The notes under the pieces: generated by a model
The model's input: the letters and a program-made list of their open reading frames with translations, nothing else
Database searches by the model: none
What the model was told of the DNA's origin: nothing
Translations under genes and position numbers: made by a program
Shown: piece after piece, positions 1 through 64,000 of the stretch
How positions within the stretch are numbered: position 1 is the stretch's first letter
How the letters are laid out: every line of letters begins with the position of its first letter
From: an uncultured virus (IMG/VR IMGVR_UViG_3300021364_000011)
Lineage: Duplodnaviria; Heunggongvirae; Uroviricota; Caudoviricetes
IMG/VR virus record: IMGVR_UViG_3300021364_000011
Length of the DNA stretch: 64,000 nucleotides
Strand: one strand, 5' to 3'

Positions 1-59
1 TTTATGCCAACCTTCTTTGCAAAGACTTCGATTGGCATTTCTTTTGACATTTTCGCCAT
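1..59 (-). CDS. 5' end of a hypothetical protein running off the window (MAKMSKEMPIEVFAKKVGI...)
   Basis: ATG at 59 preceded by GAGG, directly after the stop of 63..1826. Confidence 0.5.
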   Translation of the reverse strand, partial: MAKMSKEMPIEVFAKKVGI

Positions 60-62
60 GAT

Positions 63-1826
63 TTACCTCGGCATTCCTTTTGCTACTTTACCTCTTCGCA
101 TCTTTTTCATGATGCTTCTTTCCATGTTTTCTTCGATTGCATCTTCCCAAATTTGACGATTACTCTCAGAAGACTCTTTCATGTCATCTAGTTTATCCTT
201 CAAATGACTAATTTCATAATAATGATTCATTCTTTGTGATGAATAATTATATTCTGCTCTTTCGTCACCGTTTTTCTGTGCTATTTTTATTTTATCACTT
301 AACTTTTGAGCAGCAGCTCTTTCTCTTTCAATTTTCTGTTTGATTTGTTCTCTTTTTCTTTTGAGTCGTTCTTTTTTTGGGTCTACATCTTCGTTGTGCA
401 TGGTGACATCTGACATACCGCCACCATCTAACATGTTCTTCTTAATTGACTTATCAAATATGTAATCGACAACTGCGGTGAAACCTCTCATGTCTGTATC
501 TGATACTGCAAACCCACCTGAAATCTTTTCTAGTTTTGCACCAACTTTCTTAGTGACTACTTTTAGATGTTTCTCTAAAGTCTTGTCTTTGATGTTTGTG
601 AATTTTAGTTTCTTCTCTTCTTCTAAGAATTCTACCTTTTGTTCTCCGATGAGTCTATATGTGTCCATTAGGTTAGTAGATTCCATTCTCATCTTATTGT
701 TCAATGCACCAATCAGTGATAATACTTTCTGTTGCATTTTCAATATAGATTCATAGTAAGAATTATACTTACCATCTGCTAATTCTTTGTCGCCCATTTT
801 TGCAATTTTGAAGTAATCTTTCTTCATCTTCTCTGCATCTTTTGATAACTTCTTAACTGCGTTTACTTCTTGTTGAGTGACTTCTTGTATGATTTCTTCT
901 TTTATACCTGCTTGTCTCATCATCTTCACTATATTTTTATCGGTTTGAAGTTTAACCTTAGTGTTATCTGCAAGTGCTTTTACCATAAGTTCAAAACCTT
1001 TAGGGTTTTGTTTCTGCATCCCTTTAGCAACTTGAATACCGGTCATGTTTAATAACTTTGCGACACCGTATTGAAACTCTTTGTCACCTTTAGTATTGAA
1101 TGCTTTATCAATCATATTCAAGGCAGAAGCTTCTTGTAGGTTTGCACCTTCAGGTGTGTAGTCCATGTTTAAAAGTTCTTTGACTTTACCGAATGCTTCT
1201 TTGTATCTTCTACCTGATTGAGTGTTCATAGTGTATAGTAATTCGATTACTTCGTCTTTCTCTTTATCAGAAAGTCTATTGATTATACTACCATACTTCT
1301 TGAATATATCTGAACCTTTACCTTCTTCTACTGACTCAACTGGCACTTCTTTGTAACCATCTGCTTTGTATTTCTTTATCTTATCTTCATTACCTTTTCT
1401 TCTCATACTGACACCATGAGTGCCGTGAGAATCGGTCTTTCTTAACTTGATGAAAAGATGTCTATCTTTTTTTGGTGTTGCAAACTGTTTGACTAAATCA
1501 TCTCTGCCATAAAATGAACCTTCTGAGATGTCATCGTATTCGTGTATTACACCTTCGTTTGCGTATTTTAATGCGAACTGAACTTCTTTTGATTTGAGAA
1601 CTTTATCTCCGTAGAACTTTTTAATTTCTTGAGCAGCAGTCGTCATTGCACCCTCTAAATCGAGTGCAACGGTTACTGCCTTTCTAATCGTAGCATCTTT
1701 AACTGGATTTCTTCTGAAATATGCGGAAATTTCTCTGCCAGTTAGTTTAGATTTACCGTGAGGACCAAGGGGGTTGACCTTACCGTCTTTATCTAAAACC
1801 TTTTTTGCTTCGTGAAATAAGTTCAT
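63..1826 (-). CDS. Hypothetical K/E-rich protein, probable virion internal/head protein
   Basis: 587-aa ORF; modular with many L/I-x-E junctions; in a late-promoter operon. Confidence 0.6.
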   Translation of the reverse strand: MNLFHEAKKVLDKDGKVNPLGPHGKSKLTGREISAYFRRNPVKDATIRKAVTVALDLEGAMTTAAQEIKKFYGDKVLKSKEVQFALKYANEGVIHEYDDISEGSFYGRDDLVKQFATPKKDRHLFIKLRKTDSHGTHGVSMRRKGNEDKIKKYKADGYKEVPVESVEEGKGSDIFKKYGSIINRLSDKEKDEVIELLYTMNTQSGRRYKEAFGKVKELLNMDYTPEGANLQEASALNMIDKAFNTKGDKEFQYGVAKLLNMTGIQVAKGMQKQNPKGFELMVKALADNTKVKLQTDKNIVKMMRQAGIKEEIIQEVTQQEVNAVKKLSKDAEKMKKDYFKIAKMGDKELADGKYNSYYESILKMQQKVLSLIGALNNKMRMESTNLMDTYRLIGEQKVEFLEEEKKLKFTNIKDKTLEKHLKVVTKKVGAKLEKISGGFAVSDTDMRGFTAVVDYIFDKSIKKNMLDGGGMSDVTMHNEDVDPKKERLKRKREQIKQKIERERAAAQKLSDKIKIAQKNGDERAEYNYSSQRMNHYYEISHLKDKLDDMKESSESNRQIWEDAIEENMERSIMKKMRRGKVAKGMPR

Positions 1827-1828
1827 AC

Positions 1829-2950
1829 TTACCCTCTTTGTCTTTCTTTGGGTGGTACTGCTTTTCTAGCGTCTGCTTTTGCCTTTGCAACAGTTGAATC
1901 TTTATAGAATTTTGCTTTTGAATTAAATTCTGCTCTGTATTTTTGAACAGCGTCAATTGCTCTTTCTTCTGCATCTTCATTAGGAGCAGTCGCTTCATCG
2001 TTGTATGCTTTGTTTAGTTTTTTTGCGATTTGAAGTAATGCGTTATAACCAACCTTTTCTTTGTTGTCTGAACCTGAATCTTTATTATCAGGTCCGTCAT
2101 CTTTTCCTACTGCCTTTCTGATACCTGAACTATCTTTTCCTGCATCAGGTATTCTGACATTACCAATGATTTCATTGATAAGTTCTATGTCATATTTTTC
2201 TAGAATCGGAAGTAAATCATTCATGAGTTCTTCTTTTTTCATGCCGGATTCGTCATCTTGCATCTTTCTGATTCTATCTTTCTTTCTCTGTTCTGCATCT
2301 TTAAGTTTTTGATTTGCATCTTTTACTGACTTCTGCATATCTTTTCTGACTTGATAGATAGATTTCTTTTCAGGTTTGCCAGACATCATGGTTGTTTCTT
2401 TGACATCTTTTTCTTTGATTTCTTTTTTCTTAGGGTCTTTTTCGAGTTCTTCAACTTCTTGCACATCGTATTTTCTACCTGCACAGACGAATGATTTTTC
2501 ACCCTTTTCTTTTGCTTGAGAAAGTGCGAGTGTAAATTTATTACCCTCTTTCTTCATTGCTTGTTTGATTGCGTTTCTTCTTTTGTGAAGATACTCATCT
2601 GAGGAATCTGTATCACCATCGTTGTCGATATCAGCATCTGCTTTTCCGACTGGATCCAATTTCTTTTCTTCGATTGTTTCTTCTTTAAGTTCTGGATGTG
2701 AATCTTCGATGTCGTCTGCTGACATGCCTCTCGCCATCATAAACTTTCTTAGACTTTTCTTGTCACCAACAACATGTGCTTCGTCATCACCTGGTTTAGG
2801 TTTTTGAAGTCTTACACCTGCTTTCTTAGCAAGAGGCATAAGTTTCTTCTCAGAACCAGGAACAATTTGCATTGCAACTTTAAGTTCTGATAACTCGATT
2901 ACATTTTTTGAGGCGTCAAGAATTGATTGTGATAATTCTTTGATTGACAT
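1829..2950 (-). CDS. Hypothetical K/E-rich protein with DxDxDGD (EF-hand-like) motif, probable head-associated
   Basis: 373-aa ORF; KLDPVGKADADIDNDGDTDSSDEYL motif typical of marine T4-like phages. Confidence 0.6.
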   Translation of the reverse strand: MSIKELSQSILDASKNVIELSELKVAMQIVPGSEKKLMPLAKKAGVRLQKPKPGDDEAHVVGDKKSLRKFMMARGMSADDIEDSHPELKEETIEEKKLDPVGKADADIDNDGDTDSSDEYLHKRRNAIKQAMKKEGNKFTLALSQAKEKGEKSFVCAGRKYDVQEVEELEKDPKKKEIKEKDVKETTMMSGKPEKKSIYQVRKDMQKSVKDANQKLKDAEQRKKDRIRKMQDDESGMKKEELMNDLLPILEKYDIELINEIIGNVRIPDAGKDSSGIRKAVGKDDGPDNKDSGSDNKEKVGYNALLQIAKKLNKAYNDEATAPNEDAEERAIDAVQKYRAEFNSKAKFYKDSTVAKAKADARKAVPPKERQRG

Positions 2951-3330
2951 TATAGTTCCCCTTTGTCAAAGTAAGTGAATAGTTTTTCCTTACCTTGTTC
3001 GTTAAGTCTTAGTGTTTTTGCTAGTCGACCTAGCATATTTCTTTCTGTTAATTTTTCAATGGACTTTTCAAGAGGTTGATTCTGTTCTGCGATTTGTTGT
3101 TCTACTTCTCTTAATTCACCCTGTAAACGAGCTCTTTTCTCTTCTAAAGTTTCTTCAACAACTTGTTCTGAATCAAAACTATTAAGTTCTTCTTCTATTT
3201 CACGATTAAGAATGTCATCAGCAGACTCTTCTACTTCGACTTCTTTTGTTTCTTCAACAATAGTTTTCTCTTCACTCTTGGTAAAGTTTCTGACTTCTGC
3301 TAACTTATCTTTCCAACTTTCTTGTGCCAT
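2950..3330 (-). CDS. Hypothetical acidic coiled-coil protein
   Basis: 126-aa ORF directly after late promoter TATAAATA. Confidence 0.6.
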   Translation of the reverse strand: MAQESWKDKLAEVRNFTKSEEKTIVEETKEVEVEESADDILNREIEEELNSFDSEQVVEETLEEKRARLQGELREVEQQIAEQNQPLEKSIEKLTERNMLGRLAKTLRLNEQGKEKLFTYFDKGEL

Positions 3331-3337
3331 AATACAT

Positions 3338-3345
3338 TATTTATA
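3338..3345 (-). promoter_or_regulatory. T4-type late promoter TATAAATA
   Basis: Exact gp55 consensus, 7 nt upstream of ATG 3330. Confidence 0.75.
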
Positions 3346-3622
3346 TGTTCTCGATTCTCACTACGAGATTATTGTTACCTTTTATCAGTCTATGATATGT
3401 TTCCTTAGGGATCCAATAGTCATGACCAACCCTCAATTCTTTGGGTAATTCATCATCCATTTGTAGTTTCCAATTATCACCACTAAGAATGTGAACTGTC
3501 CTGTTTTTCGTGTCACGATGCCAGACAAGTTCTTCATCATTTACATTCTCTTCGAATGTTCTGATTAGATATTCTCTCTCTGTTCCGTGTTGTATTTGTT
3601 TTGTTTCTTTATAAGGTTTCAC
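3341..3622 (-). CDS. Small cupin-like protein
   Basis: WHRD...H...W.LQ.D...IPK.TYHRLIKG pattern. Confidence 0.55.
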   Translation of the reverse strand: MKPYKETKQIQHGTEREYLIRTFEENVNDEELVWHRDTKNRTVHILSGDNWKLQMDDELPKELRVGHDYWIPKETYHRLIKGNNNLVVRIENI

Positions 3623-3637
3623 TTTATTATATAGTGA

Positions 3638-4177
3638 CTACCAATAGAAACTTCCTCCGCCTGATAAACCTAGTTGTTTTGCATATCGAGGAAGTCTACA
3701 TGACCAGTAACCTGGTGTAGTCTTATCATTTGCTGTATCACAATTATGTCGAGCAACATAAGATGCTCTCGCTTTAGGGTCGCTGAACTTAACAGATAGA
3801 CCTGATGTATCGCCGAATGTGACTTTCTTTACTTTATCACCATCTTTGACATAGACATAAAACTTTTTAGGACCACCTTTCTTAGGTTTCCCTATGGGTT
3901 TATCTTCTTCTTCGGTCATCTCCATCATAGGGCAGTCTAAAGGTACAAGATTACCCTCGTATACTTCATACTCTCCCAAATCAGTCTCTAATATATGACC
4001 ATCTATTTCTGTCAATCTATATTTGCGTTCTGCAACAAGTTTTCTTGCCTCTTTTATAACTTCAAAATACATCATTGAACCCAATCTAAAAGGATTGTCT
4101 AAGAGATTTGTGCCATTTTCTTGCATCTCTTTAAGTGTTTCATCTATTGCGATGTCTTTGAATGTTTGAATCTTCAT
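3638..4177 (-). CDS. Conserved marine phage hypothetical protein
   Basis: KKFYVYV..KKVTFGD..ARHNC..GYWSC motif; 179 aa. Confidence 0.6.
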   Translation of the reverse strand: MKIQTFKDIAIDETLKEMQENGTNLLDNPFRLGSMMYFEVIKEARKLVAERKYRLTEIDGHILETDLGEYEVYEGNLVPLDCPMMEMTEEEDKPIGKPKKGGPKKFYVYVKDGDKVKKVTFGDTSGLSVKFSDPKARASYVARHNCDTANDKTTPGYWSCRLPRYAKQLGLSGGGSFYW

Positions 4178-4587
4178 ACTTTTGTTTTTAATGGTATTGC
4201 TTTTGCGTTTGCTTTGTCTGTAGGTTTAGATTTACCTTTCGACATTTCTTTTTGTCTTACGACTTTCAATAACTTTTTGGCAATCTTTGATATAACTTTT
4301 GTCTTTTTATCGAGTATCTTTTCGAGTGCTTTCTTTTGACCCATACCCAAATCTGCTTTGTTTTTACCTTTGAGTATTCTACTTGCAAGTTTGTTTCTTG
4401 CTTGTTTTCTTGCCCTCTTCATTAACTTTTTAGGGTCGAGAATTTTTTTCTTCATCGCTTTCTTTCTTGCAAAGGCAATCTTAGCACGATTCTTTCTCAT
4501 TGCTCGTTTCTTTTTGATACGAGTTTGTATAGAATCTGCTTCTTGTAGCGTAGGTTCTTCTATAAATTCTCTAAATGATTTCATCAA
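4174..4587 (-). CDS. Highly basic protein with MKSF capsid-targeting-like N-terminus
   Basis: 137-aa ORF, K/R-rich; MKSFREFIEE. Confidence 0.6.
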   Translation of the reverse strand: MMKSFREFIEEPTLQEADSIQTRIKKKRAMRKNRAKIAFARKKAMKKKILDPKKLMKRARKQARNKLASRILKGKNKADLGMGQKKALEKILDKKTKVISKIAKKLLKVVRQKEMSKGKSKPTDKANAKAIPLKTKV

Positions 4588-4928
4588 TCTCTTTCCATAT
4601 CTATGACACCATCGTAATATCCTCTTTCGATACCACCAATGTAATTAAATATTGCCTGTTCAGCATCTCTTAGACTTTGATGTATTGCATGTGGGTTTCC
4701 TCTTTGAGCAGTTCCACCTGTTTCAGCAGTGTATTGCATATTATCTTGCATTTTTGCAATTTTAATAATTGCACTATGCATGGTCTTTAAAGCTTTGATT
4801 TCTTTGTTTTTATTAAACTCTTTACCTTCAAACTTTGTAGGTTTATAATTAGCAATTCTTGCTTCGTTTAAATTTTCGAGTTTTTCGTCTAGTTTCTCGT
4901 CTAGTTGATATTGTTTAAATGATTTCAT
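4584..4928 (-). CDS. Hypothetical protein with MKSF N-terminus
   Basis: 114-aa ORF, translationally coupled. Confidence 0.6.
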   Translation of the reverse strand: MKSFKQYQLDEKLDEKLENLNEARIANYKPTKFEGKEFNKNKEIKALKTMHSAIIKIAKMQDNMQYTAETGGTAQRGNPHAIHQSLRDAEQAIFNYIGGIERGYYDGVIDMERD

Positions 4929-5404
4929 TATGAGCCCCCTACTTTAGCGGCGAGGTCTTTATCTGCCCCACCCCATGTGCCTTTTGATTTAGTGACAAAG
5001 GAATTCACCCTTGCATAACCCCATTGTTGTGGGTTAGTGCCAGGTCTGTGACCTGTTCTCCAGGCGGCGACACCTCTTTTGAATACTTGTTTGAGTATTC
5101 CTAGTGGCATGCCAGATTTCTCTGCTTTCTTTTTTAATCCTTCGTCTGAGTCTTCTTCGATTTCTAGTTCTTCTTTTGCTTCGTTCAATGACTTATCAAA
5201 CACTTCTATCTCTTCATTGTAAGGATAACCTTCTAGTGGGTTGCCAAATACCTGTGAAAAATGTTTCTTTGCGTTTTCTGTTTGAACCTTTTGTGCGTCC
5301 TTAATGAACTTATCGACCTCTTGACCAGGTGTGTCTGTTTGATATGCTGTTCTCATTTCATCAGTTCCTAATTCGTGTGGTTTGTTACTAGAATTTCCGT
5401 TCAT
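4928..5404 (-). CDS. DUF5824-like protein
   Basis: LKKKAEKSG..ILKQVFKRGVAAW.TGHRPG.NPQQWGYARVNSF motif. Confidence 0.55.
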   Translation of the reverse strand: MNGNSSNKPHELGTDEMRTAYQTDTPGQEVDKFIKDAQKVQTENAKKHFSQVFGNPLEGYPYNEEIEVFDKSLNEAKEELEIEEDSDEGLKKKAEKSGMPLGILKQVFKRGVAAWRTGHRPGTNPQQWGYARVNSFVTKSKGTWGGADKDLAAKVGGS

Positions 5405-5408
5405 AAAT

Positions 5409-6104
5409 CTATTTATGTCTTACAAGGTGCTTATACCTCTTAACATTACCAGATATTCTAGGATTACATTCATTCAAATGTGTCGCATGTATATCCCAAT
5501 CCCATGCTATATCCATCGCCATAGAGATTCTAGGTTGAGGAGACTTGTTAAGTTTAACTTCATGTGAAACCATACTTCCAAGAACTTGTAATTGACCCTT
5601 AACATTCTGTAAAGGTTTGTATTTAAAATCTGTTTCACATGAGTTGAACCATGTATACGAAGGTTCTTCCCCCTGTATGAATACTGAACATGCATAAAAA
5701 TTTTCAGATATCATATCTTTAGTTTCTTCTTTTTGATGTTCTTCGGGGTCGAAGTGTTCATGTTTGTGCAATCTTTCCCCCTGTCTCAACACATTGAACC
5801 AGCAAGATGCGAATAGTTCTTCTCTTGTATTGAATTGAGGTAGATTCATTATACGATTTTCTATGTTGAATGCTTTGATTTCTGGATGATACAACCAGTT
5901 GTAGACTGTATGTTGAGCAGTAAGACCTGAATAACCTGAAGGGTCTTTTTTCTCTTTGATATTTGGATTGTGTATCTTTAGAATTTCTTTTTCATTACGA
6001 AGAACAATCTTTGCAATCTCATCGCATTCTTCTTCTGTAAAGAAATTATCATGAACGGTATGATAACCTAGATGATAACTTAAAGGTAAGTCACCTTTCA
6101 ACAT
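5409..6104 (-). CDS. Putative 2OG-Fe(II) oxygenase
   Basis: WFNV..GE.LHKHEH, HEV..N, PRISMAMDI: HxH...H...RxS pattern. Confidence 0.65.
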   Translation of the reverse strand: MLKGDLPLSYHLGYHTVHDNFFTEEECDEIAKIVLRNEKEILKIHNPNIKEKKDPSGYSGLTAQHTVYNWLYHPEIKAFNIENRIMNLPQFNTREELFASCWFNVLRQGERLHKHEHFDPEEHQKEETKDMISENFYACSVFIQGEEPSYTWFNSCETDFKYKPLQNVKGQLQVLGSMVSHEVKLNKSPQPRISMAMDIAWDWDIHATHLNECNPRISGNVKRYKHLVRHK

Positions 6105-6119
6105 AATATAACCTAAAAT

Positions 6120-6962
6120 TTATTTGTTTCTATTCTTATTTATTGATTGTCTTGCCAGTTGAGCTATTCTCTTTTGATGTGCTTTTTGTTTTGACTGTTC
6201 TTTCTTTCTTAATTTATCTGCAAGTCTTTCTTCACCCATAGCGAGTGTTGATAATTGATTGATAATAATTTGTAGTGTGCTTGGACTCATTGTCGATAAC
6301 ACTTGCATCTGTTGTTTAGTTAAACCTTTAACTTTTCTCAATGCTTTTTTGACATCTACTGCTTCTGTTAATTCGTCACCCATTTTTAGAAATAGAGTTC
6401 CTTTCTTTTGTTTCTTATCTGAAACAGTCATACCTGCCATTCTAGCAAACTGATTGATTAGACCAACACCATCAGAAGGTCTCTTAGAATACATGTTTTC
6501 CATTTTCTTTTGTAATTCTTTTGCAACTGTTTTTATGATTTGATGTGCAGGTGCAACCATTCTACCTTCTTCGACATAATACTTAGAATCTTCTGGATTA
6601 GGTAGAGTATCTTCTGGAACACAATTAGGAACCATTTTGTTTCCTTTCTTTTTCATACCAACTTTCTTATAACCATCCCAACATGCCTCATTTGCATCGT
6701 CTTCGCCAAACATCTTCTGATACTTCTTAGTATGTTTAGAAGGTTTAGTCTTTGCACCTGCATCACCTGGTGCTGGTTTGTATGCATTTGGGTTGTCATC
6801 ATCCATACTTGCACCCTTTTTAAAGTGTGCATCTCTAGCGCTCTTTTTATCTTTATCGACACCTTTGTAGTATTTCTTAGGTTGTGTTCCTTTCTTATCG
6901 TCTACATCGGGGTCTTGAGCGACTCTTCTAAGTTTTTCTCTGAGTTGTGTTAATCTATCCAT
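6120..6962 (-). CDS. Hypothetical modular protein, probable head-associated
   Basis: 280 aa; EACWDGY..GMKKK..VPNCV module common in marine T4-like phages. Confidence 0.6.
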   Translation of the reverse strand: MDRLTQLREKLRRVAQDPDVDDKKGTQPKKYYKGVDKDKKSARDAHFKKGASMDDDNPNAYKPAPGDAGAKTKPSKHTKKYQKMFGEDDANEACWDGYKKVGMKKKGNKMVPNCVPEDTLPNPEDSKYYVEEGRMVAPAHQIIKTVAKELQKKMENMYSKRPSDGVGLINQFARMAGMTVSDKKQKKGTLFLKMGDELTEAVDVKKALRKVKGLTKQQMQVLSTMSPSTLQIIINQLSTLAMGEERLADKLRKKEQSKQKAHQKRIAQLARQSINKNRNK

Positions 6963-8278
6963 GACTCTTTTAATTTAGTATTTCTTTTTGATTTATATAA
7001 TAGTTCTTGTTCTTTCCATTGAATCGCTTTTGTATTGCCAGGAAATTGTGAAGACCAAGACATAAGTTTTCCGTATAATCTATTTGCTTTATTATCTAGT
7101 TCTTTTATACCCTCGTCATTCTTAATCTCTACGAAATCTTTTCCGAATATCTTTTTATATTCGTTTGCGTTCTTTTGTGCTTTGTCCCAATCTTTCTGAA
7201 CAATTTGAGGTGGGAGTTTTCTTGTTCTCATCTCATTTCTTTTTTGTGCATTGTTCAATGATGCGTTAACGAAGACCATTTTGTATTCATACCCTATGTT
7301 ATCTAACATCTTCTTATACTTCTTAATCTTACTTGAATCAGCAGATGTTGTATCGAATATCAAACCTAATCTACCGTCTAAGTATGCATCTAAGTTCTTT
7401 GAGGTGATTGCTTTCGCCTTTGCACGAATTGGGTCAACTTTAGTAAAGTCTGCCTTTCTAAGGTCAAGTGTAAGACCTGCCTTCTTCAACCCATTCTCAA
7501 ATGCTTTATCAGTGTTGACCATTTTCAACCCTAATGCTGGCAGTGCAAGTTTCTTTACAACTGTAGATTTACCTGAACCTGGACCACCTGATAAGAATAC
7601 TGCTTTAAATACACCTGGGTCATATACACCCTCTGTAATTAAATCTTCTATCATGTAATCAGGTAGTTCACCCTCTTCCATGATACCCATTTCTTTACGA
7701 ACTATCTTGTATAGTTTTTCTGCATCTGTTTTATTCTTTGTAGGGACACCTGAGATAAACCCTTTCATGTCACCTTTCTCTGCAAATGCTCTCATCTTAC
7801 TTGCTGACATACCATCTACGCCATCTGATTCGGGGTCTCTCTCACCAGCACTGATAATTTCTATGTTATCGAACTTATAGAAACCATGTCTTGCTTTGAC
7901 TGAGTTGTATTTCTTAATGAGTGTATCGAATTCTCTGATTCTATCTGACCCAACAACCATTGCAATTTCTTTATATCCTTGTCTGTATAATTCATTACAG
8001 ATATCGAATACTGTTCTTGCATTAGCATTTGGCACTGCAACCTGTTTACCAAAAAACTTTTTAAGATACATTGTTTTTTGTTTGTGATTCAGTGGGTTCT
8101 TTTTCTTGTCGTTTGAATGTGATGTAAAGAGTAATGCATCACCCTTTAATTGTTTTGAAACTTTCTGTAGTCTGTTTACAAGTTTAGCATGACCTGTTGT
8201 AGGGGGATTGAAACGACCAAAAGTAAAGACTGCTTTTTTGCCCTTTGCTTCTGATAAAAATGCGTTAAATGATTTCAT
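6950..8278 (-). CDS. Cytidylyltransferase-like (HIGH-fold) nucleotidyltransferase fused to P-loop (zeta-toxin/PNK-like) kinase
   Basis: FGRFNPPTTGH, VVGSDR, MSASKMR; then GGPGSGKST and LIFDTT; start taken at MKSFNAF. Confidence 0.75.
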   Translation of the reverse strand: MKSFNAFLSEAKGKKAVFTFGRFNPPTTGHAKLVNRLQKVSKQLKGDALLFTSHSNDKKKNPLNHKQKTMYLKKFFGKQVAVPNANARTVFDICNELYRQGYKEIAMVVGSDRIREFDTLIKKYNSVKARHGFYKFDNIEIISAGERDPESDGVDGMSASKMRAFAEKGDMKGFISGVPTKNKTDAEKLYKIVRKEMGIMEEGELPDYMIEDLITEGVYDPGVFKAVFLSGGPGSGKSTVVKKLALPALGLKMVNTDKAFENGLKKAGLTLDLRKADFTKVDPIRAKAKAITSKNLDAYLDGRLGLIFDTTSADSSKIKKYKKMLDNIGYEYKMVFVNASLNNAQKRNEMRTRKLPPQIVQKDWDKAQKNANEYKKIFGKDFVEIKNDEGIKELDNKANRLYGKLMSWSSQFPGNTKAIQWKEQELLYKSKRNTKLKESWID

Positions 8279-9486
8279 TATTTGTCCCAATTCTTTGCTA
8301 CTGTAAAGTTATTTAGTGAAAACTCCATACGGTCTACGAGTTTAACTGCTTTACCTGTTTTATCAATCGCAACATAACCTTCTGGATTTACAGTCTTAAA
8401 TCCATTGTCTGTTTTTACAAATGTTCCGATTGCTTTTGTTCTATTTAAACCTTTGATAATTACTTGTTTTGCATCTACAAGATTAGTCTGAAATACACCC
8501 AATGCAGTAATCATCTTCTTCAAACCTCTTATTTCTCTGATTACTTGTTCTTTGAGTTGTCTCTTTTGTTCTTTAGTCTTTTCCATTTTAACTTTGGCGA
8601 TTACTTTATCATCAAAGTATTTACTGACATGATTGAGATACTCATTATATGAAGGATTGAATCGTGCATTTCTTACTAGACTGTTCATATAAGTCTTGTA
8701 GGTAGCACCTGGCGCTTTTGTAGATAACATTTCATTGACTTTTCTGAACTTAGTTAAATCATTTTTAGTTATTTGTCTGAATGTTTTACCGACTGTTGAT
8801 AATGATTTAGTCACTAACACAGTTTCTTTTGCAGTCAATGTAGAATTACCTGATACATCTTTATAAGTTGCATCGTCCATCCAAATATCTCTACTAGAAC
8901 CTAAACTTGAAATATCAGCACCAAAACTGGCGGACAAGTCGGCAATCGCACCACCAGTGTATGTGGTGTGCCAAACGATACCATACTTCGCCTGGTCGAT
9001 TGCTTGTCCTAATTGAGATGATGCCATAGCGGCATACATGATAGTGTTAGGTTGAAAAGTAATATAGTCAACACCACCTATCTTCTTTGATTTCTTATCT
9101 GATTCAGTGAACATCAAGTCACCTTGAAGTATCTTATCACCCCATGATAACTTTGATAGAAATCTATACGACTCTAAGAATTTCTTTTCTAAATCACCTG
9201 ATAGTTCTGATGCGTTCTTAATTTCTTGTTCTGAGGTGTAGAACAAAGGTTCTTTATTGAATAGTGATTTCTTTGCGACAAAGAATCTGCCGTCTTCTGG
9301 ATTCTTACCTGCCCATATAGCAGGTGCGCCATCCCATTTAACAGTCATGTTTACTTGTTTGGGTGAATTACCTTTCATCATATCTCTGAGAGATTGTAGA
9401 AAGTTTATAGATGCACGACCACCATCAATACCATTGTTGATGATTTCGTCTTCTAAGTGTTCTAAATGTAGATTTTTGACTGCCAT
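8278..9486 (-). CDS. DUF6267-like protein with ligase-type nucleotidyltransferase motifs
   Basis: HLEHLED, TVKWDGAP, QGDLMF, EGYV, KLVDR. Confidence 0.6.
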   Translation of the reverse strand: MAVKNLHLEHLEDEIINNGIDGGRASINFLQSLRDMMKGNSPKQVNMTVKWDGAPAIWAGKNPEDGRFFVAKKSLFNKEPLFYTSEQEIKNASELSGDLEKKFLESYRFLSKLSWGDKILQGDLMFTESDKKSKKIGGVDYITFQPNTIMYAAMASSQLGQAIDQAKYGIVWHTTYTGGAIADLSASFGADISSLGSSRDIWMDDATYKDVSGNSTLTAKETVLVTKSLSTVGKTFRQITKNDLTKFRKVNEMLSTKAPGATYKTYMNSLVRNARFNPSYNEYLNHVSKYFDDKVIAKVKMEKTKEQKRQLKEQVIREIRGLKKMITALGVFQTNLVDAKQVIIKGLNRTKAIGTFVKTDNGFKTVNPEGYVAIDKTGKAVKLVDRMEFSLNNFTVAKNWDK

Positions 9487-9503
9487 AACACTATTTATGT
9501 TTT

Positions 9504-9860
9504 TTACCAGTCTGCCTTATTGAATCTCTCCGTAAAGTATCTGAGGTCATTTTTACCTCTTTGTATATGCATATTGAGTTCTTCTAAAGTGATATCACCG
9601 TTTTGATATTTTGTAAGAGGATAACATTTGTAATCACGACATGCGCCAGGCCTATCACTATAGATAGTGCATCTACCATCATCGTTATTTAAAAACTGAC
9701 ACCCACCTTCATGGGGAAAGACCATCCATTTTCCGCCACTAGGACTAGTGGTTAATTCTATTGTTTGAATGATGTTTGAATCGTCTGGTCTGATTGCAAC
9801 TCTTAGACCTGGTTTTATACAACATAGATTACACTGAATACATATATCACTAGAGTTCAT
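9504..9860 (-). CDS. YkgJ-family (CxxCxxCC) Zn/Fe-S cluster protein
   Basis: CIQCNLCC...CQFL...CTIY..RP..CRDYKC. Confidence 0.75.
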   Translation of the reverse strand: MNSSDICIQCNLCCIKPGLRVAIRPDDSNIIQTIELTTSPSGGKWMVFPHEGGCQFLNNDDGRCTIYSDRPGACRDYKCYPLTKYQNGDITLEELNMHIQRGKNDLRYFTERFNKADW

Positions 9861-9874
9861 AATGAAAACACTAG

Positions 9875-10309
9875 TTAATCGTTATCGCCAGGTAGATTTG
9901 TAGTATCTTCTCCGTTGTCTACGATAACTTGTATGTGGTCTCTATCTGCTATTAAAGCATCTCTCTTAGCAGTATGTGTTGCGACTACATCTGCAATTTC
10001 TGAATCAGTTGCTGTATTTTTCCACCAATATGACATATTGAACAAATAGTTTTCTTGGTCAGTTCCGTTAGAACCATCTAGGTCTGGATAGTCTGCTATA
10101 AAAGAATCATGCAATGCTTTATAACCGCCTGTACCTGTGTAACTCCATGTTCTACTAGTAATATTACCATCTGCATCATCGACACGATTCTCTAATAGAT
10201 AAGTAATTTTATGAGTCACCCCACTAGAAGGATTCATCATATCGATTTGTCTTTGTTCTATTCCAACTCTATAGTCTAAGATTGATTTAATGTCTGAATA
10301 TTGTCCCAT
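9875..10309 (-). CDS. Hypothetical protein
   Basis: 144-aa ORF with GGAG SD and upstream CTAAATA late-like promoter. Confidence 0.6.
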   Translation of the reverse strand: MGQYSDIKSILDYRVGIEQRQIDMMNPSSGVTHKITYLLENRVDDADGNITSRTWSYTGTGGYKALHDSFIADYPDLDGSNGTDQENYLFNMSYWWKNTATDSEIADVVATHTAKRDALIADRDHIQVIVDNGEDTTNLPGDND

Positions 10310-10347
10310 GTTATCTCCATTTGGTATGAATATAACTATTTAGACAA

Positions 10348-10521
10348 TCAGTTCTTTGATAAAGGTCTAGAATGTAGTTTTTTTTCTAGTGAATCGATTT
10401 TGACTTGTAGCATTTCTGCCTTGCGAAGTTCACCTGCTTGTTTAAGATTTCTAAGGTCTTTCTTGTATTGAACTTTTTTACTAATGATGTCAATAACTTC
10501 GCTTTGCTTTAAATTCTTCAT
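10348..10521 (-). CDS. Small basic coiled-coil protein, 57 aa (MKNLKQSEVIDIISKK...)
   Basis: Hand-translated; ATGA overlap with the upstream lipoprotein stop. Confidence 0.55.
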   Translation of the reverse strand: MKNLKQSEVIDIISKKVQYKKDLRNLKQAGELRKAEMLQVKIDSLEKKLHSRPLSKN

Positions 10522-11993
10522 AAATTTAGAATACAGACATCGTATGCCTCTTGGTCTGTAAACACCTCATTTGTATCTAAATTGATACATTTCTTCTTAG
10601 CACCTGACCACCCATACTCCTGATACATAAAGTTGTTTCTGGTTCTGGTTTGTGAGTCATCGCCATACAATAGATATTGATTTTGATAAAACAATTCAAT
10701 ATCATTTGATAATATATTTATATCATTATAAAGATTCTCTAATTCTATCAAGTCTCTAGTCGACCTGATTGCCATGGCATCGTATGTCAAATAACTATTA
10801 TCTGCTGATGCTATACTCAACATGAATGTATCATCTACATCCCAATGAATAGAAAAATCTCTAGCACCATTATTTGATTTGAATTCCCACCTAGTAGATT
10901 CTCCTGTAAATTCACCAAACTTTACGAGATAACTTTCACCTGTGTCATAATGATTTTCATAATCTAACTGAACAAATTTATCGTCTATAATCTTATTGAC
11001 TGAATGATATCTCTCAGTGATATATACATCTGAGTTATCAATAAGGTTATTGATAGTTATAATATACTCTGAACCATCAGAATCTAACAAGAGACCTTGA
11101 CTTGTAGCAACTAGATTTTCATATCTATGAAGTCTGTAAAAGTTAAAGTCGTCTATTTGTTCTTCTGCTTGTGATACATTGATTATATCAAAAGTGATAG
11201 TATCAAAATCTTGACCTGATAAAATTGTATCAACAAAAGAATCATCTAACTGAACTGTAAAATTTGTATTGTATTCATTTTCTAAGACTTCTTCTACATC
11301 GAAGGTAGTTTTTAAGAACGATACTATTTTCTCAGCAACTGCTTGTAGAGTTTCGTTGCCATTTGCAATGTAATCTTCATAGAATGTGAACACATCTATG
11401 TCAAACTCTTCTTGTAATGCTAGAAGAACCTCATACACTTGACCTAAAACATTGACTGCTATTTCATCTGATTGACTACCACAACCTTCGCTTACTGAGA
11501 TTGATACATCTGCCATTGCTTCAGTCACATAACCTGTAAACATAGTTGTAAATGGTGTGACATTTACATTAGCACCCATATCTGAATCATAATAGGGTGG
11601 AAAGTGATACATAACATACGCTTCGTTTACATAACCTAAATCATCATCGTATGCACCAACAGGAACTTCTGCTACTACTGGTCTATTAATAAAACATTGG
11701 TAAGACCAATTAACAATAGAGTTTGTATCTGCTTCATTAAATTTGTAAACTAAATCTTCTTCTACAGCAGAAGGTTCTCCATCGTCTTGTTGAAGATTCC
11801 AATTGTAGTCTACATAAACATTAGCACCAGATATGTATCCATCAATAACTCTGATGTTACCAAACGATGTGTTTGTTTGAACTGGTGGTGAACTAATATT
11901 AGACTCTTGAATGTCTAATACGCCTAGACTTGTACCCCCACCGCCACAGGCAGATAGAAGTATCACATTTAATAATATAATCGCATTTCTCAT
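10518..11993 (-). CDS. Acidic outer-membrane lipoprotein
   Basis: Lipobox LLSAC-GGGG; IDGYISGANVYVDYNWNLQQDDGEP motif of bacterial surface lipoproteins. Confidence 0.7.
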   Translation of the reverse strand: MRNAIILLNVILLSACGGGGTSLGVLDIQESNISSPPVQTNTSFGNIRVIDGYISGANVYVDYNWNLQQDDGEPSAVEEDLVYKFNEADTNSIVNWSYQCFINRPVVAEVPVGAYDDDLGYVNEAYVMYHFPPYYDSDMGANVNVTPFTTMFTGYVTEAMADVSISVSEGCGSQSDEIAVNVLGQVYEVLLALQEEFDIDVFTFYEDYIANGNETLQAVAEKIVSFLKTTFDVEEVLENEYNTNFTVQLDDSFVDTILSGQDFDTITFDIINVSQAEEQIDDFNFYRLHRYENLVATSQGLLLDSDGSEYIITINNLIDNSDVYITERYHSVNKIIDDKFVQLDYENHYDTGESYLVKFGEFTGESTRWEFKSNNGARDFSIHWDVDDTFMLSIASADNSYLTYDAMAIRSTRDLIELENLYNDINILSNDIELFYQNQYLLYGDDSQTRTRNNFMYQEYGWSGAKKKCINLDTNEVFTDQEAYDVCILNL

Positions 11994-12041
11994 AATACAA
12001 TCATTATAACTGATATTTAGGTATATTGTCTAGGGGTTTTT

Positions 12042-12118
12042 TGGCGTCCCTGGCAAGACTCGAACTTGCAACCTACTGCTTAGAAGGCAGTTGCTCTATC
12101 CTGTTGAGCTACAGAGAC
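12042..12118 (-). tRNA. tRNA-Arg(UCU)
   Basis: Cloverleaf; anticodon arm ACTGC-CTTCTAA-GCAGT; GTTCGA T-loop; encoded CCA. Confidence 0.95.
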
Positions 12119-12127
12119 AGAAAGATT

Positions 12128-12221
12128 ATGAGGTCACCCACCCAAAATAGAAAAGGAGAAGGAGAGTGACCCCAATTGTGCATATGAAACTATAGAGATT
12201 CCATATCCACTTTAGTAATTG
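12128..12221 (-). ncRNA. Candidate two-hairpin small RNA with anti-Shine-Dalgarno loop
   Basis: Two stems whose G-U pairs work only on the minus strand; loop contains CUCCUU twice. Confidence 0.45.
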
Positions 12222-12232
12222 ACCGAATTCTC

Positions 12233-12628
12233 TCATAGAAAAAACTCTTTGTCTCTTGGAACATTGTGTAGTTTAGCGTATACTAAACTGTCATTAGTTT
12301 CTTTGAATAACTCTAGCGCCAAATCAGCAGCACAGGCATCATCGTATGATTTACCGCCTATGTTCCATTGTGTTTCAGCATAATCATCATTAAGATTTCT
12401 TGCAAAATGCCAATCATATAAAGTAAATGTTCCATACTTTGAATCGCCATTATCATCATGAACTTGATAATCAATACAGAAATCTGTTGATATCTTATCA
12501 CCGATGCCCTCGAACCAAGGGTCACCGAACATTGTTTTTAAATCGTTAGTCGAAGCAAAGAGATAACTTTGCTTCGAAGTGCCTGCACCACCATCAGTGC
12601 AAGGTATAAATTGTATTGTTTGCGCCAT
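12233..12628 (-). CDS. Hypothetical early protein
   Basis: 131-aa ORF, AGGAG SD. Confidence 0.6.
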   Translation of the reverse strand: MAQTIQFIPCTDGGAGTSKQSYLFASTNDLKTMFGDPWFEGIGDKISTDFCIDYQVHDDNGDSKYGTFTLYDWHFARNLNDDYAETQWNIGGKSYDDACAADLALELFKETNDSLVYAKLHNVPRDKEFFL

Positions 12629-13086
12629 TAAAAATCTCCTTCAGCAACTTGAACTACAGTAAAACCTTTCGCTCTCCACATGTCGACAACTTTTTGTCTA
12701 TCATCGAAGATTAAATCAATCTTACCACCCATTTCGATAAACTTATCAGCAAGTTTAGACTTGAACTCATCATCAGGAGTGAAGTCGTCATTAGGTCTCA
12801 AAAAGACACCTTTATGACCCTCGCCAATCCATTCTCTAATCTGTCTCTCAGTGACTTCTCTTTCTGACTCATTTCTAGCAGAGAAGAAAGCAACTTCATC
12901 ACCTTGAGCAATAAATCTTTTTGCGATATCACAAACCCATTGAACAGGAGTATCATCTTCTGTTGCTTTTCTAAAAGCATTCCAATCAGGTTTGAAACCC
13001 TTATCGCCATTTACAAGATGTCTTCTATGCTCAACATCAGCGATAGTGCCGTCTACATCAAAAATTATTGTTTGTTTTTTCATCAT
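12628..13086 (-). CDS. HAD-family phosphatase (PseT/PNK 3'-phosphatase-like domain)
   Basis: IIFDVDGT, FFSAR, IFDDRQKVVDMWR..G..V.QVAEGDF. Confidence 0.8.
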   Translation of the reverse strand: MMKKQTIIFDVDGTIADVEHRRHLVNGDKGFKPDWNAFRKATEDDTPVQWVCDIAKRFIAQGDEVAFFSARNESEREVTERQIREWIGEGHKGVFLRPNDDFTPDDEFKSKLADKFIEMGGKIDLIFDDRQKVVDMWRAKGFTVVQVAEGDF

Positions 13087-13092
13087 AGGTAT

Positions 13093-13122
13093 ATGGTATC
13101 AAAAAATAGGGGTCATTGTCAA
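13093..13122 (-). promoter_or_regulatory. Early sigma70-type promoter TTGACA-N18-TACCAT
   Basis: Member of a repeated promoter family; ATG 6 nt after the -10. Confidence 0.8.
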
Positions 13123-13125
13123 CCC

Positions 13126-13335
13126 CTACACACCCATATTCATTGCATCATCGAAGAAAATGTTTGCCATTTTACTGATTAGTAAATCTCTTTCTACATC
13201 ATCAACATCGTCAACTTTGTGACCGAAGTTTAGAAATAGAACTTGTTTAACTTTCACATCTGACATGGCATCAACCGCATCGATGGCATCACTAATTGCT
13301 CTGTCGGCAATCATATCGTTTATTGGATGACTCAT
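13126..13335 (-). CDS. Hypothetical early protein, similar to 43516..43740
   Basis: 69 aa; D.VD.MSD pattern shared with 43516..43740. Confidence 0.55.
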   Translation of the reverse strand: MSHPINDMIADRAISDAIDAVDAMSDVKVKQVLFLNFGHKVDDVDDVERDLLISKMANIFFDDAMNMGV

Positions 13336-13430
13336 CTTATATCTCCTATCAAAATCATTAAAAATACCCCTAGTAGTGGCATAATGAAGTCACTATCTAG
13401 TAGTCCGTGTCTTTGTATAAATCTCATCAT
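13332..13430 (-). CDS. Leaderless 32-aa membrane peptide (MMRFIQRHGLLDSDFIMPLLGVFLMILIGDIR)
   Basis: Hand-translated; starts 6 nt after the -10; ATGA coupling to the next gene. Confidence 0.5.
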   Translation of the reverse strand: MMRFIQRHGLLDSDFIMPLLGVFLMILIGDIR

Positions 13431-13436
13431 AGGTAT

Positions 13437-13466
13437 ATGGTACTAAAAAATTAGCCCCATTGTCAA
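13437..13466 (-). promoter_or_regulatory. Early sigma70-type promoter TTGACA-N18-TACCAT
   Basis: Near-copy of the 13093..13122 promoter. Confidence 0.8.
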
Positions 13467-13469
13467 CCC

Positions 13470-13913
13470 CTATGGATAGGATATTAGATGTGCATCTGAA
13501 CCATCTTGTAAAAATCTATTCAGTGTTTTATGAGTTTGCCATCCGTGTCTATTATGTGACCATCTTCTGACTGCATGATTGTCGACATGAATGTGTGCAT
13601 AATGAAATGGATATTGTTCTTGTAAAAAATCCATAAGGGCATCAGATGCCCCATTTACTTTTCTTTTCATACAGGTATCCATCCAATAGTATGCGAGGTC
13701 ATTATCGAATTCTTCTGCATATCGTATCATACCAACAACATATCCGACAACTTCATCTTTATCGTCTATTGCAACCCATGAGTCTGTAAGTAATGGCACT
13801 AAAAATTGCCACAGTTGTTTAGGCCAGAGGTCCATATGAAAGTGTGATGTCTGTTGTATTTCAAAACAGGCATCTACATCGTTCGGTGTTATTTTTCTAA
13901 TTCTATAATTCAC
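13470..13913 (-). CDS. GNAT-family (RimI-like) acetyltransferase
   Basis: YRIRKITPNDVD.CFEI, VVGY, GAS.ALM, HIHVDN.A, DGSDA. Confidence 0.6.
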   Translation of the reverse strand: MNYRIRKITPNDVDACFEIQQTSHFHMDLWPKQLWQFLVPLLTDSWVAIDDKDEVVGYVVGMIRYAEEFDNDLAYYWMDTCMKRKVNGASDALMDFLQEQYPFHYAHIHVDNHAVRRWSHNRHGWQTHKTLNRFLQDGSDAHLISYP

Positions 13914-13920
13914 AATAAAA

Positions 13921-14010
13921 TGGCGGAGAGGGTGGGATTTGAACCCACGATACGATTTCTCGTATGCTGGTTTTCAAGACCAGTGCATTCAACCACTCTG
14001 CCACCTCTCC
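13921..14010 (-). tRNA. tRNA-Ser(UGA)
   Basis: Cloverleaf with long variable arm; CTGGT-CTTGAAA-ACCAG; CCA. Confidence 0.95.
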
Positions 14011-14016
14011 GAAAAA

Positions 14017-14092
14017 TGGTGGAGCTAAAGAGATTCGAACTCTTGACCTCCGCCGTGCAAAGGCGGCGCTCTCCCAACTGAGCTATAGCCCC
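14017..14092 (-). tRNA. tRNA-Ala(UGC)
   Basis: GGGGCTATAGCTCAG...; CCGCC-TTTGCAC-GGCGG; CCA. Confidence 0.95.
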
Positions 14093-14094
14093 AC

Positions 14095-14169
14095 TGGCAC
14101 CCTGTAGGAGAATCGAACTCCTGTTGCATGGATGAAAACCATGTGTCCTAACCACTAGACGAACAGGGC
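14095..14169 (-). tRNA. tRNA-Glu(UUC)
   Basis: CATGG-TTTTCAT-CCATG anticodon arm; GTTCGA; CCA. Confidence 0.93.
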
Positions 14170-14170
14170 A

Positions 14171-15448
14171 TTATCTTCCAACTTCTCCAAGATACTTTTG
14201 TTTAGTTTCTTCCCATGACATACTTATAACATCATCATAGAAGAGAGTTGTATCTAATGAAGTTCTCTGATTGTTAACTAAATTTGTAATTCTTTTTCTA
14301 GCGTATCTTTCTTTCCAAAGATTTGTTAGACCCTCTACTGAGGTGTCGAATGACTTAACTAACTTATCTTCTTCTATTTCACCTCTAAGATATTCTCTAC
14401 TGTTATCATAGAATGTAGAGAAGTATATACCTCTTTGATGTTCTGACTTAATAATCTCTTTTGGTATATCTAACTTAGAATACATGAATTGTCTCATACG
14501 ATTTCTATGGTCTCTCTTTAATGTTTGACCATTCTCTCTCTTCGCAACATACAGTAAAAAGTATCTCTCGTTATAATGATGTTCAGCGTAGTCGAGCATC
14601 GCTCGTTCAGTATCTTTGGAAATCTCGAATGATAGAGACCCTTTACTGAATCCCATTTTCTTCCAATGTTTCAATCTATCGTATTGTGATAGATGATTTG
14701 CTTTTGATTTACCATAGAGAGATGTAGTTGTCATTGACACCAAGGTGTCTCCATAGTTTTCTTTCCATTGATTCTGAACTTCATCTGCAAGACAAAGTAA
14801 AGCAAGTAGTTTACCACCTGTGTAATTAAACCCTAGAGGTTGAGTTGGTAGAATACTAGAACCGATTGCTGTGCAATTTAGTTTACCACTGTTAGTTTTG
14901 TATTCTCTATCCCACCCTATATAGTCATCTCTTGGAGTAAGGTCGATAAAATCACCAGTAATACAAATAACGCCAAGATATTTCTCACTAACCTTATCTC
15001 TAATAATGTAATGTAAGTTTCTTCCAATGTTCGAAGAGTTCTTTTGAGTGTGAGTGAAAGTTCGTAAACAATTCCATTTCTCTGTAAGCGTGCCAGCACT
15101 CTGTCTATCTTTCTCCGAATCGGTGTATAATAGTTCTGGTTCAAGTTTCTCAAAATCTTCGTGAGAGTTTGGGAACCATATATTGTTTTTAGTTTCATCG
15201 ATTAACTTCGCATGTTCCTGATTGATTAATTGTGTTTCTTGTCCGAACAATGTTGAAACTGATTGTGTCGGATACTTCATATGAATCTCTTGATACTTCT
15301 GATAGAGTGTATATTCTTCTACACTCATATTACAAACAAGATTCAGGTCTGTAATAATCTTTTGTCTTAGTTCTTCTTTAGATAATATTTCTTTCTCAGT
15401 TCTATTCGCCTGATACTCGTCATATTGTTTTTGAACGAATGGTTCCAT
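14171..15448 (-). CDS. DUF4338 (DruA-like) domain protein
   Basis: GRNLHYIIRD..YLG, RDDYIGW, PTQPLGFNYTGGKLLA, TTSLYG..SQY. Confidence 0.6.
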   Translation of the reverse strand: MEPFVQKQYDEYQANRTEKEILSKEELRQKIITDLNLVCNMSVEEYTLYQKYQEIHMKYPTQSVSTLFGQETQLINQEHAKLIDETKNNIWFPNSHEDFEKLEPELLYTDSEKDRQSAGTLTEKWNCLRTFTHTQKNSSNIGRNLHYIIRDKVSEKYLGVICITGDFIDLTPRDDYIGWDREYKTNSGKLNCTAIGSSILPTQPLGFNYTGGKLLALLCLADEVQNQWKENYGDTLVSMTTTSLYGKSKANHLSQYDRLKHWKKMGFSKGSLSFEISKDTERAMLDYAEHHYNERYFLLYVAKRENGQTLKRDHRNRMRQFMYSKLDIPKEIIKSEHQRGIYFSTFYDNSREYLRGEIEEDKLVKSFDTSVEGLTNLWKERYARKRITNLVNNQRTSLDTTLFYDDVISMSWEETKQKYLGEVGR

Positions 15449-16827
15449 TATACTTTGAAGTCACTAAATTTTTCTGCACCTCTGACTCTATCGAATACAG
15501 GAGTGTCATCATTATCATTTGCATCGAACAACTCCTCTTGTGCTTCTTGTTCACAATCATAGAGTTTCATTCTTGCCCTATCGATACCGATTACAAATCT
15601 TTTGAAGATTGTAGGGTCGTTGTATCTATTCTTTAACTGTTTGACTACGAGTTGGTCTAACTCTTCTAGTTCATCACTTGTAATCAATGCGAACATTAAG
15701 TCAGCAGTTGCTGGCAACCCAAACGATTCAGAAGTGTCTTCGAGTCCAATATCTGTAGAACCATACCCACTTCTTGTTGTCTGAGTAGCACTCACCATTG
15801 GCACATCATATTCGACAGCAAGACCTCTAAGTTCTTCTGCAATACTCTTTACAAGTGTATAAGAGTTTGCACCTGCACCTGGTCTGATACGATGTGATGC
15901 ACAAATGTTTAGATAGTCAATAAAGACAATATCTGGTTGAAAATCTTTTTTGATATCTAACTCTTGTAATAGATGTCTGAAATGCCCTACATGAGCAGAT
16001 GCAGTTGGATATTCTTTTACAATGAGTTTACCTTTTGTTTTGTTTTTAAGTCTCTCAACTTTAGTTGTATAATCTTTCTTTGTGATATTCGGAAGTTCTT
16101 TGATAGGCACATTCATTATGTTTGCATCGATTCTCTCTGCAATTCTTTCTTCTGCCATTTCAAGTGTGATGTATAATACATTCTTACCCATCATCAAAGC
16201 GCTTGATGCCATATGACACATGAACAATGACTTACCAACACCTGTACCTGCAAGACAAATGTTTAGAGTCTTATTTGGCAACCCACCTTTTGTAATCTTG
16301 TTGAAGTATTCTAAGTCGAAAGGTATCTTTTCTTCTTCTGTATTATAGAAGTCAAATCTAGAATCTGCATCTTCTAATACATCATGACCTATGTGAGAAT
16401 CAAAAGACACGGAAAGGGCATCTTTCAACAACTCTGGTATTTCGCCGGTAGACCTTTGAGATTTCTTGTCGATAACCTCAATAGAATCCATAACTGCAAT
16501 ATAGATTGCTCTATCTTTGCACCATGATTCTGTTTCATCTACTAACCAATCAAATGGCGTATCATCTGTATTGAGATTATTCAGTAGTTTTTTTGCCTCT
16601 TGAACAACATTCTCTGACTGAGATGTTTCGTTGTCAAGATTTATGAGAAGTGCTTCTACTGTTGGATTCTTTGTATACTTATCAAAGTAATCTCTTGTTA
16701 GTCTATAGACTAATCTTTCAGATGAATCGGCGAAATACTCAGATTTGATGAACGGAATTACCTTCCGTGTAAACTCTTCACTCTGAATCAGATTCTTGAT
16801 TATTGTCTGTTCTATTCTCGTTTCCAT
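15448..16827 (-). CDS. 41: T4 gp41-like replicative helicase
   Basis: [38 protein letters not shown]; start at METRIEQ. Confidence 0.95.
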
Positions 16828-17830
16828 ATTTAAAATATTGATTACACACTGTTTCAAGTTCTTGCATCACTTCATCTGTGAAGAACTTTTCTGGATTATT
16901 GTTTATTGTTTTACCAAACTCTGTTTTGCCATTTGGTAATTCAACCCTTGTTGATGCTTTCTTAAAGACACCACTTGCCAATGCGAGGTCTAATAGACCA
17001 TAATATCTGTCGAGACCCTCATCGTATGTTAATCTAACATCGACCATTCTGTTTTCTACAGTCAATCTAGATTTGGCATTCTTACAGTGTATAATATTTC
17101 CGATAACTTCTGTACCCTCTTTTTCTTTTTTCTTTGACAAATAGATAATTGAAGAGGCGGCATACTTCAAACCTGAACCACCACCCATTTCTTTTTGTGG
17201 GAACATTGAACCAATTACATCGTATGTATGATTGGTCACTATCATCGGAACTTTTGCACGACCAAGTTTTAAAGTTAAAACTCTGAATGCACCTTTTACG
17301 ACTTGAGCTCTCGTCATATCTCTTGTCTCTTTACCTGCTGCTGTGTCTTCAATCTCTTTAGTAGTTGATAACATACCAAGAGAGTCTAAACAAAACATCA
17401 TCGGAGGTCTATCGTCCTCAGGAGTTTCGAGATATCTATCGAGAATACTGATTGCCTGTTGTCTGAATTCTTGAACTGTTACGACAGGCACGATAACAAT
17501 TCTGTTTGAATCGATTCCTCTTTCTTCTATCATACCTTTGGAGATAGCAGATTCAGATTCGAAATAGATTACAGCAGAATCAGGATTATCTTCTAAGAAT
17601 TGTTTGCACATTCCTAATGCGAAGAAAGTTTTTCCTGTTGCTGACTCACCTGCGATTGCAGTGATTTTGTTTGCTGGTAGTCCACCGTATAGTGAACCTG
17701 ATAATAATGCATTAAAGATATAACTACCTGTATCTACAAAATTATCTACATCGCCAGCGGCGACGCCATCTGCAACGATATTCGCATATTCATTGCCAGA
17801 CGCTTTAACTAAGTCTTTTATAAACGACAT
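16778..17830 (-). CDS. uvsX: UvsX RecA-like recombinase
   Basis: [32 protein letters not shown]. Confidence 0.95.
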
Positions 17831-17876
17831 AATTCACACCTCTCATAATGTATTTTCATAAACTAATATTAGTTTA

Positions 17877-18068
17877 CTACTTCTCTTCTAATTTGTCTAG
17901 TCGGTTTTCGATTTCTTCCCTTTCTTTATCACATAAAGGTGTTCTATACCTTGTATGCTCTTTCATCATTGTAAGTAATACCTTCATCTCAGTTTCAAGA
18001 TGAACAATGAATCCAAAGATTATCATAATCATAAACATATAAAAAATATCTATAGCGTTGATTATCAT
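17877..18068 (-). CDS. Small membrane protein
   Basis: 63 aa with N-terminal hydrophobic helix. Confidence 0.55.
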   Translation of the reverse strand: MIINAIDIFYMFMIMIIFGFIVHLETEMKVLLTMMKEHTRYRTPLCDKEREEIENRLDKLEEK

Positions 18069-18505
18069 AGTTCTATTTGCCCCAATTGAATTAATTTCTC
18101 ACGGTTCTTCATGTGTCCTTCTTCAATCTCTTCTTTATTACCGCCAGTGTATTTTACTGCATGATAATCTAAAATCATCTGTTCATTGACATTTACTTTA
18201 TGACCAAAGACAGGATGACCTTCAATGTGATGAGTGAATAACTCACCTAAGATTCTTCCGAACTTACCTTTGTCATGTGATACAAGAGATATTGAATCTG
18301 CTTCTTCTAATAATTTTTTTAGATGTTTCTTACTTGCTTTACCGAATTTCTTTTCAGTTAAATCTCTAGTTCGAGATTCTGGAGTATCGATGCCAAGCAT
18401 TCTTACTCTCTGTTTTTTATACACCATACCGAACCCTAGGTCGATATCTACATCAACGGTATCTCCGTCTACTACTTTTACTACTGATACTTTATACTCA
18501 TACAT
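18065..18505 (-). CDS. Thermonuclease (SNase-like) family nuclease
   Basis: VVDGDTVD, RMLGIDTPE, KFGRILG. Confidence 0.85.
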   Translation of the reverse strand: MYEYKVSVVKVVDGDTVDVDIDLGFGMVYKKQRVRMLGIDTPESRTRDLTEKKFGKASKKHLKKLLEEADSISLVSHDKGKFGRILGELFTHHIEGHPVFGHKVNVNEQMILDYHAVKYTGGNKEEIEEGHMKNREKLIQLGQIEL

Positions 18506-18896
18506 TTTTATTCTCCCAATCTTCTAATGCTTTTTTGATTGATTCTTCTGCGAGAACTGAACAATGTAATTTTATCGGAGGCAACTCTAACACTTCAGCA
18601 ATATCTCTATCTTTGATAAGTTTTGCCTCTTCTATTGTTTTACCTTTGAGTAAATCTACAAACATTGAACTTGATGCAATAGCAGAACCACATCCGTAAG
18701 TTTTAAATTTTACATCAATGATTCTTTCTTCTTCATCTAGTTTCAGTTGCAACTTCATAACATCACCACAAGCAGGTGCACCTGCCATTCCAGTTGCTAC
18801 ATTAGGGTCTTTAGGGTCAAATCGACCCACTGAAAATTGTTTTGGTGCATTTAATACACCTTCAAATCTATCTAGTACCTTCTGACTGTAGGGCAT
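18498..18896 (-). CDS. iscU: Fe-S cluster scaffold IscU/NifU
   Basis: GAPACGDVM, FKTYGCGSAIASSS, LPPIKLHCSVLAE. Confidence 0.95.
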   Translation of the reverse strand: MPYSQKVLDRFEGVLNAPKQFSVGRFDPKDPNVATGMAGAPACGDVMKLQLKLDEEERIIDVKFKTYGCGSAIASSSMFVDLLKGKTIEEAKLIKDRDIAEVLELPPIKLHCSVLAEESIKKALEDWENKNV

Positions 18897-19023
18897 GTTC
18901 TAACTTCTCTATTCTTTTTATTAGTTCTTTGAAACCTTCAAAACATTCGAGACCAATAGGAGGGTGAGAATCTTTTTCAAGTTTCTCAATTCGTTCTATT
19001 AGTTTCTTATATTCATGATTCAC
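18868..19023 (-). CDS. Small protein, 51 aa (GTG start; ...RIEKLEKDSHPPIGLECFEGFKELIKRIEKLE...)
   Basis: Hand-translated; follows late-like CATAAATA; internal RIEKLE duplication. Confidence 0.5.
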   Translation of the reverse strand: MNHEYKKLIERIEKLEKDSHPPIGLECFEGFKELIKRIEKLEHALQSEGTR

Positions 19024-19031
19024 ACATCTAT

Positions 19032-21542
19032 TTATGTGAAAAAAGTATCTAGACTTGCGACAGGTTCAACATTCCAATTGATAAGAGTGACAATGTTTTT
19101 CAAAGGTTCTATGAATGATTTATCGAACTGCATGTCGTAGTCAACATATCTATGTAAGTCAAACTCTCTTGGTAATGAGTTAGTGAATGAGATAACATTC
19201 TCATTGATTGTATTTGGTAAAGTAAGATATGTGAAATGTATTTTCTCACCATTTTTAATAGTTTCATATCTCATGTCTAAGTTCTTGTTAGTTAACATGT
19301 GATTGTATAACAAAGCACCTCTTACATGTATGGGTGTTCCTTTTGAATATATGTTTGTTGGGTCTTGATATTGAACTAGACCTCTACAACCTCTAGGAAA
19401 AGAAACATCTTCTACAGGTAATTCTCTGAACTCTTTACGAGAAGTTTCTACGAACTCCCATAGTTCTTTTTCTGTACCCCTCATAACAATCTTCAATGCT
19501 TCTTCAAGTCTTTTACGAACCCATAATGGTGTCGATGACTTAGCAGTTTCGATACCCATAATCTTTAGTTTAGGTTCTGCAAGTCTGACACCTTCGTTGT
19601 CATGAACATTTAGAATATATCTTTTCTTTGCAGTCCAGATACCTTTGTCTGCAATAACTTCACGACCCATTTCCATTTTCTGTTCGAATGCATTGGTGTA
19701 GTCTGCAAGGTCTTCAAAACCTTTTTCTAAAACATCTTCGATTGTCTTCTCAACTTTAGATAAAAACTCTACAATCTTAGTCTTGTCTGTTTCATCTGGC
19801 ATGACTTCTTTAACAAATTTATCCATTGTAATGTATACTGAATCAGTATCAATTGCAATCACATAGTCTTCATCTGTTTTAAGTATCTTGTTTAGATATT
19901 CATTTACAACTTTCTCTGCCCAACGAATAGACAATTGACCTGCTGTTGTAATCGCCTCTGCAAGGTCGATACTAAAGAATGCAAAGTATTGATTTGCAAG
20001 AGCGCCATAAGCAGAGTTCAATGCAATCTTTCTAACAAGTTGATTGTTATGAGCTCTACTGATAAGTCTTGAAAGTTCTTTCTTTCTCTTAGGGTCAGAA
20101 CACTTCTCTTGTTCTTTCTGATACTCAATCATCTGACCTTTGAATCGTTTTCTATCTTCATAGAAAGTTTGCATAAGTTCAGGAAACATTCCTTGTTTAT
20201 CTCTACTGAAAAGAACACCATTTGGTGCAACTGTGGTGTTAGTTTGTTTACAATATGATAAGTCACATTGTTTGTTTAACATTCTATCTACAGTAACATC
20301 TTGTCGATTGCCCTTGACCATCTTCTCAGGTGAGATGTTGTATTGCATAATCAAATGTGGATATAGTGAGTTCAAGTCGAATGACATGACCCAATTGTGA
20401 CCACCGACAATAGGTTCTTTTACATAAGCACCCACAATAGGTTTGTTCTTATCATTACCTGTCTTTAGTTTTTGTGGTGGTGTTTGTATACCTTGTTCTT
20501 TTAAGAAGTTGTATATGATAGTTTCCCAATACTTCACCATGCCGAATGTATCGATGTAATTACATTTTGCATCGTAAGACATAGCAAGAGTCAAGTCTAA
20601 GAAACCTAGTTTCTCTTCTAGTTCTTCTACAAGAACAACATCTCGAACATTGTATTCTAGATATTTTGCATAGTTGTTCTTATATAAAGTGTGAAGTGAC
20701 CCATACTCTGAATAGTCGAGTTTCTTTTTACCCAATTCAAAGTGTGAGATGTAATCAAGTGTGTATGATTCTCTGTTGGCGAATGTTCTGTTTCTATACA
20801 GTTCAAGATAGTCAATGACATTCACACCTTCGAGTGTGTAGACTTGTTGTTTCTGATACCCCATAGATGTAAACTCTCTACAGTTTACAAGACCCCATGG
20901 TGATAGTTTTCTATGTTCGTCTTCGCCGAATAGTTTATCAATACGATTACAGATGTATGTAATATCAAAAGAGTTTACATTCCAACCTGTGATGATATCG
21001 AACCACTGACTACGCCAATACTTGACGAACTTCATCATCAAGTCTGATTCGTTTTTACATTCGTGATAGACTAAATTCTGTTGATGGTCCCAAGGTCCGA
21101 TGCCGAAGACTTGTGGTTCTTTGCCGAATGGTTTGATTGTGATTGCATTGATTCTTTCTTGAGCAATCATTGGGTCTGGAAACCCATTCTCAGATTCACA
21201 CTCGATATCAAGTGTCGCAATCTTAATTAGATTAGGGTCGTATTCAATATCACCTTGAAACTTATCAGCGATGTAAGTATAAACATATCTGTCATACCCA
21301 TGAACTTCAAAACCTTCTACGCCAGAATACTTCTCTCTGAACTTTCTCGCCCCACCCATAGAGTTTAGATTGACAACCTCTAGAGGTCTGCCGTCTAATG
21401 CTCTGTAAGGTGATTGACCTTTCTTAGATAGAATGTAATGATTTGGTCTGTATGAAACAGACAGTTTTTTCTTCTCGCCGTTCTGATAACCGATGACATG
21501 TATCTTGTCACGACTACGGCATACATTTGTATAAAAATCCAT
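19032..21542 (-). CDS. 43: T4 gp43-like family B DNA polymerase
   Basis: LDIEC exo I, SFDLNSLYP, KIALNSAYG, DTDS, KKRY. Confidence 0.97.
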   Translation of the reverse strand: MDFYTNVCRSRDKIHVIGYQNGEKKKLSVSYRPNHYILSKKGQSPYRALDGRPLEVVNLNSMGGARKFREKYSGVEGFEVHGYDRYVYTYIADKFQGDIEYDPNLIKIATLDIECESENGFPDPMIAQERINAITIKPFGKEPQVFGIGPWDHQQNLVYHECKNESDLMMKFVKYWRSQWFDIITGWNVNSFDITYICNRIDKLFGEDEHRKLSPWGLVNCREFTSMGYQKQQVYTLEGVNVIDYLELYRNRTFANRESYTLDYISHFELGKKKLDYSEYGSLHTLYKNNYAKYLEYNVRDVVLVEELEEKLGFLDLTLAMSYDAKCNYIDTFGMVKYWETIIYNFLKEQGIQTPPQKLKTGNDKNKPIVGAYVKEPIVGGHNWVMSFDLNSLYPHLIMQYNISPEKMVKGNRQDVTVDRMLNKQCDLSYCKQTNTTVAPNGVLFSRDKQGMFPELMQTFYEDRKRFKGQMIEYQKEQEKCSDPKRKKELSRLISRAHNNQLVRKIALNSAYGALANQYFAFFSIDLAEAITTAGQLSIRWAEKVVNEYLNKILKTDEDYVIAIDTDSVYITMDKFVKEVMPDETDKTKIVEFLSKVEKTIEDVLEKGFEDLADYTNAFEQKMEMGREVIADKGIWTAKKRYILNVHDNEGVRLAEPKLKIMGIETAKSSTPLWVRKRLEEALKIVMRGTEKELWEFVETSRKEFRELPVEDVSFPRGCRGLVQYQDPTNIYSKGTPIHVRGALLYNHMLTNKNLDMRYETIKNGEKIHFTYLTLPNTINENVISFTNSLPREFDLHRYVDYDMQFDKSFIEPLKNIVTLINWNVEPVASLDTFFT

Positions 21543-21563
21543 GTAGTTATTATACTACAAAGA

Positions 21564-21803
21564 CTATTCGTTTAAAAGGGACTTATCGCCGTAATCTGAG
21601 AAATGTTTTGCAATCATATCTTTAATATCTTGATAATGTGCAATTTGTTCTAGTTCTTTTTCGATTGTTTCGATGTGGTCTCCATGTTCTGCCACACCTA
21701 CTGAATTTTTACAATGAACTAATACATTAGTTCTGTGCTTTGCAATGTGTCCATCAGCATGTGCTACAACTGATTTCAAAATTTCACTTGTCATATCTTT
21801 CAT
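21564..21803 (-). CDS. Conserved hypothetical protein
   Basis: 79 aa; VGVAEHGDHIETIEKEL motif. Confidence 0.6.
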   Translation of the reverse strand: MKDMTSEILKSVVAHADGHIAKHRTNVLVHCKNSVGVAEHGDHIETIEKELEQIAHYQDIKDMIAKHFSDYGDKSLLNE

Positions 21804-21809
21804 AATTTA

Positions 21810-22091
21810 TTATTTTCCTCTGACTCTGTTATTGCCTGTCGCAACCTTAAAATTAGTTTCGAGTTGGGGCTTTGCTTCAAACACCGTTTGTATGAGGCCC
21901 TTGTTGATAACGAAGTTGTATTCTTTGGCATAGGGTATGAAAGGCCCAAAATTGACCTCCATTCTTCCGTCTTTGATTTCTTCCACCAATCTCTGAGCAT
22001 CTCGTATCTCGTAATTTCCGTTCCACAGTTTCTTAACAAAACCGATTATTACTTCGCCTGTATCCAGACGAATGCATTTTACATTATTCAC
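21810..22091 (-). CDS. Hypothetical Sm-like/SH3-fold protein
   Basis: VKCIRLDTGEVIIG...PFIPYA pattern. Confidence 0.6.
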   Translation of the reverse strand: MNNVKCIRLDTGEVIIGFVKKLWNGNYEIRDAQRLVEEIKDGRMEVNFGPFIPYAKEYNFVINKGLIQTVFEAKPQLETNFKVATGNNRVRGK

Positions 22092-22539
22092 AGTTTAGTA
22101 CCATCTCTTGTAGTTCAACACTTCGTCTTCCCACCTGACCGTACCATCGTGAATCTTCCATCTGTTTAGACATTTCTTCCCAATCATGTGAAGAACATGC
22201 TTTTAGCATGTTTCTGAACTTGCCTAATCTATTCGCACCTAAGTTGAAACACATATTCACTAGAACATGTTGAATGTCCTCAGGTAAATTATCAAAATCA
22301 ATATCATGTTGTTCGCATACATGTAATGTTTCTTCTACATGTTTGTCAAAGTCTACATCATAAACTGAGTCTACTCTTTCTTGCGATACAGGTGTACCTT
22401 CTGGTTCTCCGAATTCGGGGTCATCTTCTCTGACTAAATGCCCTACACCAAAAGTTAGATAACCTAATGAGTCCTTATAAATTTCTAGGACTTCACCTTC
22501 ATGTCTTTTGATTTGTTCTTTTAGAATCTCTTTGTTCAT
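22084..22539 (-). CDS. T4-type lysozyme (GH24)
   Basis: HEG...YKDSLGYLTFGVGHL; NMCFNLG; DSRWY.QV..R. Confidence 0.9.
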   Translation of the reverse strand: MNKEILKEQIKRHEGEVLEIYKDSLGYLTFGVGHLVREDDPEFGEPEGTPVSQERVDSVYDVDFDKHVEETLHVCEQHDIDFDNLPEDIQHVLVNMCFNLGANRLGKFRNMLKACSSHDWEEMSKQMEDSRWYGQVGRRSVELQEMVLNCE

Positions 22540-22834
22540 TTTCTTTTTCTTCCTTTTTGACTTGTTCTTGTATTAACTCTACAAGAATATCACCCATTAG
22601 ATTATTGAGTTCGGTATTATTTAGTAAATCTTCTATCGCTTCCTCAGAAGGTTCTACGCCTTCTGGTAATTTTCTTATGGTTCTTTTAAAGTTTAGTTCA
22701 GGTTTACCATCTACTAACTGAACATCACCATATTGATATACTAAACCTTTCCATTCAGTATCAACTAATTGAATACCTGCTGTCTCATCATATGGATTCT
22801 CTACAACTATATATGTATTCTTAAACAGGCTCAT
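22499..22834 (-). CDS. Conserved T4-like hypothetical protein
   Basis: WKGLVYQYGDV...MGDILVELI; 111 aa. Confidence 0.6.
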   Translation of the reverse strand: MSLFKNTYIVVENPYDETAGIQLVDTEWKGLVYQYGDVQLVDGKPELNFKRTIRKLPEGVEPSEEAIEDLLNNTELNNLMGDILVELIQEQVKKEEKENEQRDSKRTNQKT

Positions 22835-23585
22835 AGTATCTTAACCTCTCAATATCGTCTTCTGATAAGACTTTTCCGTATTGTATCTCTACAATTCTAC
22901 ATTCTTCATCATATGGGTTTGTAATTTGATGCCATGAACCTCTATGAACTGTCCATGATTCATACTTCTCTAATGTATGAGTTAATACAGGTTCAGGCGA
23001 TGTATCAGAATAATTAATATCACATTTACCTTTTGATACAACCCAAACTTCACCTCTATGTTTATGTTTCTGATAACTCATACCTTGACCAGGTGCAACT
23101 ATGAGTTCTTTTACTTTTACATTTGGGTCTTGAAATAAATCATAGAACTCTCCCCAGCATCTTTCTTCTTTTCTATATTGAAAGTCTTTGAGAATCCATG
23201 ATGATGAATTCTTTTTATCGTCACCACCTACACCAAATCTAAACTCTACACCTCTGACTGACATCTCAGGTATATTTTCTACAGTTCTATCGCCACCATT
23301 ACAGAAGATTACATTTGCATCAGGATTATTTTTCTTCACTATCTCTAAACCATCACAAGCAGTTCCATCTGAATCATCAAACCCTATTACATCATCTACA
23401 ATTTCTAAATGAGATAAGATACACTTTCGTTCTTCGAATGACATGAAGTGTCTACCTTTCTTTTTCGCCAACCAATCATCACTATTAAGTAATACTACAA
23501 GTTGATTACCTTGTTCTTTAGCAGACTTTAAGTATGCAATATGACCTGAATGTAAGGGGTCGAAACCACCTGACACGACCATCAT
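22821..23585 (-). CDS. Cytidylyltransferase-like (TagD/RfaE-like) domain fused to ManC-type cupin
   Basis: SGGFDPLHSGH, FCNGGDR, KKNSSS; C-term ER.WG, VKELIV.PG..MSYQ.H.HR.E.W; start at MMVVSGG. Confidence 0.85.
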   Translation of the reverse strand: MMVVSGGFDPLHSGHIAYLKSAKEQGNQLVVLLNSDDWLAKKKGRHFMSFEERKCILSHLEIVDDVIGFDDSDGTACDGLEIVKKNNPDANVIFCNGGDRTVENIPEMSVRGVEFRFGVGGDDKKNSSSWILKDFQYRKEERCWGEFYDLFQDPNVKVKELIVAPGQGMSYQKHKHRGEVWVVSKGKCDINYSDTSPEPVLTHTLEKYESWTVHRGSWHQITNPYDEECRIVEIQYGKVLSEDDIERLRYYEPV

Positions 23586-23586
23586 A

Positions 23587-24984
23587 TTACCGATGCAATT
23601 CTTTAAACACATAATATTCCTCCTTGCCATGATGTAATACATGAAAATCAGGTAAACTCTTAATATAGTTTCTATACTTTCTGAATGTAATTGATTTACC
23701 CCAACCCATGTAATCTCTAATCTCTCTGATTGATACTTTCTTTTTCTCTTTAATAAACTCTTCTATCTTATCTCTAGCATCTGTATGACTCATCACTTGA
23801 CTATTAGAGTCTAAGGCATCTTGTATTAGTTTTTCAAATCCACTAACCCTATTACGCCAACTATGAACCTGACGACAATGTTCTAATGCAACCTGTGACT
23901 GTTCTAGTCTATACTGATTGTCATCTAGTAATCTTTCAAAATGTTCTACAGCAGTATCGATATCTCTGAAACCTGTTTCTAGATTGCCAAAGATTTCTTT
24001 TGTTTCGTTGCCCACATCATAGACATAAACTACACCTTGACCCAAACCATCTTGCGATGACATTGCCCAACGATTACCTCCATGATAACCTGCAACACAG
24101 GTTCTAAGTTTATGTAAGTAATCTTCTCTGCTTGGTTCGCCACCTAGTTCAAAGAATGATGTATCATCAAAATGTTTTGATAACTTTGTTGTCTGGTCTG
24201 CCATTGTAAACCATACTTTGAAATCTTGTCTTTTATTTCTGAGTCTTTTTATAATCTGTAGAAACTTATCATAACCTCTGTAAGCATGAGTTCTATGATT
24301 GAATACGATTCTCTTCTCAACTTGTTCTACAGGTTTATCAATTATCTTATCATCTTCAAAACCAAGATACACAGGTGTCATTATGTCTTCTAGTTTTTCC
24401 ATTGTCTTTTCACTGTAATGTTCTTCTAGTTCAGACAAGAGTTCTTCTACCTGTGTTTTAGTATTGAACCCACATTTATCCATAGTCAACATACCTGCGA
24501 CATTGTAATGATAGAATGTATGTTTGTTATTTGGGTTGTTCTCTTTGTTCTCTATCCAATGTGAGTAACCAATAACAGGTATATCACTAGAGTATAAATT
24601 CTGTAGATTGTTTACAACATTAACTGTTTGTTCAGGTAGATGTGACCAAACTACATCGTATTCGACATTCAATGTATTGAGAACATCTTTCCAGAAACCT
24701 ATGAAATCATAATGACTTCTCATTGAATTAGGAAATGTCGGTTGGTCAAACAAAGGTTGATTTACATTTGGAAAATCTAATTGTTCACAAAACTTAGGCA
24801 TAGGAATTGTGAAGTATAAATCATCTCTTTTAAGATTTAATTCTCTAATAACATTCATCATAACTAAGACGAATGAATCTTTTTCTAATTCTCGTTGTCT
24901 AGTAATGTTAGGTATAACTAGAATATGATGTTGATTGCCTTTAACTAAGTCAAAATCGAAGTCTTGCAAATCATATAAGTTCAT
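23587..24984 (-). CDS. GT-B glycosyltransferase with C-terminal HTH-like tail
   Basis: DVVWSHLPE, IVFNHR...KFL.II, SREDY..L, SW; 465 aa. Confidence 0.65.
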   Translation of the reverse strand: MNLYDLQDFDFDLVKGNQHHILVIPNITRQRELEKDSFVLVMMNVIRELNLKRDDLYFTIPMPKFCEQLDFPNVNQPLFDQPTFPNSMRSHYDFIGFWKDVLNTLNVEYDVVWSHLPEQTVNVVNNLQNLYSSDIPVIGYSHWIENKENNPNNKHTFYHYNVAGMLTMDKCGFNTKTQVEELLSELEEHYSEKTMEKLEDIMTPVYLGFEDDKIIDKPVEQVEKRIVFNHRTHAYRGYDKFLQIIKRLRNKRQDFKVWFTMADQTTKLSKHFDDTSFFELGGEPSREDYLHKLRTCVAGYHGGNRWAMSSQDGLGQGVVYVYDVGNETKEIFGNLETGFRDIDTAVEHFERLLDDNQYRLEQSQVALEHCRQVHSWRNRVSGFEKLIQDALDSNSQVMSHTDARDKIEEFIKEKKKVSIREIRDYMGWGKSITFRKYRNYIKSLPDFHVLHHGKEEYYVFKELHR

Positions 24985-26108
24985 CGTATGATATCAATAT
25001 CCCTTTTCTTAGACCAAACTTCTAGTTCAGTTCTTAATCTTCCGTCTCTCTGTAGATTCTCATATCTTTTAGAAGCATGTTTCTTCCACCATGCAATCAC
25101 ATTATCAAGTTCAAATCTATCATAGTTGACATTCTTTTCTAACACATCTGTTTCTAGGTTCATATACTCTTTGACATTCTTATAACCATATGTTCCTAGA
25201 TATTGTCTTTTTCTTTCAGTAAGACCTTTTGCATCTAAGAAACATTGTTTAAATGGTTTGATTAAGTCACTGTTATGTTCTTTCAAAGAGTTAGTGATAA
25301 TCTGAATCATTTTGTTTTGTGTCTTTAGTTTCTTAGACGATGCATGTTCTGGAACTAGAGAGTTGCCATTGTTCTGATTCTCAAACCAATCTTTTAGATT
25401 TCTGTAATCGATATCTGCAAGTGAAGGCACAAAATCTGATTCAGTCAACCCTATGAACTTCAAGTAAGGTTTCATACCATCATACATTGATGTAGTCTTT
25501 GATGAACCATACAGTGAAGTAGTTTCGAACATACAAAAGTTTGTATTATATTTAGCGTTCAAAGTTTCCCTTGCATAATGCGAATTGCATATAGCGGCGA
25601 GAAGTTTACCACCAAGATAATTAAAACCAAAAGGTTGTGTAGGGATAATATTAAACCCCATAATAGCAGAGTCATTAAATCTTTTCATAACATCTGCATT
25701 GAGAGTATCTAAAGGTTTACCTAAGAACTCATTACGAGGTTTGCTATTAATAGTAGGACTGCCAAATCGAATAAATCCCACAATCTTATTCGTATTCTTT
25801 TCATATACTACCCACTTTAAAGTTTTACCTGGTATTGAACTTTGGATTATTTGTGATGCAACAATCTCTATGTAATCATCATACACATCTGATTCTCTAC
25901 ATTCAAACTCCATATCATTTGGGTGCATATCAAAGTCTTGAAACATCTCATCTTCTGGACCCATGCCAAAGAGTGGCGTAGGTAATGCATCTATCTTTTC
26001 GAGTTTGAGTTTTCGTAAGTATTCATCGATACGGTCAAAGTTTCCATAGTAATCTATGAAGACCTTGGCGGCGTATTCGGCATTTGATTTAGAAAGTATT
26101 GTAAGCAT
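24981..26108 (-). CDS. DUF4338-like protein, paralog of 14171..15448
   Basis: IPGKTLKW, GFIRFGSP, PTQPFGFNYLGGKLLA, FETTSLYG..SMYDG. Confidence 0.65.
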   Translation of the reverse strand: MLTILSKSNAEYAAKVFIDYYGNFDRIDEYLRKLKLEKIDALPTPLFGMGPEDEMFQDFDMHPNDMEFECRESDVYDDYIEIVASQIIQSSIPGKTLKWVVYEKNTNKIVGFIRFGSPTINSKPRNEFLGKPLDTLNADVMKRFNDSAIMGFNIIPTQPFGFNYLGGKLLAAICNSHYARETLNAKYNTNFCMFETTSLYGSSKTTSMYDGMKPYLKFIGLTESDFVPSLADIDYRNLKDWFENQNNGNSLVPEHASSKKLKTQNKMIQIITNSLKEHNSDLIKPFKQCFLDAKGLTERKRQYLGTYGYKNVKEYMNLETDVLEKNVNYDRFELDNVIAWWKKHASKRYENLQRDGRLRTELEVWSKKRDIDIIR

Positions 26109-26162
26109 AAAAAAACCCAATACCATGATACCACAGTATTGGGTTATTGTCTAGTGACTTTT

Positions 26163-26657
26163 TTAGAGATTCTTTAAGACATTCTCAGGTGTTGAGACTT
26201 CATATGGGTCACCTTCTGCATCCATATCTTCTGCGAATACATGAGTGATTTTCATATCGTCTACAACAATAGCATATCTACTTGACCTTTTACCAAATCC
26301 TAAATCACCTTTGTCTACTAAGAAACCTGCTTTCTTTGTAAACTCTAAGTTTCCGTCAGGAATTGCTTTAACATTTTTAATGTTAAGAGAGTCAAACCAA
26401 GCGTTCATTACAAATGAATCGTTTACTGATAAACAGTAAATGTCATCGATACCTTTCTCTGAGAATTGTGAATACATTTCTTCAAATCCAGGTAATTGTT
26501 TTGTTGAACATGTTGGCGTGAATGCGCCTGGAAGTGCAAATAGAATAACTTTTTTACCTTGCATTTCTGCGTTGGTGTTCAAACCCACAAACTCATCGTT
26601 TACTCTTGTTTGAAACCAAACATCTGGTATTGAATCGCCTACTTTAAATGGTGTCAT
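26163..26657 (-). CDS. Peroxiredoxin (Prx5/redoxin)
   Basis: LPGAFTPTCS..QLPG, SVNDSFVM.AW, PDGN.EF, RS.RYA. Confidence 0.93.
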   Translation of the reverse strand: MTPFKVGDSIPDVWFQTRVNDEFVGLNTNAEMQGKKVILFALPGAFTPTCSTKQLPGFEEMYSQFSEKGIDDIYCLSVNDSFVMNAWFDSLNIKNVKAIPDGNLEFTKKAGFLVDKGDLGFGKRSSRYAIVVDDMKITHVFAEDMDAEGDPYEVSTPENVLKNL

Positions 26658-26679
26658 ATCTGTTTACCTCTTCTAGAAT

Positions 26680-26752
26680 TGGAGCGAGATGCCTGCTTCG
26701 AACAGGCAGCTCTTAACTGGTAGTTAAGCGTTTTGCATTAAACTAATCTCGC
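26680..26752 (-). tRNA. tRNA-Gly(ACC), atypical
   Basis: GCGAGAT/ATCTCGC acceptor, U73, CCA; CTTAA-CTACCAG-TTAAG; GCCTG-TTCGAAG-CAGGC. Confidence 0.85.
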
Positions 26753-26802
26753 AATATTTATATTACTAGAACCCGCTAGAAATTACAAGGGGGTTTTTGA
26801 AA

Positions 26803-27213
26803 TTATTTAATTTTAATTGATACTGGTTTATCTTCTTCTGGAATAACTCTTATCAATTTGACATGTAGAATACCATCTACCATGTCTGCACCCTTAACTT
26901 CAACATCATCTGCAAGTGTAAAACTTCTTTTGAAGGCTCTAGATGCAAGTCCTTTGTGAACAAAATCTTTTGAGTCTTCATCGATTTTACCTTCGATAGT
27001 TAAGAGAGTTTTCTCTTTAGTAATTTCAATATCTTTCTTACCGAATCCTGCAACTGCAAGTTCAATGCAAAAGTTCTCTGCATCTTCCTTTACAATGTTA
27101 TAGGGTGGGTAATTAGTTTGAGTGTGATTAGATAGACGATTGAGTTCGTCAAAGTATCTATCAAATCCAATTGTGAGCGGTCTGAATTGACCAAATATAT
27201 CTAAATGTGTCAT
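26803..27213 (-). CDS. Hsp20 / IbpA-like small heat-shock protein
   Basis: IGFDR, NYPPYNI, IELAVAGF, HKGLA.R.F.RSF.L, A.M.DGIL. Confidence 0.93.
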   Translation of the reverse strand: MTHLDIFGQFRPLTIGFDRYFDELNRLSNHTQTNYPPYNIVKEDAENFCIELAVAGFGKKDIEITKEKTLLTIEGKIDEDSKDFVHKGLASRAFKRSFTLADDVEVKGADMVDGILHVKLIRVIPEEDKPVSIKIK

Positions 27214-27269
27214 AAGTCCTCCTTAAAGCGACTGTTTATTAATGTTCTTCACCTCTTATGAGCATGAAG
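27214..27269 (-). promoter_or_regulatory. ROSE-like RNA thermometer (two G-bulge hairpins)
   Basis: AGUC-G-CUU-UAAG-GAG-GACU sequesters the SD and contains UCGCU; second hairpin CUUCAU-G-CUC-AUAA-GAG-GUGAAG. Confidence 0.6.
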
Positions 27270-27272
27270 TGT

Positions 27273-27354
27273 AGAGAACCGAGCTCTTTTGAAGATTGAA
27301 TTGCTTCTCCAATAAATTGGTTTGTTATCAATCCGAGCTCTTTTGAAGTTCTCT
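27273..27354 (-). ncRNA. Structured leader element with perfect 16-nt direct repeat (CTTCAAAAGAGCTCGG x2)
   Basis: Repeats at 27279-27294 and 27333-27348, enclosed by AGAGAAC/GTTCTCT and GATTGA/TCAATC stems. Confidence 0.6.
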
Positions 27355-27360
27355 TACTAT

Positions 27361-27394
27361 ATTATATATGTCTTTTTACAGATTTTTCAAGGGG
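27361..27394 (-). promoter_or_regulatory. Promoter for hsp20 (CCCCTTGAAA-N18-TATAAT; -35 also sigma32-like)
   Basis: Directly upstream of the structured leader. Confidence 0.55.
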
Positions 27395-27459
27395 TTTTTA
27401 TAAAAAAAGTGACCAAACTTTATTGATTCTACCTGACTTCATTAGTTTATGTAATGCCC

Positions 27460-27744
27460 TCATGCCATTCTCTCCAATTCTGAGAACTCACATGTTTTAA
27501 AACCATTTGGTGTGGTAACTTTGAAAGTGTTTTTTATGGTGTTTTTAGATTCAAAATACTTCTTACCTCTAAGACAATCTGGTGTTAAGATTTGACCTCT
27601 AAAATAAGATTCGTCTTTCAGTTCGAATATGATACTTGCATCTTTCATGAAGTATACTTTTTTCACATCGGATTTTTCTATTGTTTCATCTGCCTGTGCA
27701 AATCCGACTAAAAACAAGGCAGATACTAATGCATATTTAAGCAT
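27460..27744 (-). CDS. Small secreted protein
   Basis: Signal peptide MLKYALVSALFLVGFAQA; AGGAG SD. Confidence 0.65.
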   Translation of the reverse strand: MLKYALVSALFLVGFAQADETIEKSDVKKVYFMKDASIIFELKDESYFRGQILTPDCLRGKKYFESKNTIKNTFKVTTPNGFKTCEFSELERMA

Positions 27745-27807
27745 ATCTATCTCCTGTTATGTTAGAAACTATCCGACAACTGGACTTCGATTTCTCTACT
27801 TTCTCTT

Positions 27808-27847
27808 TGTGTCTTAAATGTTTCAGTTATGTTACATTATTGTAACA
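27808..27847. promoter_or_regulatory. 11-bp-periodic TGT-N-ACA-like heptamer array (candidate OmpR/PhoB-family operator)
   Basis: tgtgtct/tgtttca/tgttaca/tgtaaca at 27808, 27819, 27830, 27841. Confidence 0.4.
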
Positions 27848-27854
27848 ATAGTAT

Positions 27855-28061
27855 TTAGTTAAAAACTATGTTCGACTTTCCTAACTTATTTCTTCTGACT
27901 ATTTCGTTCTTAACCTTTTGTCTGAGTTTCGGTATCACTGGTTTATTATATGCTTCGATTAACTCTGAGTTAGATTTACACTTCATATACTCATGAACAG
28001 TTGTGACCTTCTTTGTGTTTCGGTCAACTTGTTTTGAGGTTTTTCCAAATTTTATAGGCAT
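27855..28061 (-). CDS. Small basic hypothetical protein
   Basis: 68 aa, AGGAG SD. Confidence 0.6.
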   Translation of the reverse strand: MPIKFGKTSKQVDRNTKKVTTVHEYMKCKSNSELIEAYNKPVIPKLRQKVKNEIVRRNKLGKSNIVFN

Positions 28062-28080
28062 GATATACTCCTTTTTATTA

Positions 28081-28686
28081 TTATCTTTTTTTACAAATCT
28101 TTTTTGCTCTATGGGTCACATTTATATTATTTGCAAGAACAAGTGCCATAAATGTATTTGTTCCCCTTATAGATGCTTTGTTTAAATTACCATTTCTCCT
28201 GTCATATTCAATAGCGGGTGTTAATACTGCAACCTTATAAAAAATCATAGTATCAAGCGATGGGTCTTTACCAAAGATTGGGTTTGCTTCTTCTACACAT
28301 TCGTATTTAAGACCATGATATGTTGACCATATGTCTGCGAACTGTAAGAAAACAAATAGTGTCCAGTCTCGATTAGAAGGTGGGTCAATCAGTTCCCAAC
28401 GGTGTGAATATTCGTACCTTTTCGGATTTACCCTTAACAAGTATTCTGTCGACTTCTGTAAATGCTCTTGATGGACAGCATTGATAAGTTCGTTCCGATA
28501 GCAACAAGTCCACCCCATCATAATTTCTTGTTTGTCCTTCGAGTCTAGCTCCAAGGTTGACGGCATCTCCAATGACGGAATAGTCAAATCTAATTTCTGA
28601 CCCCATGTTTCCGACAATACATTCTCCTGTGCTAATGCCGATGCCGACATTAATAGGAGGCAGATTGAGAGGAGATAATTCTTCAT
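28081..28686 (-). CDS. Secreted/membrane protein (DUF5658-like C-terminus) overlapping the cyclase 3' end
   Basis: Signal peptide; LQFADIWST..GL...EANP motif. Confidence 0.55.
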   Translation of the reverse strand: MKNYLLSICLLLMSASALAQENVLSETWGQKLDLTIPSLEMPSTLELDSKDKQEIMMGWTCCYRNELINAVHQEHLQKSTEYLLRVNPKRYEYSHRWELIDPPSNRDWTLFVFLQFADIWSTYHGLKYECVEEANPIFGKDPSLDTMIFYKVAVLTPAIEYDRRNGNLNKASIRGTNTFMALVLANNINVTHRAKKICKKR

Positions 28687-30235
28687 TTAATTGTTTAGTT
28701 GCTTCTAATACTTCTAGAGCGGATTTCACTGCAAGGTCGGCGTGGTCTTCACAATCAAGTGGAGCATTCCAAAATGCCATGATACAATCGCCCATATACT
28801 TATCTATGGTTCCACGGTTATTTATGATAATCTTAGTTTGCACATCTAAGAACTTGTTTATCAGTTCTACTAGACCTTCGGGGTCATCATTGTTTTTATA
28901 TGCTTCTGAGATAGGTGTGAACCCACATATGTCCATAAACATGAATGTCATTTCTTTTCTTTCGCCACCTAGTTTAAGTTTACTTGGGTCTTTCTGTAGT
29001 TCTTCAACCATCTCAGGAGATAAATACTTTTGGAACTGTTTCTTAATTTGTTCTTTGAGTTGATAAGTTGTATAGTATTGATTGAAAGAAGCATGTCCAA
29101 ATACTATTAAGGAACTAATTGATGACCAGAAGGTATCGAAAAGAACGAGTTGCGAAGTCCAAACATAGTATCCCCCACCCAATTGAAGTCCAACAATTCC
29201 TAGACTCACTATCGCCGAAAGCGTTGTGGAGACATTGTAGACCACAATCAATATTCCTAGAAGCACTATCAGAAGAAGAACAATCTCAAGCAATTCAAGA
29301 TAGTAGGATTGTTGTATACGAATGTCTTGCAAGACGGTATGGAGAATTGAGGATTGAACTTCATGGGGATACTTTGCACCCAATGGGGTTGAAATTGGAT
29401 TATTCAGACCTTCCGCAGTCAGACCATAAACAAGAATCTTATTACTAAGATTAGATTCAGGTAAGTCAGCGAAAGAAACTCTGTCAAATTTATTCCAATA
29501 AGATATCATTATATCACTTGTTGGAGTTGTCGAAATGGGAGGTTGTTTTCCCATTCTAATCCACTCTACGCCTAATTCAGGAACTACTCTTGTCTGATAC
29601 GATTGTTGGTCAGTCCATGCTCTGAGAAATTCTAATGCGATTGAAGGATATATTTGTTCGTTAGCAGATACTAATAAAGGTGCTGAACGAATTGTGTTAT
29701 CGAAGTTGGCAGTTCCCATAATCGATGGCGTAGCACTTGTTATTCCGACACCATAGGTGTTCAATTGTAGTATCTCAATTGGTGTTGCGATTCCAGGATA
29801 ACCCCATATACTTTCAGCAATATCACCCCCACCAAAAGTTGTAGTCGGCACATAAGGTGCCTGACCTGTTTGTTTTTGTGTAGTAGGTTGTGAACCCAAT
29901 ATTGTTAATCGATTGACTAATGCTTCAGCGAACTCATCATCTTTGCCGAATCTATCAGGTTCACTAAACACCATTGTAAAGATATGGGTATTTGTTGGGT
30001 CTGTTTCCCATAATACATCTGCGTATACATTTCTAGGAAAAGGAAACTGACCGTGTTTCTCTAGTGACTTCTCATCTATGTCAACTAAAACTATGTTGTC
30101 TACTAAGACTTCTTCTTTTTGTTGATGTAGAAAATCGAACCATGACCATGATATGTTTTCTATGAAGTAAGGATTCCAAATCTTCAACCCAACTAGAAGA
30201 CCAATAGTCCCTAGTACCATTTTCCAATTATACAT
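28385..30235 (-). CDS. CHASE2-domain class III adenylate/guanylate cyclase
   Basis: IVLVDIDEKSL..G.FP.PR (CHASE2); 3 TM helices; FMDICGFT, DKYMGDCIMAFW, DYSVIGDAVNLGARLE, VKGK. Confidence 0.93.
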   Translation of the reverse strand: MYNWKMVLGTIGLLVGLKIWNPYFIENISWSWFDFLHQQKEEVLVDNIVLVDIDEKSLEKHGQFPFPRNVYADVLWETDPTNTHIFTMVFSEPDRFGKDDEFAEALVNRLTILGSQPTTQKQTGQAPYVPTTTFGGGDIAESIWGYPGIATPIEILQLNTYGVGITSATPSIMGTANFDNTIRSAPLLVSANEQIYPSIALEFLRAWTDQQSYQTRVVPELGVEWIRMGKQPPISTTPTSDIMISYWNKFDRVSFADLPESNLSNKILVYGLTAEGLNNPISTPLGAKYPHEVQSSILHTVLQDIRIQQSYYLELLEIVLLLIVLLGILIVVYNVSTTLSAIVSLGIVGLQLGGGYYVWTSQLVLFDTFWSSISSLIVFGHASFNQYYTTYQLKEQIKKQFQKYLSPEMVEELQKDPSKLKLGGERKEMTFMFMDICGFTPISEAYKNNDDPEGLVELINKFLDVQTKIIINNRGTIDKYMGDCIMAFWNAPLDCEDHADLAVKSALEVLEATKQLNEELSPLNLPPINVGIGISTGECIVGNMGSEIRFDYSVIGDAVNLGARLEGQTRNYDGVDLLLSERTYQCCPSRAFTEVDRILVKGKSEKVRIFTPLGTD

Positions 30236-31038
30236 TAATTACCTTGGGTTACTGATACTGAACACCCACCAACTGTATTACAAGTTTGTGTTAGAGTGTA
30301 TGATTGATTAGTATCACCTGTTTGAACTAAAGTGAGATTTGTTCCGTATGTTCCGTCTAGTGTGATTGTTGCAGTATGGGCACCGGTTTTCTTTTGAACA
30401 ACTGATACTGTATTGTAGTCGTTATTGATTGTGCCTGTAAGTGTCTTGTCTCCATTCTGTAATTGTTTTGAAAAGACATCATTGTAATCGCCATAGATGT
30501 TCCAAGTCATACTATGTTCTATAGTTTCTGAATCTTGTTTCTGACTGCCTTTGAATTTATTGTAATCGCCGTGAATATCTAATCGAACAAAATTACCACC
30601 TGGTTCATCACCATCGTATGACCAATTAGGTGTTAATGAATTATTGATTTCAAATCCTTGTCCGAAAACAACTTCATTATAGTTGCCCCATATGTGAAAC
30701 TGGAAGTCGTTTTCATTACAACTTGAATCAGAACATTTCTGTTTGACTAAGACATCATTATTATATCCGTCTAAGTCACCACCCCAATTATAACCTGAAC
30801 CCCATGCATCAGTATAACCGATATACATGTTATTACCTTGTTGTAAAAGTTCTATTGTATTGTTTTGATGGTCTGTTGAAAATCTAACCAAGTTGTTAAA
30901 CCCAATCTGGTCTATTTGCAACTCGAAGTTATCACCACCGTTGACTTGTTCTACATGAACATGATTGTCATCGGCAAAAGAAATCATTGGGGTGATTAAC
31001 ACCCCAAAGATTATTGTTAATGTTTTTAAAATATCCAT
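30235..31038 (-). CDS. Curlin-repeat (CsgA/CsgB-like) secreted protein
   Basis: Signal peptide; repeated N-x-V/I-x-x-x-Q-x-G units; start at MDILK. Confidence 0.7.
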   Translation of the reverse strand: MDILKTLTIIFGVLITPMISFADDNHVHVEQVNGGDNFELQIDQIGFNNLVRFSTDHQNNTIELLQQGNNMYIGYTDAWGSGYNWGGDLDGYNNDVLVKQKCSDSSCNENDFQFHIWGNYNEVVFGQGFEINNSLTPNWSYDGDEPGGNFVRLDIHGDYNKFKGSQKQDSETIEHSMTWNIYGDYNDVFSKQLQNGDKTLTGTINNDYNTVSVVQKKTGAHTATITLDGTYGTNLTLVQTGDTNQSYTLTQTCNTVGGCSVSVTQGN

Positions 31039-31172
31039 TGTAATAATAAAACCATAAGTGAACCTTTGATAAAGGCAACCCACATTGCCTGATATTCAGT
31101 CATCTGTAGTCGCTCTATCCATTTATAAACCAAGTCTTCATGCCATTCTAATAAGTGATATATCTTATCCAT
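31026..31172 (-). CDS. 48-aa membrane peptide (MDKIYHLLEWHEDLVYKW...)
   Basis: Hand-translated; strong AGGAGG SD; C-terminal TM helix. Confidence 0.6.
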   Translation of the reverse strand: MDKIYHLLEWHEDLVYKWIERLQMTEYQAMWVAFIKGSLMVLLLQWIF

Positions 31173-31196
31173 AGAATTTCCTCCTGGTCGTGGTAT

Positions 31197-32345
31197 TTAG
31201 TTAGATTGATTGATTATAATCTCAATTGAAGGGTCGCCATTACCAAACTCAATGATACCTTGATAACCATCGACATTTGTTTCTAAAATACCTGCACCGC
31301 CAGCGGCGACAACTATTTCTATGACACCATTCACATTACGATAAAAATATATGTCTCCGTCTTGAACAAAGACATTGTATTGTGAATCTTTATTAAATCC
31401 TAATACTGCACCTCTGAGGTTTACATCAAATGTTCCTCCTGATGATGCCTGAACATCTGAAAGTTGAACTGTAGTCTTTTCTAATTCTTCTACAACATCT
31501 AATAAGTCTACGAGAAAGTCAACATCTAATAAATCTATATCTAATTCTGAAAACTCTAGGTCTTCTTCTGTATCTGCAAGAGCATCACCCTCTAGTTCAT
31601 TAAACTCTAAGAAATCTACATCTAAAAGACCTTGGTCATCATACAAATCATCTTGTGCTTGTTCTTCTATTGCTTGTCTGACTTCGTTAGGTGGATTAAC
31701 AATAAACATATTGTCAATCATTGAAGGTGTAATATTACTGATGACTACTGATTTAGTAGGTGGCGAATCTAATGATGACACCATAGTCGCCTGATATGCT
31801 TCAGTAAGTGTTATTGTTCCGCCTTCGTTAGTCACTTCTATTTCTCCTGATGAATCGCCATTTTCATCTGGTAATAATATGACAAGTGACCTTCCTAGTT
31901 CGTCTATGGTTGTTGTAAAATCTGTTCCTTTGATTGATATTTGTGCCGTAGGTGTTGACACTTTGACATTCTTTTTCTTTATCTTACTGCCTTTACCAGA
32001 AGTAAATCTTGCAGTACCTTGAACCATTCGTATTGACATACGAGATAAATCTGGATTGGGGTCGTAATATGCTTCATCAATATAAGCATATGTGTTCTCA
32101 GTCATATCGAGAACTTCATCATCTAAGAAAACGATTTTCATTCTACCGCTTTCTGTTTTCGCTTCGTCTTTAAGTAAGATATCTTTTCCTACTTCGTTTG
32201 TAATTTTTTCTGAATTTCGGGTAAGGAATCCTTCACCACTTGATTCTCTGATATCACCAATGGGGTTGGCGAATGCAACCCCACTGATTAACAAAGTATT
32301 AAGAATCGCTAGACGAATCTTTTTGATTGATTTGAATGACTGCAT
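31197..32345 (-). CDS. FecR-domain periplasmic protein
   Basis: D...T..GRM.I.F.D...., GTARF.SG, V.TPTA.I.IKGTDF, GEIEV.N. Confidence 0.85.
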   Translation of the reverse strand: MQSFKSIKKIRLAILNTLLISGVAFANPIGDIRESSGEGFLTRNSEKITNEVGKDILLKDEAKTESGRMKIVFLDDEVLDMTENTYAYIDEAYYDPNPDLSRMSIRMVQGTARFTSGKGSKIKKKNVKVSTPTAQISIKGTDFTTTIDELGRSLVILLPDENGDSSGEIEVTNEGGTITLTEAYQATMVSSLDSPPTKSVVISNITPSMIDNMFIVNPPNEVRQAIEEQAQDDLYDDQGLLDVDFLEFNELEGDALADTEEDLEFSELDIDLLDVDFLVDLLDVVEELEKTTVQLSDVQASSGGTFDVNLRGAVLGFNKDSQYNVFVQDGDIYFYRNVNGVIEIVVAAGGAGILETNVDGYQGIIEFGNGDPSIEIIINQSN

Positions 32346-33042
32346 TTTCTGAATCAACATCAAGTGTTATGATAGCGTTCGGTGTTGAACAAGCATTACT
32401 TGCCCCACTTACGCATGTGCCTGATATCTGATTGATATCTACATCTGCTGAATCGCCATCTAATGTAAATGTCAATGAGTTTGCACCATCATTTTGTAAT
32501 GTGTTGATATTGTTTGATGAACCATCAATGTCTAGATTCCAAACAATGTCATCTGATTCCCAATCAATGTCAAAGACATTGCTAGTCGAGCCTGATTGTA
32601 AAACTAAGTCGGCATCCAATCTTTCTGCACTTGCTCCAACTTTACCTTGGTCTATATCAAAAGTGTTTGAACTTCCTGTTATAGCAAAGTTAATATTAGA
32701 ACTGTCTGATGAACCTGTCGCACCGATATCCCAATCAAAAATATTGGAATCTCCTGTGACATCTAACTTATAATATGAACTATCTGCTTCTAATGGTCCG
32801 TATAAGATGTTTTGATTTCCGTTGAAATCTAAATCTAATTCGAGTGTAGAACCAGTTATTGTCATAGCAGTTGGAGAAGATGAAAAATCATTCCCTCCTA
32901 TTTTGTTACCAAAACCTACTTGGTCAATATAAAGTTTCAATGTATCACCAACTTGGGTGATTTTTACTTCGTTATCATCAGTGGCTTGTGCGAAAACAAA
33001 TGTTGTCGACATTAGTAATACTAAACTTAAAAGTTTATTCAT
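32299..33042 (-). CDS. Curlin-like beta-solenoid secreted protein
   Basis: Signal peptide; repeated G.SN.F...Q/D units. Confidence 0.65.
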   Translation of the reverse strand: MNKLLSLVLLMSTTFVFAQATDDNEVKITQVGDTLKLYIDQVGFGNKIGGNDFSSSPTAMTITGSTLELDLDFNGNQNILYGPLEADSSYYKLDVTGDSNIFDWDIGATGSSDSSNINFAITGSSNTFDIDQGKVGASAERLDADLVLQSGSTSNVFDIDWESDDIVWNLDIDGSSNNINTLQNDGANSLTFTLDGDSADVDINQISGTCVSGASNACSTPNAIITLDVDSENAVIQINQKDSSSDS

Positions 33043-33988
33043 TTTCGTTATACCCCTCTATTTGCCAGAAACCTCTATCGTGTCCCTGGTATATTAATTC
33101 CAACACGGCAGCTTCTATAGCTGTTCGTGTTGCGTAAGTCACTGACTCATTATTTCCCACCCCATCCTCGATTTCTATGAGTTGAGTTCCTTGTTCTACG
33201 AATCTGAAAACATCTCCGCTAGAACCATAACTCAATACTGTCTTTCGAGTTTGGACATTAAGTAATACTTCTCCAGTGAGAACTGATACAGCTCTCATAG
33301 AGACTGTGACAACATCTTGTTGATATCGTCTTGCGAATCCAATCCCAAGTGTTCTAGCGCCTCGACCACCTGTTTTAATATTGGAATCGTAACCTATAAT
33401 TCCGCCTTCAATAATCATTCCGGCGAATAACAAAGGTTGAACACCTTTTGCTTCAGTGTTAGTTGCCTTTGCATAATCTGTTCTAGCAGAACGAATGATT
33501 TGTCTTTCTCTGACTAAGGCGTCTATACCATTTCGTTCAACTACTCTAAACCATTTTCCTTCACCAGCAGTCTTCAATGCATCGATAACCATCTCGACAC
33601 CACCTTGGGTGACTGCTGTTGAGAAGTCTGCAATACCTTCTCTGTTTTTTCTTTGACCTGTTTTGTCTATAAAATTATAGACTGCTACTATTGGTTTCTC
33701 TTTTGCAGGTGGCAATTGCATAAGTTCAATGTATGAAGGAAGTTTAACTACTTCTGGACCTTCTACACAAATATATTTTCTTGCCATTGTTTTTTTATAA
33801 CCAACATATCCTTGTTTAACTACTGTAAACAAATCATCATTTAAGATACCGTCATTATCAACATCTGTATTAAATCCTTGTGAATATACACCAGCTAAAT
33901 CATTACAATCTTGAGGATTATCAGACCATCTTGGAACTGATGCACACCCTTGTAATAAAATAACTAATGCAAGTAGATACTTAGCCAT
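33035..33988 (-). CDS. csgG: Curli secretion channel CsgG (lipoprotein)
   Basis: Lipobox LQGC; VAVYNF.DKTGQRK, FSTAVTQG, WF.VVER..L.RERQIIR, EGGIIGYD. Confidence 0.92.
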   Translation of the reverse strand: MAKYLLALVILLQGCASVPRWSDNPQDCNDLAGVYSQGFNTDVDNDGILNDDLFTVVKQGYVGYKKTMARKYICVEGPEVVKLPSYIELMQLPPAKEKPIVAVYNFIDKTGQRKNREGIADFSTAVTQGGVEMVIDALKTAGEGKWFRVVERNGIDALVRERQIIRSARTDYAKATNTEAKGVQPLLFAGMIIEGGIIGYDSNIKTGGRGARTLGIGFARRYQQDVVTVSMRAVSVLTGEVLLNVQTRKTVLSYGSSGDVFRFVEQGTQLIEIEDGVGNNESVTYATRTAIEAAVLELIYQGHDRGFWQIEGYNENE

Positions 33989-34487
33989 CGCCGTCACCAC
34001 CGCCTGTATCGGGGTCTTGTCCAAAGTTTCCTGTTCCGACTGGAATTTCTATAACTGTTGTTGTTCCTTCGGTATCAACAATAGTCATCTTTATAAAATC
34101 AGTTCCGTCTTCACCTGTTATAACTTCCCATGTTATTGTGCTTCCTTCTAATACAAACGAACCGAAATTAGATGCAGTGTCATTACTAAACATTGATTCA
34201 ACTAATTGTTTAGATAGCTGTGCATAGATTCTGCTTTCTAGGTTCCTAATAAATTTTGCAAGTGTAGTGTTATCTGCTTCTCTTTCAGCAGCCTTTCTTG
34301 CAGACTCCAATGCGTCTTCTATTGCTTTCTTACGGCTGGACTCTTGGTTCTCAATTGTAAGATAATGAGCACCCGTTCCGATACCTGAGAATGAAGGGTT
34401 TTTAAACTTGTGAACTATCTCCGTTCCGTGAACTTGGAATGATAGTAAAATTGAAATAAAACAAATTGGTAAAATATATTTAATCAT
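33981..34487 (-). CDS. csgF: Curli assembly component CsgF
   Basis: Signal peptide; FKNPSFSG; F...LESRIYAQLS.QL; T.IEIP. Confidence 0.85.
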   Translation of the reverse strand: MIKYILPICFISILLSFQVHGTEIVHKFKNPSFSGIGTGAHYLTIENQESSRKKAIEDALESARKAAEREADNTTLAKFIRNLESRIYAQLSKQLVESMFSNDTASNFGSFVLEGSTITWEVITGEDGTDFIKMTIVDTEGTTTVIEIPVGTGNFGQDPDTGGGDGDG

Positions 34488-34764
34488 TGTCTATGGTTTT
34501 TGCCGAAATCTTTTTCTTTTCATTTTCACGATATTCTAGAACTACGTCAACCTTTTCTTTAAGACGTATGAGGTCTTGGTCTAACATTCTAGTTTGGTCA
34601 ATTACTCGGATTAATGCAAAATGCATTTTTTCAATTTCGGGGTCTATCTTTTCACCAATAAACCACCATACATAATATACGAAATATCCTAGTCCTACCA
34701 TCATAACAACTGGGAATCCGTAATCGGTTATTAGTTCGACAATAAAGGGGACTTCAGCTTCCAT
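34480..34764 (-). CDS. Small membrane protein
   Basis: GFPVV..GLGYF TM plus coiled coil. Confidence 0.65.
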   Translation of the reverse strand: MEAEVPFIVELITDYGFPVVMMVGLGYFVYYVWWFIGEKIDPEIEKMHFALIRVIDQTRMLDQDLIRLKEKVDVVLEYRENEKKKISAKTIDND

Positions 34765-34766
34765 AA

Positions 34767-35063
34767 TTAATCCCTTCTTACATCAAGTTTCCCGTCCTCT
34801 ATAAAGTTTTCTGCTCTTGCAACTCTCTCTATATCGGGTCTTAACTCTAATGCACTTGACACTAGCATATCAATCTTTATCATTTCGTTAGACATTGTTC
34901 TTGCACGATTCTCTAACGATTCACAAAACATTGTAAGTGTCTTAATACTATCGACTATCCCTTCGAAGATTTGTTTGATTACCATGAATATGAAGAACCC
35001 CATGACTAATGCCATTGCAATGGGAACTCCAACGTCACCTATCAAATTAAATACTTCTTCCAT
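34767..35063 (-). CDS. Small membrane protein, paralog-like of 34480..34764
   Basis: GVPIA.AL.MGFFI TM plus coiled coil. Confidence 0.65.
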   Translation of the reverse strand: MEEVFNLIGDVGVPIAMALVMGFFIFMVIKQIFEGIVDSIKTLTMFCESLENRARTMSNEMIKIDMLVSSALELRPDIERVARAENFIEDGKLDVRRD

Positions 35064-35069
35064 ACCTTC

Positions 35070-35077
35070 TATTTATA
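35070..35077 (-). promoter_or_regulatory. T4-type late promoter TATAAATA heading the curli operon
   Basis: Exact consensus, 6 nt upstream of ATG 35063. Confidence 0.75.
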
Positions 35078-35078
35078 A

Positions 35079-35102
35079 TAAAAAGGGGGACACTGTCCCC
35101 CT
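35079..35102 (-). terminator. Rho-independent terminator
   Basis: AGGGGGAC-AGT-GTCCCCCT followed by a T run. Confidence 0.8.
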
Positions 35103-35124
35103 AAAATGATTTTTTGTCAACTAA

Positions 35125-35364
35125 TTAAAGTTGGTCACGAATTTCTGAAATAACTGCAGCTTTAGCACCACTCTTTTTAACTTTTAGATTTTTCTTCTCT
35201 GCAAGTTCAATCAGTTGGTTCTTAGTTAACTTCTTTAGTTCTGCAACACTTGGTTTTTTAGGTGTTGAAACTGGTGCTTCAACATTTACCTTTTTATCTT
35301 TTTTGTTGTTTGAAACAAAGTAAGCAACTACTAATACTGCTACTATAATTCCTATAATTTCCAT
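35125..35364 (-). CDS. Membrane-anchored protein with Rho-N/SAP-like C-terminal domain
   Basis: N-terminal TM; ELKKLTKNQLIELA...KA.VI. Confidence 0.6.
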   Translation of the reverse strand: MEIIGIIVAVLVVAYFVSNNKKDKKVNVEAPVSTPKKPSVAELKKLTKNQLIELAEKKNLKVKKSGAKAAVISEIRDQL

Positions 35365-35381
35365 AATTATATACCTCTAAT

Positions 35382-35588
35382 TTATTTATCTAACAATGGG
35401 TTTTTGTCTTTTGCTTTACCTATTGCAAGTGCAAGGACTTCTAACCATTTATACACTTTAGCCCAAACTTTATCGTCTGCTGGTGTTGGTGTTAAAGCAA
35501 CAATCACACTACAGATTGATATTACCACTGGAATTACCATAAGTAAATTCCAAATTCCCATAATGAAATCTATGATAGCTGAGAACAT
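35382..35588 (-). CDS. Small membrane protein (holin-like)
   Basis: TM helix; ALTPTPADD motif; late promoter at 35603-35610. Confidence 0.55.
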   Translation of the reverse strand: MFSAIIDFIMGIWNLLMVIPVVISICSVIVALTPTPADDKVWAKVYKWLEVLALAIGKAKDKNPLLDK

Positions 35589-35620
35589 AGTTCCTCCTGT
35601 TATATTTATAATCCCTATAT

Positions 35621-36031
35621 TTAGGTATTATTTGACCCAATCGAGTATTTTGTTGTCAATTTCCACTCGTTTTTTTCTCTAAATGGAATGATTTTTATCT
35701 GACTCAATGGTGCTTTTGGTTCAGATACTTGGTGCGCATGAACTACTGAAACTAGTTTCCATTGTTCTAAAAGTGACACTATAGTGTTCCTTCTTGCAAT
35801 ATCTGATTCATCTAAGTTAGAAGGTTTCCCGTCTAACAAGAATAATTCTTTAAAATGTGTTATATAATACTTACCACGTTTGTGAAGTATATGACATGAT
35901 TGGAAAAGTTCTTTATCTTTACGAGAAGCTACACCAATTCTAGAGAGTGTTTCTCTTATTTTTAAAAAGTCCTCTTTTTCGGGAAATGTGACCTCTACAA
36001 GGTCTTTGATTATTTCTTCTTGGTTATCCAT
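35621..36031 (-). CDS. regA: RegA translational repressor
   Basis: DFLKIRETLSRIG, QSCHILHK.G.YYI.HFKELF. Confidence 0.95.
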   Translation of the reverse strand: MDNQEEIIKDLVEVTFPEKEDFLKIRETLSRIGVASRKDKELFQSCHILHKRGKYYITHFKELFLLDGKPSNLDESDIARRNTIVSLLEQWKLVSVVHAHQVSEPKAPLSQIKIIPFREKNEWKLTTKYSIGSNNT

Positions 36032-36416
36032 TATCCTTACCACCAGTTTTCATTCTGTTTTTCAATTCACGATATTGTTTTTCAGATAGAAGATTGACAT
36101 ATTCTTTTGCCTCTCTAGTTGATATCTGATAATACTCTTTTAAAGTATCGAGTTTTTTACTAACATAAGGTTTACTCCATTTGGAAAACCTTTGTCTTTT
36201 CCTAAGAGTATTTAGGAAAAACACGTATTGAAGACGATTGTCCACCCCGTGTCTGACGTTCATTTCGTTAGTAAGAAAAACAGAATCTTGGTGATAAGAT
36301 AATGCTTTGTTAATTAAGAATGGTTGATATGCTTTCTCTTCGATATCATCAACCATGATATCTTTTTTGTCGTAAGAGACCGACTTTACAAAATCAAAAG
36401 GATTCCTTTTAGACAT
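36024..36416 (-). CDS. 62: Clamp loader small subunit gp62
   Basis: Y.PF.IN.ALS, NEMN, LRKR.RFSKW. Confidence 0.9.
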   Translation of the reverse strand: MSKRNPFDFVKSVSYDKKDIMVDDIEEKAYQPFLINKALSYHQDSVFLTNEMNVRHGVDNRLQYVFFLNTLRKRQRFSKWSKPYVSKKLDTLKEYYQISTREAKEYVNLLSEKQYRELKNRMKTGGKDNG

Positions 36417-36678
36417 GTCTTCTGTATTCGTATACTAGTTCTTCACCTTTGAGTTCTTTCCCAAAGTAAACTGTATATCCGTCATGAGTTTCTCTTTTAA
36501 TAAGTCCACTGAAGTATTGAGTATCCATTACAGATTTTCCGTCTTCAGTATCTTGTGGTCTTGTATCATACCACATTGAATTAAGTGAATGTGCATGAAC
36601 TGATTTAATAGTTTTTGCCCACTCTTCAGCTGCTAGTAAGTCTCTTTGAAATTGGACTCTCTCGTCATATTGTGTCAT
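36409..36678 (-). CDS. Hypothetical protein
   Basis: 89-aa coupled ORF. Confidence 0.6.
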   Translation of the reverse strand: MTQYDERVQFQRDLLAAEEWAKTIKSVHAHSLNSMWYDTRPQDTEDGKSVMDTQYFSGLIKRETHDGYTVYFGKELKGEELVYEYRRHV

Positions 36679-36679
36679 T

Positions 36680-36931
36680 TTACACTACCTCCACTACTGA
36701 TTCTGAGTCATTATCCATGCACCCATTCCAAGAATCATTTTCCTCATACAAGAATTCTTGACATCTTTTAAAGTTTTCTCTCCATGCATCAGAGTCAAAC
36801 TTATCGTTCCACTCTAGGTCTGAGCCTTCTTCTATGGGTATAAATTTATAACTAGGACTCCAAGGAGTGCTAGAATGAGTTGAACAACCACTAATCAGTA
36901 GTGTCAGGCACATCAAGAATAATGCTTTCAT
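36680..36931 (-). CDS. Small lipoprotein
   Basis: Lipobox LISGC. Confidence 0.6.
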   Translation of the reverse strand: MKALFLMCLTLLISGCSTHSSTPWSPSYKFIPIEEGSDLEWNDKFDSDAWRENFKRCQEFLYEENDSWNGCMDNDSESVVEVV

Positions 36932-37053
36932 GTATTATCTCCGTCATTATATTTAACTTTCGATTTGTCAAACAATTTATTTGCTTGTCTTTGAAAAGAC
37001 TTTTCGACTTGTTTATCAAACCAACTAAAAAACCATTTTCTAAGTTTACCCAT
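36928..37053 (-). CDS. 41-aa hypothetical peptide (MGKLRKWFFSWFDKQVEKSFQRQA...)
   Basis: Hand-translated; coupled to the gp44 stop and the next ATG. Confidence 0.5.
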   Translation of the reverse strand: MGKLRKWFFSWFDKQVEKSFQRQANKLFDKSKVKYNDGDNT

Positions 37054-37991
37054 TACTTGAATTTACACTCCGACATAATTTCTGTTAAACATGCAACGAA
37101 ATTGATTTCTGAATCCATTGCAAAGGCAGACTTGTATTGATAGTCTGCAATAAAAAGAACTGCAGCTGGAACACTAGAAGGTTCTAGTCTTTGTTCCAAT
37201 GCATTGAAAACTTTTCTGTATAATGTATCAAAGTCATTATCACTATTCTGACCAACCCACTTTCTCATTCCTTTCCAGTTCTTGTCTGCAATCATATCAA
37301 TGAGAGGTGTAAGTTTTTCTTCGGCTAGTGTTGCAATAAGACCAGTGTCAATAACACCACCAACACCATATCTTTGGACTTCGTTGATACACCTTCTGAA
37401 ATCGGGGAAGAACTTTAGAATAAGTTCAACCAAAACCTTTTCTTCATATTTGATATCTTCCAACTCACATATCTCTTTAAGTCTTTGGAGGAAGACACCA
37501 GCAAGTGTTTGTTTATCTTTTGGTGTTAGTTTGAAATCTATTACAGTTGTTCTTGAATGTAGTGGTTGAATTATTCTATTCTTGTAATTACAAGTGAATA
37601 TGAATCTACAGTTAGAAGAGAACTCCTCAATGAAGTTTCTCAAAGCAGGTTGAACTGAGTCTGCAGAAATATAATCTGCTTCGTCAAGGATTACAACCTT
37701 TGCACCACCACTTAAGGATACTGTAGATGCAAAATTTTTGATTTTGGTTCTTAGTGTGTCAATCAATCTACCCTCATCAGAACCATTGATAACGATAAAG
37801 TCGGCACCCATTTCATTACATAATGCCTTTGCAACTGTAGTTTTACCTACACCAGCAGAACCACATAACATAAGATTGGGTATCTCACCTTGATTGACGA
37901 ATTCTTTGAATGTGTCTTTAAGACTCTGAGGTAGTATCGTGTCCTCAATTGTTTGAGGACGATACTTTTCTACGAATAAAAATTCACTCAT
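37053..37991 (-). CDS. 44: Clamp loader large subunit gp44
   Basis: VEKYRP, GSAGVGKTT, ILDEAD, PLHSR. Confidence 0.95.
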   Translation of the reverse strand: MSEFLFVEKYRPQTIEDTILPQSLKDTFKEFVNQGEIPNLMLCGSAGVGKTTVAKALCNEMGADFIVINGSDEGRLIDTLRTKIKNFASTVSLSGGAKVVILDEADYISADSVQPALRNFIEEFSSNCRFIFTCNYKNRIIQPLHSRTTVIDFKLTPKDKQTLAGVFLQRLKEICELEDIKYEEKVLVELILKFFPDFRRCINEVQRYGVGGVIDTGLIATLAEEKLTPLIDMIADKNWKGMRKWVGQNSDNDFDTLYRKVFNALEQRLEPSSVPAAVLFIADYQYKSAFAMDSEINFVACLTEIMSECKFK

Positions 37992-38100
37992 GGTTGCAGA
38001 ATCCCCTCCGAAACTACAGTGTAATCCACCCTTGAAGATTGATGAGAAGGACTACTCCCGTATGCATTGTAAAAGGCTGGCACAATACTTACACTAATAT
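37992..38100 (-). ncRNA. Candidate structured cis-regulatory leader of gene 44
   Basis: Three stems with minus-strand G-U pairs; the last encloses the GGAGG SD. Confidence 0.4.
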
Positions 38101-38105
38101 ATAGG

Positions 38106-38774
38106 TTAAACATTGTATTTAGAATCAGGCTCCAATGCAATAAAATACTCCAAGTCAATATCTTTGTTCTTGAAGTGTGAAATACCTTTAGACGAAACTA
38201 AGACTTCATAGTTTCCATCTAACACTTTAAGGTTCTCAATCTTAAAGTTCATAGTGTATGAAACACCATTTCCTTCACCCACGATTCTTGAGAATGTGTT
38301 TGAAGTTGTATTCTTCTTATCTGTCACTTCCAATTTGATTGTAGTTCCGTCAGAACTTAAAACCAAATCACCAACACCTAACACACTAGCTGCTTTCTGC
38401 AACTCGTTCAATAGTGTAGATGAGATATCAATACCGATTTCTGCATCAGGCATTGTTATCATTTTCTCGGGTGCAGTCACCATACCTTCACTTGCATAGA
38501 AATACGCAAGACTTGAATTGTTGTCTGCAACTGTTAGACTTGCATCACCGAATTGAAAATCGGGGTCTTCTAATAAAGAAGTTGCACCCAAAAACTCGGG
38601 TAAATTGTAGATAGAAAAATCTTTTGGGAATGATTCTTCTACAGTTGCAACTGCAAGAATATTTTTCATATTTGAGATTGTCTGAAGTGTATTTCCTTCA
38701 CCAACCTTTATACCTTGGTTGATTGTTGAAAAGTTCTTCAACACATCTCTCGTTTCATTACTAATTTTCATCAC
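38106..38774 (-). CDS. 45: Sliding clamp gp45
   Basis: LKNFSTIN, F.IY.L.EFL, YFIALE. Confidence 0.93.
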   Translation of the reverse strand: MMKISNETRDVLKNFSTINQGIKVGEGNTLQTISNMKNILAVATVEESFPKDFSIYNLPEFLGATSLLEDPDFQFGDASLTVADNNSSLAYFYASEGMVTAPEKMITMPDAEIGIDISSTLLNELQKAASVLGVGDLVLSSDGTTIKLEVTDKKNTTSNTFSRIVGEGNGVSYTMNFKIENLKVLDGNYEVLVSSKGISHFKNKDIDLEYFIALEPDSKYNV

Positions 38775-39070
38775 TTTTTAGCCTCCTTTTCTGCCTTATC
38801 GTGAACATGAAGCATGAATAGACCATAATGTAAAACCTTCAAAAGGTCTGCTCTATTCTTACCATCTTTTTTTCCGTATCTTTGTGCATATTTCATTATG
38901 TTTCCGATACAAAATCCTTCCCCATGACCACTGTCAATAATGAATTCAGTGGACTGGTATTTGTTTAAACTGTAATGTTTGTCGTAAGTCGAATCAATAT
39001 ACGAGGAGAACTCTTTAATGAGTTCACCCTCGTTATATTTGTAATCAATCTTCTTGTTTTTTCCAAACAT
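38771..39070 (-). CDS. DUF3310 (SaV-like) protein
   Basis: HY, GFCIGNIMKYA.RYGKKDG...DLLK.LHY; start at MFGKN. Confidence 0.75.
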   Translation of the reverse strand: MFGKNKKIDYKYNEGELIKEFSSYIDSTYDKHYSLNKYQSTEFIIDSGHGEGFCIGNIMKYAQRYGKKDGKNRADLLKVLHYGLFMLHVHDKAEKEAKK

Positions 39071-39071
39071 A

Positions 39072-40331
39072 CTAATCATTATACTCTGAGGTCTCAGTTT
39101 CGTCAACTGGGTTTTCCTCATCTAGGTCAATTGTATTTAAATCGACACCTGCGTCAATCTTAGTGTAAAGGTCGAGGATACTATTTCTAGTTTCTTCGTC
39201 AAACCTTGAAATACACATTTGGATTGACTTCAGTTTGTCACCAAACATTCTGTATGCATTCACAATGTGAACCAGTCTTCTAGTAGTGACAACGTCATCA
39301 ATCGCACCTTCGTAGAAGGTTTTTCTGATTATGTCTGCCCAATCTACTAGTTTGGTCACGAACTCTGAATCAACTTCACCAGTCAATTCCATTTCTTTTG
39401 AAAGAATTTTTCTCTCAGTAGTCACTGGAGGATATTCTTGTTGCATTGTGATTGCAAACCTTTCCAACATGGCTTCGTTCATGATTTGAGTTCCAATGAA
39501 CTTTCCATCTTCAGAACCTTGTCCTTTAGTGTTTGCAGTTGCAAGAATTGTGAAACCTTGTTTTGGAGTCACCCACTCACCAGTTTTCTTGATTAGGTAT
39601 CCTTTACCTTCAAGAACTGATTGTAGACACATAAGTTTGTTAGAACCTAAGTCAACTTCGTCTAAGAGAAGGACAGCACCTTTTCTCATAGCTTTGATAA
39701 CAGGGCCTTCTCTAAAGACTACATTACCATTGACTAGAGTATGACCACCCATTAGGTCGTCTTCATCGGTTTCAATGGTAATATTGACTCTAAAGAGTTC
39801 TCTCTTCAATTGAGCACAAGTTTGTTCAATCATTAATGTTTTACCATTACCACTCAATCCAGTAATGAATACTGGGAAGAAGATTTTAGACTTGATTATG
39901 TTCTTGACATCTTTGAAGTGTCCAAAAGGAACATAATTAGACATTTTCTCGGGAATGATTTTTACATTGTCATTCAGATTAACAGACTCAGTTGCAGCTG
40001 CAACAGGCATGTTTTGTGGAGCAACTGGTGGTGCAATAGAAACCACTTGAGGTGCAACTGGAGGAACAACTTCATTTTCAGAATATCCACCATTGTATCC
40101 ACTGAGAACTTGGGTTAAATTAAATACCCCATTATCTCTAAAATTGTATCTAGAAGACTTGACCCAATATGGGAATGAACCCACTGTTTCAATTTCTTCC
40201 TTCGTAAAAACCGATTGTTCGGGATACGTCTTGGAAAGTGCTTCCAAGAATTCCTTCCTATCGGGTGTGAAGTGAAATGGTTTCCCACATATGTCTATCG
40301 ACTCACTTCTGTCATAACTTCTTTTATCCAT
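39072..40331 (-). CDS. cobS: CobS/MoxR-like AAA+ ATPase
   Basis: GLSGNGKT, LLLDEVD, ATANTKG.G, NEA.LERF, TRRL. Confidence 0.9.
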   Translation of the reverse strand: MDKRSYDRSESIDICGKPFHFTPDRKEFLEALSKTYPEQSVFTKEEIETVGSFPYWVKSSRYNFRDNGVFNLTQVLSGYNGGYSENEVVPPVAPQVVSIAPPVAPQNMPVAAATESVNLNDNVKIIPEKMSNYVPFGHFKDVKNIIKSKIFFPVFITGLSGNGKTLMIEQTCAQLKRELFRVNITIETDEDDLMGGHTLVNGNVVFREGPVIKAMRKGAVLLLDEVDLGSNKLMCLQSVLEGKGYLIKKTGEWVTPKQGFTILATANTKGQGSEDGKFIGTQIMNEAMLERFAITMQQEYPPVTTERKILSKEMELTGEVDSEFVTKLVDWADIIRKTFYEGAIDDVVTTRRLVHIVNAYRMFGDKLKSIQMCISRFDEETRNSILDLYTKIDAGVDLNTIDLDEENPVDETETSEYND

Positions 40332-40373
40332 ATTTTCTCCTTTTAAAAGTTGTTAAATTTCTCATCAGTTATT

Positions 40374-40403
40374 AGTATACTAAAAAGTGAGGGTCATTGT
40401 CAA
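40374..40403 (-). promoter_or_regulatory. Early promoter TTGACA-N18-TATACT
   Basis: Repeated family spacer ATGACCCTCACTTTTTAG. Confidence 0.8.
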
Positions 40404-40408
40404 CCCCT

Positions 40409-40651
40409 TTACTTAATAGTTTCAAATCTAGTTCCCATTTTAGCTTGTTGTTTCTTATTCAACTCACCACCATTATTAACCCATATTCTAAATGCAAAAC
40501 ATTCCTTCTCTTCGGATTTACATTCATTAACCAGTGGACAATCATATCTGACGCAAGGTGAAGGCCCCACGTCCATAACTGCATCTGCAAATTTACTGTA
40601 ATCATTTTGTGTTGAAATATAATATGAGGGGTCTACTTGATATGTCTTCAT
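40409..40651 (-). CDS. Small Cys-rich hypothetical protein
   Basis: PC...C....C.....C.AF..WV. Confidence 0.55.
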   Translation of the reverse strand: MKTYQVDPSYYISTQNDYSKFADAVMDVGPSPCVRYDCPLVNECKSEEKECFAFRIWVNNGGELNKKQQAKMGTRFETIK

Positions 40652-40851
40652 TGTGTTTTCTCCATGATTGTTTGTAAAGTGTATCTGTTATCCAATAGTG
40701 TCACTTCAAAAGTGTCTTGGATATAATCGTGTTCTACGATATATGGTGCCTCTTCATTTCTTGATTGCAGAATCATAACCCTATTGGTAAAATCCCTGTA
40801 ATCGTCTCTCTCTAAAATGAATGTCTCATTCATCATATATTTTGCTTCCAT
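40648..40851 (-). CDS. Hypothetical protein
   Basis: 67-aa coupled ORF. Confidence 0.55.
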   Translation of the reverse strand: MEAKYMMNETFILERDDYRDFTNRVMILQSRNEEAPYIVEHDYIQDTFEVTLLDNRYTLQTIMEKTQ

Positions 40852-43196
40852 TATGCTATCTCCTTAATGAATTCATTGGTTAAAAATCTTGAAGTTGTTT
40901 TAGACTTTTGGTTTCTTTTGAATGCAGCTAAAACTCTAACTTTTTTTGCATCAACCAGTTCTTCGTCTAACTCATCAGTTCCTTCAGTTCCGATTGCACT
41001 AGCAGCGGTAATGAAGAGTTTGTTATATCCATGACAATTCACAACCATACCAGTTTTTCTACACTCTAACCACTCAGATTTATAATCTCTCCAGTAATCA
41101 TCATTACCTTTGACTTCACTATAGATTTGAACAAAGTCTTGTTTTCTACCAACAACGAAGTATCCAGTGACAATCACACCAGTTTCTTTTGCAATCCAGT
41201 CAAGGATATTCTGAGTTCTTTTGAAGTCACCACCTCTGTAGTATCTTCCTTTAGAAATAGGATAGACTCTTCTTGAATAAGGGTCAATGATTTCTATATA
41301 TCTTTCAAAGTCCCAAGAATCTTCACCATTCAATTGTTCTTTTTCTTGTTCTCTTATATCTGAATCACTAGATAAGACACTTGAACCATGAGAATACCCA
41401 TCAGTGATAACTGTTAGAATTGATTTCTCAATACCATAGTCTTTTCTGAAATCTCTTAGAAGTGTTCTCATTGCAAATAGTGTATGGTCAAGAGGTGTTC
41501 CACCAAGATTGAATCTATTTGGAATTGTATAACTTGGTAGGTAAACGTAATACCCGTCATAGTTTTGCACATAGTGTGTTCCTTCGAACCAGTCATTCCA
41601 AATCTCTAAAGACTTCTCAAATTTTCTTCCACCACCACTAAGTCTATCTGCAAAGTAGTCATTCCAAATCTGAGAAACATACGTGAACATTTCTTTGTAT
41701 TCTCTAGTGTTTTGTTTGTCTGAGAATAATTCAAGTAGTTGTCCGTCTTCTCTAGACCAGTCTTCGTCTTGTCTATTGTAAACGTCTGAGAAGAGATACA
41801 CTCTATGAGGAATGTTTGCTTTTCTACAGAACATTGTTAGAATAAGTGCTTGTTCTAGAAGGTCAAGAACTTCTTTTGAAATAGAACCACTCCAGTCAAT
41901 CAATACGTTGACACCATGGTTCTCACCTTCAGGCAAGTAAGTCACTCTTTTGAAAATGTCGTCAACAATCTGATACTTTGCAAGTCTGTTCATATCCAAC
42001 TTACCAGTTTTACCACTGAATGCATGAACAGCTCTTTTTGCAGATTGTTTCATTTCGAATTCCTTCACCATATGATTCACAATCTTTTTGTTTTTTGCAT
42101 CTAGTTTGTTCATAGTGTGAAGTGCAACTTCTTTGTTTTTTTCTTTTCCGTCAACAAAGAATGAACCTCTCATATCTTTTAGTAAATCTTTGTAAGACAC
42201 TTTGACACTTCTCATCATGTCATTTTCTTTGTTGAATCTTTTACCAAGGTCAACACTGAGTTTGAGAATGTTTTCATCAGAGTATAATTTACCTTCGTTG
42301 TTATGTGCATTTTGTTCTGTAATAGATTCCCTTGCACCATCTTCGTCATCATACTCACCACTGGAAGCTTCTTTACCACCAGTCATTTTTCTTTGTGATT
42401 TACCTTCGTCTTCAGTTTCTTCTTCAGACTCTTCTTCACCTTCTTCTTTTTCTTCACCACCTTCAGAGTTTTCTGAATCTAGTTCGGGAAGGTTGTCTTC
42501 GTCTTCGTAATCCTCGTCTGAATCACCGAAGTCATTGTCGAACTCTTCTGACTCTTCTTCTTCGTCACCTTCTTCTTCGTCACCAATATCAAACATTTGA
42601 GGAACCATTTTTTCGTCTTCCTCAGTTCTTGTTTCGTTTTCTTTAGACCACTCGTAAATTGCAGTTGCACACTCTTCAACTTCTTCCCAAGTCTGACATT
42701 TGTTAGACCAGTCAAGGAAGAATTGTTCTTCTTTAGTAAGTGTGATATTAACCCTTGAACCACATTTTGTGATAAGGTTGATTTTGTCAATCAATGAAAG
42801 TTCTTGTAGATTTCTTCCTTTGATTCCAAAGAAATCCATATCCATTAATTCGTTGTAAGCTTTGTAAAATGATTTTCTAAGACCTTGATATTTGTTCTTA
42901 ATCATTTTCTCAATCCTAACGTCTTCAACAACATTAAGATATCCTTTAAGTGTTCTGTTTTTTGTCACTGCAGAGTGAACACCTTCATATGGTGTATTCA
43001 GTGCATGAGATACTTCGTGACCCATAAACAAGTCATAAAGTTCGGGTGATATTTCGTCTTTAAGAATAGGACAACAAAGTATTCTATTCTCTAAATCGAA
43101 GTATGCAGTTGGAACCTTCTTATGAACTATAGTAAGGTTTTCCGTAGCCATTAACTTGGCAAGTGAGTCTTTTTGATTTCTAATTTGATTTGTCAT
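40851..43196 (-). CDS. CobT-like protein: HExxH metallopeptidase-like N-domain, acidic linker, VWA domain
   Basis: HEVSH...NVVEDVRIE; DWSGS, GGTPL, ITDG MIDAS motifs; partner of CobS. Confidence 0.85.
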   Translation of the reverse strand: MTNQIRNQKDSLAKLMATENLTIVHKKVPTAYFDLENRILCCPILKDEISPELYDLFMGHEVSHALNTPYEGVHSAVTKNRTLKGYLNVVEDVRIEKMIKNKYQGLRKSFYKAYNELMDMDFFGIKGRNLQELSLIDKINLITKCGSRVNITLTKEEQFFLDWSNKCQTWEEVEECATAIYEWSKENETRTEEDEKMVPQMFDIGDEEEGDEEEESEEFDNDFGDSDEDYEDEDNLPELDSENSEGGEEKEEGEEESEEETEDEGKSQRKMTGGKEASSGEYDDEDGARESITEQNAHNNEGKLYSDENILKLSVDLGKRFNKENDMMRSVKVSYKDLLKDMRGSFFVDGKEKNKEVALHTMNKLDAKNKKIVNHMVKEFEMKQSAKRAVHAFSGKTGKLDMNRLAKYQIVDDIFKRVTYLPEGENHGVNVLIDWSGSISKEVLDLLEQALILTMFCRKANIPHRVYLFSDVYNRQDEDWSREDGQLLELFSDKQNTREYKEMFTYVSQIWNDYFADRLSGGGRKFEKSLEIWNDWFEGTHYVQNYDGYYVYLPSYTIPNRFNLGGTPLDHTLFAMRTLLRDFRKDYGIEKSILTVITDGYSHGSSVLSSDSDIREQEKEQLNGEDSWDFERYIEIIDPYSRRVYPISKGRYYRGGDFKRTQNILDWIAKETGVIVTGYFVVGRKQDFVQIYSEVKGNDDYWRDYKSEWLECRKTGMVVNCHGYNKLFITAASAIGTEGTDELDEELVDAKKVRVLAAFKRNQKSKTTSRFLTNEFIKEIA

Positions 43197-43202
43197 AATA
43201 TA

Positions 43203-43232
43203 AGTATACTAAAAAGTGAGAGTCATTGTCAA
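43203..43232 (-). promoter_or_regulatory. Early promoter TTGACA-N18-TATACT (leaderless ATG 6 nt downstream)
   Basis: Near-identical to 40374..40403. Confidence 0.8.
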
Positions 43233-43235
43233 CCC

Positions 43236-43523
43236 CTAGGAACAAATTAATTCCCAAGCACCACTGACACCTATTGCAGAATTGTCACAACCTTGTCCAT
43301 CGAACCACCACTCAACGTCTAGTCCTTTGAAAGATTGTGCATAAATGATACCAGTAAAAGGTTTGATATCAACTCTTTGACCATATTTGTCCACTTCATA
43401 GAATTTTCCTTCTATAAATGGAAAGTCATTGTTCATTACTTTAGTGATATGACCTTCATATTGTTTACCACTTTGTTTGTATCTAATAAAATCGTATTCA
43501 CTTAAAAAATCTATATTATCCAC
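43236..43523 (-). CDS. Hypothetical early protein
   Basis: 95-aa ORF. Confidence 0.55.
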   Translation of the reverse strand: MDNIDFLSEYDFIRYKQSGKQYEGHITKVMNNDFPFIEGKFYEVDKYGQRVDIKPFTGIIYAQSFKGLDVEWWFDGQGCDNSAIGVSGAWELICS

Positions 43524-43740
43524 AAGGGCCTCCCATGTCTACTACATCGTCCCACATTTGGGACACTAAGACACTTCTTGCATAGTCTATGATATTTGCA
43601 CCATGCACGTCATCTCCAGTGAATTTAGATACTTTAGATATATTATTATCATTGAGTGAAGAAACCACGTCAATGTCGGACATAGAATCTACGTCTTGCA
43701 CGATTCCGTCCATTATTTGGTCGTTATAGATATTTGACAT
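43516..43740 (-). CDS. Hypothetical early protein
   Basis: 74 aa, AGGAG SD, directly after an early promoter. Confidence 0.6.
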   Translation of the reverse strand: MSNIYNDQIMDGIVQDVDSMSDIDVVSSLNDNNISKVSKFTGDDVHGANIIDYARSVLVSQMWDDVVDMGGPCG

Positions 43741-43767
43741 ATTTACTCCTTTTTTTTCTACTATACT

Positions 43768-43797
43768 AGTATACTAAAAAGTGAGGGTTATTGTCAA
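43768..43797 (-). promoter_or_regulatory. Early promoter TTGACA-N18-TATACT
   Basis: Repeated family member. Confidence 0.8.
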
Positions 43798-43802
43798 ATT
43801 TT

Positions 43803-44405
43803 TTATGGATTAATTTGTCTTAATTTGAAGTGGTCTGCCGAGAAGTCTTTTGTTCTCTCGTCTGTAAGGATATTTTCTCTGTTGTTTGAAAACCACATTG
43901 AAATTGTAAATCTAGAACCTCTACGAACTGGATAAACTCCATGTTTTAGTTCTAAACCTTTGAATACGATACCTTCATTTGCAACTGGCTCAATAACAGT
44001 TCCAATCGGCCCCATCTCGGGAAAATAAGTTTCACCACCTCTAAATGATTCATGACCATTTAAATAAAGAATAACAGTCCATTCTCTACTAGGTGATTCT
44101 TCTATTGCATTGTTTTCTAATTCAACTGTAGAGTAAGTGTCTAAGTGTGGTTCTTGAACACCACCGATTTCCCATTCATTGATTGCAGTCATTTCGGGAT
44201 ATACTCTTGTTCCCACTGCATGATATATTTCACTGGTCACGTCATGACCAACTCTATTGAAAATATCTCTTACCCAGTTCGTGTGTATATGAATGAGGTC
44301 AATTCCTCTATAATCCTCACCCGAACCGATTTGTCTAAGATGTTTGTGATTCTTGAACCACTCTATCAGACTCTTCGATTCCTTCTCCGTTATTAGATTC
44401 GGCAT
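43803..44405 (-). CDS. Prolyl-4-hydroxylase-like 2OG-Fe(II) oxygenase
   Basis: PHLD, ILYLN...GGET.F, HGV.PV..GSRF; start uncertain. Confidence 0.85.
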   Translation of the reverse strand: MPNLITEKESKSLIEWFKNHKHLRQIGSGEDYRGIDLIHIHTNWVRDIFNRVGHDVTSEIYHAVGTRVYPEMTAINEWEIGGVQEPHLDTYSTVELENNAIEESPSREWTVILYLNGHESFRGGETYFPEMGPIGTVIEPVANEGIVFKGLELKHGVYPVRRGSRFTISMWFSNNRENILTDERTKDFSADHFKLRQINP

Positions 44406-44961
44406 TCTGATTAGATTCACGTTCTGCGATTGCTCTTGCATAGGCCATTCTTTGTTCATATTCAATTCTCTTTCTCCTCTCTTTAGGACGAACTTTCAAT
44501 GCACGTTCTAATTTAAGTCTAGATGCACGTTGTAAGAATAGGATACCATTCAAGTGGTCACACTCATGTTGAACACACCTTGCACCTAAACCATTAAGAT
44601 AAAGTGTATGTTCTTCACCTTCTGCATCTTGATATTTAAATTCTATTTCTTTTGACCTTTTAATCATAAGGTAAAGGTCGGGAAAAGATAGACAACCCTC
44701 TTTCATTAAATCTGTATCTTGTGAAACTTTAGTTATTTCGGGATTGAAGAATGCAACAATTCCTTGGTCTGCAGTTCTCATAACAAAAACTCTATAGTTT
44801 AATCCAACTTGATTTGCAGATAATCCAATACCACCAAATTGTTCCATTGCACTTGCAAGGTTCTTTTCAATTTCTTTTGGGTCTTCGGGTGGATTCTCGA
44901 AGTCGAAAACGGGTGGTGGTGTGCGTAAGACTCTTGAAGCCTCGTCTATCAATTCTAACAT
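44335..44961 (-). CDS. def: Peptide deformylase
   Basis: GIGLSANQVG, EGCLS, QHECDHLNG. Confidence 0.95.
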   Translation of the reverse strand: MLELIDEASRVLRTPPPVFDFENPPEDPKEIEKNLASAMEQFGGIGLSANQVGLNYRVFVMRTADQGIVAFFNPEITKVSQDTDLMKEGCLSFPDLYLMIKRSKEIEFKYQDAEGEEHTLYLNGLGARCVQHECDHLNGILFLQRASRLKLERALKVRPKERRKRIEYEQRMAYARAIAERESNQNAESNNGEGIEESDRVVQESQTS

Positions 44962-46268
44962 TATTTAAAGTTTACCTCAGTTTTTACTTTTACGTCTACG
45001 TCTAATTCAAAAACTTTCATAGCTTCTGATACTGATTCAGTTATTAACTTTTTAGCACTTTCTGCTAACTCAGTAATTTTATTTATAAACCAATTCCACA
45101 ATGCAGTTAGTTTACCTTTTATCCAGTTCCATATGTCTTTGAGTTTGTCTACGAATTTGTTCTCTGAGATTACACCTTCATTTAATTGATTTTTTACTTG
45201 TTCTACTTGTTCATTTGCAGATTTTTTGAGTTCACCATGTTTGTCTAATAGTGCATCTGCTGATACTCTAATTGCTTGATAGAAATTATAACCTGCTTTT
45301 GAACCACCTTTTTTATAAGAGTTGGATTTTAAATCAGCACGCATGGACATTTTCTTTGCAGTTGCAGAGGCAAATTTTCTATCAATCTTTAGTTGTTTGA
45401 TTCTATCCATTCTATAATCCCAAACAACCATATGTGTTGCAATACCACTAGTGTCACCACTTCCTTGTTTCATTGCATTACCACCAAACTTTTCATAACC
45501 AGTCATTGCTTCATATGCGAATGCACCACCGACTTCGGGATTATTAAATGCCTTTGCAAATAATTTATTGATATCACCTTTTAATTTTTCTTGTTTTTCA
45601 ACAATCTTTTTAGCTTCTGCATTACCACTTTCGATTGCTTGTTCGGGTGTCATTTTTTTAAGATTACCAGCATTCACTTCTGCACCAACTGTTCTAGTGT
45701 TGTCTACAAAAACGTCTACTGCTTCTACTAATTGATTCTTTAAGTCTTCACTTGTTTTGACCATTTGTAATGCAGATAATACAGTTGCTTTAGCTTCTGC
45801 TTTTTTACCCGACATTAGTTGTGCCTTTGGGCCTTTGACTGAAGATGGATAACCACCAATAACTATATCTGCCTTTGAAGTGTCAACACCTTTACCAGTG
45901 GTTTCTTTCCAAAATGAACTTAGTCCTTTTTTACTTTGACCAGCACCTGCGTCATGTTTACCACTTGGAAGTTTTGCATTACATACTTGTGCAAAGTTAT
46001 ACAGAATATCCATTTTCTCTTCTGTTGATTTTACTTTATGTGTTGCAAATAATTTATTTGGTGTTTTAAGAAAACCAGTGACATATTCGTCTTTGGTCAT
46101 TTTCTCTATGAACTTATCCTTTGGTAATTTTGCATTTTGAAGACATGCAACTATAACACCTTCAAACTTTGTTGAGGCGTCTGTTCCCTCACTAAGTGTA
46201 GGTGTATACTTAGGTAAATCTAGTTTGATTTCCTCTGTAGGATTATTGAATTCTGAGAATGATTTCAT
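44961..46268 (-). CDS. Hypothetical late protein with MKSF capsid-targeting-like N-terminus
   Basis: Start at MKSFSEF, just after TATAAATA (46274-46281). Confidence 0.6.
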   Translation of the reverse strand: MKSFSEFNNPTEEIKLDLPKYTPTLSEGTDASTKFEGVIVACLQNAKLPKDKFIEKMTKDEYVTGFLKTPNKLFATHKVKSTEEKMDILYNFAQVCNAKLPSGKHDAGAGQSKKGLSSFWKETTGKGVDTSKADIVIGGYPSSVKGPKAQLMSGKKAEAKATVLSALQMVKTSEDLKNQLVEAVDVFVDNTRTVGAEVNAGNLKKMTPEQAIESGNAEAKKIVEKQEKLKGDINKLFAKAFNNPEVGGAFAYEAMTGYEKFGGNAMKQGSGDTSGIATHMVVWDYRMDRIKQLKIDRKFASATAKKMSMRADLKSNSYKKGGSKAGYNFYQAIRVSADALLDKHGELKKSANEQVEQVKNQLNEGVISENKFVDKLKDIWNWIKGKLTALWNWFINKITELAESAKKLITESVSEAMKVFELDVDVKVKTEVNFK

Positions 46269-46281
46269 ATTACTATTTATA

Positions 46282-47997
46282 TTATTCTGCAATTCTTGAG
46301 AAGTTTTTGTATTTCTCAAACCTAATAACGTCATTAAATTTATCATATAATGTTTCTCCTTTATGAGATATGATAAATGCATTTGTCTTTTCCGTCAAGG
46401 TGTTTAGTAATTTTAAGAAATCGTCTGTTCCTTGTGAGTCTAATGAAGAATCGAAAACTTCGTCTAATATCAATAAGTTAGTATTCACTGAGTTCTTCAT
46501 TCTTGCAACGGCTCTCCATGTAAATAGAAGTGCAAGGTCGATTCTCATTTTCTCTCCTTGTGAGAAGTTATCATATTTGAATACGTCCCTAAATCTAGAC
46601 TTGATTGTTTCTTCAAACTTTTCATTCAATTCAAAACCTACATAGAATTCTAATTGTGCAAGATACTTGTTTATGAGTTTATTCATAATTGGAACATACT
46701 GTTTAATAATCTTTTGTCTTACACCTTGGTCACGTAATAACACTTGTGCAATTTCATAGTAGTGTCCATTCTCTGTAAGTGTTTCTTTCTTTGCATGTAG
46801 AATGTTTAGTTTTTCTTCAGAATCGTCAATCCTTTCTTGCACGTCACCATTACCATTTCCTTCTGCTTTTAGTTCTGCAATTTCTTTCTGAATCTTTTGA
46901 ACAAACTTTTGGTTGGATACAACTTCTGTTTGTAGAATACCAATCTCTTTTTGAATCTTAGTTATCTCGTCTTGGATTCCATTGATTTCTTGTATTCTAG
47001 TGTTGAGTTCTTCGACTTGGATATCAAGTTTTGAGACCGCCTCCTTGATTTCTGAAATCTTATCCTCTTTTTCCTTAATGTGTTTCTTCTTGTGTTCACT
47101 ATCTAAACCCTGTTTGCATGTGGGACAATCGTCATTGTTCTCATAGAATTCAATGTCTTTAATTGCTTTTCTTCGAGCGTCCTCGAGTCTAGCCTCCATG
47201 TCAACTGTTTGTTTGAGTCTATCTTCTTTAGTATCTTTATCTGAGATGGTGGATTTTTTCTCCACCACATTTTCCGTCTTTTCATCTATTTCTCCCAAAA
47301 GGTTATTAATATTCTCTTGAGTTTCATTAACAGTGTTCTCATATTTTGATATTTTTGCATCTCTATTTTCACGAAGTGCATTAAGTTGTTCATTCAATCC
47401 ATTAATTCTTTCTTCAAGAAGTTCGATTTCATGATTATTCTCTCTAACCTCAACAGTATGATTAGAAATCTTTTTCTTTAGGATATCTCCCATTGTAGAA
47501 AAGATTGATATATCCAAAAGGTCTTCTACAAGTTTACGTCTTTCAACTGCTTTTAATTGCATGAAAGGTGTAAAGTTTGCTGACCCGAGGATTGCAACTT
47601 GAGTAAAGGAACGATAACTCATTTTGAGTATGTTCTTTTCTAAGTGTTCTTGATAATCTCTGACTGTTGCATCTTGATTGACCAACACGTCATTGACATA
47701 TAGTTCGAATTTGTTTGGTTTTGCACCACGAATTACTTTGTATTGTTTCCTACCAATAGAGAACTCTACGACTACTATGAGTCCTCCACCATTTACAGAA
47801 TTGATTAGAAGGTCTTTCTTAAGATTTCTAAATCCTTTACCATACAAACCAAAACACAATGCATCTAAAAGTGTAGATTTACCAGCACCATTATCACCTA
47901 AGATAAGTGTTGTTTGGTGTTTGTCTAGTTGTATTTCAGTAAATTTATTTCCACTGGATAGTAAGTTCTTATATCTTACTTTCTTAAAATTTATCAT
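46282..47997 (-). CDS. 46: gp46 recombination ATPase (Rad50/SbcC-like)
   Basis: GDNGAGKST, CPTC hook, FSQGE, LILDEVFD, ISH. Confidence 0.95.
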   Translation of the reverse strand: MINFKKVRYKNLLSSGNKFTEIQLDKHQTTLILGDNGAGKSTLLDALCFGLYGKGFRNLKKDLLINSVNGGGLIVVVEFSIGRKQYKVIRGAKPNKFELYVNDVLVNQDATVRDYQEHLEKNILKMSYRSFTQVAILGSANFTPFMQLKAVERRKLVEDLLDISIFSTMGDILKKKISNHTVEVRENNHEIELLEERINGLNEQLNALRENRDAKISKYENTVNETQENINNLLGEIDEKTENVVEKKSTISDKDTKEDRLKQTVDMEARLEDARRKAIKDIEFYENNDDCPTCKQGLDSEHKKKHIKEKEDKISEIKEAVSKLDIQVEELNTRIQEINGIQDEITKIQKEIGILQTEVVSNQKFVQKIQKEIAELKAEGNGNGDVQERIDDSEEKLNILHAKKETLTENGHYYEIAQVLLRDQGVRQKIIKQYVPIMNKLINKYLAQLEFYVGFELNEKFEETIKSRFRDVFKYDNFSQGEKMRIDLALLFTWRAVARMKNSVNTNLLILDEVFDSSLDSQGTDDFLKLLNTLTEKTNAFIISHKGETLYDKFNDVIRFEKYKNFSRIAE

Positions 47998-49061
47998 AGA
48001 TAGTTATGTTCGTCCAAAGCCTCATTATATAAAGAAGTCATTAAATCAGAAAGTGGTTTTTTCTTTCCTTGTATTTCAAGTCCGTCAATATAATTATTTA
48101 ATATAGTTAGGGTGTCTTCGATATCTTCTATATCATCGTCCCCATAGAAATCCATATGTTTGTTATCGTCTACAACTGCAACGTGTAGTGGATTTGCAGA
48201 ATGTAGTTTATCTAAGAATGTATCAAACCAATATGGGTTTTCTTTATTCACTACGATAACTTTTACAAATTTACCTTTGTATTTTTCATAATCTGCATTA
48301 CTAATAGTTTCAAAAGTTTCTTTCTCGTCATTGTAGAATGCCTTTTCAAACATTGTAATTGGATTTAGAATAGGTGAAAGTTCTTGTGTATCAGTATCAA
48401 AGATATGGAAGTATTTGTTATCTCCATAATCTGACCAAGTAAATTGCATTTGAGAACCAAGATATCTGATATTTGCAAACTCAGATTTTTGGTGGAAATG
48501 TCCACTCAATACTTTCTCAAATCTTTTTACATAAGAATGGTCAAGTCCATGTTGACACGTCATGCCTGGCATCATTAATGCACCTTCAAACTCAAAGTGA
48601 CCCATACACCAACTTGCATTTGCAGACATTAAAAAGTCTACTGCATCTGCATAGTTCTCGGGATTAATCCATGGGACAAGTGCAATATTGAATCCGTCAT
48701 ACTCTTTTACTTCACACTCTTGAATAACATTCACATTTGGTTGGTTATATAATAATAACTCGGGGGAATTGACTTCGTTGGTATTCTTATAATAAGTATC
48801 ATGATTACCAAGAATCAAGTCCATAGTAATATCACGTTCATTCATAGGTTCGATAAAGTGTTTGATATTTGCTTTCATGGAAGCAAAATTTATATACTTT
48901 CTTCGGTCAAAATAATCACCTAAGTGTATTATGTGTTTAATGTCATGTTCGTCCAAATAAGGGAAGAACACTTCATTGTAAAAACGACCTTGGTAATTTG
49001 ACATTTCTATCATATCACCACGAACACCACAATGGGTATCATTCAGTAATGCTATCTTCAT
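47994..49061 (-). CDS. 47: gp47 recombination nuclease (Mre11/SbcD-like)
   Basis: DTHCG, LGDYFD, GNHD, SGHFH. Confidence 0.95.
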   Translation of the reverse strand: MKIALLNDTHCGVRGDMIEMSNYQGRFYNEVFFPYLDEHDIKHIIHLGDYFDRRKYINFASMKANIKHFIEPMNERDITMDLILGNHDTYYKNTNEVNSPELLLYNQPNVNVIQECEVKEYDGFNIALVPWINPENYADAVDFLMSANASWCMGHFEFEGALMMPGMTCQHGLDHSYVKRFEKVLSGHFHQKSEFANIRYLGSQMQFTWSDYGDNKYFHIFDTDTQELSPILNPITMFEKAFYNDEKETFETISNADYEKYKGKFVKVIVVNKENPYWFDTFLDKLHSANPLHVAVVDDNKHMDFYGDDDIEDIEDTLTILNNYIDGLEIQGKKKPLSDLMTSLYNEALDEHNYL

Positions 49062-49606
49062 TCAGTAAATTTTTCTAAGTTTGATGTTTTCTTTTTTGTT
49101 GATTTCCTTGACTTTCGAGGTTCATAGTCGACACGATTCATATTCTCTTGCATCCACTCAACATTCGTATTAATAAGTGTTGGGTCGTGTTCTCCGTCTA
49201 TGGTATTAAATGCATCAGTAATCATACCAGCTGCGTCTGTTGCCTGTTGTTTGATAAAGACTTGTTTTTTCTCCTTTTGAATTCGTCTTAGGAAGGCATA
49301 ATAACAGATTTGAGTGATATATGCGAATGCATTATCTGATTTCTCTCTATTGAAATTTCTGATATATTGAATACAATTCTCAATTGCATCACATATCATT
49401 TCATCTCTATATGTGTAATTGATAAAATTAGGACGAGTCGATAATCGAGTCGCAATTTTATAGATACATTCACCAATGTATTCTGGCATTCTTGGGGGTG
49501 TTTTACCCTTTGATTCGGCAAGTTTAACTGATTCGTTGAACTCGGCGACTGCTAGTGTGAACTCCTTGTTATTAACATAGTGTTCATTTTGTTTTTTAGT
49601 AGTCAT
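49058..49606 (-). CDS. 55: gp55 late sigma factor
   Basis: HYVNNKEF, PNFINYTYRDEMI.D, NAFAYITQICYYAFLRRI. Confidence 0.95.
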   Translation of the reverse strand: MTTKKQNEHYVNNKEFTLAVAEFNESVKLAESKGKTPPRMPEYIGECIYKIATRLSTRPNFINYTYRDEMICDAIENCIQYIRNFNREKSDNAFAYITQICYYAFLRRIQKEKKQVFIKQQATDAAGMITDAFNTIDGEHDPTLINTNVEWMQENMNRVDYEPRKSRKSTKKKTSNLEKFTE

Positions 49607-49740
49607 GTATCTATTATACACAAAAATCCTTATATTGTAAGGGGGTTTTTAAGTATTTATTTTTTTGAATTATTTGAAGAAACCCACTAGACATGTGGGA
49701 AATCTATGATAAAATAATTATGTCCCAGCGGGGATATATA

Positions 49741-49875
49741 CTAAGAAGGGATATATGCACCCGATACAACAACGTTCTCCCTCATAATTGCACGGGTTCC
49801 CATTCTATCTTTTTCACCGATAGTAATATAAAAGAATGTTATTACAACCATTGTGTATATTATATATTTAGTCAT
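49741..49875 (-). CDS. 44-aa membrane peptide (MTKYIIYTMVVITFFY...)
   Basis: Hand-translated; ATGA coupling. Confidence 0.45.
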   Translation of the reverse strand: MTKYIIYTMVVITFFYITIGEKDRMGTRAIMRENVVVSGAYIPS

Positions 49876-50045
49876 ACAAATTGTCCTATTGTCCAAAACG
49901 ACAATAACATGAATCCGAATACGAGGATTTGAACAACTGACATAATTGCAACTTGTTTCATTGGGTGAACATCAACAATTTTCTCTACCATTGATTCACT
50001 TGGAGATAAATTAACTGCTTGTAATGCCTTCTTTTCTAGACTCAT
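49872..50045 (-). CDS. 57-aa membrane peptide (MSLEKKALQAVNLSP...)
   Basis: Hand-translated; AGGAG SD; C-terminal TM. Confidence 0.55.
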   Translation of the reverse strand: MSLEKKALQAVNLSPSESMVEKIVDVHPMKQVAIMSVVQILVFGFMLLSFWTIGQFV

Positions 50046-50193
50046 TCTCTTCCTTTTGTAATTTTCTGACGTTCATTGCAGTGTTCAAATCTTCTGCACT
50101 ATAGATTGCCATACGTAAATCGTGCATAGGTGCATACTTAAGATACAATGCAGACACGATAATTGATAAAATTGATATTATTATAAATTCCAT
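50011..50193 (-). CDS. Small membrane peptide (MEFIIISILSIIVSALYL...)
   Basis: ORF track with start adjusted; N-terminal TM. Confidence 0.55.
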   Translation of the reverse strand: MEFIIISILSIIVSALYLKYAPMHDLRMAIYSAEDLNTAMNVRKLQKEENESRKEGITSS

Positions 50194-50194
50194 A

Positions 50195-50299
50195 TTAGAA
50201 ATATACACTCCCTATTACATAACCACATAAGAAAAATGCAACTGACCAGCCTGGGAATTGTTTACAAAATTCGATAATGTCTTGTATCCATTGAATCAT
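50195..50299 (-). CDS. 34-aa membrane peptide (MIQWIQDIIEFCKQFPGW...)
   Basis: Hand-translated; ATGA coupling. Confidence 0.45.
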   Translation of the reverse strand: MIQWIQDIIEFCKQFPGWSVAFFLCGYVIGSVYF

Positions 50300-50397
50300 G
50301 ATGGAGGATTAACTCCCAATAATGAAAGCACAAAGATAGAACAGAGTGTGATTAACTCTAATCGTTCCTTGATGTATTCTATCTTTTTTTGTGACAT
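50296..50397 (-). CDS. 33-aa membrane peptide (MSQKKIEYIKERLELITLC...)
   Basis: Hand-translated; AGGA SD. Confidence 0.45.
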   Translation of the reverse strand: MSQKKIEYIKERLELITLCSIFVLSLLGVNPPS

Positions 50398-50419
50398 ATT
50401 CCTTTAGTCACAACCTTGC

Positions 50420-50587
50420 TTAATACCCGTTAGAGGATATTATCATAATACCTAATGGTAATAGTATTGGAAGAGTCAACAGTGTTATGAATTCTACTGC
50501 GTCGATAGCCTTTGAAGTAATCTCGGATTCTCTAATGTTTTCGATTTCACTCACCATGCTCTTCGCTATCAATATAGCTTTGGTCAT
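50420..50587 (-). CDS. Small membrane peptide (MTKAILIAK...EFITLLTLPILLP)
   Basis: AAGGA SD; C-terminal TM. Confidence 0.55.
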   Translation of the reverse strand: MTKAILIAKSMVSEIENIRESEITSKAIDAVEFITLLTLPILLPLGIMIISSNGY

Positions 50588-50687
50588 GGTTTTTTCCTTA
50601 TGCAAATTATAATTAAAACTAATAATGTGTTATAACTTTTCGTAATAACGATACTATATAGGTAATTAAAAATCCTAAGAAATAGAA

Positions 50688-51173
50688 TTAGTGAATTTTC
50701 TTTTTATCGGTTGGTGGGACTGCACTTTCGAATTCGTCTTCGAGTGCTTCTTCATAGAACTCGTCATACAAATCTTCTTCTTTGACATTCTTAAGAATTT
50801 GGTCAACTGCTTTTCTCATGTAATCTTTTGACGCATGAATGTCATTCGTTAGAGGAATGTTTTTATCTTCAACCATTTTCAACCACTTTGCAGAAGCTTC
50901 GTCATAGAACGGAATGAATTGAGAATTCATATTACTTCTATGCAACACTTGGTCAAAAGGAATTCTAATGATTGGGTCTTCACTTAAAGGTGCATACGGA
51001 TAAAAGGTTGCAAGTGTTTGATTGATTGGTTGTTGAACAGACAAGTGACATATCATAGGAAGTGTCACATCTATACCTTCACTCGTTTCTCTGACCATAC
51101 CAACAATCTCTGAACCAGTCTTCAGTTTCACTACTTCGTAATTTTGTGTTAGTAAATCGTTTGGGGTTGCCAT
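50688..51173 (-). CDS. Conserved hypothetical protein downstream of uvsW (Sm-like fold)
   Basis: VVKLKTGSEIVG; conserved position in marine T4-like phages. Confidence 0.65.
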   Translation of the reverse strand: MATPNDLLTQNYEVVKLKTGSEIVGMVRETSEGIDVTLPMICHLSVQQPINQTLATFYPYAPLSEDPIIRIPFDQVLHRSNMNSQFIPFYDEASAKWLKMVEDKNIPLTNDIHASKDYMRKAVDQILKNVKEEDLYDEFYEEALEDEFESAVPPTDKKKIH

Positions 51174-52618
51174 TAGTCTAAGTCAAATTGTTTTATTTCG
51201 TATGAAAAATTTTCCTCGTTGTAAATATTTATACGTTCTTTGAGGTGACCAAGGGTGAAATTATCACATTGTAAATCATCTGCAATATCAAATAATCTCA
51301 TTTTTTCTTTACCTTCAGTCTTTCTTAGACCACGACCAATGGACTGCAAGTTTCTAATTCTTGATTTAGAAGGACTTGCAAAAACTACATTATCAATTTT
51401 CTTTATATTAACACCAGTAGAGAAGGTTCCGTATGACGCTAGTATGACACTATCTTCTGACTTTTCTACAACCTCTCTAACTGTTTCTCTATCTTCGGTG
51501 TCTGTTCCACCATAGACATAGTGTAAGTCCTTAACTCTCCCTTCTAACATAGGATATAACACTTCACCATGTTTCTCTACGTATTGAAACAATACTAATG
51601 TATTACCTTTAAGGCTTGCAACTAAATTTGTTATAAATTTGTTTCTACTATCACTCGATACCAAGTAATCCATTTCTTCTTGGTATGTCATTTTTTTCAT
51701 TTTAGTATGACGAAGTATGACACAATCTATCTCTAAATTTGCAATGGTTCCTTCTTCCATGAGTTGGTATGACGATATTACTTTCTTGACTGGGCCGAAC
51801 AGACCTTCTAGTTGTAATCTATGAACTTCTGACCCGTCTAGTGTTCCAGTAGTTCCAAAACGAACACCAGTGTGTTTCATTTTTTCTAGAATACCTTTTA
51901 GTGTTTGTGCTTTGAAGAGGTGTGCTTCGTCTCCGATGACAATGTCGAAACTTTCCAAGACATTCTTAGGAGCCTTGGCAAATGACTGCCAAGTGGTGAT
52001 TGTGATGTCCGAATCAAAAACAGGCTGACCCGAATAAATTTTACAAATCTTTTTATTGTATCCATAGTCCTCAAAGTCTTTTGACATTTGTTCTACTAGA
52101 GAAGTTGTAGGAACTATGATAACTGTTTTTGCATTCGGTAAGGACATTTCACCCTCATACCACCTACATAACATATATATGATTAACGACTTCCCACTTG
52201 CAGTTGGTGAAAGTAATAATTGTCTTCCATATTGCACTGCAGTCTTGAATGCGTCTATCTGATAATCACGTGGTTGAAAAGGAAGTCCCAAGCCTGGGAT
52301 TAGGTCATCACCATTAATAAAGAAGTCCACGTCTTCGTCTGTAATCTTTGTCTTACTTCCAATTACTTCTTCTATACCACCAAACTCAAAACCACGTTCT
52401 CTACAGAACTCGTCTACATATGGAAGTAGACCAATATAAATCTTTTTTGTTTTGATTGAAAACAGTCTAACTTTTCCGTCCCAAAATTTATTTTTATAAG
52501 ACGGCATGAATTTTGCATTCGGAACTGTAAAAGAAAAGAAATCGTAAAGGTCACGTGCAAGTCCATCGTCACAATGAACTTTCATGAAGACATCGTCAAT
52601 CTTTGATACTCTGACCAT
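51173..52618 (-). CDS. uvsW: UvsW SF2 helicase
   Basis: PRDYQ, SPTASGKS, DEAH, QSIGRGLR. Confidence 0.95.
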   Translation of the reverse strand: MVRVSKIDDVFMKVHCDDGLARDLYDFFSFTVPNAKFMPSYKNKFWDGKVRLFSIKTKKIYIGLLPYVDEFCRERGFEFGGIEEVIGSKTKITDEDVDFFINGDDLIPGLGLPFQPRDYQIDAFKTAVQYGRQLLLSPTASGKSLIIYMLCRWYEGEMSLPNAKTVIIVPTTSLVEQMSKDFEDYGYNKKICKIYSGQPVFDSDITITTWQSFAKAPKNVLESFDIVIGDEAHLFKAQTLKGILEKMKHTGVRFGTTGTLDGSEVHRLQLEGLFGPVKKVISSYQLMEEGTIANLEIDCVILRHTKMKKMTYQEEMDYLVSSDSRNKFITNLVASLKGNTLVLFQYVEKHGEVLYPMLEGRVKDLHYVYGGTDTEDRETVREVVEKSEDSVILASYGTFSTGVNIKKIDNVVFASPSKSRIRNLQSIGRGLRKTEGKEKMRLFDIADDLQCDNFTLGHLKERINIYNEENFSYEIKQFDLD

Positions 52619-52619
52619 T

Positions 52620-53309
52620 TTACTTATAGGGTAGTCCTAATAACCAACCTACTAATGAATTTCTAGAACCACGTGTCACGGGTGTGACTTGGTGGTGAAC
52701 GTCTGAAGGAAATAGAATAATAGAACCACGTGTCTTTGCACTAAATGGTGCTGTCTTAGTCATATCATCTAAACCAACTGTTCTTTGACCTAATTGAATT
52801 TTATCGAAAGTTCCAACGGGTTCTAACCATTGAAATAAACCACCCTCATAATCATCGGGGTCTGATAATTGAATTGTGCAACTTAATTTACGAATACTTC
52901 CGTCCTCATAAGATGAACGTGTTGGTGGGCCTGCATCAGTATGCCAAGTATAAAAGTCACCTTTAGGTAAATTTGGTTTTGCAGTATAATTTGTAAATTG
53001 ATAATTTTCCCAATTAGTAAATTCCCAGTTCCAATGATTATCTCCACAGGCATATTGAACTGCAGAATAGAGTTTTTTGTGAAACTCTTCATTCATTTCG
53101 TCAACCATTAACCATTTAACTTGTGATTGTCTGATTTCACTATTTACTGCACCACTATCAGATTCTTGTGCATCAGGGTCTCGTCCACCATCAAAACCAA
53201 TCCTTCCTTCGTCCCAATCTTTTTTATTTGCAACTGCAAGTATAGAATCTACTTCTGAAGGTGTAAAAAATGCTTCTGCAATCCAAACATGTTTTTCGTG
53301 TAGTGGCAT
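52620..53309 (-). CDS. 2OG-Fe(II) oxygenase (PKHD-type)
   Basis: WHTD, RKLS..QLS, YEGG, FPS..HHQVTPVTRG.R.SLVGW. Confidence 0.88.
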   Translation of the reverse strand: MPLHEKHVWIAEAFFTPSEVDSILAVANKKDWDEGRIGFDGGRDPDAQESDSGAVNSEIRQSQVKWLMVDEMNEEFHKKLYSAVQYACGDNHWNWEFTNWENYQFTNYTAKPNLPKGDFYTWHTDAGPPTRSSYEDGSIRKLSCTIQLSDPDDYEGGLFQWLEPVGTFDKIQLGQRTVGLDDMTKTAPFSAKTRGSIILFPSDVHHQVTPVTRGSRNSLVGWLLGLPYK

Positions 53310-53752
53310 TATGACCCCGCCATGAATTTTCTCCAATCGATTGTATTCTTAATCGTTTGGTGTCTCCAAGTGATATTTTGCATACACTCTTTGAGATAAT
53401 CTATTGTGACTTTTAAGTATTCGATTTTTGCATTGAGTTCTTGAATATCTTTATCAGAATTATAGAAAATTTGTAAATCATTTTTCATAATCTTTAATCC
53501 GTCTAAAGGGTCGTCTGACCAACCCAATTCATTAATTTGTTCTTGTGACATTTTTCCGTTATACCACAACCACTTATTCTTTAGAAGTGTATCATATTTA
53601 AATTGATACTGTTTCATAACAAGAATCTTACTAGACAATAAGTCTTGATATTTTGCATGGAGTTTAGGAACTTCTAAAGACGATTTATCTAACTCGATAT
53701 CGTCTATCTCACAATCCTTTTCCCACTCTTTCTTAATTTCATCTAAAGTCAT
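53309..53752 (-). CDS. uvsY: UvsY recombination mediator
   Basis: D.EID..LD..SL..PKLH.KY; IKN.IDW..F.AG. Confidence 0.9.
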   Translation of the reverse strand: MTLDEIKKEWEKDCEIDDIELDKSSLEVPKLHAKYQDLLSSKILVMKQYQFKYDTLLKNKWLWYNGKMSQEQINELGWSDDPLDGLKIMKNDLQIFYNSDKDIQELNAKIEYLKVTIDYLKECMQNITWRHQTIKNTIDWRKFMAGS

Positions 53753-53795
53753 AATATACTATTATACCATATTTATGGTAGTATTAATAGGTGTT

Positions 53796-54332
53796 TTAAG
53801 AGGTTGATTCGATATCGTAATATGTGAATCTGAACTCAACTGTTGCAACAACAGCGTCTGTTTCAGCACCACTTTGCAGTTCTATACCACTGAGGGATAT
53901 AGGGAATGCATCGTGAAACCTAAAGAACTTATTAGGTATGTTTTTATTGGTATTAACCACTATAGTTATGTCGGAATACTGATTTAAATCGTTCTCAACG
54001 TCACTGAGGAGTCCTGTAGTGGTCTTTGTAGTCCCTACGTAAGACTCATATGCACTTGGGTCTGATACGGGAACAATTGCATTCATCCAGTCATACATTT
54101 CTTTAAAGTTTGCAAGGTCTTCGTCTACTAAGAATGATACACTTAGTGATTCGAATGACACTTTATCGCCAGGGAAAAATGCATCTAGTCCTACACCAGC
54201 TGCACTTATTGTTTCTGTAAATGACAAGCCTGGGATATTAACTGATTGCACATAGTATTCCACTGTTGGAACTTTGTCAATTAGTAATCTAAAATTATTC
54301 TTATTAAGAATTGATTTGTTTATTTCAGTCAA
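53796..54332 (-). CDS. 3: gp3 tail completion / sheath stabiliser
   Basis: P.VEY..Q.VNIPG, PGDK..F..L...FLVDEDL.N, DAFP.SLS. Confidence 0.85.
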   Translation of the reverse strand: MTEINKSILNKNNFRLLIDKVPTVEYYVQSVNIPGLSFTETISAAGVGLDAFFPGDKVSFESLSVSFLVDEDLANFKEMYDWMNAIVPVSDPSAYESYVGTTKTTTGLLSDVENDLNQYSDITIVVNTNKNIPNKFFRFHDAFPISLSGIELQSGAETDAVVATVEFRFTYYDIESTS

Positions 54333-54540
54333 GTTTTATAATCCTTTTAGACGTTGTGGTGTCTTGATAATCGTCACCACGATATTCTCTTTGAACTACC
54401 TCTTCACAAAGGTATCCGTCCTTAATGTATCGTGTAGATATTGTTCTACTGATAACGTCTGTCGTTTCTATACCATTTGGGAATGCACTTTTCTCCCAAG
54501 GGCCTTCTAACACTTTCACTGTTTTTGCATATTCTGACAT
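54325..54540 (-). CDS. Hypothetical protein
   Basis: 71-aa ORF. Confidence 0.55.
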   Translation of the reverse strand: MSEYAKTVKVLEGPWEKSAFPNGIETTDVISRTISTRYIKDGYLCEEVVQREYRGDDYQDTTTSKRIIKLD

Positions 54541-54592
54541 AATTTATTCCTTCTAAAGGGGGTGAATAATTCCACCCCACAATACTATTTAG

Positions 54593-54808
54593 TTATTTCT
54601 CGTTGACAAACTCGTTTAATTGTCTTGCAGTTGAAATAACCTCCTCTACACTAACGAATTGGTCACCTAATGATTTTTTATCATTTGGGAACACTTCATT
54701 ATGTCTATCGATTTTTTCATTCTCTCTATAGAGATTTCCTTCCAATAGACCTTGTGCTTGATTTAGTAAGTCGGCTCGGATTTCGAACCCTGATTTTCCA
54801 TTTGACAT
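54593..54808 (-). CDS. Conserved hypothetical protein (KSGFEIRADLL)
   Basis: 71 aa, AGGAGG SD. Confidence 0.65.
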   Translation of the reverse strand: MSNGKSGFEIRADLLNQAQGLLEGNLYRENEKIDRHNEVFPNDKKSLGDQFVSVEEVISTARQLNEFVNEK

Positions 54809-54857
54809 AATTTCCTCCTTGTGTGTATGTGTGTTTACGTCCTTTTATTTAGGACAT

Positions 54858-54882
54858 AAAAAAAGGGGACTTAGAGTCCCCT
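54858..54882 (-). terminator. Rho-independent terminator after gene 23
   Basis: AGGGGAC-TCTAA-GTCCCCT followed by a T run. Confidence 0.85.
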
Positions 54883-54903
54883 TTAGTTCGAAATTTAATT
54901 CGA

Positions 54904-56199
54904 TTACAGAATGTTTGATACTGCAAATTTTCTGTAGTATTGGTTTGTTCCTGCTGAAGCAAGTCCGTCTGAAGGTGTTGAACCAACAAAAGGATTAGAT
55001 ACCATTCCGTATCTTGTTTTGAAACCAATTTTTGGTTGGAAAGTATTCTCACCAACTGCACGAACCATTTGTAATGGAACGTAAGGGCAATAGAATAATC
55101 CAGCGTCATAAGGGTTTGAACCTCTATAACCTACTGTTAAATAGTCTGAAGACGCATATGGGTCTATGTAGACTTTAACTCTTCCGTTTAATACACCAGC
55201 AAAAGTATTACCAGTATCATCAACGTTAAGGTTAGTTGAAAGAGCAGGTGCATAATCTAATACACCAGCCATTGATAATGCTGAAGCAACATCAGAAGAA
55301 CAAAGAATAAAGTTTCCTTTTCCTCTTCTTGTTTCTTTAGCAATAACGTTTGACTCTCTTTCGATTTGGAACAATAGTCCTTTGAACTTTTCTACAGACC
55401 ATCTACCATTTGCATCAACGTCCAAGTTGAAAGTTCCTGCTGAAGCTGTAGCAGCTGCACCAGTTTTCGCTTGGTTGTTAACACTTCTTACAACTTCCCT
55501 GTTTATTTCAGCAAGGATTTCTGATGATAGAATGTTTGCAAGTTCTGATTCTGCATCAAGGCCGTGGATTGCTTTAAGGTCTTGAGCAAGTTCTAATGAG
55601 TATTCCGCTTTAAGTGCTCTTGATTTCGCTGTCACTGTAGCTTTCTCAATTGAGAATGCCATTTCAGCAAAATGGTTTCCAGCACCATCACCTAGTGATT
55701 CTGCTGAAGCTGTTGACATACCGCCTGAAGTTTGTGACGCATATGAACCATTGAATGGGTCACCTGAGTGGTCACTTCCTACTGATGTTGATGTTGTTTG
55801 AGCAGATGCTGAGTAATCAGTTCTAGCTTCGTTGTGTAAAGCTTCTGATGTATTCAATCTGTCTGCGTCTACGTCATCATTATATCTTGCTTTCATAGCA
55901 AAGATAAGACCAGTTGGGCCTGTCATTGGTTGAACACCGCAAATGTCGTATGCAACGAGATTTGGCATAGCACGTCTTACTAATGAAATCAATATCGGAT
56001 CCCAGTTAGAAATACCTGTGCCAGTGGAATTTAAAGGTGCTGCTTCTGCAAGAGTAGCTCTATCTTCGTTAAGAGCTTTTTCTTGGTTTTCAAGGATAAC
56101 AGCTGTGACTGCACGTTTGTAGTTGTCTTCGATTTTTGGTAAATCGGAGTGCTCTAGAATCGGCTCCCACTTCTCCTGTAAGTTTTCTGATAAAAACAT
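54904..56199 (-). CDS. 23: Major capsid protein gp23
   Basis: LVRRAMPNL.AYDICGVQPM.GPTGLIFA; SRALKAEYSLELAQDLKAIHGLDAE. Confidence 0.98.
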   Translation of the reverse strand: MFLSENLQEKWEPILEHSDLPKIEDNYKRAVTAVILENQEKALNEDRATLAEAAPLNSTGTGISNWDPILISLVRRAMPNLVAYDICGVQPMTGPTGLIFAMKARYNDDVDADRLNTSEALHNEARTDYSASAQTTSTSVGSDHSGDPFNGSYASQTSGGMSTASAESLGDGAGNHFAEMAFSIEKATVTAKSRALKAEYSLELAQDLKAIHGLDAESELANILSSEILAEINREVVRSVNNQAKTGAAATASAGTFNLDVDANGRWSVEKFKGLLFQIERESNVIAKETRRGKGNFILCSSDVASALSMAGVLDYAPALSTNLNVDDTGNTFAGVLNGRVKVYIDPYASSDYLTVGYRGSNPYDAGLFYCPYVPLQMVRAVGENTFQPKIGFKTRYGMVSNPFVGSTPSDGLASAGTNQYYRKFAVSNIL

Positions 56200-56217
56200 T
56201 TTTTTATTCCTTTAAAT

Positions 56218-57570
56218 TTAACCTAATGGTTTTAGTTTACTTAATGCCTCTGAGTATGATGCAATTGTAGGGTCTAAAACTGGTTCTTTATCTTCTGATA
56301 TTTCTCCAGTTCCTTCTTCTACTACTGTATCCTCAGAGATGGTTTCACCTTCAATTGGGAAGTAAGCTTCTTTGATTTCTGATACTTTATCACTAAAGTC
56401 TTCGATATCTTTAAAGTCTACACCATTAGCAAGTGATTCCATTTTCTCTTTTTGTGATTCAGTTAAGTCTTCGCAGGCTTCTCTAATCACATTACTTCTC
56501 TTTAAAAGGTCGTTCTCTTCAACAATTTCCATATTTTTAGATACTTCGTTGTCTAGTTTCTCTTCCATTTCATCGAGACGATTTGCGAGTTCATCAATAA
56601 CATTATACTTATCTTCAGGGACATCAACATAGTGTTCTACGAACAATGTTTTTAATCCTTCGATAAAGTTTTCAGTCATTTCTGACCTCAAACCTCTTTC
56701 AATTGCGAGTTCGTTTTCTTTCGTCCACTCTTCTGCACAATATGTTAGATATTTGTCTACGGCTTCCGCAAGGTCACCTTTAACTTTATCTACTGAGGTT
56801 TTTAATTCTTCTGAATACTGAGTTTCTAACTCTTCTTTTATTTCAGCAACTTTTGAAGTCACTGCAGCTTTGAAGATTGTCTTAGCTTTTTCTTGATTTT
56901 CTTCTGAAAGGTCAAGTGCTTCTGAGATTGCAGATAGGTCGTCTTCTACTTCTATCTCTACTAATGAAGATTCAAGTTCCGCAGAAGCTTCTTCGTCAAC
57001 AGATTCTTCTTTGACTTCTTCTTCTTTCTCTTCTTCTTCTTCGTCTTCATACTTCTCACGAATCTTTGCAACTTCTTCAGCTTCAAGTTTCTTGAGTGTT
57101 TCAACGATTTTTCTAGCGACTTCTGCTTTTGTTAAACTTTCGTCAACTTCTTCTTCTGATAATTCACCAAAAGTTTTTTGAAGTTCCTCTTTAGTCATTT
57201 CCTTCATGTTGTTGACGATAGCTTTGATGTTCTCCATTTTAGATGTTTCTTGAACATCTTTCTTAGAATCTTCTTCACCTTCTTTGATTTTTTCCATCTT
57301 TTCAGGTTTGTCTGCACCTTTCTTCTGAGGGTCACCTTCATTTGAAGGTGCTTTTTCAGCAGCTTTTACTGATGCAACAGCTTTGTCAACAGGATTTTCT
57401 TCAGGTTTGACGACATCACCTTTTCCGCTTTCGATTTTCTCAGCGTCAGATGACCCTTGTTTTACAGGCTTCTTGTCACCATCTTCAGCTTTAGCGTTAG
57501 GTTGTTGACCTTCCTCTATAGCTTCAACTGTTTCTTCAACAGTTTCTTGGTTTTTTTCTAACTCTGCCAT
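56218..57570 (-). CDS. 22: Prohead core scaffold gp22 (N-terminally extended)
   Basis: KAKTIF.AAV, VDKYL.Y..EEW..EN.LA, F.EHY.DVP. Confidence 0.9.
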   Translation of the reverse strand: MAELEKNQETVEETVEAIEEGQQPNAKAEDGDKKPVKQGSSDAEKIESGKGDVVKPEENPVDKAVASVKAAEKAPSNEGDPQKKGADKPEKMEKIKEGEEDSKKDVQETSKMENIKAIVNNMKEMTKEELQKTFGELSEEEVDESLTKAEVARKIVETLKKLEAEEVAKIREKYEDEEEEEKEEEVKEESVDEEASAELESSLVEIEVEDDLSAISEALDLSEENQEKAKTIFKAAVTSKVAEIKEELETQYSEELKTSVDKVKGDLAEAVDKYLTYCAEEWTKENELAIERGLRSEMTENFIEGLKTLFVEHYVDVPEDKYNVIDELANRLDEMEEKLDNEVSKNMEIVEENDLLKRSNVIREACEDLTESQKEKMESLANGVDFKDIEDFSDKVSEIKEAYFPIEGETISEDTVVEEGTGEISEDKEPVLDPTIASYSEALSKLKPLG

Positions 57571-57598
57571 GTTTTTCTCCTGTTTGAGTTTACTTTTT

Positions 57599-57606
57599 TA
57601 TTTATA
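57599..57606 (-). promoter_or_regulatory. Late promoter TATAAATA (genes 22-23)
   Basis: Exact consensus. Confidence 0.75.
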
Positions 57607-57608
57607 TG

Positions 57609-58262
57609 TTAGAGGTTCTCAACAAACCTCTTCCATTGGTTTAATTTGACTTCTTCCAACTTATTAGACTTAGCATTCCTAATTTCAGTCTGCATTTCGT
57701 CTACTTGTCTTGCAGTTAATAATCCGTTTTCATATACCCACTCTGTTCCTTCCATAATTCCGTTAACGAAAGCTTCAGGAGCAGAAGGGTCTGCAACGAT
57801 ATCACCTGCTGTTGCAAGTTGAAAATCATCTTTCACATATTGAGAACCACCTTTTTGTTCTAGTGAACCTAGACCTCTAGATGAAACTCCTAATTTAGCA
57901 CCATCATCAATCAAATTTCTTACGATTTGACCATTGGGTGTGCTTAAAATCTTTGCACGTCCCACGTAATTATTCCCATCTTCTTCTAATTTGGTAATTA
58001 AGTGTGACACTTTGTCAAGATTGATAGTTGGGCCGTCAGGGTGTCCTAACTCACCAAATGCTCTATCTTTCTCAACGAATTCTTTTACATAACGTTTTAC
58101 CTCTTTTTGCATTACTTCTTTAGGGTAAACACGTCCATTTCTGTTCTTTATTTCAGACTGCATGAAGATACCTTCAATAAAGTATTCTTTTTGTCCTTTT
58201 TCGTTCTCCTCTACAATAATTGGAGAAACACTATAGTCATTAAACTCTGATATTAATTTCAT
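57609..58262 (-). CDS. 21: Prohead protease gp21
   Basis: NRNGRVYP, GELGHP, GVSSRGLGS, DIVADPSAP.A. Confidence 0.96.
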   Translation of the reverse strand: MKLISEFNDYSVSPIIVEENEKGQKEYFIEGIFMQSEIKNRNGRVYPKEVMQKEVKRYVKEFVEKDRAFGELGHPDGPTINLDKVSHLITKLEEDGNNYVGRAKILSTPNGQIVRNLIDDGAKLGVSSRGLGSLEQKGGSQYVKDDFQLATAGDIVADPSAPEAFVNGIMEGTEWVYENGLLTARQVDEMQTEIRNAKSNKLEEVKLNQWKRFVENL

Positions 58263-58545
58263 TGAAAATTTCCTCTATGTCTATGTTTTCTTCTTCTGAC
58301 ATTTGTTTTATGACTTCTTTCATTCCTTTCATTTCTTTCTCTGCAGTCTTTAAGTCTTTATATGTTGCACCACCGAAGTCTTGTCCATCTACATATACAT
58401 GAACCTTACCTCTGTATTCAGTGTAAGAGATATTAATCTTCTTACCACCAATCTTTACAACATCAGTCTTCAGGTCTTTATGACCACGTGGCAATTTAAA
58501 TTTTGCCTCACGTAATTCGACCTGAATGTCTGCAAAGGATTTCAT
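58240..58545 (-). CDS. Prohead core protein (gp68-position)
   Basis: Position between gp67 and gp21; MKSF N-terminus. Confidence 0.55.
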   Translation of the reverse strand: MKSFADIQVELREAKFKLPRGHKDLKTDVVKIGGKKINISYTEYRGKVHVYVDGQDFGGATYKDLKTAEKEMKGMKEVIKQMSEEENIDIEEIFNEINIRV

Positions 58546-58730
58546 TACTCGGCTTCACCTGTTGGTTCTTCTTGAGTTTTATTCATCCAATCTACTTGCA
58601 TTTCAACTCTTTTCATATCGATTGTTTCTGCAGCTTTCTGTTTGATTCCGTCAAAGACTTGGTCTTTTGCAGTATCTAACTTACCTGCTTCGATTGAGTT
58701 TACTATCTCTTTTGCTATTTCACTACTCAT
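58545..58730 (-). CDS. Prohead core protein (gp67-like)
   Basis: 61 aa directly after the portal gene. Confidence 0.6.
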   Translation of the reverse strand: MSSEIAKEIVNSIEAGKLDTAKDQVFDGIKQKAAETIDMKRVEMQVDWMNKTQEEPTGEAE

Positions 58731-58733
58731 TTA

Positions 58734-60269
58734 TTAAAATCCTCCGAAGTCATCTTCACTTCCTTCATCTGATTCAGACCCACCTTCATCGGTAATCTGT
58801 TTATCAATTAATTTAATGTCTTCTTCTGATTGTCTTAACACATATTTTCTTACCCATTCTTTTGAGTAATATTGTCCGACATAATCAGAAATATTTGAGA
58901 GAGTATCTAATCTCTCCCTCATGATTTCTGCATCTTTCAACTCTGTAAAGTGGTTGTCTGTTGCATAATCATATTGAATGAAGTCTTTGATTTTATCAAA
59001 CTCTTCACCACTTACGATTTCCTTAAGAACTAATTGAGTCTTAAGAATATCTGTAAAAACTCTTGCAAACTTCTTTTGAAGTCTGTTTGTGAACTTATTA
59101 AATTTAAGTTCGTCTCTAGAAATTTCAGACGCACGACCCATATTGAATCCATTGTCTGCTTCCATTCTAGTCGCAGGAACATTTAATGACTGATATAATT
59201 TCTTCTTGAAGTATTCTATATCGTCTATATCTGCAAGGTTTTGTCCACCAGGCAGGGTAGTAATCTCTGTTCCTCTACCACCTTCTCTTCTAGGCAACCA
59301 AAAATCTTCTAACATACTCATATGTTTTCTATCATCTTTGATTTCACCTGTATCTGCATTGTAGACTAACTTGTTCTTGTATCGGTTCATAACGTCTGCA
59401 AGATACTGTTCTGCCTTTGCTTTTGGAAGGTTTCCTACGTCAATGTAGAAAATTCTTCTCTCGGGTGCTCTTGAAATCCTATAGATAACAAGTGCATCTT
59501 CCATCATTGATAACTGATTTGCAGTCTTCAATGCTTTATGCAAATATCCGATTACAACATTTTTAGTGTAATCTAACAAACCCGAAGTTGTGTATGTCAC
59601 AGCTTCAGGTGCAATTTTGACTGTAGTCCCTTCTGAGGCACCACTTTTATCAAAACCTTTATCATTGAAAAGATAAAACTCTTCAATTTTCTTAATTCTG
59701 TCGACCTTTGTCTTAGGGTCTTTCTGTTTTTCTATGTTTCTGACCTTCTTAATCTTAATCGGGTCAACATTTCTTAGGTCTACAATACCTAATTTTGGTC
59801 GTGACGAATCAACGACCTTATGGAAGTAAATTCTTCCGTCTACATACCACTTTCTGAATAATTCATGAGAGTTCTGATTGAACTTCATTATAGATAAGAT
59901 GTGATTAAACTCTTCTTGTATCTTATTTTTGATACTGTCAGAGAGCTTTACATCTCTGAGGTCGAGTGATACTATCTTATCTGAAGTGTCAGAAGTGATA
60001 CACTCATTAACTATATCTTCGATTGCCGAATCACACTCGGGAACCAAAGAGGTTTCGCGGTATCTTCGAATGAGTTCTGCCTCATTCTTGATACCACCTT
60101 CCATATCGACATACGACCCATAGGCTGCACCTGATATGAAACCACTTTGTTGTTCAATGACGGGGGTTCCGTCATCGTCAACGGGTGGCACAAAGGACTT
60201 TTGGTTCTTGTCCTCCGTTGCTCTTAATTCTTCCCTTTTACGGGATATTTCAAACCCAAATAATTCCAT
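58734..60269 (-). CDS. 20: Portal protein gp20
   Basis: WYVDGRI.FH, YRISRAPERRIFYIDVGNLP, EDFWLPRREGGRGTEI. Confidence 0.97.
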   Translation of the reverse strand: MELFGFEISRKREELRATEDKNQKSFVPPVDDDGTPVIEQQSGFISGAAYGSYVDMEGGIKNEAELIRRYRETSLVPECDSAIEDIVNECITSDTSDKIVSLDLRDVKLSDSIKNKIQEEFNHILSIMKFNQNSHELFRKWYVDGRIYFHKVVDSSRPKLGIVDLRNVDPIKIKKVRNIEKQKDPKTKVDRIKKIEEFYLFNDKGFDKSGASEGTTVKIAPEAVTYTTSGLLDYTKNVVIGYLHKALKTANQLSMMEDALVIYRISRAPERRIFYIDVGNLPKAKAEQYLADVMNRYKNKLVYNADTGEIKDDRKHMSMLEDFWLPRREGGRGTEITTLPGGQNLADIDDIEYFKKKLYQSLNVPATRMEADNGFNMGRASEISRDELKFNKFTNRLQKKFARVFTDILKTQLVLKEIVSGEEFDKIKDFIQYDYATDNHFTELKDAEIMRERLDTLSNISDYVGQYYSKEWVRKYVLRQSEEDIKLIDKQITDEGGSESDEGSEDDFGGF

Positions 60270-60274
60270 ACTAA

Positions 60275-60282
60275 TATTTATA
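60275..60282 (-). promoter_or_regulatory. Late promoter TATAAATA (gene 20)
   Basis: Exact consensus. Confidence 0.75.
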
Positions 60283-60312
60283 CTCCCTTTTTAGGGGGTA
60301 TGTCACTTTGAT

Positions 60313-60810
60313 TTAAAGGACTCTTTCCCAGTGAGAAAAAGTAAAGTCAACTGTAAATTCCTCTAGTGCATCAACTGTATCGTATGATAATTCGATTGCA
60401 CCTATTGCTTTAGGGAACATGTTGAAAAACTCGTATCTCGCAAGGACTGAGTCATCTTTGTTAAGTTGTTCTACGAACGCTCTAGAAATAAGATAGTCTG
60501 TAGAGGTTGAACCTTCACCACTATCTAAGGCTTGAATTTCTTCTTGCCATGCTTCTAGACCACTTCTAACTGAAAACTCAACATCATTGATTACTGTAAT
60601 CTGCCAATCATCAAATGTTCTTTCTCCAGCAAGTTTAAGGTTATGTCCTCTGAAAGGAACAATAACTTCTCCTAAAGTTCCTGCTGGGATATTAGCAGCT
60701 TTGCACAAGAATTCAATTTTGTTTCCAGCTCTTGGAATGAAAACTTTAAATCTGTTGGCTCTTGGGCCTCCACCTATAAGTTGTGCTTTAAATTGGTCTA
60801 TACTTGCCAT
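60313..60810 (-). CDS. 19: Tail tube gp19
   Basis: GG.RAN.F, FLCKAA.IP, AG.RTF.DW.ITVIND. Confidence 0.93.
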   Translation of the reverse strand: MASIDQFKAQLIGGGPRANRFKVFIPRAGNKIEFLCKAANIPAGTLGEVIVPFRGHNLKLAGERTFDDWQITVINDVEFSVRSGLEAWQEEIQALDSGEGSTSTDYLISRAFVEQLNKDDSVLARYEFFNMFPKAIGAIELSYDTVDALEEFTVDFTFSHWERVL

Positions 60811-60820
60811 TTAGTTCTCC

Positions 60821-62809
60821 TTAAACTGCACTGTAAATCTCTTCAAAGTCGACACCACTTCTGGCAGCAACAAAGTTGAGAGTTATAAAGTTAATACTTC
60901 TAGCAGGTTTCACAAAGATAGAACAAACGAATTCGTTTCTATCTATTACAGTATCAGTGTTGTTTGTTTCGTCACATAATACTGAAAAATCTACTAATCC
61001 ACGTCTATTCTTAACATCTCTTAAGAAAGGTTCTACTGCAGCTCTAAATTGCGCTCTTGTGAATGCATCATTGAATTCAAAGAGTTGTGATTTAGCAGCT
61101 GTTGCGATTGCTTTTTCAAGAACAATGAATAACCTTCTGACATTGATTCTATCGAATGCTGAAGGTGATGATAAAGCTGTTTTATCACCGAATAATACTG
61201 TTCCTTGACCTGCGAATGTGCATACTGGGTTAATTCTTGCACGATATAAGTCATCTCTTGATGATTGTGAAGGATTAAATGCAAGTTTAGTAATACCTAA
61301 GTATTGACCTCTTGAGAAACCAGCTGGTGAGAACCATGGGTCTCTTAATAAGTCTGACCTTGCCATTATCCCTGATGTATGTCCGTTAGCAGGAACATAA
61401 CAGTATTTGTCGTTGTATCTGTCGTATGAATATACCCAACCACTGTCTAACACTGCATATGAGGAAGAAGTGACTGAAGCAAAATCAGCAATAACATTTG
61501 AAGATTGTGTTGATTCACTTGAAACACCTACGACACTTGCACGTCTTGGTGAAGCAATAACCATACAATCTTTTCTATTTTCTGCGATTTGAATGATATT
61601 ATTTACGATAGAATTATGGTCTGCAAGAATATCTTGTGAATTTCCTGAACCATCATCTGTTCTTGTAGAACCTACGATTAAGAATGAAACGTCTACTGTC
61701 TCTGCATCACCGAAATGGTCTGTATATGCACCATGTTTCTGTCCAGCAGTTGGGATTCTTCCGTCAACACCACCACCTAGTGATACGTTGATTACTGCAG
61801 AAGGTCTTCCGAAAGCTGTTGTTGCAGATGTTAAATGTGTTCTTTCTTCGTTTGCACTAGTCAATAAGTCGGTTGAGTGACCTGACCAGTAAACGTATTC
61901 TGATTCTCTTGCAATTACATTTTTGTAGTAGTTAGATTGTCCTTGACTATCTTTACTATCTGAAGCAAGAGATACGAAACCATAAGTTTCTAAAATTGTG
62001 TTCTGAACTCCTGAGAACAGTCCGTCTTCGTCTGATATTACTACGTGAAGTTCATCATCTGAACCTCCAGCAGCTGTTGCTGTTCCTGACTTAGCAGGTG
62101 CTTTATCAAAAGAGTTATAAAACTCCCAATATCTATCTACGTTTGCACCTGAAGCTACAGTTGCAGTTAGACCTGTTCCAGCAGGTTGACCGATTGCTTC
62201 GACTACGATTGAAGTTCCATCGGGAATTGAAGTCACTCTATATTCTGTATTGTGACCTGCGAATTTAACGATATCTCTTACAAACATACCTGAAGAATCA
62301 TTTACTGAGATAGTTGTTTGTCCAACTGATTCTTGTCCCGAAAGTGTAGTCACTGCATCGTTAAAATATGCATCTGATGACGCACATACTGAAACTTTTA
62401 GTGAATTACCTAATGAACCCGCGTATTTTGCAACCCAATTACCAACTGTTCCGTTTTGTGAACCATTTTGGTAAGTAGATACATACTCGTCATTATTCTT
62501 TAGTAATGCAGTTCCACTTGATGCGTTTGCATTGTTTAACCCAGTTGAGTTAATTCTTACGACCCTTAGTGAAGAACCATATTTAAGGAATGCTTCTGCT
62601 GAATAGAAGTCTTCTGCTCCAGCATCAGTATTAGCTGGTTGATAGAAATTATCGACTAAACCCTTTGCATCTGAAACTGTTATAACTTCATCAACAGGGC
62701 CCCATTGGAATTGTCCAGCAAATGCACCTGTAGTCGATGAAACGGCTGGAACAACATTTGTCAGGTCTATCTCTTTTACCTGAACGCCTGGTGATACTTG
62801 AAATGCCAT
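60821..62809 (-). CDS. 18: Tail sheath gp18
   Basis: SPGV.V.EIDLT, WFSPAG..RG, FDRINVRRLF. Confidence 0.96.
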   Translation of the reverse strand: MAFQVSPGVQVKEIDLTNVVPAVSSTTGAFAGQFQWGPVDEVITVSDAKGLVDNFYQPANTDAGAEDFYSAEAFLKYGSSLRVVRINSTGLNNANASSGTALLKNNDEYVSTYQNGSQNGTVGNWVAKYAGSLGNSLKVSVCASSDAYFNDAVTTLSGQESVGQTTISVNDSSGMFVRDIVKFAGHNTEYRVTSIPDGTSIVVEAIGQPAGTGLTATVASGANVDRYWEFYNSFDKAPAKSGTATAAGGSDDELHVVISDEDGLFSGVQNTILETYGFVSLASDSKDSQGQSNYYKNVIARESEYVYWSGHSTDLLTSANEERTHLTSATTAFGRPSAVINVSLGGGVDGRIPTAGQKHGAYTDHFGDAETVDVSFLIVGSTRTDDGSGNSQDILADHNSIVNNIIQIAENRKDCMVIASPRRASVVGVSSESTQSSNVIADFASVTSSSYAVLDSGWVYSYDRYNDKYCYVPANGHTSGIMARSDLLRDPWFSPAGFSRGQYLGITKLAFNPSQSSRDDLYRARINPVCTFAGQGTVLFGDKTALSSPSAFDRINVRRLFIVLEKAIATAAKSQLFEFNDAFTRAQFRAAVEPFLRDVKNRRGLVDFSVLCDETNNTDTVIDRNEFVCSIFVKPARSINFITLNFVAARSGVDFEEIYSAV

Positions 62810-62847
62810 ACTTTTACTCCTGTTGTATTAAAAGTTGTTTACTGTTT

Positions 62848-62855
62848 TATTTATA
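62848..62855 (-). promoter_or_regulatory. Late promoter TATAAATA (gene 18)
   Basis: Exact consensus. Confidence 0.75.
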
Positions 62856-62875
62856 ACTTTATAAAACTCAACAAA

Positions 62876-64000
62876 CTATAATTTTAATGGAACGTCCATT
62901 GTTTTGTGATACCATCTATCCCCCTCACTATCTACAAAGGATTCTTGTTGATTTCCTCCGTCAAAAACCCCTGGCGGCAGTAAGTCGTCTTCGATTAGTT
63001 TCTGTTGTTCTGAATACAATAAGTCTTTGACTGCTGTATCCGTTAAATGAACAAAATACTCAGTTGTCACAAACCAACTGAATAACACTAAATTCATGAC
63101 CATATCGTCATTATATCCTCTATCTGCTTCCCAACTATTACCTTTATGCACAAAAGTCATTAATTCCGTAATAGTATATCGGTCATTCAGAACAAGTCTA
63201 TTTTCTTCTAATAATTCTTTCAGTGTAGAACAACCGATACGTTTAATCTTTCGAGACATAGTCACTCCTATGTCCTCCGCCTTTAATTGTCCTTGAACAA
63301 AAACATTCGGATATTCGATATCATAATGTAGTTGATTTGCAACTGTTCCACCTTCTGCATTATTTTCAATGATAACAACTGGTTCATTGTAATGTCTTAC
63401 GTATTTATTTATAATATCAGGAAAGAGAAGAGGTGACACCATATTATCTCTATATGTGCATACTTGTTTAAATGGACTTGTTGTCACGTCTATAATAGTG
63501 AATGTAGAGTAATCCATACCCCTTCCTTTTGATACGTCTACAGTGCAAACGTATCTATGTCCTTCTTTTGGTTTTTCATATAGAAATAGATTGTCTCTAT
63601 TCCATTCAGGGTCTATTGCTCTCATACCAAGTAGTGTATTACTGTTGATAAGTGTATTACCAGTTCCTAAGAATGAATTACCATATTCTTGTTCAAATTG
63701 TGCTTCTGAAGTGTTTGCAATGGTTTCTTTCTTCCATTCTTCATCTCTGCCAGGCACGTCAAACCAGTTAATAAGAAATGATTTGTATTCTGATTGTTCA
63801 TGAACTGCAGACTCATATATCTTGTGGAACATATTACCCACACCATTTGCAGTAGAAGTAATAATAACCTTTGAATCTTTACCTGAGGTCACCACGGGAT
63901 ATGTTGCAGTATAGAACGTCTCTGCATCGTCCACAAAGGCAAACTCGTCAAGATACAATAAATTGATTGACATACCACGAATCGAACTTGAAGAAGTTGC
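62876..64000 (-). CDS. 17: Terminase large subunit gp17 (3' part; 5' end beyond window)
   Basis: LDEFAF, ITSTANG, DVSKGRG.DYS, IENN, DDMVM. Confidence 0.95.
   Translation of the reverse strand, partial: ATSSSSIRGMSINLLYLDEFAFVDDAETFYTATYPVVTSGKDSKVIITSTANGVGNMFHKIYESAVHEQSEYKSFLINWFDVPGRDEEWKKETIANTSEAQFEQEYGNSFLGTGNTLINSNTLLGMRAIDPEWNRDNLFLYEKPKEGHRYVCTVDVSKGRGMDYSTFTIIDVTTSPFKQVCTYRDNMVSPLLFPDIINKYVRHYNEPVVIIENNAEGGTVANQLHYDIEYPNVFVQGQLKAEDIGVTMSRKIKRIGCSTLKELLEENRLVLNDRYTITELMTFVHKGNSWEADRGYNDDMVMNLVLFSWFVTTEYFVHLTDTAVKDLLYSEQQKLIEDDLLPPGVFDGGNQQESFVDSEGDRWYHKTMDVPLKL

Follow-up and report, generated by a model that had tools for sequence, protein, structure and literature searches.

The stretch of DNA analysed here (hereafter the window) is a 64,000-nucleotide sequence of an uncultured virus of the class Caudoviricetes (IMG/VR record IMGVR_UViG_3300021364_000011), which is found in seawater metagenomes of many studies. 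Its G+C content is about 35%, and nearly all of its genes are located on the minus strand. T4-type genes for portal, capsid, sheath, polymerase, clamp, clamp loader, UvsW/X/Y and RegA are present in the window, and CsgG/CsgF curli genes together with a peptide deformylase are also encoded. According to the pelagimyophage paper (PMC7029224), a curli cluster is shared by every pelagimyophage group but the freshwater one. Moreover, the nearest cultured relatives of the flanking genes belong to Pelagibacter phage HTVC008M and to marine cyanophages. Because of the curli cluster and these nearest cultured relatives, the host of the phage is probably SAR11.

The feature under study is a 73-nt tRNA-Gly(ACC) gene with an encoded CCA end, located at 26680..26752 on the minus strand, whose anticodon ACC occupies 26719..26721, with A34 at window position 26721. 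Upstream of the tRNA lies an Hsp20 gene (26803..27213, minus strand; Pfam HSP20, E 3.4e-17), and downstream of it a peroxiredoxin gene (26163..26657, minus strand; Pfam Redoxin, E 8.4e-28), which is followed on the same strand by a terminator-like hairpin recognised by a sequence scan (26145-26114). A promoter scan gave a sigma-70-like match of 11/12 upstream of Hsp20 (27390-27361, minus strand; a consensus match alone), so that the tRNA may be co-transcribed with Hsp20. A TATAAATA motif ends 2 nt before the tRNA and resembles a T4-type late promoter; it is too near the mature 5′ end for interpretation and was set aside. Metatranscriptome contigs of one run cover the tRNA gene, which is weak support for its expression as DNA carry-over is possible, and since the rise in depth over the tRNA comes from contigs, it cannot rank expression.

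Beyond the hairpin, the minus strand encodes a DruA-like (DUF4338) protein of 381 amino acids (24981..26126; Pfam PF14236, E 1.1e-8; phrog_19197), which has a predicted GNAT fold in an AlphaFold (AF2) model and is a candidate user of Gly-tRNA. It is followed by a 465-aa ORF (23587..24984, minus strand) with a weak glycosyltransferase-like match (Pfam Glyco_trans_1_2, E 0.0033, below the cut-off), which accompanies the DruA-like gene in relatives, as judged by tblastn synteny. Next comes a gene for a cytidylyltransferase-like and mannose-6-P isomerase/cupin protein (22821..23642, minus strand; Pfam), which is placed at the end of a variable island by the island boundaries. A second DruA-like paralog of 425 amino acids (14171..15448, minus strand; Pfam PF14236, E 1.5e-21; phrog_19197) ends 2 nt before a cluster of tRNA-Glu(UUC), tRNA-Ala(UGC) and tRNA-Ser(UGA) (13921..14169, minus strand), and a tRNA-Arg(UCU) is encoded at 12042..12118 on the minus strand; these four tRNAs were found with ARAGORN and Rfam.

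The Gly(ACC) gene has the structure of a complete tRNA. ARAGORN called tRNA-Gly(acc) at 26680-26752 on the minus strand, Rfam RF00005 matched 26683-26752 with 51.5 bits (E 3.9e-8; gathering score 29), and the minimum free energy fold of 26680-26752 is a cloverleaf of -24.4 kcal/mol (z -3.57), which none of 200 shuffled sequences equalled. The bacterial GlyRS identity set comprises U73, G1-C72, C2-G71, G3-C70, C35 and C36, and all of these nucleotides are present in the window tRNA, whose acceptor end consists of G1-C72, C2-G71 and G3-C70 with the discriminator U73 and an encoded CCA. The anticodon loop is CUACCAG, in which C32 and G38 are complementary and therefore form a Watson-Crick-capable 32-38 pair, and the D-loop is the 6-nt AAUGCA with one G instead of GG. 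ARAGORN, Rfam and the fold agree with the initial annotation, which had read from the letters a cloverleaf with glycine identity elements, this anticodon loop with its C32-G38 and this D-loop. The T-loop, UUCGAAG, is canonical, and the single G of the D-loop stands where every close relative likewise has G (AAGGCA, AAAGCA, AAAGAA). Since the T-loop is canonical and one D-loop G is kept, the elbow of the window copy is only mildly unusual. As to the earlier suggestion that the D-loop deviation recalls a non-proteinogenic tRNA-Gly, the canonical T-loop makes it a mild deviation in the window copy, and it is in relatives that strongly deviant elbows occur.

The sequence support for the anticodon was also considered, and it consists of assembled contigs, which drop rare variants. 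An 11,772-bp IMG/VR contig carries an identical copy of the window tRNA. In addition, Logan contigs from three DNA runs of three studies span the tRNA, and among the differences listed for them none falls within 26449-26838; one of the spanning contig pieces has 0 differences over 594 bases, and another has 1, at 26908. At 26719-26721, where a reading of GCC or TCC had been named as the sign of an assembly error, these contigs read ACC. Since ACC recurs in contigs of three DNA runs, each from a different study, an assembly error is excluded, and the Gly(ACC) gene in the window is a real, intact tRNA gene.

When the window tRNA was compared with GenBank phages by BLASTN, no close homologue was obtained; what came nearest was a tRNA-Arg, matched at 75%. 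A family was instead collected from viral contigs with a pattern that combined the glycine acceptor end with a YU-ACC-AR loop. Because tRNA finders miss many copies, relatives were counted by our own crude pairing test, which asked for at least 6/7 pairs in the acceptor stem, at least 4/5 in the anticodon stem and at least 4/5 in the T stem. Among the first 120 viral pattern matches listed, at least 93 are tRNA-like Gly(ACC) genes, ARAGORN called 48, and about a dozen are chance matches in GC-rich coding DNA. With the Rfam tRNA model at E up to 1, the Mosig-type tRNA (L264, L181) and that of L150 escaped detection. Relatives mostly carry ACC, and so the case that the initial annotation had named as refuting, relatives with only canonical anticodons, does not obtain. 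For prokaryotes, the same pattern was applied to 596 Gb of genomes: 6 of the first 120 matches listed passed the pairing test, and ARAGORN called Gly(acc) also in 6 of those 120, in an overlapping set, so that 8 loci are supported by either method and the rest look like chance matches. One of the prokaryote loci is a Bacteroidales Thr-Tyr-Gly-Thr array. The expected rarity of Gly(ACC) in bacteria is confirmed by these 8 loci among the first 120 prokaryote matches listed.

Among phages, too, A34 is the exception. In a sample of 135 phage tRNA-Gly genes for which base 34 was left unfixed, 85 have U34, 45 have G34, 3 have C34 and 2 have A34. ACC is thus a minority form, and it clusters in certain marine lineages. 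The loci anchored on Hsp20 or peroxiredoxin (n=142; ARAGORN was run on 120 of them, L042-L063 being left out, and a regular expression on all) carry Gly(ACC) on several diverged contigs and Gly(UCC) on few, with tRNA bodies of 72-76 nt and differing stems. UCC twins of the ACC tRNA are found in the close relatives L078, L122 and L134, and the A34 and U34 versions sit on closely similar tRNA bodies. A second A34 tRNA, Ile(aat), was called by ARAGORN at 1316-1391 of L040; it was rejected, having no Rfam tRNA match there and adjoining a permuted tmRNA.

Two cultured Pelagibacter phages also carry the gene, and their copies surfaced only when metagenomic relatives were used as queries. In phage Mosig, the copy is 97% identical to the metagenomic query and is annotated as a hypothetical protein; its other tRNAs are Pro, Arg and Leu, with no second tRNA-Gly, and its genome announcement gives 3 tRNAs. 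In HTVC008M, an unannotated copy is 77% identical to the metagenomic query; it scores 49.5 bits with Rfam and is the sole RF00005 match in the 147 kb genome, which is given 0 tRNAs in the pelagimyophage paper (PMC7029224).

The structural constraint on the family was assessed in 67 distinct family sequences, whose segments were delimited by constant spacing from the ends and from the anticodon. In the acceptor stem, pairs 5-7 form in 67/67 sequences with 5-6 pair types, the five anticodon-stem pairs in 65-67/67 with 5-6 types, and T-stem pairs 1-4 in 61-67/67 with 4-6 types; the search patterns preset acceptor pairs 1-3, U73, CCA and the greater part of the anticodon loop, which are therefore uninformative on selection. 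Judged from these compensatory changes, the Gly(ACC) family is under selection for tRNA structure. Positions 32 and 38 are U-A in 44 of the 67, C-G in 20, A-U in 1 and C-A in 2, counts that come mostly from two main lineages and were obtained with patterns that permitted U-G and C-A freely and mostly only Y32/R38. According to Pernod et al. (PMC7293025), bacterial tRNA-Gly is typified by a Watson-Crick-capable 32-38 pair, by which ribosomal decoding is tuned. The covariation of the 32-38 pair suggests ribosomal use, since a transferase that reads the acceptor end alone would not need it.

The elbow varies more than the stems. T-loops without the U54-U55 motif (GGCAGTA or AGCGTTA) occur in 45/93 tRNA-like ACC genes among the matches listed, and in 0/133 of the phage tRNA-Gly genes with a base other than A34 in the sample with base 34 unfixed. 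T-loops without U54-U55 are unusual for ribosomal tRNAs. The deviant T-loops of the ACC set may reflect one lineage.

The codon use of the phage agrees with the anticodon. In the 68 ORFs of the window, 702 of the 1195 glycine codons are GGT (59%), followed by GGA (298), GGC (108) and GGG (87). Each of the five tRNAs of the window pairs with the codon that is used most for its amino acid, which outside glycine means AGA for Arg (75%), TCA for Ser (45%), GCA for Ala (65%) and GAA for Glu (76%). What these data show is a genuine Gly(ACC) gene that has been conserved, whose structure is under constraint and whose anticodon agrees with codon use. However, the contrast of GGN usage between groups of relatives showed no difference: the local GGT share is 0.51 of 803 codons in ACC carriers, 0.53 of 352 in UCC carriers and 0.50-0.55 where there is no local tRNA-Gly. 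GGN usage is alike in all three groups and so cannot account for why the gene is there or why its base 34 is A. The proposal that the tRNA is tailored to frequent GGU codons fits the dominance of GGT and the Watson-Crick match, but relatives with UCC or without a local tRNA-Gly have the same usage.

As regards decoding, an E. coli tRNA-Gly carrying ACC was found in vitro to read GGU strongly and GGC weakly and to compete for GGA and GGG (Boren 1993, cited in PMC11066159), and charging by GlyRS is not specific for base 34, according to PMC4928997. Given the GGT dominance, the decoding by ACC reported by Boren and the charging by GlyRS that is independent of base 34, an elongator with unmodified A34 is the best-supported mechanism. 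The Gly(ACC) tRNA is rather probably a working elongator, whose A34 stays unmodified, which is charged by host GlyRS and which forms Watson-Crick pairs with GGU. In this mechanism, the tRNA would be transcribed during infection, perhaps within an Hsp20-peroxiredoxin unit, and then charged by the host GlyRS, which would sense the acceptor end and C35/C36 and not base 34. On the ribosome, the unmodified A34 would pair with GGU, the dominant glycine codon of the phage, while other GGN codons would probably be less well read; the gene would add glycine decoding capacity. For the window tRNA itself, we infer expression, charging, the absence of inosine and the codons read. Three observations are counted against the elongator reading, namely the same GGN usage in all groups, the deviant T-loops and a growth slowdown in E. 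coli, the last being the effect of overexpressed Gly-tRNA(ACC) described in a 2026 preprint (bioRxiv 10.64898/2026.05.15.725136).

The explanation that competes most directly with translation is connected with the neighbouring DruA-like gene. The tRNA might mainly or additionally be a glycine donor for the DruA-like GNAT, which would transfer glycine to DNA or another acceptor in the manner of Mu Mom; it would then be a phage counterpart of the staphylococcal cell-wall tRNA-Gly, with base 34 free to vary between A and U, and we give this only a modest chance. An extended form, likewise rather doubtful, is that a dedicated non-proteinogenic ACC (at times UCC) carrier, in many cases with an altered elbow, supplies glycine to a DruA/Mom-like GNAT, which acts together with the adjacent glycosyltransferase-like and sugar-nucleotide genes in DNA hypermodification; the anticodon would then be kept solely for GlyRS recognition of C35/C36. 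The initial annotation had already raised a non-ribosomal donor role, and this putative role has gained a candidate partner in the DruA-like GNAT 550 bp away. Mu Mom, as described in PMC13219725, moves glycine from Gly-tRNA(Gly) to adenine N6 in double-stranded DNA, and all three E. coli isoacceptors serve; Mom requires no special tRNA, which speaks against a dedicated one here. The two DruA-like proteins score 35.1 bits (24981-26126) and 77.2 bits (14171-15448) with PF14236, against a gathering score of 27, and the AF2 model of the former has a pLDDT of 75.7 and a GNAT core. When this model was aligned with VIA against 48,161 chains, Mom (8bv8_B) ranked first (Z 9.0, rmsd 4.0, 164 residues aligned) and FemA fifth (Z 8.2), but ranks 2-50 are GNATs with Z of 8.4-7.1, that is, within 1-2 of Mom. 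Foldseek returned only generic GNAT matches for the model (E about 0.01), hhalign of the DruA-like family against Mu Mom found nothing (probability 0.2), and neither paralog matches Pfam Mom PF25680 at E up to 10, whereas Mu Mom itself scores 253 bits; a sequence search of both proteins against PDB chains gave nothing meaningful. One GenBank record labels a DruA-like homologue 'methylcarbamoylase mom'. The product of 24981-26126 is thus, by its model, a predicted GNAT-fold protein of the DruA family, and its likeness to Mom is a weak lead, not a result. The linkage between the tRNA and the DruA-like gene is real but partial. Among the loci anchored on Hsp20 or peroxiredoxin, tRNA-Gly is present at 16/31 with a DruA-like gene (12 ACC, 4 UCC) and at 4/114 without it, and at six of them only 9-11 nt lie between the DruA-like stop codon and the start of the tRNA. 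Moreover, 21 loci in which Hsp20 is at least 89% identical are informative: just 3 of them have the DruA-like gene, and precisely these 3 have the tRNA. Four loci that have peroxiredoxin but lack the DruA-like gene also lack the tRNA, and their spacer differs. In the closest relatives, then, the tRNA tracks the DruA-like gene and not Hsp20 or peroxiredoxin, which is a further observation counted against the elongator reading. A DruA-like gene lies 6-8 kb from the tRNA-Gly in both HTVC008M and Mosig, and the interchange of A34 and U34 on closely similar bodies and the confinement of deviant elbows to the ACC set also agree with a donor. On the other hand, 15/31 DruA-like loci have no tRNA-Gly in the available flank, and a DruA-like gene is found in the available flank of only 24/104 tRNA-like ACC loci (20/71 of those with long flanks). 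The DruA-like gene forms a conserved block with clamp-loader/RegA and Hsp20 in T4-like marine phages and cyanophages, so that its proximity to the tRNA may be merely inherited. Cultured Synechococcus phages with the DruA-like gene have an ordinary tRNA-Gly(UCC) in 5/5 cases, as do 2 phages outside the DruA-like list, and in the window the terminator-like hairpin stands between the tRNA unit and the DruA-like gene. The 32-38 covariation, pointing to ribosomal use, likewise weighs against a donor.

The remaining explanations concern the fate of A34, the defence of the host and decay. Conversion of A34 to inosine, by host TadA or a phage enzyme, would give an ICC anticodon that reads GGU, GGC and GGA and would cover 1108 of the 1195 glycine codons (93%) of the window ORFs, and PMC11066159 states that the use of I34 has widened in some bacteria. 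According to the same paper, however, E. coli TadA modified 3/15 ANN anticodons and is very specific for the tRNA-Arg2 loop, and tRNA-Gly(ACC) is described as a poor TadA/ADAT substrate in PMC4928997 and bioRxiv 10.64898/2026.05.15.725136. The loop of the window tRNA (ACC, G38) differs from that of tRNA-Arg2 (ACG), although the specificity of SAR11 TadA may differ, and among the 68 ORFs of the window, which is part of the genome, a profile search at E up to 1e-5 yielded no deaminase. The window tRNA-Gly is therefore not likely to be a TadA substrate, and the inosine explanation is improbable. Hardly more credible is the idea that the tRNA replaces or shields the host tRNA-Gly against a tRNA-cleaving or inactivating defence, its altered anticodon and elbow escaping recognition. 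Polynucleotide kinase/phosphatase-like genes are present in the window (12628-13086 and 6950-8278; Pfam/PHROG matches), and in T4, genes of this type serve tRNA repair. No tRNA-Gly-specific nuclease is known to us for SAR11. A toxSAS that targets tRNA-Gly has been described. Neither the interchange of A34 and U34 nor the canonical context of the loop suggests that any one enzyme is being evaded. As for a decaying, non-functional tRNA or the remnant of an integration site, the window D-loop lacks one of the two usual G and some relatives have deviant T-loops; against this, all stems of the window tRNA are intact and its CCA is encoded, compensatory change is extensive across the 67 sequences, the same sequence recurs in runs of several studies, and no integrase family was found in the window with Pfam, which makes decay very improbable indeed.

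Among known systems, the nearest is the tRNA-Gly(UCC) of T4-like phages (Synechococcus phages S-SSM7, S-SM2, S-CAM9, S-H9-1 and S-RIM32), which shares the acceptor end of the GCG...CGC-U-CCA type, the loop context round the anticodon and the marine T4-like neighbourhood; the difference is base 34, which is A in the window copy. The window gene is thus a member of the phage-encoded T4-like tRNA-Gly genes that differs in base 34. The staphylococcal non-proteinogenic tRNA-Gly, which serves the Fem transferases, has the anticodon UCC and a weakened elbow with the loss of G18-G19 and U54-U55-C56. With this type are shared a glycine tRNA encoded near a predicted GNAT-fold enzyme and the presence of FemA among the fold matches of that neighbour, while the D-loop/T-loop elbow is strongly deviant in relatives and mildly so in the window copy; the likeness is loose, as the staphylococcal tRNA has UCC while the window copy has ACC and a canonical T-loop, and the transferase role of the neighbour is putative. 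Mu Mom (PMC13219725) is a phage GNAT that uses Gly-tRNA on DNA and is the top fold match of the window DruA-like protein, but Mu encodes no tRNA, and the DruA-like protein is not a member of the Mom family at the sequence level. Engineered tRNA-Gly(ACC) (Boren et al. 1993 and studies of 2016 and 2026) has the same anticodon and is charged, unmodified and active in translation, with GGU read best; these are laboratory mutants, whereas the phage Gly(ACC) is natural, conserved and widespread. Unmodified A34 in a four-codon box is also known from Mycoplasma tRNA-Thr(AGU) and yeast mitochondrial tRNA-Arg(ACG), in AT-rich systems with few tRNAs (PMC11066159), but these carry other amino acids, are cellular or organellar and meet no competition with a full host tRNA set.

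PMC7293025 states that A34 has never been observed for Gly in any kingdom, the 2026 preprint (bioRxiv 10.64898/2026.05.15.725136) calls tRNA-Gly(ACC) 'universally absent', and both treat this absence as a puzzle of the genetic code. In the literature searched, which did not extend to subscription journals or supplements, a tRNA-Gly(ACC) from nature or from a phage is nowhere reported, though a phage tRNA survey might mention one. Standard tRNA finders and published annotations miss Gly(ACC) genes, as illustrated by HTVC008M (0 tRNAs) and Mosig (3 tRNAs, its copy being annotated as a protein). Were the link to the DruA-like GNAT true, the gene would be the first case of a phage tRNA dedicated to modifying DNA. 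In any case, a conserved and constrained natural Gly(ACC) family, with at least 93 viral contigs and two cultured Pelagibacter phages that are amenable to laboratory work, contradicts the premise of absence, and the matched ACC/UCC pairs of the family can be used to test why cells avoid A34.

The tRNA-Gly(ACC) gene is also found in two cultured SAR11 myophages, and the T-loops of both copies are non-canonical. In Pelagibacter phage HTVC008M (KC465899, 91140-91213, + strand; positions 1501-1574 of locus L265) it is unannotated and is the sole Rfam tRNA match in the genome, while in Pelagibacter phage Mosig (MT647606, 7779-7852, - strand; positions 1501-1574 of locus L264) it is not annotated as a tRNA, the record giving a 31-codon hypothetical protein at that position. 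A separate Gly(ACC)-like group, with a shortened T arm and the loop region AUGCAAAG, is carried by viral contigs of 60-170 kb (loci L150, L169, L172, L173 and similar ones), and it was detected neither by ARAGORN, nor by Rfam (E up to 1), nor by the stem-pairing test.

Canonical-looking tRNA-Gly(ACC) genes were observed in a few prokaryote assemblies; these genes may be either true exceptions in cells or variants introduced by assembly. One of them lies in a Candidatus Woykebacteria MAG (L314), and another in a Thr-Tyr-Gly-Thr array of a Bacteroidales MAG (L350, contig JAVBNJ010000142.1, 98-452), in which the Gly slot is usually occupied by Gly(UCC) in bacteria. As for the tRNA-Ile(aat) called by ARAGORN in a GC-rich viral contig (L040), it was rejected: Rfam gave it no support, and what the region 1260-1589 contains is a tmRNA of the permuted type (54.5 bits), together with a match to abiF RNA (37.5 bits).

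Elsewhere in the window, a second DruA-like paralog and a tRNA-Glu/Ala/Ser cluster occupy 13921-15448. This paralog has diverged, with 29% identity to the first DruA-like protein, and the cluster begins 2 nt past its end; therefore, both DruA-like genes of the window adjoin tRNA genes. The genes at 6950-9486 and 12628-13086, also near tRNA genes, encode a polynucleotide-kinase-phosphatase-like HAD protein, a DUF6267 protein (phrog_455) and a fusion of a cytidyltransferase with a P-loop kinase; together they may serve in RNA repair or nucleotide modification. At 28385-30235 and 31197-34487, a phage-borne adenylate/guanylate cyclase gene with a CHASE2 sensor adjoins a FecR-like gene and CsgG/CsgF curli genes.

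The window tRNA-Gly itself belongs to a variable island (22821-26752), flanked by Hsp20 and a lysozyme gene, which further contains a peroxiredoxin, the DruA-like GNAT, an ORF of 465 aa whose glycosyltransferase-like match is weak, and a cytidylyltransferase/mannose-6-P-isomerase-like gene. Among the 21 informative close relatives (Hsp20 at least 89% identical), 18 lack both the DruA-like gene and the tRNA, and five of these 18 (L065, L067, L071, L072 and L086) still have a peroxiredoxin match. Taken as a whole, the island looks like a DNA-modification cassette.

Follow-up and report, generated by a model that had tools for sequence, protein, structure and literature searches.

A pseudo-symmetric double-bulge RNA module in hsp20 leaders and gene 32 terminators of bacteriophage mRNAs

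The 64,000-nt stretch of uncultured virus DNA analyzed here (the window) carries, upstream of its hsp20 gene, what we read as a new cis-acting RNA module. Conserved in the sense orientation of phage mRNAs, the element is a structured RNA that folds into one hairpin. Its undescribed part is a symmetric double-bulge core, and by kind it is a cis-acting structured mRNA element. Since hsp20 (27213..26803) lies on the minus strand, the element is to be read on the minus strand. The features of the region, in the direction of transcription, are as follows.

27361..27394, minus strand: hsp20 promoter-like site, CCCC-TTGAAA, 18-nt spacer, GACATATATAAT (11/12 in a consensus scan)
27273..27354, minus strand: symmetric hairpin element (minimum free energy (MFE) fold and z-score; covariance-model match spans 27267-27360)
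27355-27357 with 27271-27273, minus strand: possible outer-stem extension GUA/UAC (predicted pairs)
27349..27354, minus strand: outer stem, 5' strand AGAGAA, paired with 27273-27278
27333..27348, minus strand: 5' copy of the 16-nt unit, CUUCAAAAGAGCUCGG (perfect repeat and predicted pairs)
27295..27332, minus strand: variable apical hairpin, stem AUUGA/UCAAU (27332-27328 with 27299-27295)
27279..27294, minus strand: 3' copy of the 16-nt unit (perfect repeat and predicted pairs)
27273..27278, minus strand: outer stem, 3' strand UUCUCU (predicted pairs)
27247..27269, minus strand: conserved leader hairpin CUUCAU-GCUC-AUAA-GAGG-UGAAG, in leaders with and without the element
27211..27233, minus strand: Shine-Dalgarno (SD) hairpin, AGUC-G-CUU with GAGGACU across the SD AAGGAGG; start codon 27213-27211
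26803..27213, minus strand: hsp20, IbpA-like, 136 aa (PF00011, E = 3.4e-17)

The window is part of a T4-like myovirus genome. Its ORFs encode gp23, gp20, gp18, gp17, gp41, gp43, gp44/62, gp45, gp46/47, UvsX, UvsY, UvsW, and RegA; the minus strand carries almost every long ORF. The window Hsp20 is 38% identical to E. coli IbpA and keeps the equivalents of IbpA Y34 and R93. The nearest isolates are pelagiphage and Methylophilales myophages, with Hsp20 identity below 50%. In the promoter-like site, the -35 TTGAAA is at 27390-27385 and the -10 TATAAT at 27366-27361; this is the only intergenic site of the TTGAAA/18 nt/TATAAT kind in the 64-kb window, and it resembles what we take to be the sigma-32 consensus. 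The promoter architecture upstream of hsp20 is conserved among the leaders of relatives. Some 1 kb upstream there is a gene for a CHASE2 nucleotide cyclase, whose synteny is conserved.

The hairpin begins 4-7 nt past the -10 and is thus at the very 5' end of the mRNA, where the earlier reading of the region, made from the sequence alone, had placed it. A perfect 16-nt direct repeat (CCGAGCTCTTTTGAAG) occurs at 27279-27294 and 27333-27348 on the minus strand with a spacing of 54 nt. The window contains two exact 16-mer direct repeats within 150 nt, and 0 of 100 dinucleotide-preserving shuffles hold any, so the repeat on which that reading was built exceeds chance. The 82-nt stretch has an MFE of -23.8 kcal/mol, compared with -13.2 +/- 3.0 for shuffles (z = -3.56; 0/200 as good), and a 145-nt stretch has an MFE of -37.9 kcal/mol (z = -3.76; 0/200 shuffles as good). 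Both folds are predicted to pair the GAGCUC of the 5' copy with the GAGCUC of the 3' copy, leaving two 6-nt bulges, UCAAAA, on opposite strands.

The predicted rod runs inward from the outer stem through a C-G and a U.G pair, a UCAAAA bulge, the 6-bp helix, and the second UCAAAA bulge on the opposite side; its innermost part comprises G.U and G-C pairs, then the inner stem and loop. In the 5' copy, C1 and U2 (27348-27347) pair with G16' and G15', the bulge U3-A8 is at 27346-27341, the helix strand G9-C14 at 27340-27335, and G15 and G16 (27334-27333) pair with U2' and C1'. The 3' copy has its bulge at 27292-27287, its helix strand at 27286-27281, and G15' and G16' at 27280-27279. The apical loop holds a small CCAA/UUGG stem. 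The window element comprises 8 + 6 + 7 pairs, plus the possible 3-bp extension. The outer stem AGAGAAC/GUUCUCU and the inner stem (G)AUUGA/UCAAU(C) named in the sequence-only reading are both present in the sequence and in the predicted fold. The identical strands that it had drawn as an open internal loop instead form the 6-bp GAGCUC helix with two bulges, a pairing confirmed by covariation in relatives. From end to end the core has 2 bp, a bulge, 6 bp, a second bulge, and 2 bp; in this two-fold, pseudo-symmetric form the symmetry proposed earlier holds.

Conservation was examined in protein-anchored loci, namely the best 80 of 463 viral stretches encoding a relative of the window Hsp20. In the leaders of these relatives the promoter is conserved, the two-hairpin 3' leader is conserved, and between them some leaders have the element and others do not. 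Searched with a covariance model made from 33 elements, the set showed the element in 27 of the 80 hsp20 loci, a few of which lack upstream DNA, with E <=1.2e-10; all were in the sense orientation and upstream of hsp20, and the next best score was noise (E >=0.58). In the window the same model gave 59.7 bits (E = 1.7e-15) for the element, the only real match there. The hsp20 leaders of related phages, which the earlier reading had proposed to collect, therefore show an element that is conserved (27/80) and whose pairing covaries relative to shuffles. The other 53 of the 80 leaders are without it, including those of phages with 96% identical Hsp20.

The 16-mers of the hsp20-anchored loci, with up to three substitutions allowed per 16-mer, vary only at positions 4, 10, and 13. 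Pattern scans of viral and metagenome contigs provided at least 131 distinct two-copy matches. Two of the 131 were plainly unrelated and were discarded, one being a GC-rich coding stretch and the other a tandem repeat. The search patterns left positions 10 and 13 open but fixed the other core positions, so the invariance of the latter rests on the protein-anchored set. In 129 of the 129 distinct elements among the matches listed, the two copies complement each other across the central helix, which occurs in seven versions: GAGCUC/GAGCUC (5'/3' copy) in 49, GAGCAC/GUGCUC in 37, GUGCUC/GAGCAC in 30, GCGCGC/GCGCGC in 9, GGGCAC/GUGCCC in 2, and GAGCGC/GCGCUC and GCGCUC/GAGCGC in 1 each. Identity of the two copies, central to the sequence-only reading, is consequently not a family feature, as 67 of these 129 listed elements are non-identical yet complementary.

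Two alignments were compared with shuffled versions, one of 33 elements aligned by MAFFT and one of 100 aligned by the model. Paired cells made up 86.6% of the former (68.8 +/- 1.2 when shuffled) and 87.3% of the latter (70.2 +/- 0.6), figures to be read with the bias of a model-fitted alignment towards the structure and with the inflation caused by kinship of the sequences. The covariation score was 0.479 against 0.169 for shuffles with the 33 elements, and 0.421 against 0.148 with the 100; 0/500 shuffles scored as high in either alignment. The best slid controls reached 0.135 and 0.108, respectively. Two measures that count pairs or pair types showed no excess over shuffles. Stronger evidence for the pairing than the pair-count figures comes from the slid controls and from the seven versions of the helix.

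Pairs of the outer stem covary among relatives, with both sides changed in 12 of 14 pairs. The apical hairpin ranges from 14 to 78 nt; its sequence is free, and its stems are kept through compensation. The 100 model-aligned elements show no change at G9-C14', at G11-C12', or at the mirror pairs of these, and the pair that lies between them is free to vary; the U.G pairs of the core are invariant in both the 33- and the 100-element alignments. The invariant core thus consists of C-G and U.G pairs, a U-N-A-A-A-A bulge, and a 6-bp G-n-G-C-n'-C helix with the second copy, and it continues with a second 6-nt bulge on the other strand, followed by G.U and G-C pairs. This core accepts any outer stem as its closure and any hairpin as its cap. 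There are also versions in which the second bulge is degenerate (loci L083, L105, L106, and L141).

For 128 of 129 elements among the matches listed, the sense strand has the better fold (-25.2 vs -18.6 kcal/mol for the antisense strand), and the element is in sense to the gene in every outer-stem class with an assignable gene. Two palindromic DNA operators were considered and rejected, as in 67 of the 129 listed elements neither copy is palindromic and the copies are reverse complements of each other. More broadly, the repeat could be a DNA-level feature with no function in RNA, such as a recombination cassette, a small mobile palindrome, or an operator pair. Close relatives differ in whether they have it, entire leaders are exchanged between the conserved promoter and the conserved coding start, and identical apical hairpins recur in unrelated outer stems and gene contexts; PeSL cassettes are described as recombination points in T4-like phages (PMC4122927). 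We consider this explanation most unlikely: the complementarity between copies at positions 10 and 13 (129/129 among the matches listed) defeats an operator, the better-folding strand is the sense strand (128/129, likewise), the G.U pairs are invariant, the orientation is always sense, and five of five large records carry one copy, in contrast to multi-copy PeSLs.

When grouped by outer stem, the elements fell into at least 65 classes. The contexts of the 65 classes listed were as follows.

45/65 classes: hsp20 downstream on the same strand, stop-to-stop ORF boundary -62 to 293 nt from the element end
4/65 classes: just after a gp32 gene identified by BLAST
2/65 classes: just after a gp32 gene whose ORF was missed by ORF picking
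2/65 classes: upstream of DUF7207
12/65 classes: loci broken off or without gene assignment

Some of the 12 classes without a gene share a leader type with Hsp20 classes, and the Hsp20 genes of the element classes fall into at least three divergent clades. In the gene 32 context, where the identity of gp32 is supported by PF08804 (E = 7.9e-45), a T-run comes directly after the GC-rich outer stem, so that the element sits inside an intrinsic terminator, for example AGGGUCGUAGAU...GUCUACGACCC then UUUUUU. These terminator-borne elements are 31-68 nt after the gp32 gene and comprise 14 + 6 + 7 pairs; the window element is not of this terminator form. Of 80 gp32 loci, 36 were inspected; four close gp32 relatives among them (L495-L498) have a one-bulge terminator version, and most of the others have plain GC hairpins and then a T-run. 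A version with one degenerate copy was found upstream of a HAD phosphatase gene. The description of the element as part of the hsp20 leader accordingly stands for its conservation at the 5' end of hsp20 mRNAs and fails as to specificity, as it is found in gene 32 terminators too. Identical apical hairpins are found in unrelated outer stems and gene contexts, so that core plus cap moves as a unit.

Each of the five large records carrying the element holds one copy (5/5). Large relatives without it in the hsp20 leader carry no copy elsewhere (0/5; 51-130 kb searched in each). The idea that the element belongs to an essential single-copy gene was rejected on the same count, since 0/5 of these relatives hold a copy. 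None of five cultured complete genomes (Mosig, HTVC008M, Melnitz-3, C48C1, and S-TIM61) matched the element, and a blastn search with one element gave no match in 50,697 phage records, at low sensitivity for a 16-mer core. One two-copy pattern scan of cellular genomes gave eight matches, seven of which were unrelated tandem or coding repeats; the eighth (L195) is a contig of 121 kb, phage-like in character, that had been binned in a MAG. The matches listed from a looser viral pattern scan were mostly chance, with one useful variant. No hsp20 was found in two records with the gene 32 context, both of them fragments that are 26-33% complete.

A small hairpin precedes the element in the commonest hsp20 class, and in the long leaders of another phage group the element is about 200 nt from the likely promoter. 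The element is therefore not always at the mRNA 5' end, which indicates that its function is independent of position. Position-independence and symmetry together point to a trans-acting, symmetric reader. A homodimeric protein fits best, because the core is both symmetric and invariant, stems and cap are free to vary, the element occurs in sense only and at several mRNA positions, and the link to hsp20 is strong but not exclusive. We therefore propose, tentatively and from sequence comparison, that the symmetric core may be a putative docking site for a homodimeric RNA-binding protein. Docking of the dimer would set the fate of the mRNA, that is, its translation or its stability, and the element would act as a second layer of control on hsp20 beside the thermometer.

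The first candidate reader would be the phage's own IbpA-like Hsp20, in a feedback like that of E. coli IbpA. According to the account of IbpA in PMC10474464, this protein binds its own 5' UTR and represses its own translation, which requires R93 together with an aromatic side chain at position 34. All seven aligned phage Hsp20s have Arg at the R93 column and Tyr or Phe at the Y34 column, and IbpB in the same alignment has Q at position 93. The same account has self-repression rely on oligomers rather than dimers, with a thermometer-type UTR as the known target (PMC10474464). Also against Hsp20 as the reader, the element is optional, and the gene 32 and other contexts are not predicted by Hsp20 autoregulation. 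The second candidate would be host RNase III, binding with or without cleavage; the predicted fold offers the roughly two turns of mostly double-stranded RNA looked for by this enzyme, in a helix broken by two 6-nt bulges. The one-bulge and degenerate-second-bulge versions argue against strict two-fold symmetry and indicate that symmetry is not obligatory.

In the window, the part of the leader downstream of the element may interact with it. The outer 3' strand GGUUCUCU (27273-27278 and the preceding GG) can pair with the hsp20 SD region at -9.7 kcal/mol, and 10/200 shuffles were as good. Where the outer stem is AGAGAA/UUCUCU, as in the window, opening of the element would free this anti-SD strand. 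Such pairing amounts to -5.4 to -9.7 kcal/mol in the GAGAA/UUCUC outer-stem class and is absent from the other classes, and this restriction weighs against anti-SD release as the output.

The SD itself is predicted to be masked within the 3' hairpin by ROSE-type UCGCU/AGGAG pairing with a bulged G; the predicted pairs join 27233-27226 with 27215-27221 and leave G27229 unpaired. This hairpin, too, is kept in relatives' leaders with and without the element. ROSE_3 matched 4 of 20 leaders of relatives at 28.9-40.6 bits, below the cut-off of 43 and in the 3' part only; in another scan it matched the L129 leader at 40.6 bits, also below 43. The conserved hairpin at 27247..27269 falls inside these sub-threshold matches, and the window itself had no ROSE match at E up to 10. 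The ROSE_3 match never includes the symmetric element; in L037, for instance, the element ends at 1358 and the match spans 1442-1506. The downstream leader is thus ROSE_3-like, below threshold and as judged from model scores and predicted pairs. The placing of the element upstream of a ROSE-like part was borne out, with the SD predicted to pair with UCGCU around a bulged G and ROSE_3 matching relatives below threshold. Metatranscriptome contigs leave 27320-27700 uncovered; RNA-library contigs from one sample reach across hsp20 and its leader to 27296 plus 11 nt of a variant loop, and another covers the hsp20 leader up to 27270, but the libraries may contain DNA, and neither the uncovered stretch nor the contig ends count as evidence.

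Conserved unpaired nucleotides with variable stems, which we relate to a protein, are equally typical of riboswitch aptamers, and this argues against the protein reading. The element could be a riboswitch-like aptamer with two equivalent sites, following a guanidine-II-like logic and sensing a small molecule or an ion. The outer stem would then be the expression platform, serving as a terminator stem at gene 32 and as an anti-SD or SD-like stem at hsp20. Consistent with this, the unpaired nucleotides are invariant, the stems covary, and a variable hairpin is tolerated; the gene 32 outer stem doubles as the GC-rich terminator stem before the T-run, and the outer stem doubles as the anti-SD strand in the commonest hsp20 class. 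The CHASE2 cyclase gene, with its conserved position, would offer a source of signal, but its synteny is unchanged in hsp20 leaders without the element. Moreover, hsp20, gene 32, DUF7207, and a HAD phosphatase suggest no common metabolite, an element at a gene's 3' end facing a convergent gene has no obvious output, and no alternative fold is conserved across classes. We regard this explanation as unlikely. Its specific form, in which two UNAAAA bulges and invariant G-C pairs would make a phage-only two-site aptamer, the signal could be a CHASE2-cyclase nucleotide, and the output would be SD release at hsp20 or termination at gene 32, appears from sequence to be quite improbable.

The core might also act without a partner, as a self-contained tertiary fold in which the A-rich bulges pack on the invariant G-C pairs of the short helix and produce a rigid knot that hinders RNases or helicases and stabilizes the mRNA at whatever position it occupies. 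The 5' end of an mRNA and its 3' terminator hairpins are the two classic positions of stabilizers, and the element is found at the extreme 5' end in the window and inside 3' terminator hairpins. The G-C pairs G9-C14' and G11-C12' and their mirrors are invariant and the pair between them is free, which fits groove recognition by adenines, and the one-bulge version exists in terminators. However, the small hairpin that precedes the element in the commonest hsp20 class, and the distance of about 200 nt from the likely promoter in long leaders, mean that it is often not terminal. We give this possibility a small chance.

The bulges also call to mind a bulge-helix-bulge (BHB)-type processing site, at which a dimeric endonuclease would cut both bulges and free the apical hairpin or make new mRNA ends. 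The archaeal BHB motif has two 3-nt bulges and a 4-bp helix and is cut by dimeric EndA; RNase III cuts symmetric duplexes in a comparable way. The topology agrees, with two opposite-strand bulges, each 5' of the short central helix, in two-fold symmetry; the apical part varies as freely as an excised spacer would, and the paired length is about 21-27 bp. But the bulges here are 6 nt and the helix 6 bp, instead of 3 nt and 4 bp. A scan of 65 window ORFs found no member of the EndA, RtcB, or RNase III families, though such an enzyme could come from the host, and no joined form was seen in RNA-library contigs, a weak argument as contigs drop rare forms. Processing of this type is, in our view, very unlikely. 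K-turn, loop-E, and CsrA readings were dropped, as the G.A pairs or GGA of their consensus are not conserved.

Rfam covariance models were run against the window region, 16 variant loci, and 20 leaders, and nothing was found on the element; the best hit was RT-9 (14.4 bits, E = 8.1). At E thresholds from 0.1 to 10 these scans agree with the earlier reading, which did not recognize the motif as a described family, and our literature search found no description of a symmetric double-bulge motif. In PMC10690425, a bulk catalogue of structures proposed for viruses, supplement mmc8 contains about 20 candidates located no more than 25 bp upstream of viral HSP20 genes; compared by that listing alone, one of these HSP20-adjacent candidates may include the window element.

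The element is a sharply defined RNA module with about 32 conserved nucleotides, strong covariation, and an unusual mirror-like double-bulge core, and it is found both in 5' leaders and in terminators, with no catalogued family. Small heat-shock genes are commonly encoded by marine T4-like phages, and to our knowledge their control has not been studied. If a dimeric protein reads the element, the two would form a new RNA-protein recognition pair and the element a portable tag. Should Hsp20 be the reader, feedback of the IbpA type would extend to phages and gain a defined operator. If the element binds a ligand, it would represent a new riboswitch class.

Several known systems resemble the element in part. 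In ROSE thermometers, the SD in a small heat-shock 5' UTR is paired to U(U/C)GCU around a bulged G. Like ROSE_3 (RF02523), the window leader is the 5' UTR of an IbpA-like small heat-shock gene, and its 3' part masks the SD via UCGCU and a bulged G; unlike ROSE_3, the element lies outside the ROSE_3 matches, does not include the SD, and also occurs in 3' terminators. IbpA autoregulation likewise concerns an IbpA-like small heat-shock protein with R93 and Y34 equivalents and a structured 5' UTR; as described in the IbpA account of PMC10474464, however, its target is a thermometer-type UTR and oligomers are needed, whereas the element is missing from most related hsp20 leaders.

In the BHB motif, too, bulges on opposite strands flank a short helix with two-fold pseudo-symmetry, and the sequence outside the core varies; its archaeal reader is a dimer. 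The element differs in its 6-nt bulges and 6 bp (in all folded examples), its conserved bulge sequence, and its bacteriophage setting. Guanidine-II (mini-ykkC) RNAs also present a short conserved unit twice, at variable spacing, in a symmetric RNA. Their units are two separate hairpins with kissing ACGR loops, whereas those of the element are the two strands of one duplex, with no Rfam match. RNase III hairpins of the T7 R1.1 type and lambda sib resemble it as long, irregular phage hairpins that a dimeric enzyme reads in 5' leaders and at 3' ends, and PMC3867540 reports that internal distortions modulate RNase III cleavage; in contrast, the element is single-copy per genome and its bulges are strongly sequence-specific. 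PeSLs combine a promoter and a stem-loop at the borders of exchanged T4-like segments, and in their description in PMC4122927 they are multi-copy, simple stem-loops that serve as terminator plus promoter. A genome with PeSLs has many near-identical copies of them in its variable regions. The element, by contrast, is single-copy (in the 64-kb window and in 5/5 large records), follows the promoter, and contains a core that is both complex and conserved.

Upstream of hsp20, the small heat-shock gene whose leader carries the symmetric element, we located three genes on the same strand:

28385-30235 (-), CHASE2 class III nucleotide cyclase gene
28081-28686 (-), DUF5658 gene
27855-28061 (-), ORF of 68 aa rich in lysine and arginine (MPIKFGKTS...), between the DUF5658 gene and hsp20

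The cyclase and DUF5658 genes share about 300 nt, read in different frames, and this overlap is also present in related loci such as L003 and L012; the occurrence of the pair ahead of hsp20 is a conserved synteny. The 68-aa ORF had no match in Pfam or PHROG. It was found again in several element-carrying relatives (e.g., L003, L076, L093, L101), though not in all, being absent from the same place in L012. The phage-type cyclase-DUF5658-element-hsp20 region was also present on L195, a 121-kb contig (genome_contigs) of a Sphingobacteriales MAG. L195 probably belongs to a phage and entered the bacterial MAG through binning; it does not count as evidence for the host.

A second conserved motif, ..AAGGG..(G)AUCGUAAGUGAA..CCUACU.., was observed in long hsp20 leaders, including those of L124, L083, L105, L314, and L322. 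One example is as follows:

L124, oriented 530-640, second motif

Of the 62 loci where this motif was found, 30 have two copies and the others one; it had no match to Rfam in the loci scanned. Its flanks appear to compensate each other. In long leaders it precedes the symmetric element by 50-175 nt, except in L438 (L322-type leader), where it lies downstream.

Downstream of hsp20, tRNA and DruA-like genes were identified in the window:

26680-26752 (-), tRNA-Gly with the unusual anticodon ACC, directly downstream of hsp20
24981-26126 (-), DruA-like gene
14171-15448 (-), DruA-like gene
12042-14169, four further tRNAs

The two DruA-like genes (PF14236; phrog_19197) are paralogues, and the location of one of them shortly downstream of hsp20 and a redoxin gene is conserved in synteny.

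Two other gene sets were found in the window:

31197-34487 (-), CsgG-like (PF03783, E 2.8e-51), CsgF-like (E 1.3e-14), and FecR-like genes
6950-9486 and 12628-13086 (-), fusion of a cytidylyltransferase with an AAA_33 kinase-like domain, DUF6267, and PNKP-type HAD phosphatase

The first set encodes outer-membrane components of curli-secretion type, which are unusual in a phage. Some PHROG matches to the fusion name polynucleotide kinase, and the second set may possibly serve RNA repair or nucleotide handling.

The following predicted promoter precedes hsp20 and is the sole intergenic site of its kind within the 64-kb window:

27361-27394 (-), hsp20 promoter, reading CCCC-TTGAAA ... GACATATATAAT

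Its counterpart in relatives consists of CCCTTGA.. plus GACCCCATATAAT or GACCCTATATAAT. The promoter resembles the sigma-32 heat-shock promoter consensus, overlapping a sigma-70 -10. These features suggest that the host is a proteobacterium and that the phage hsp20 is transcribed under heat-shock control.
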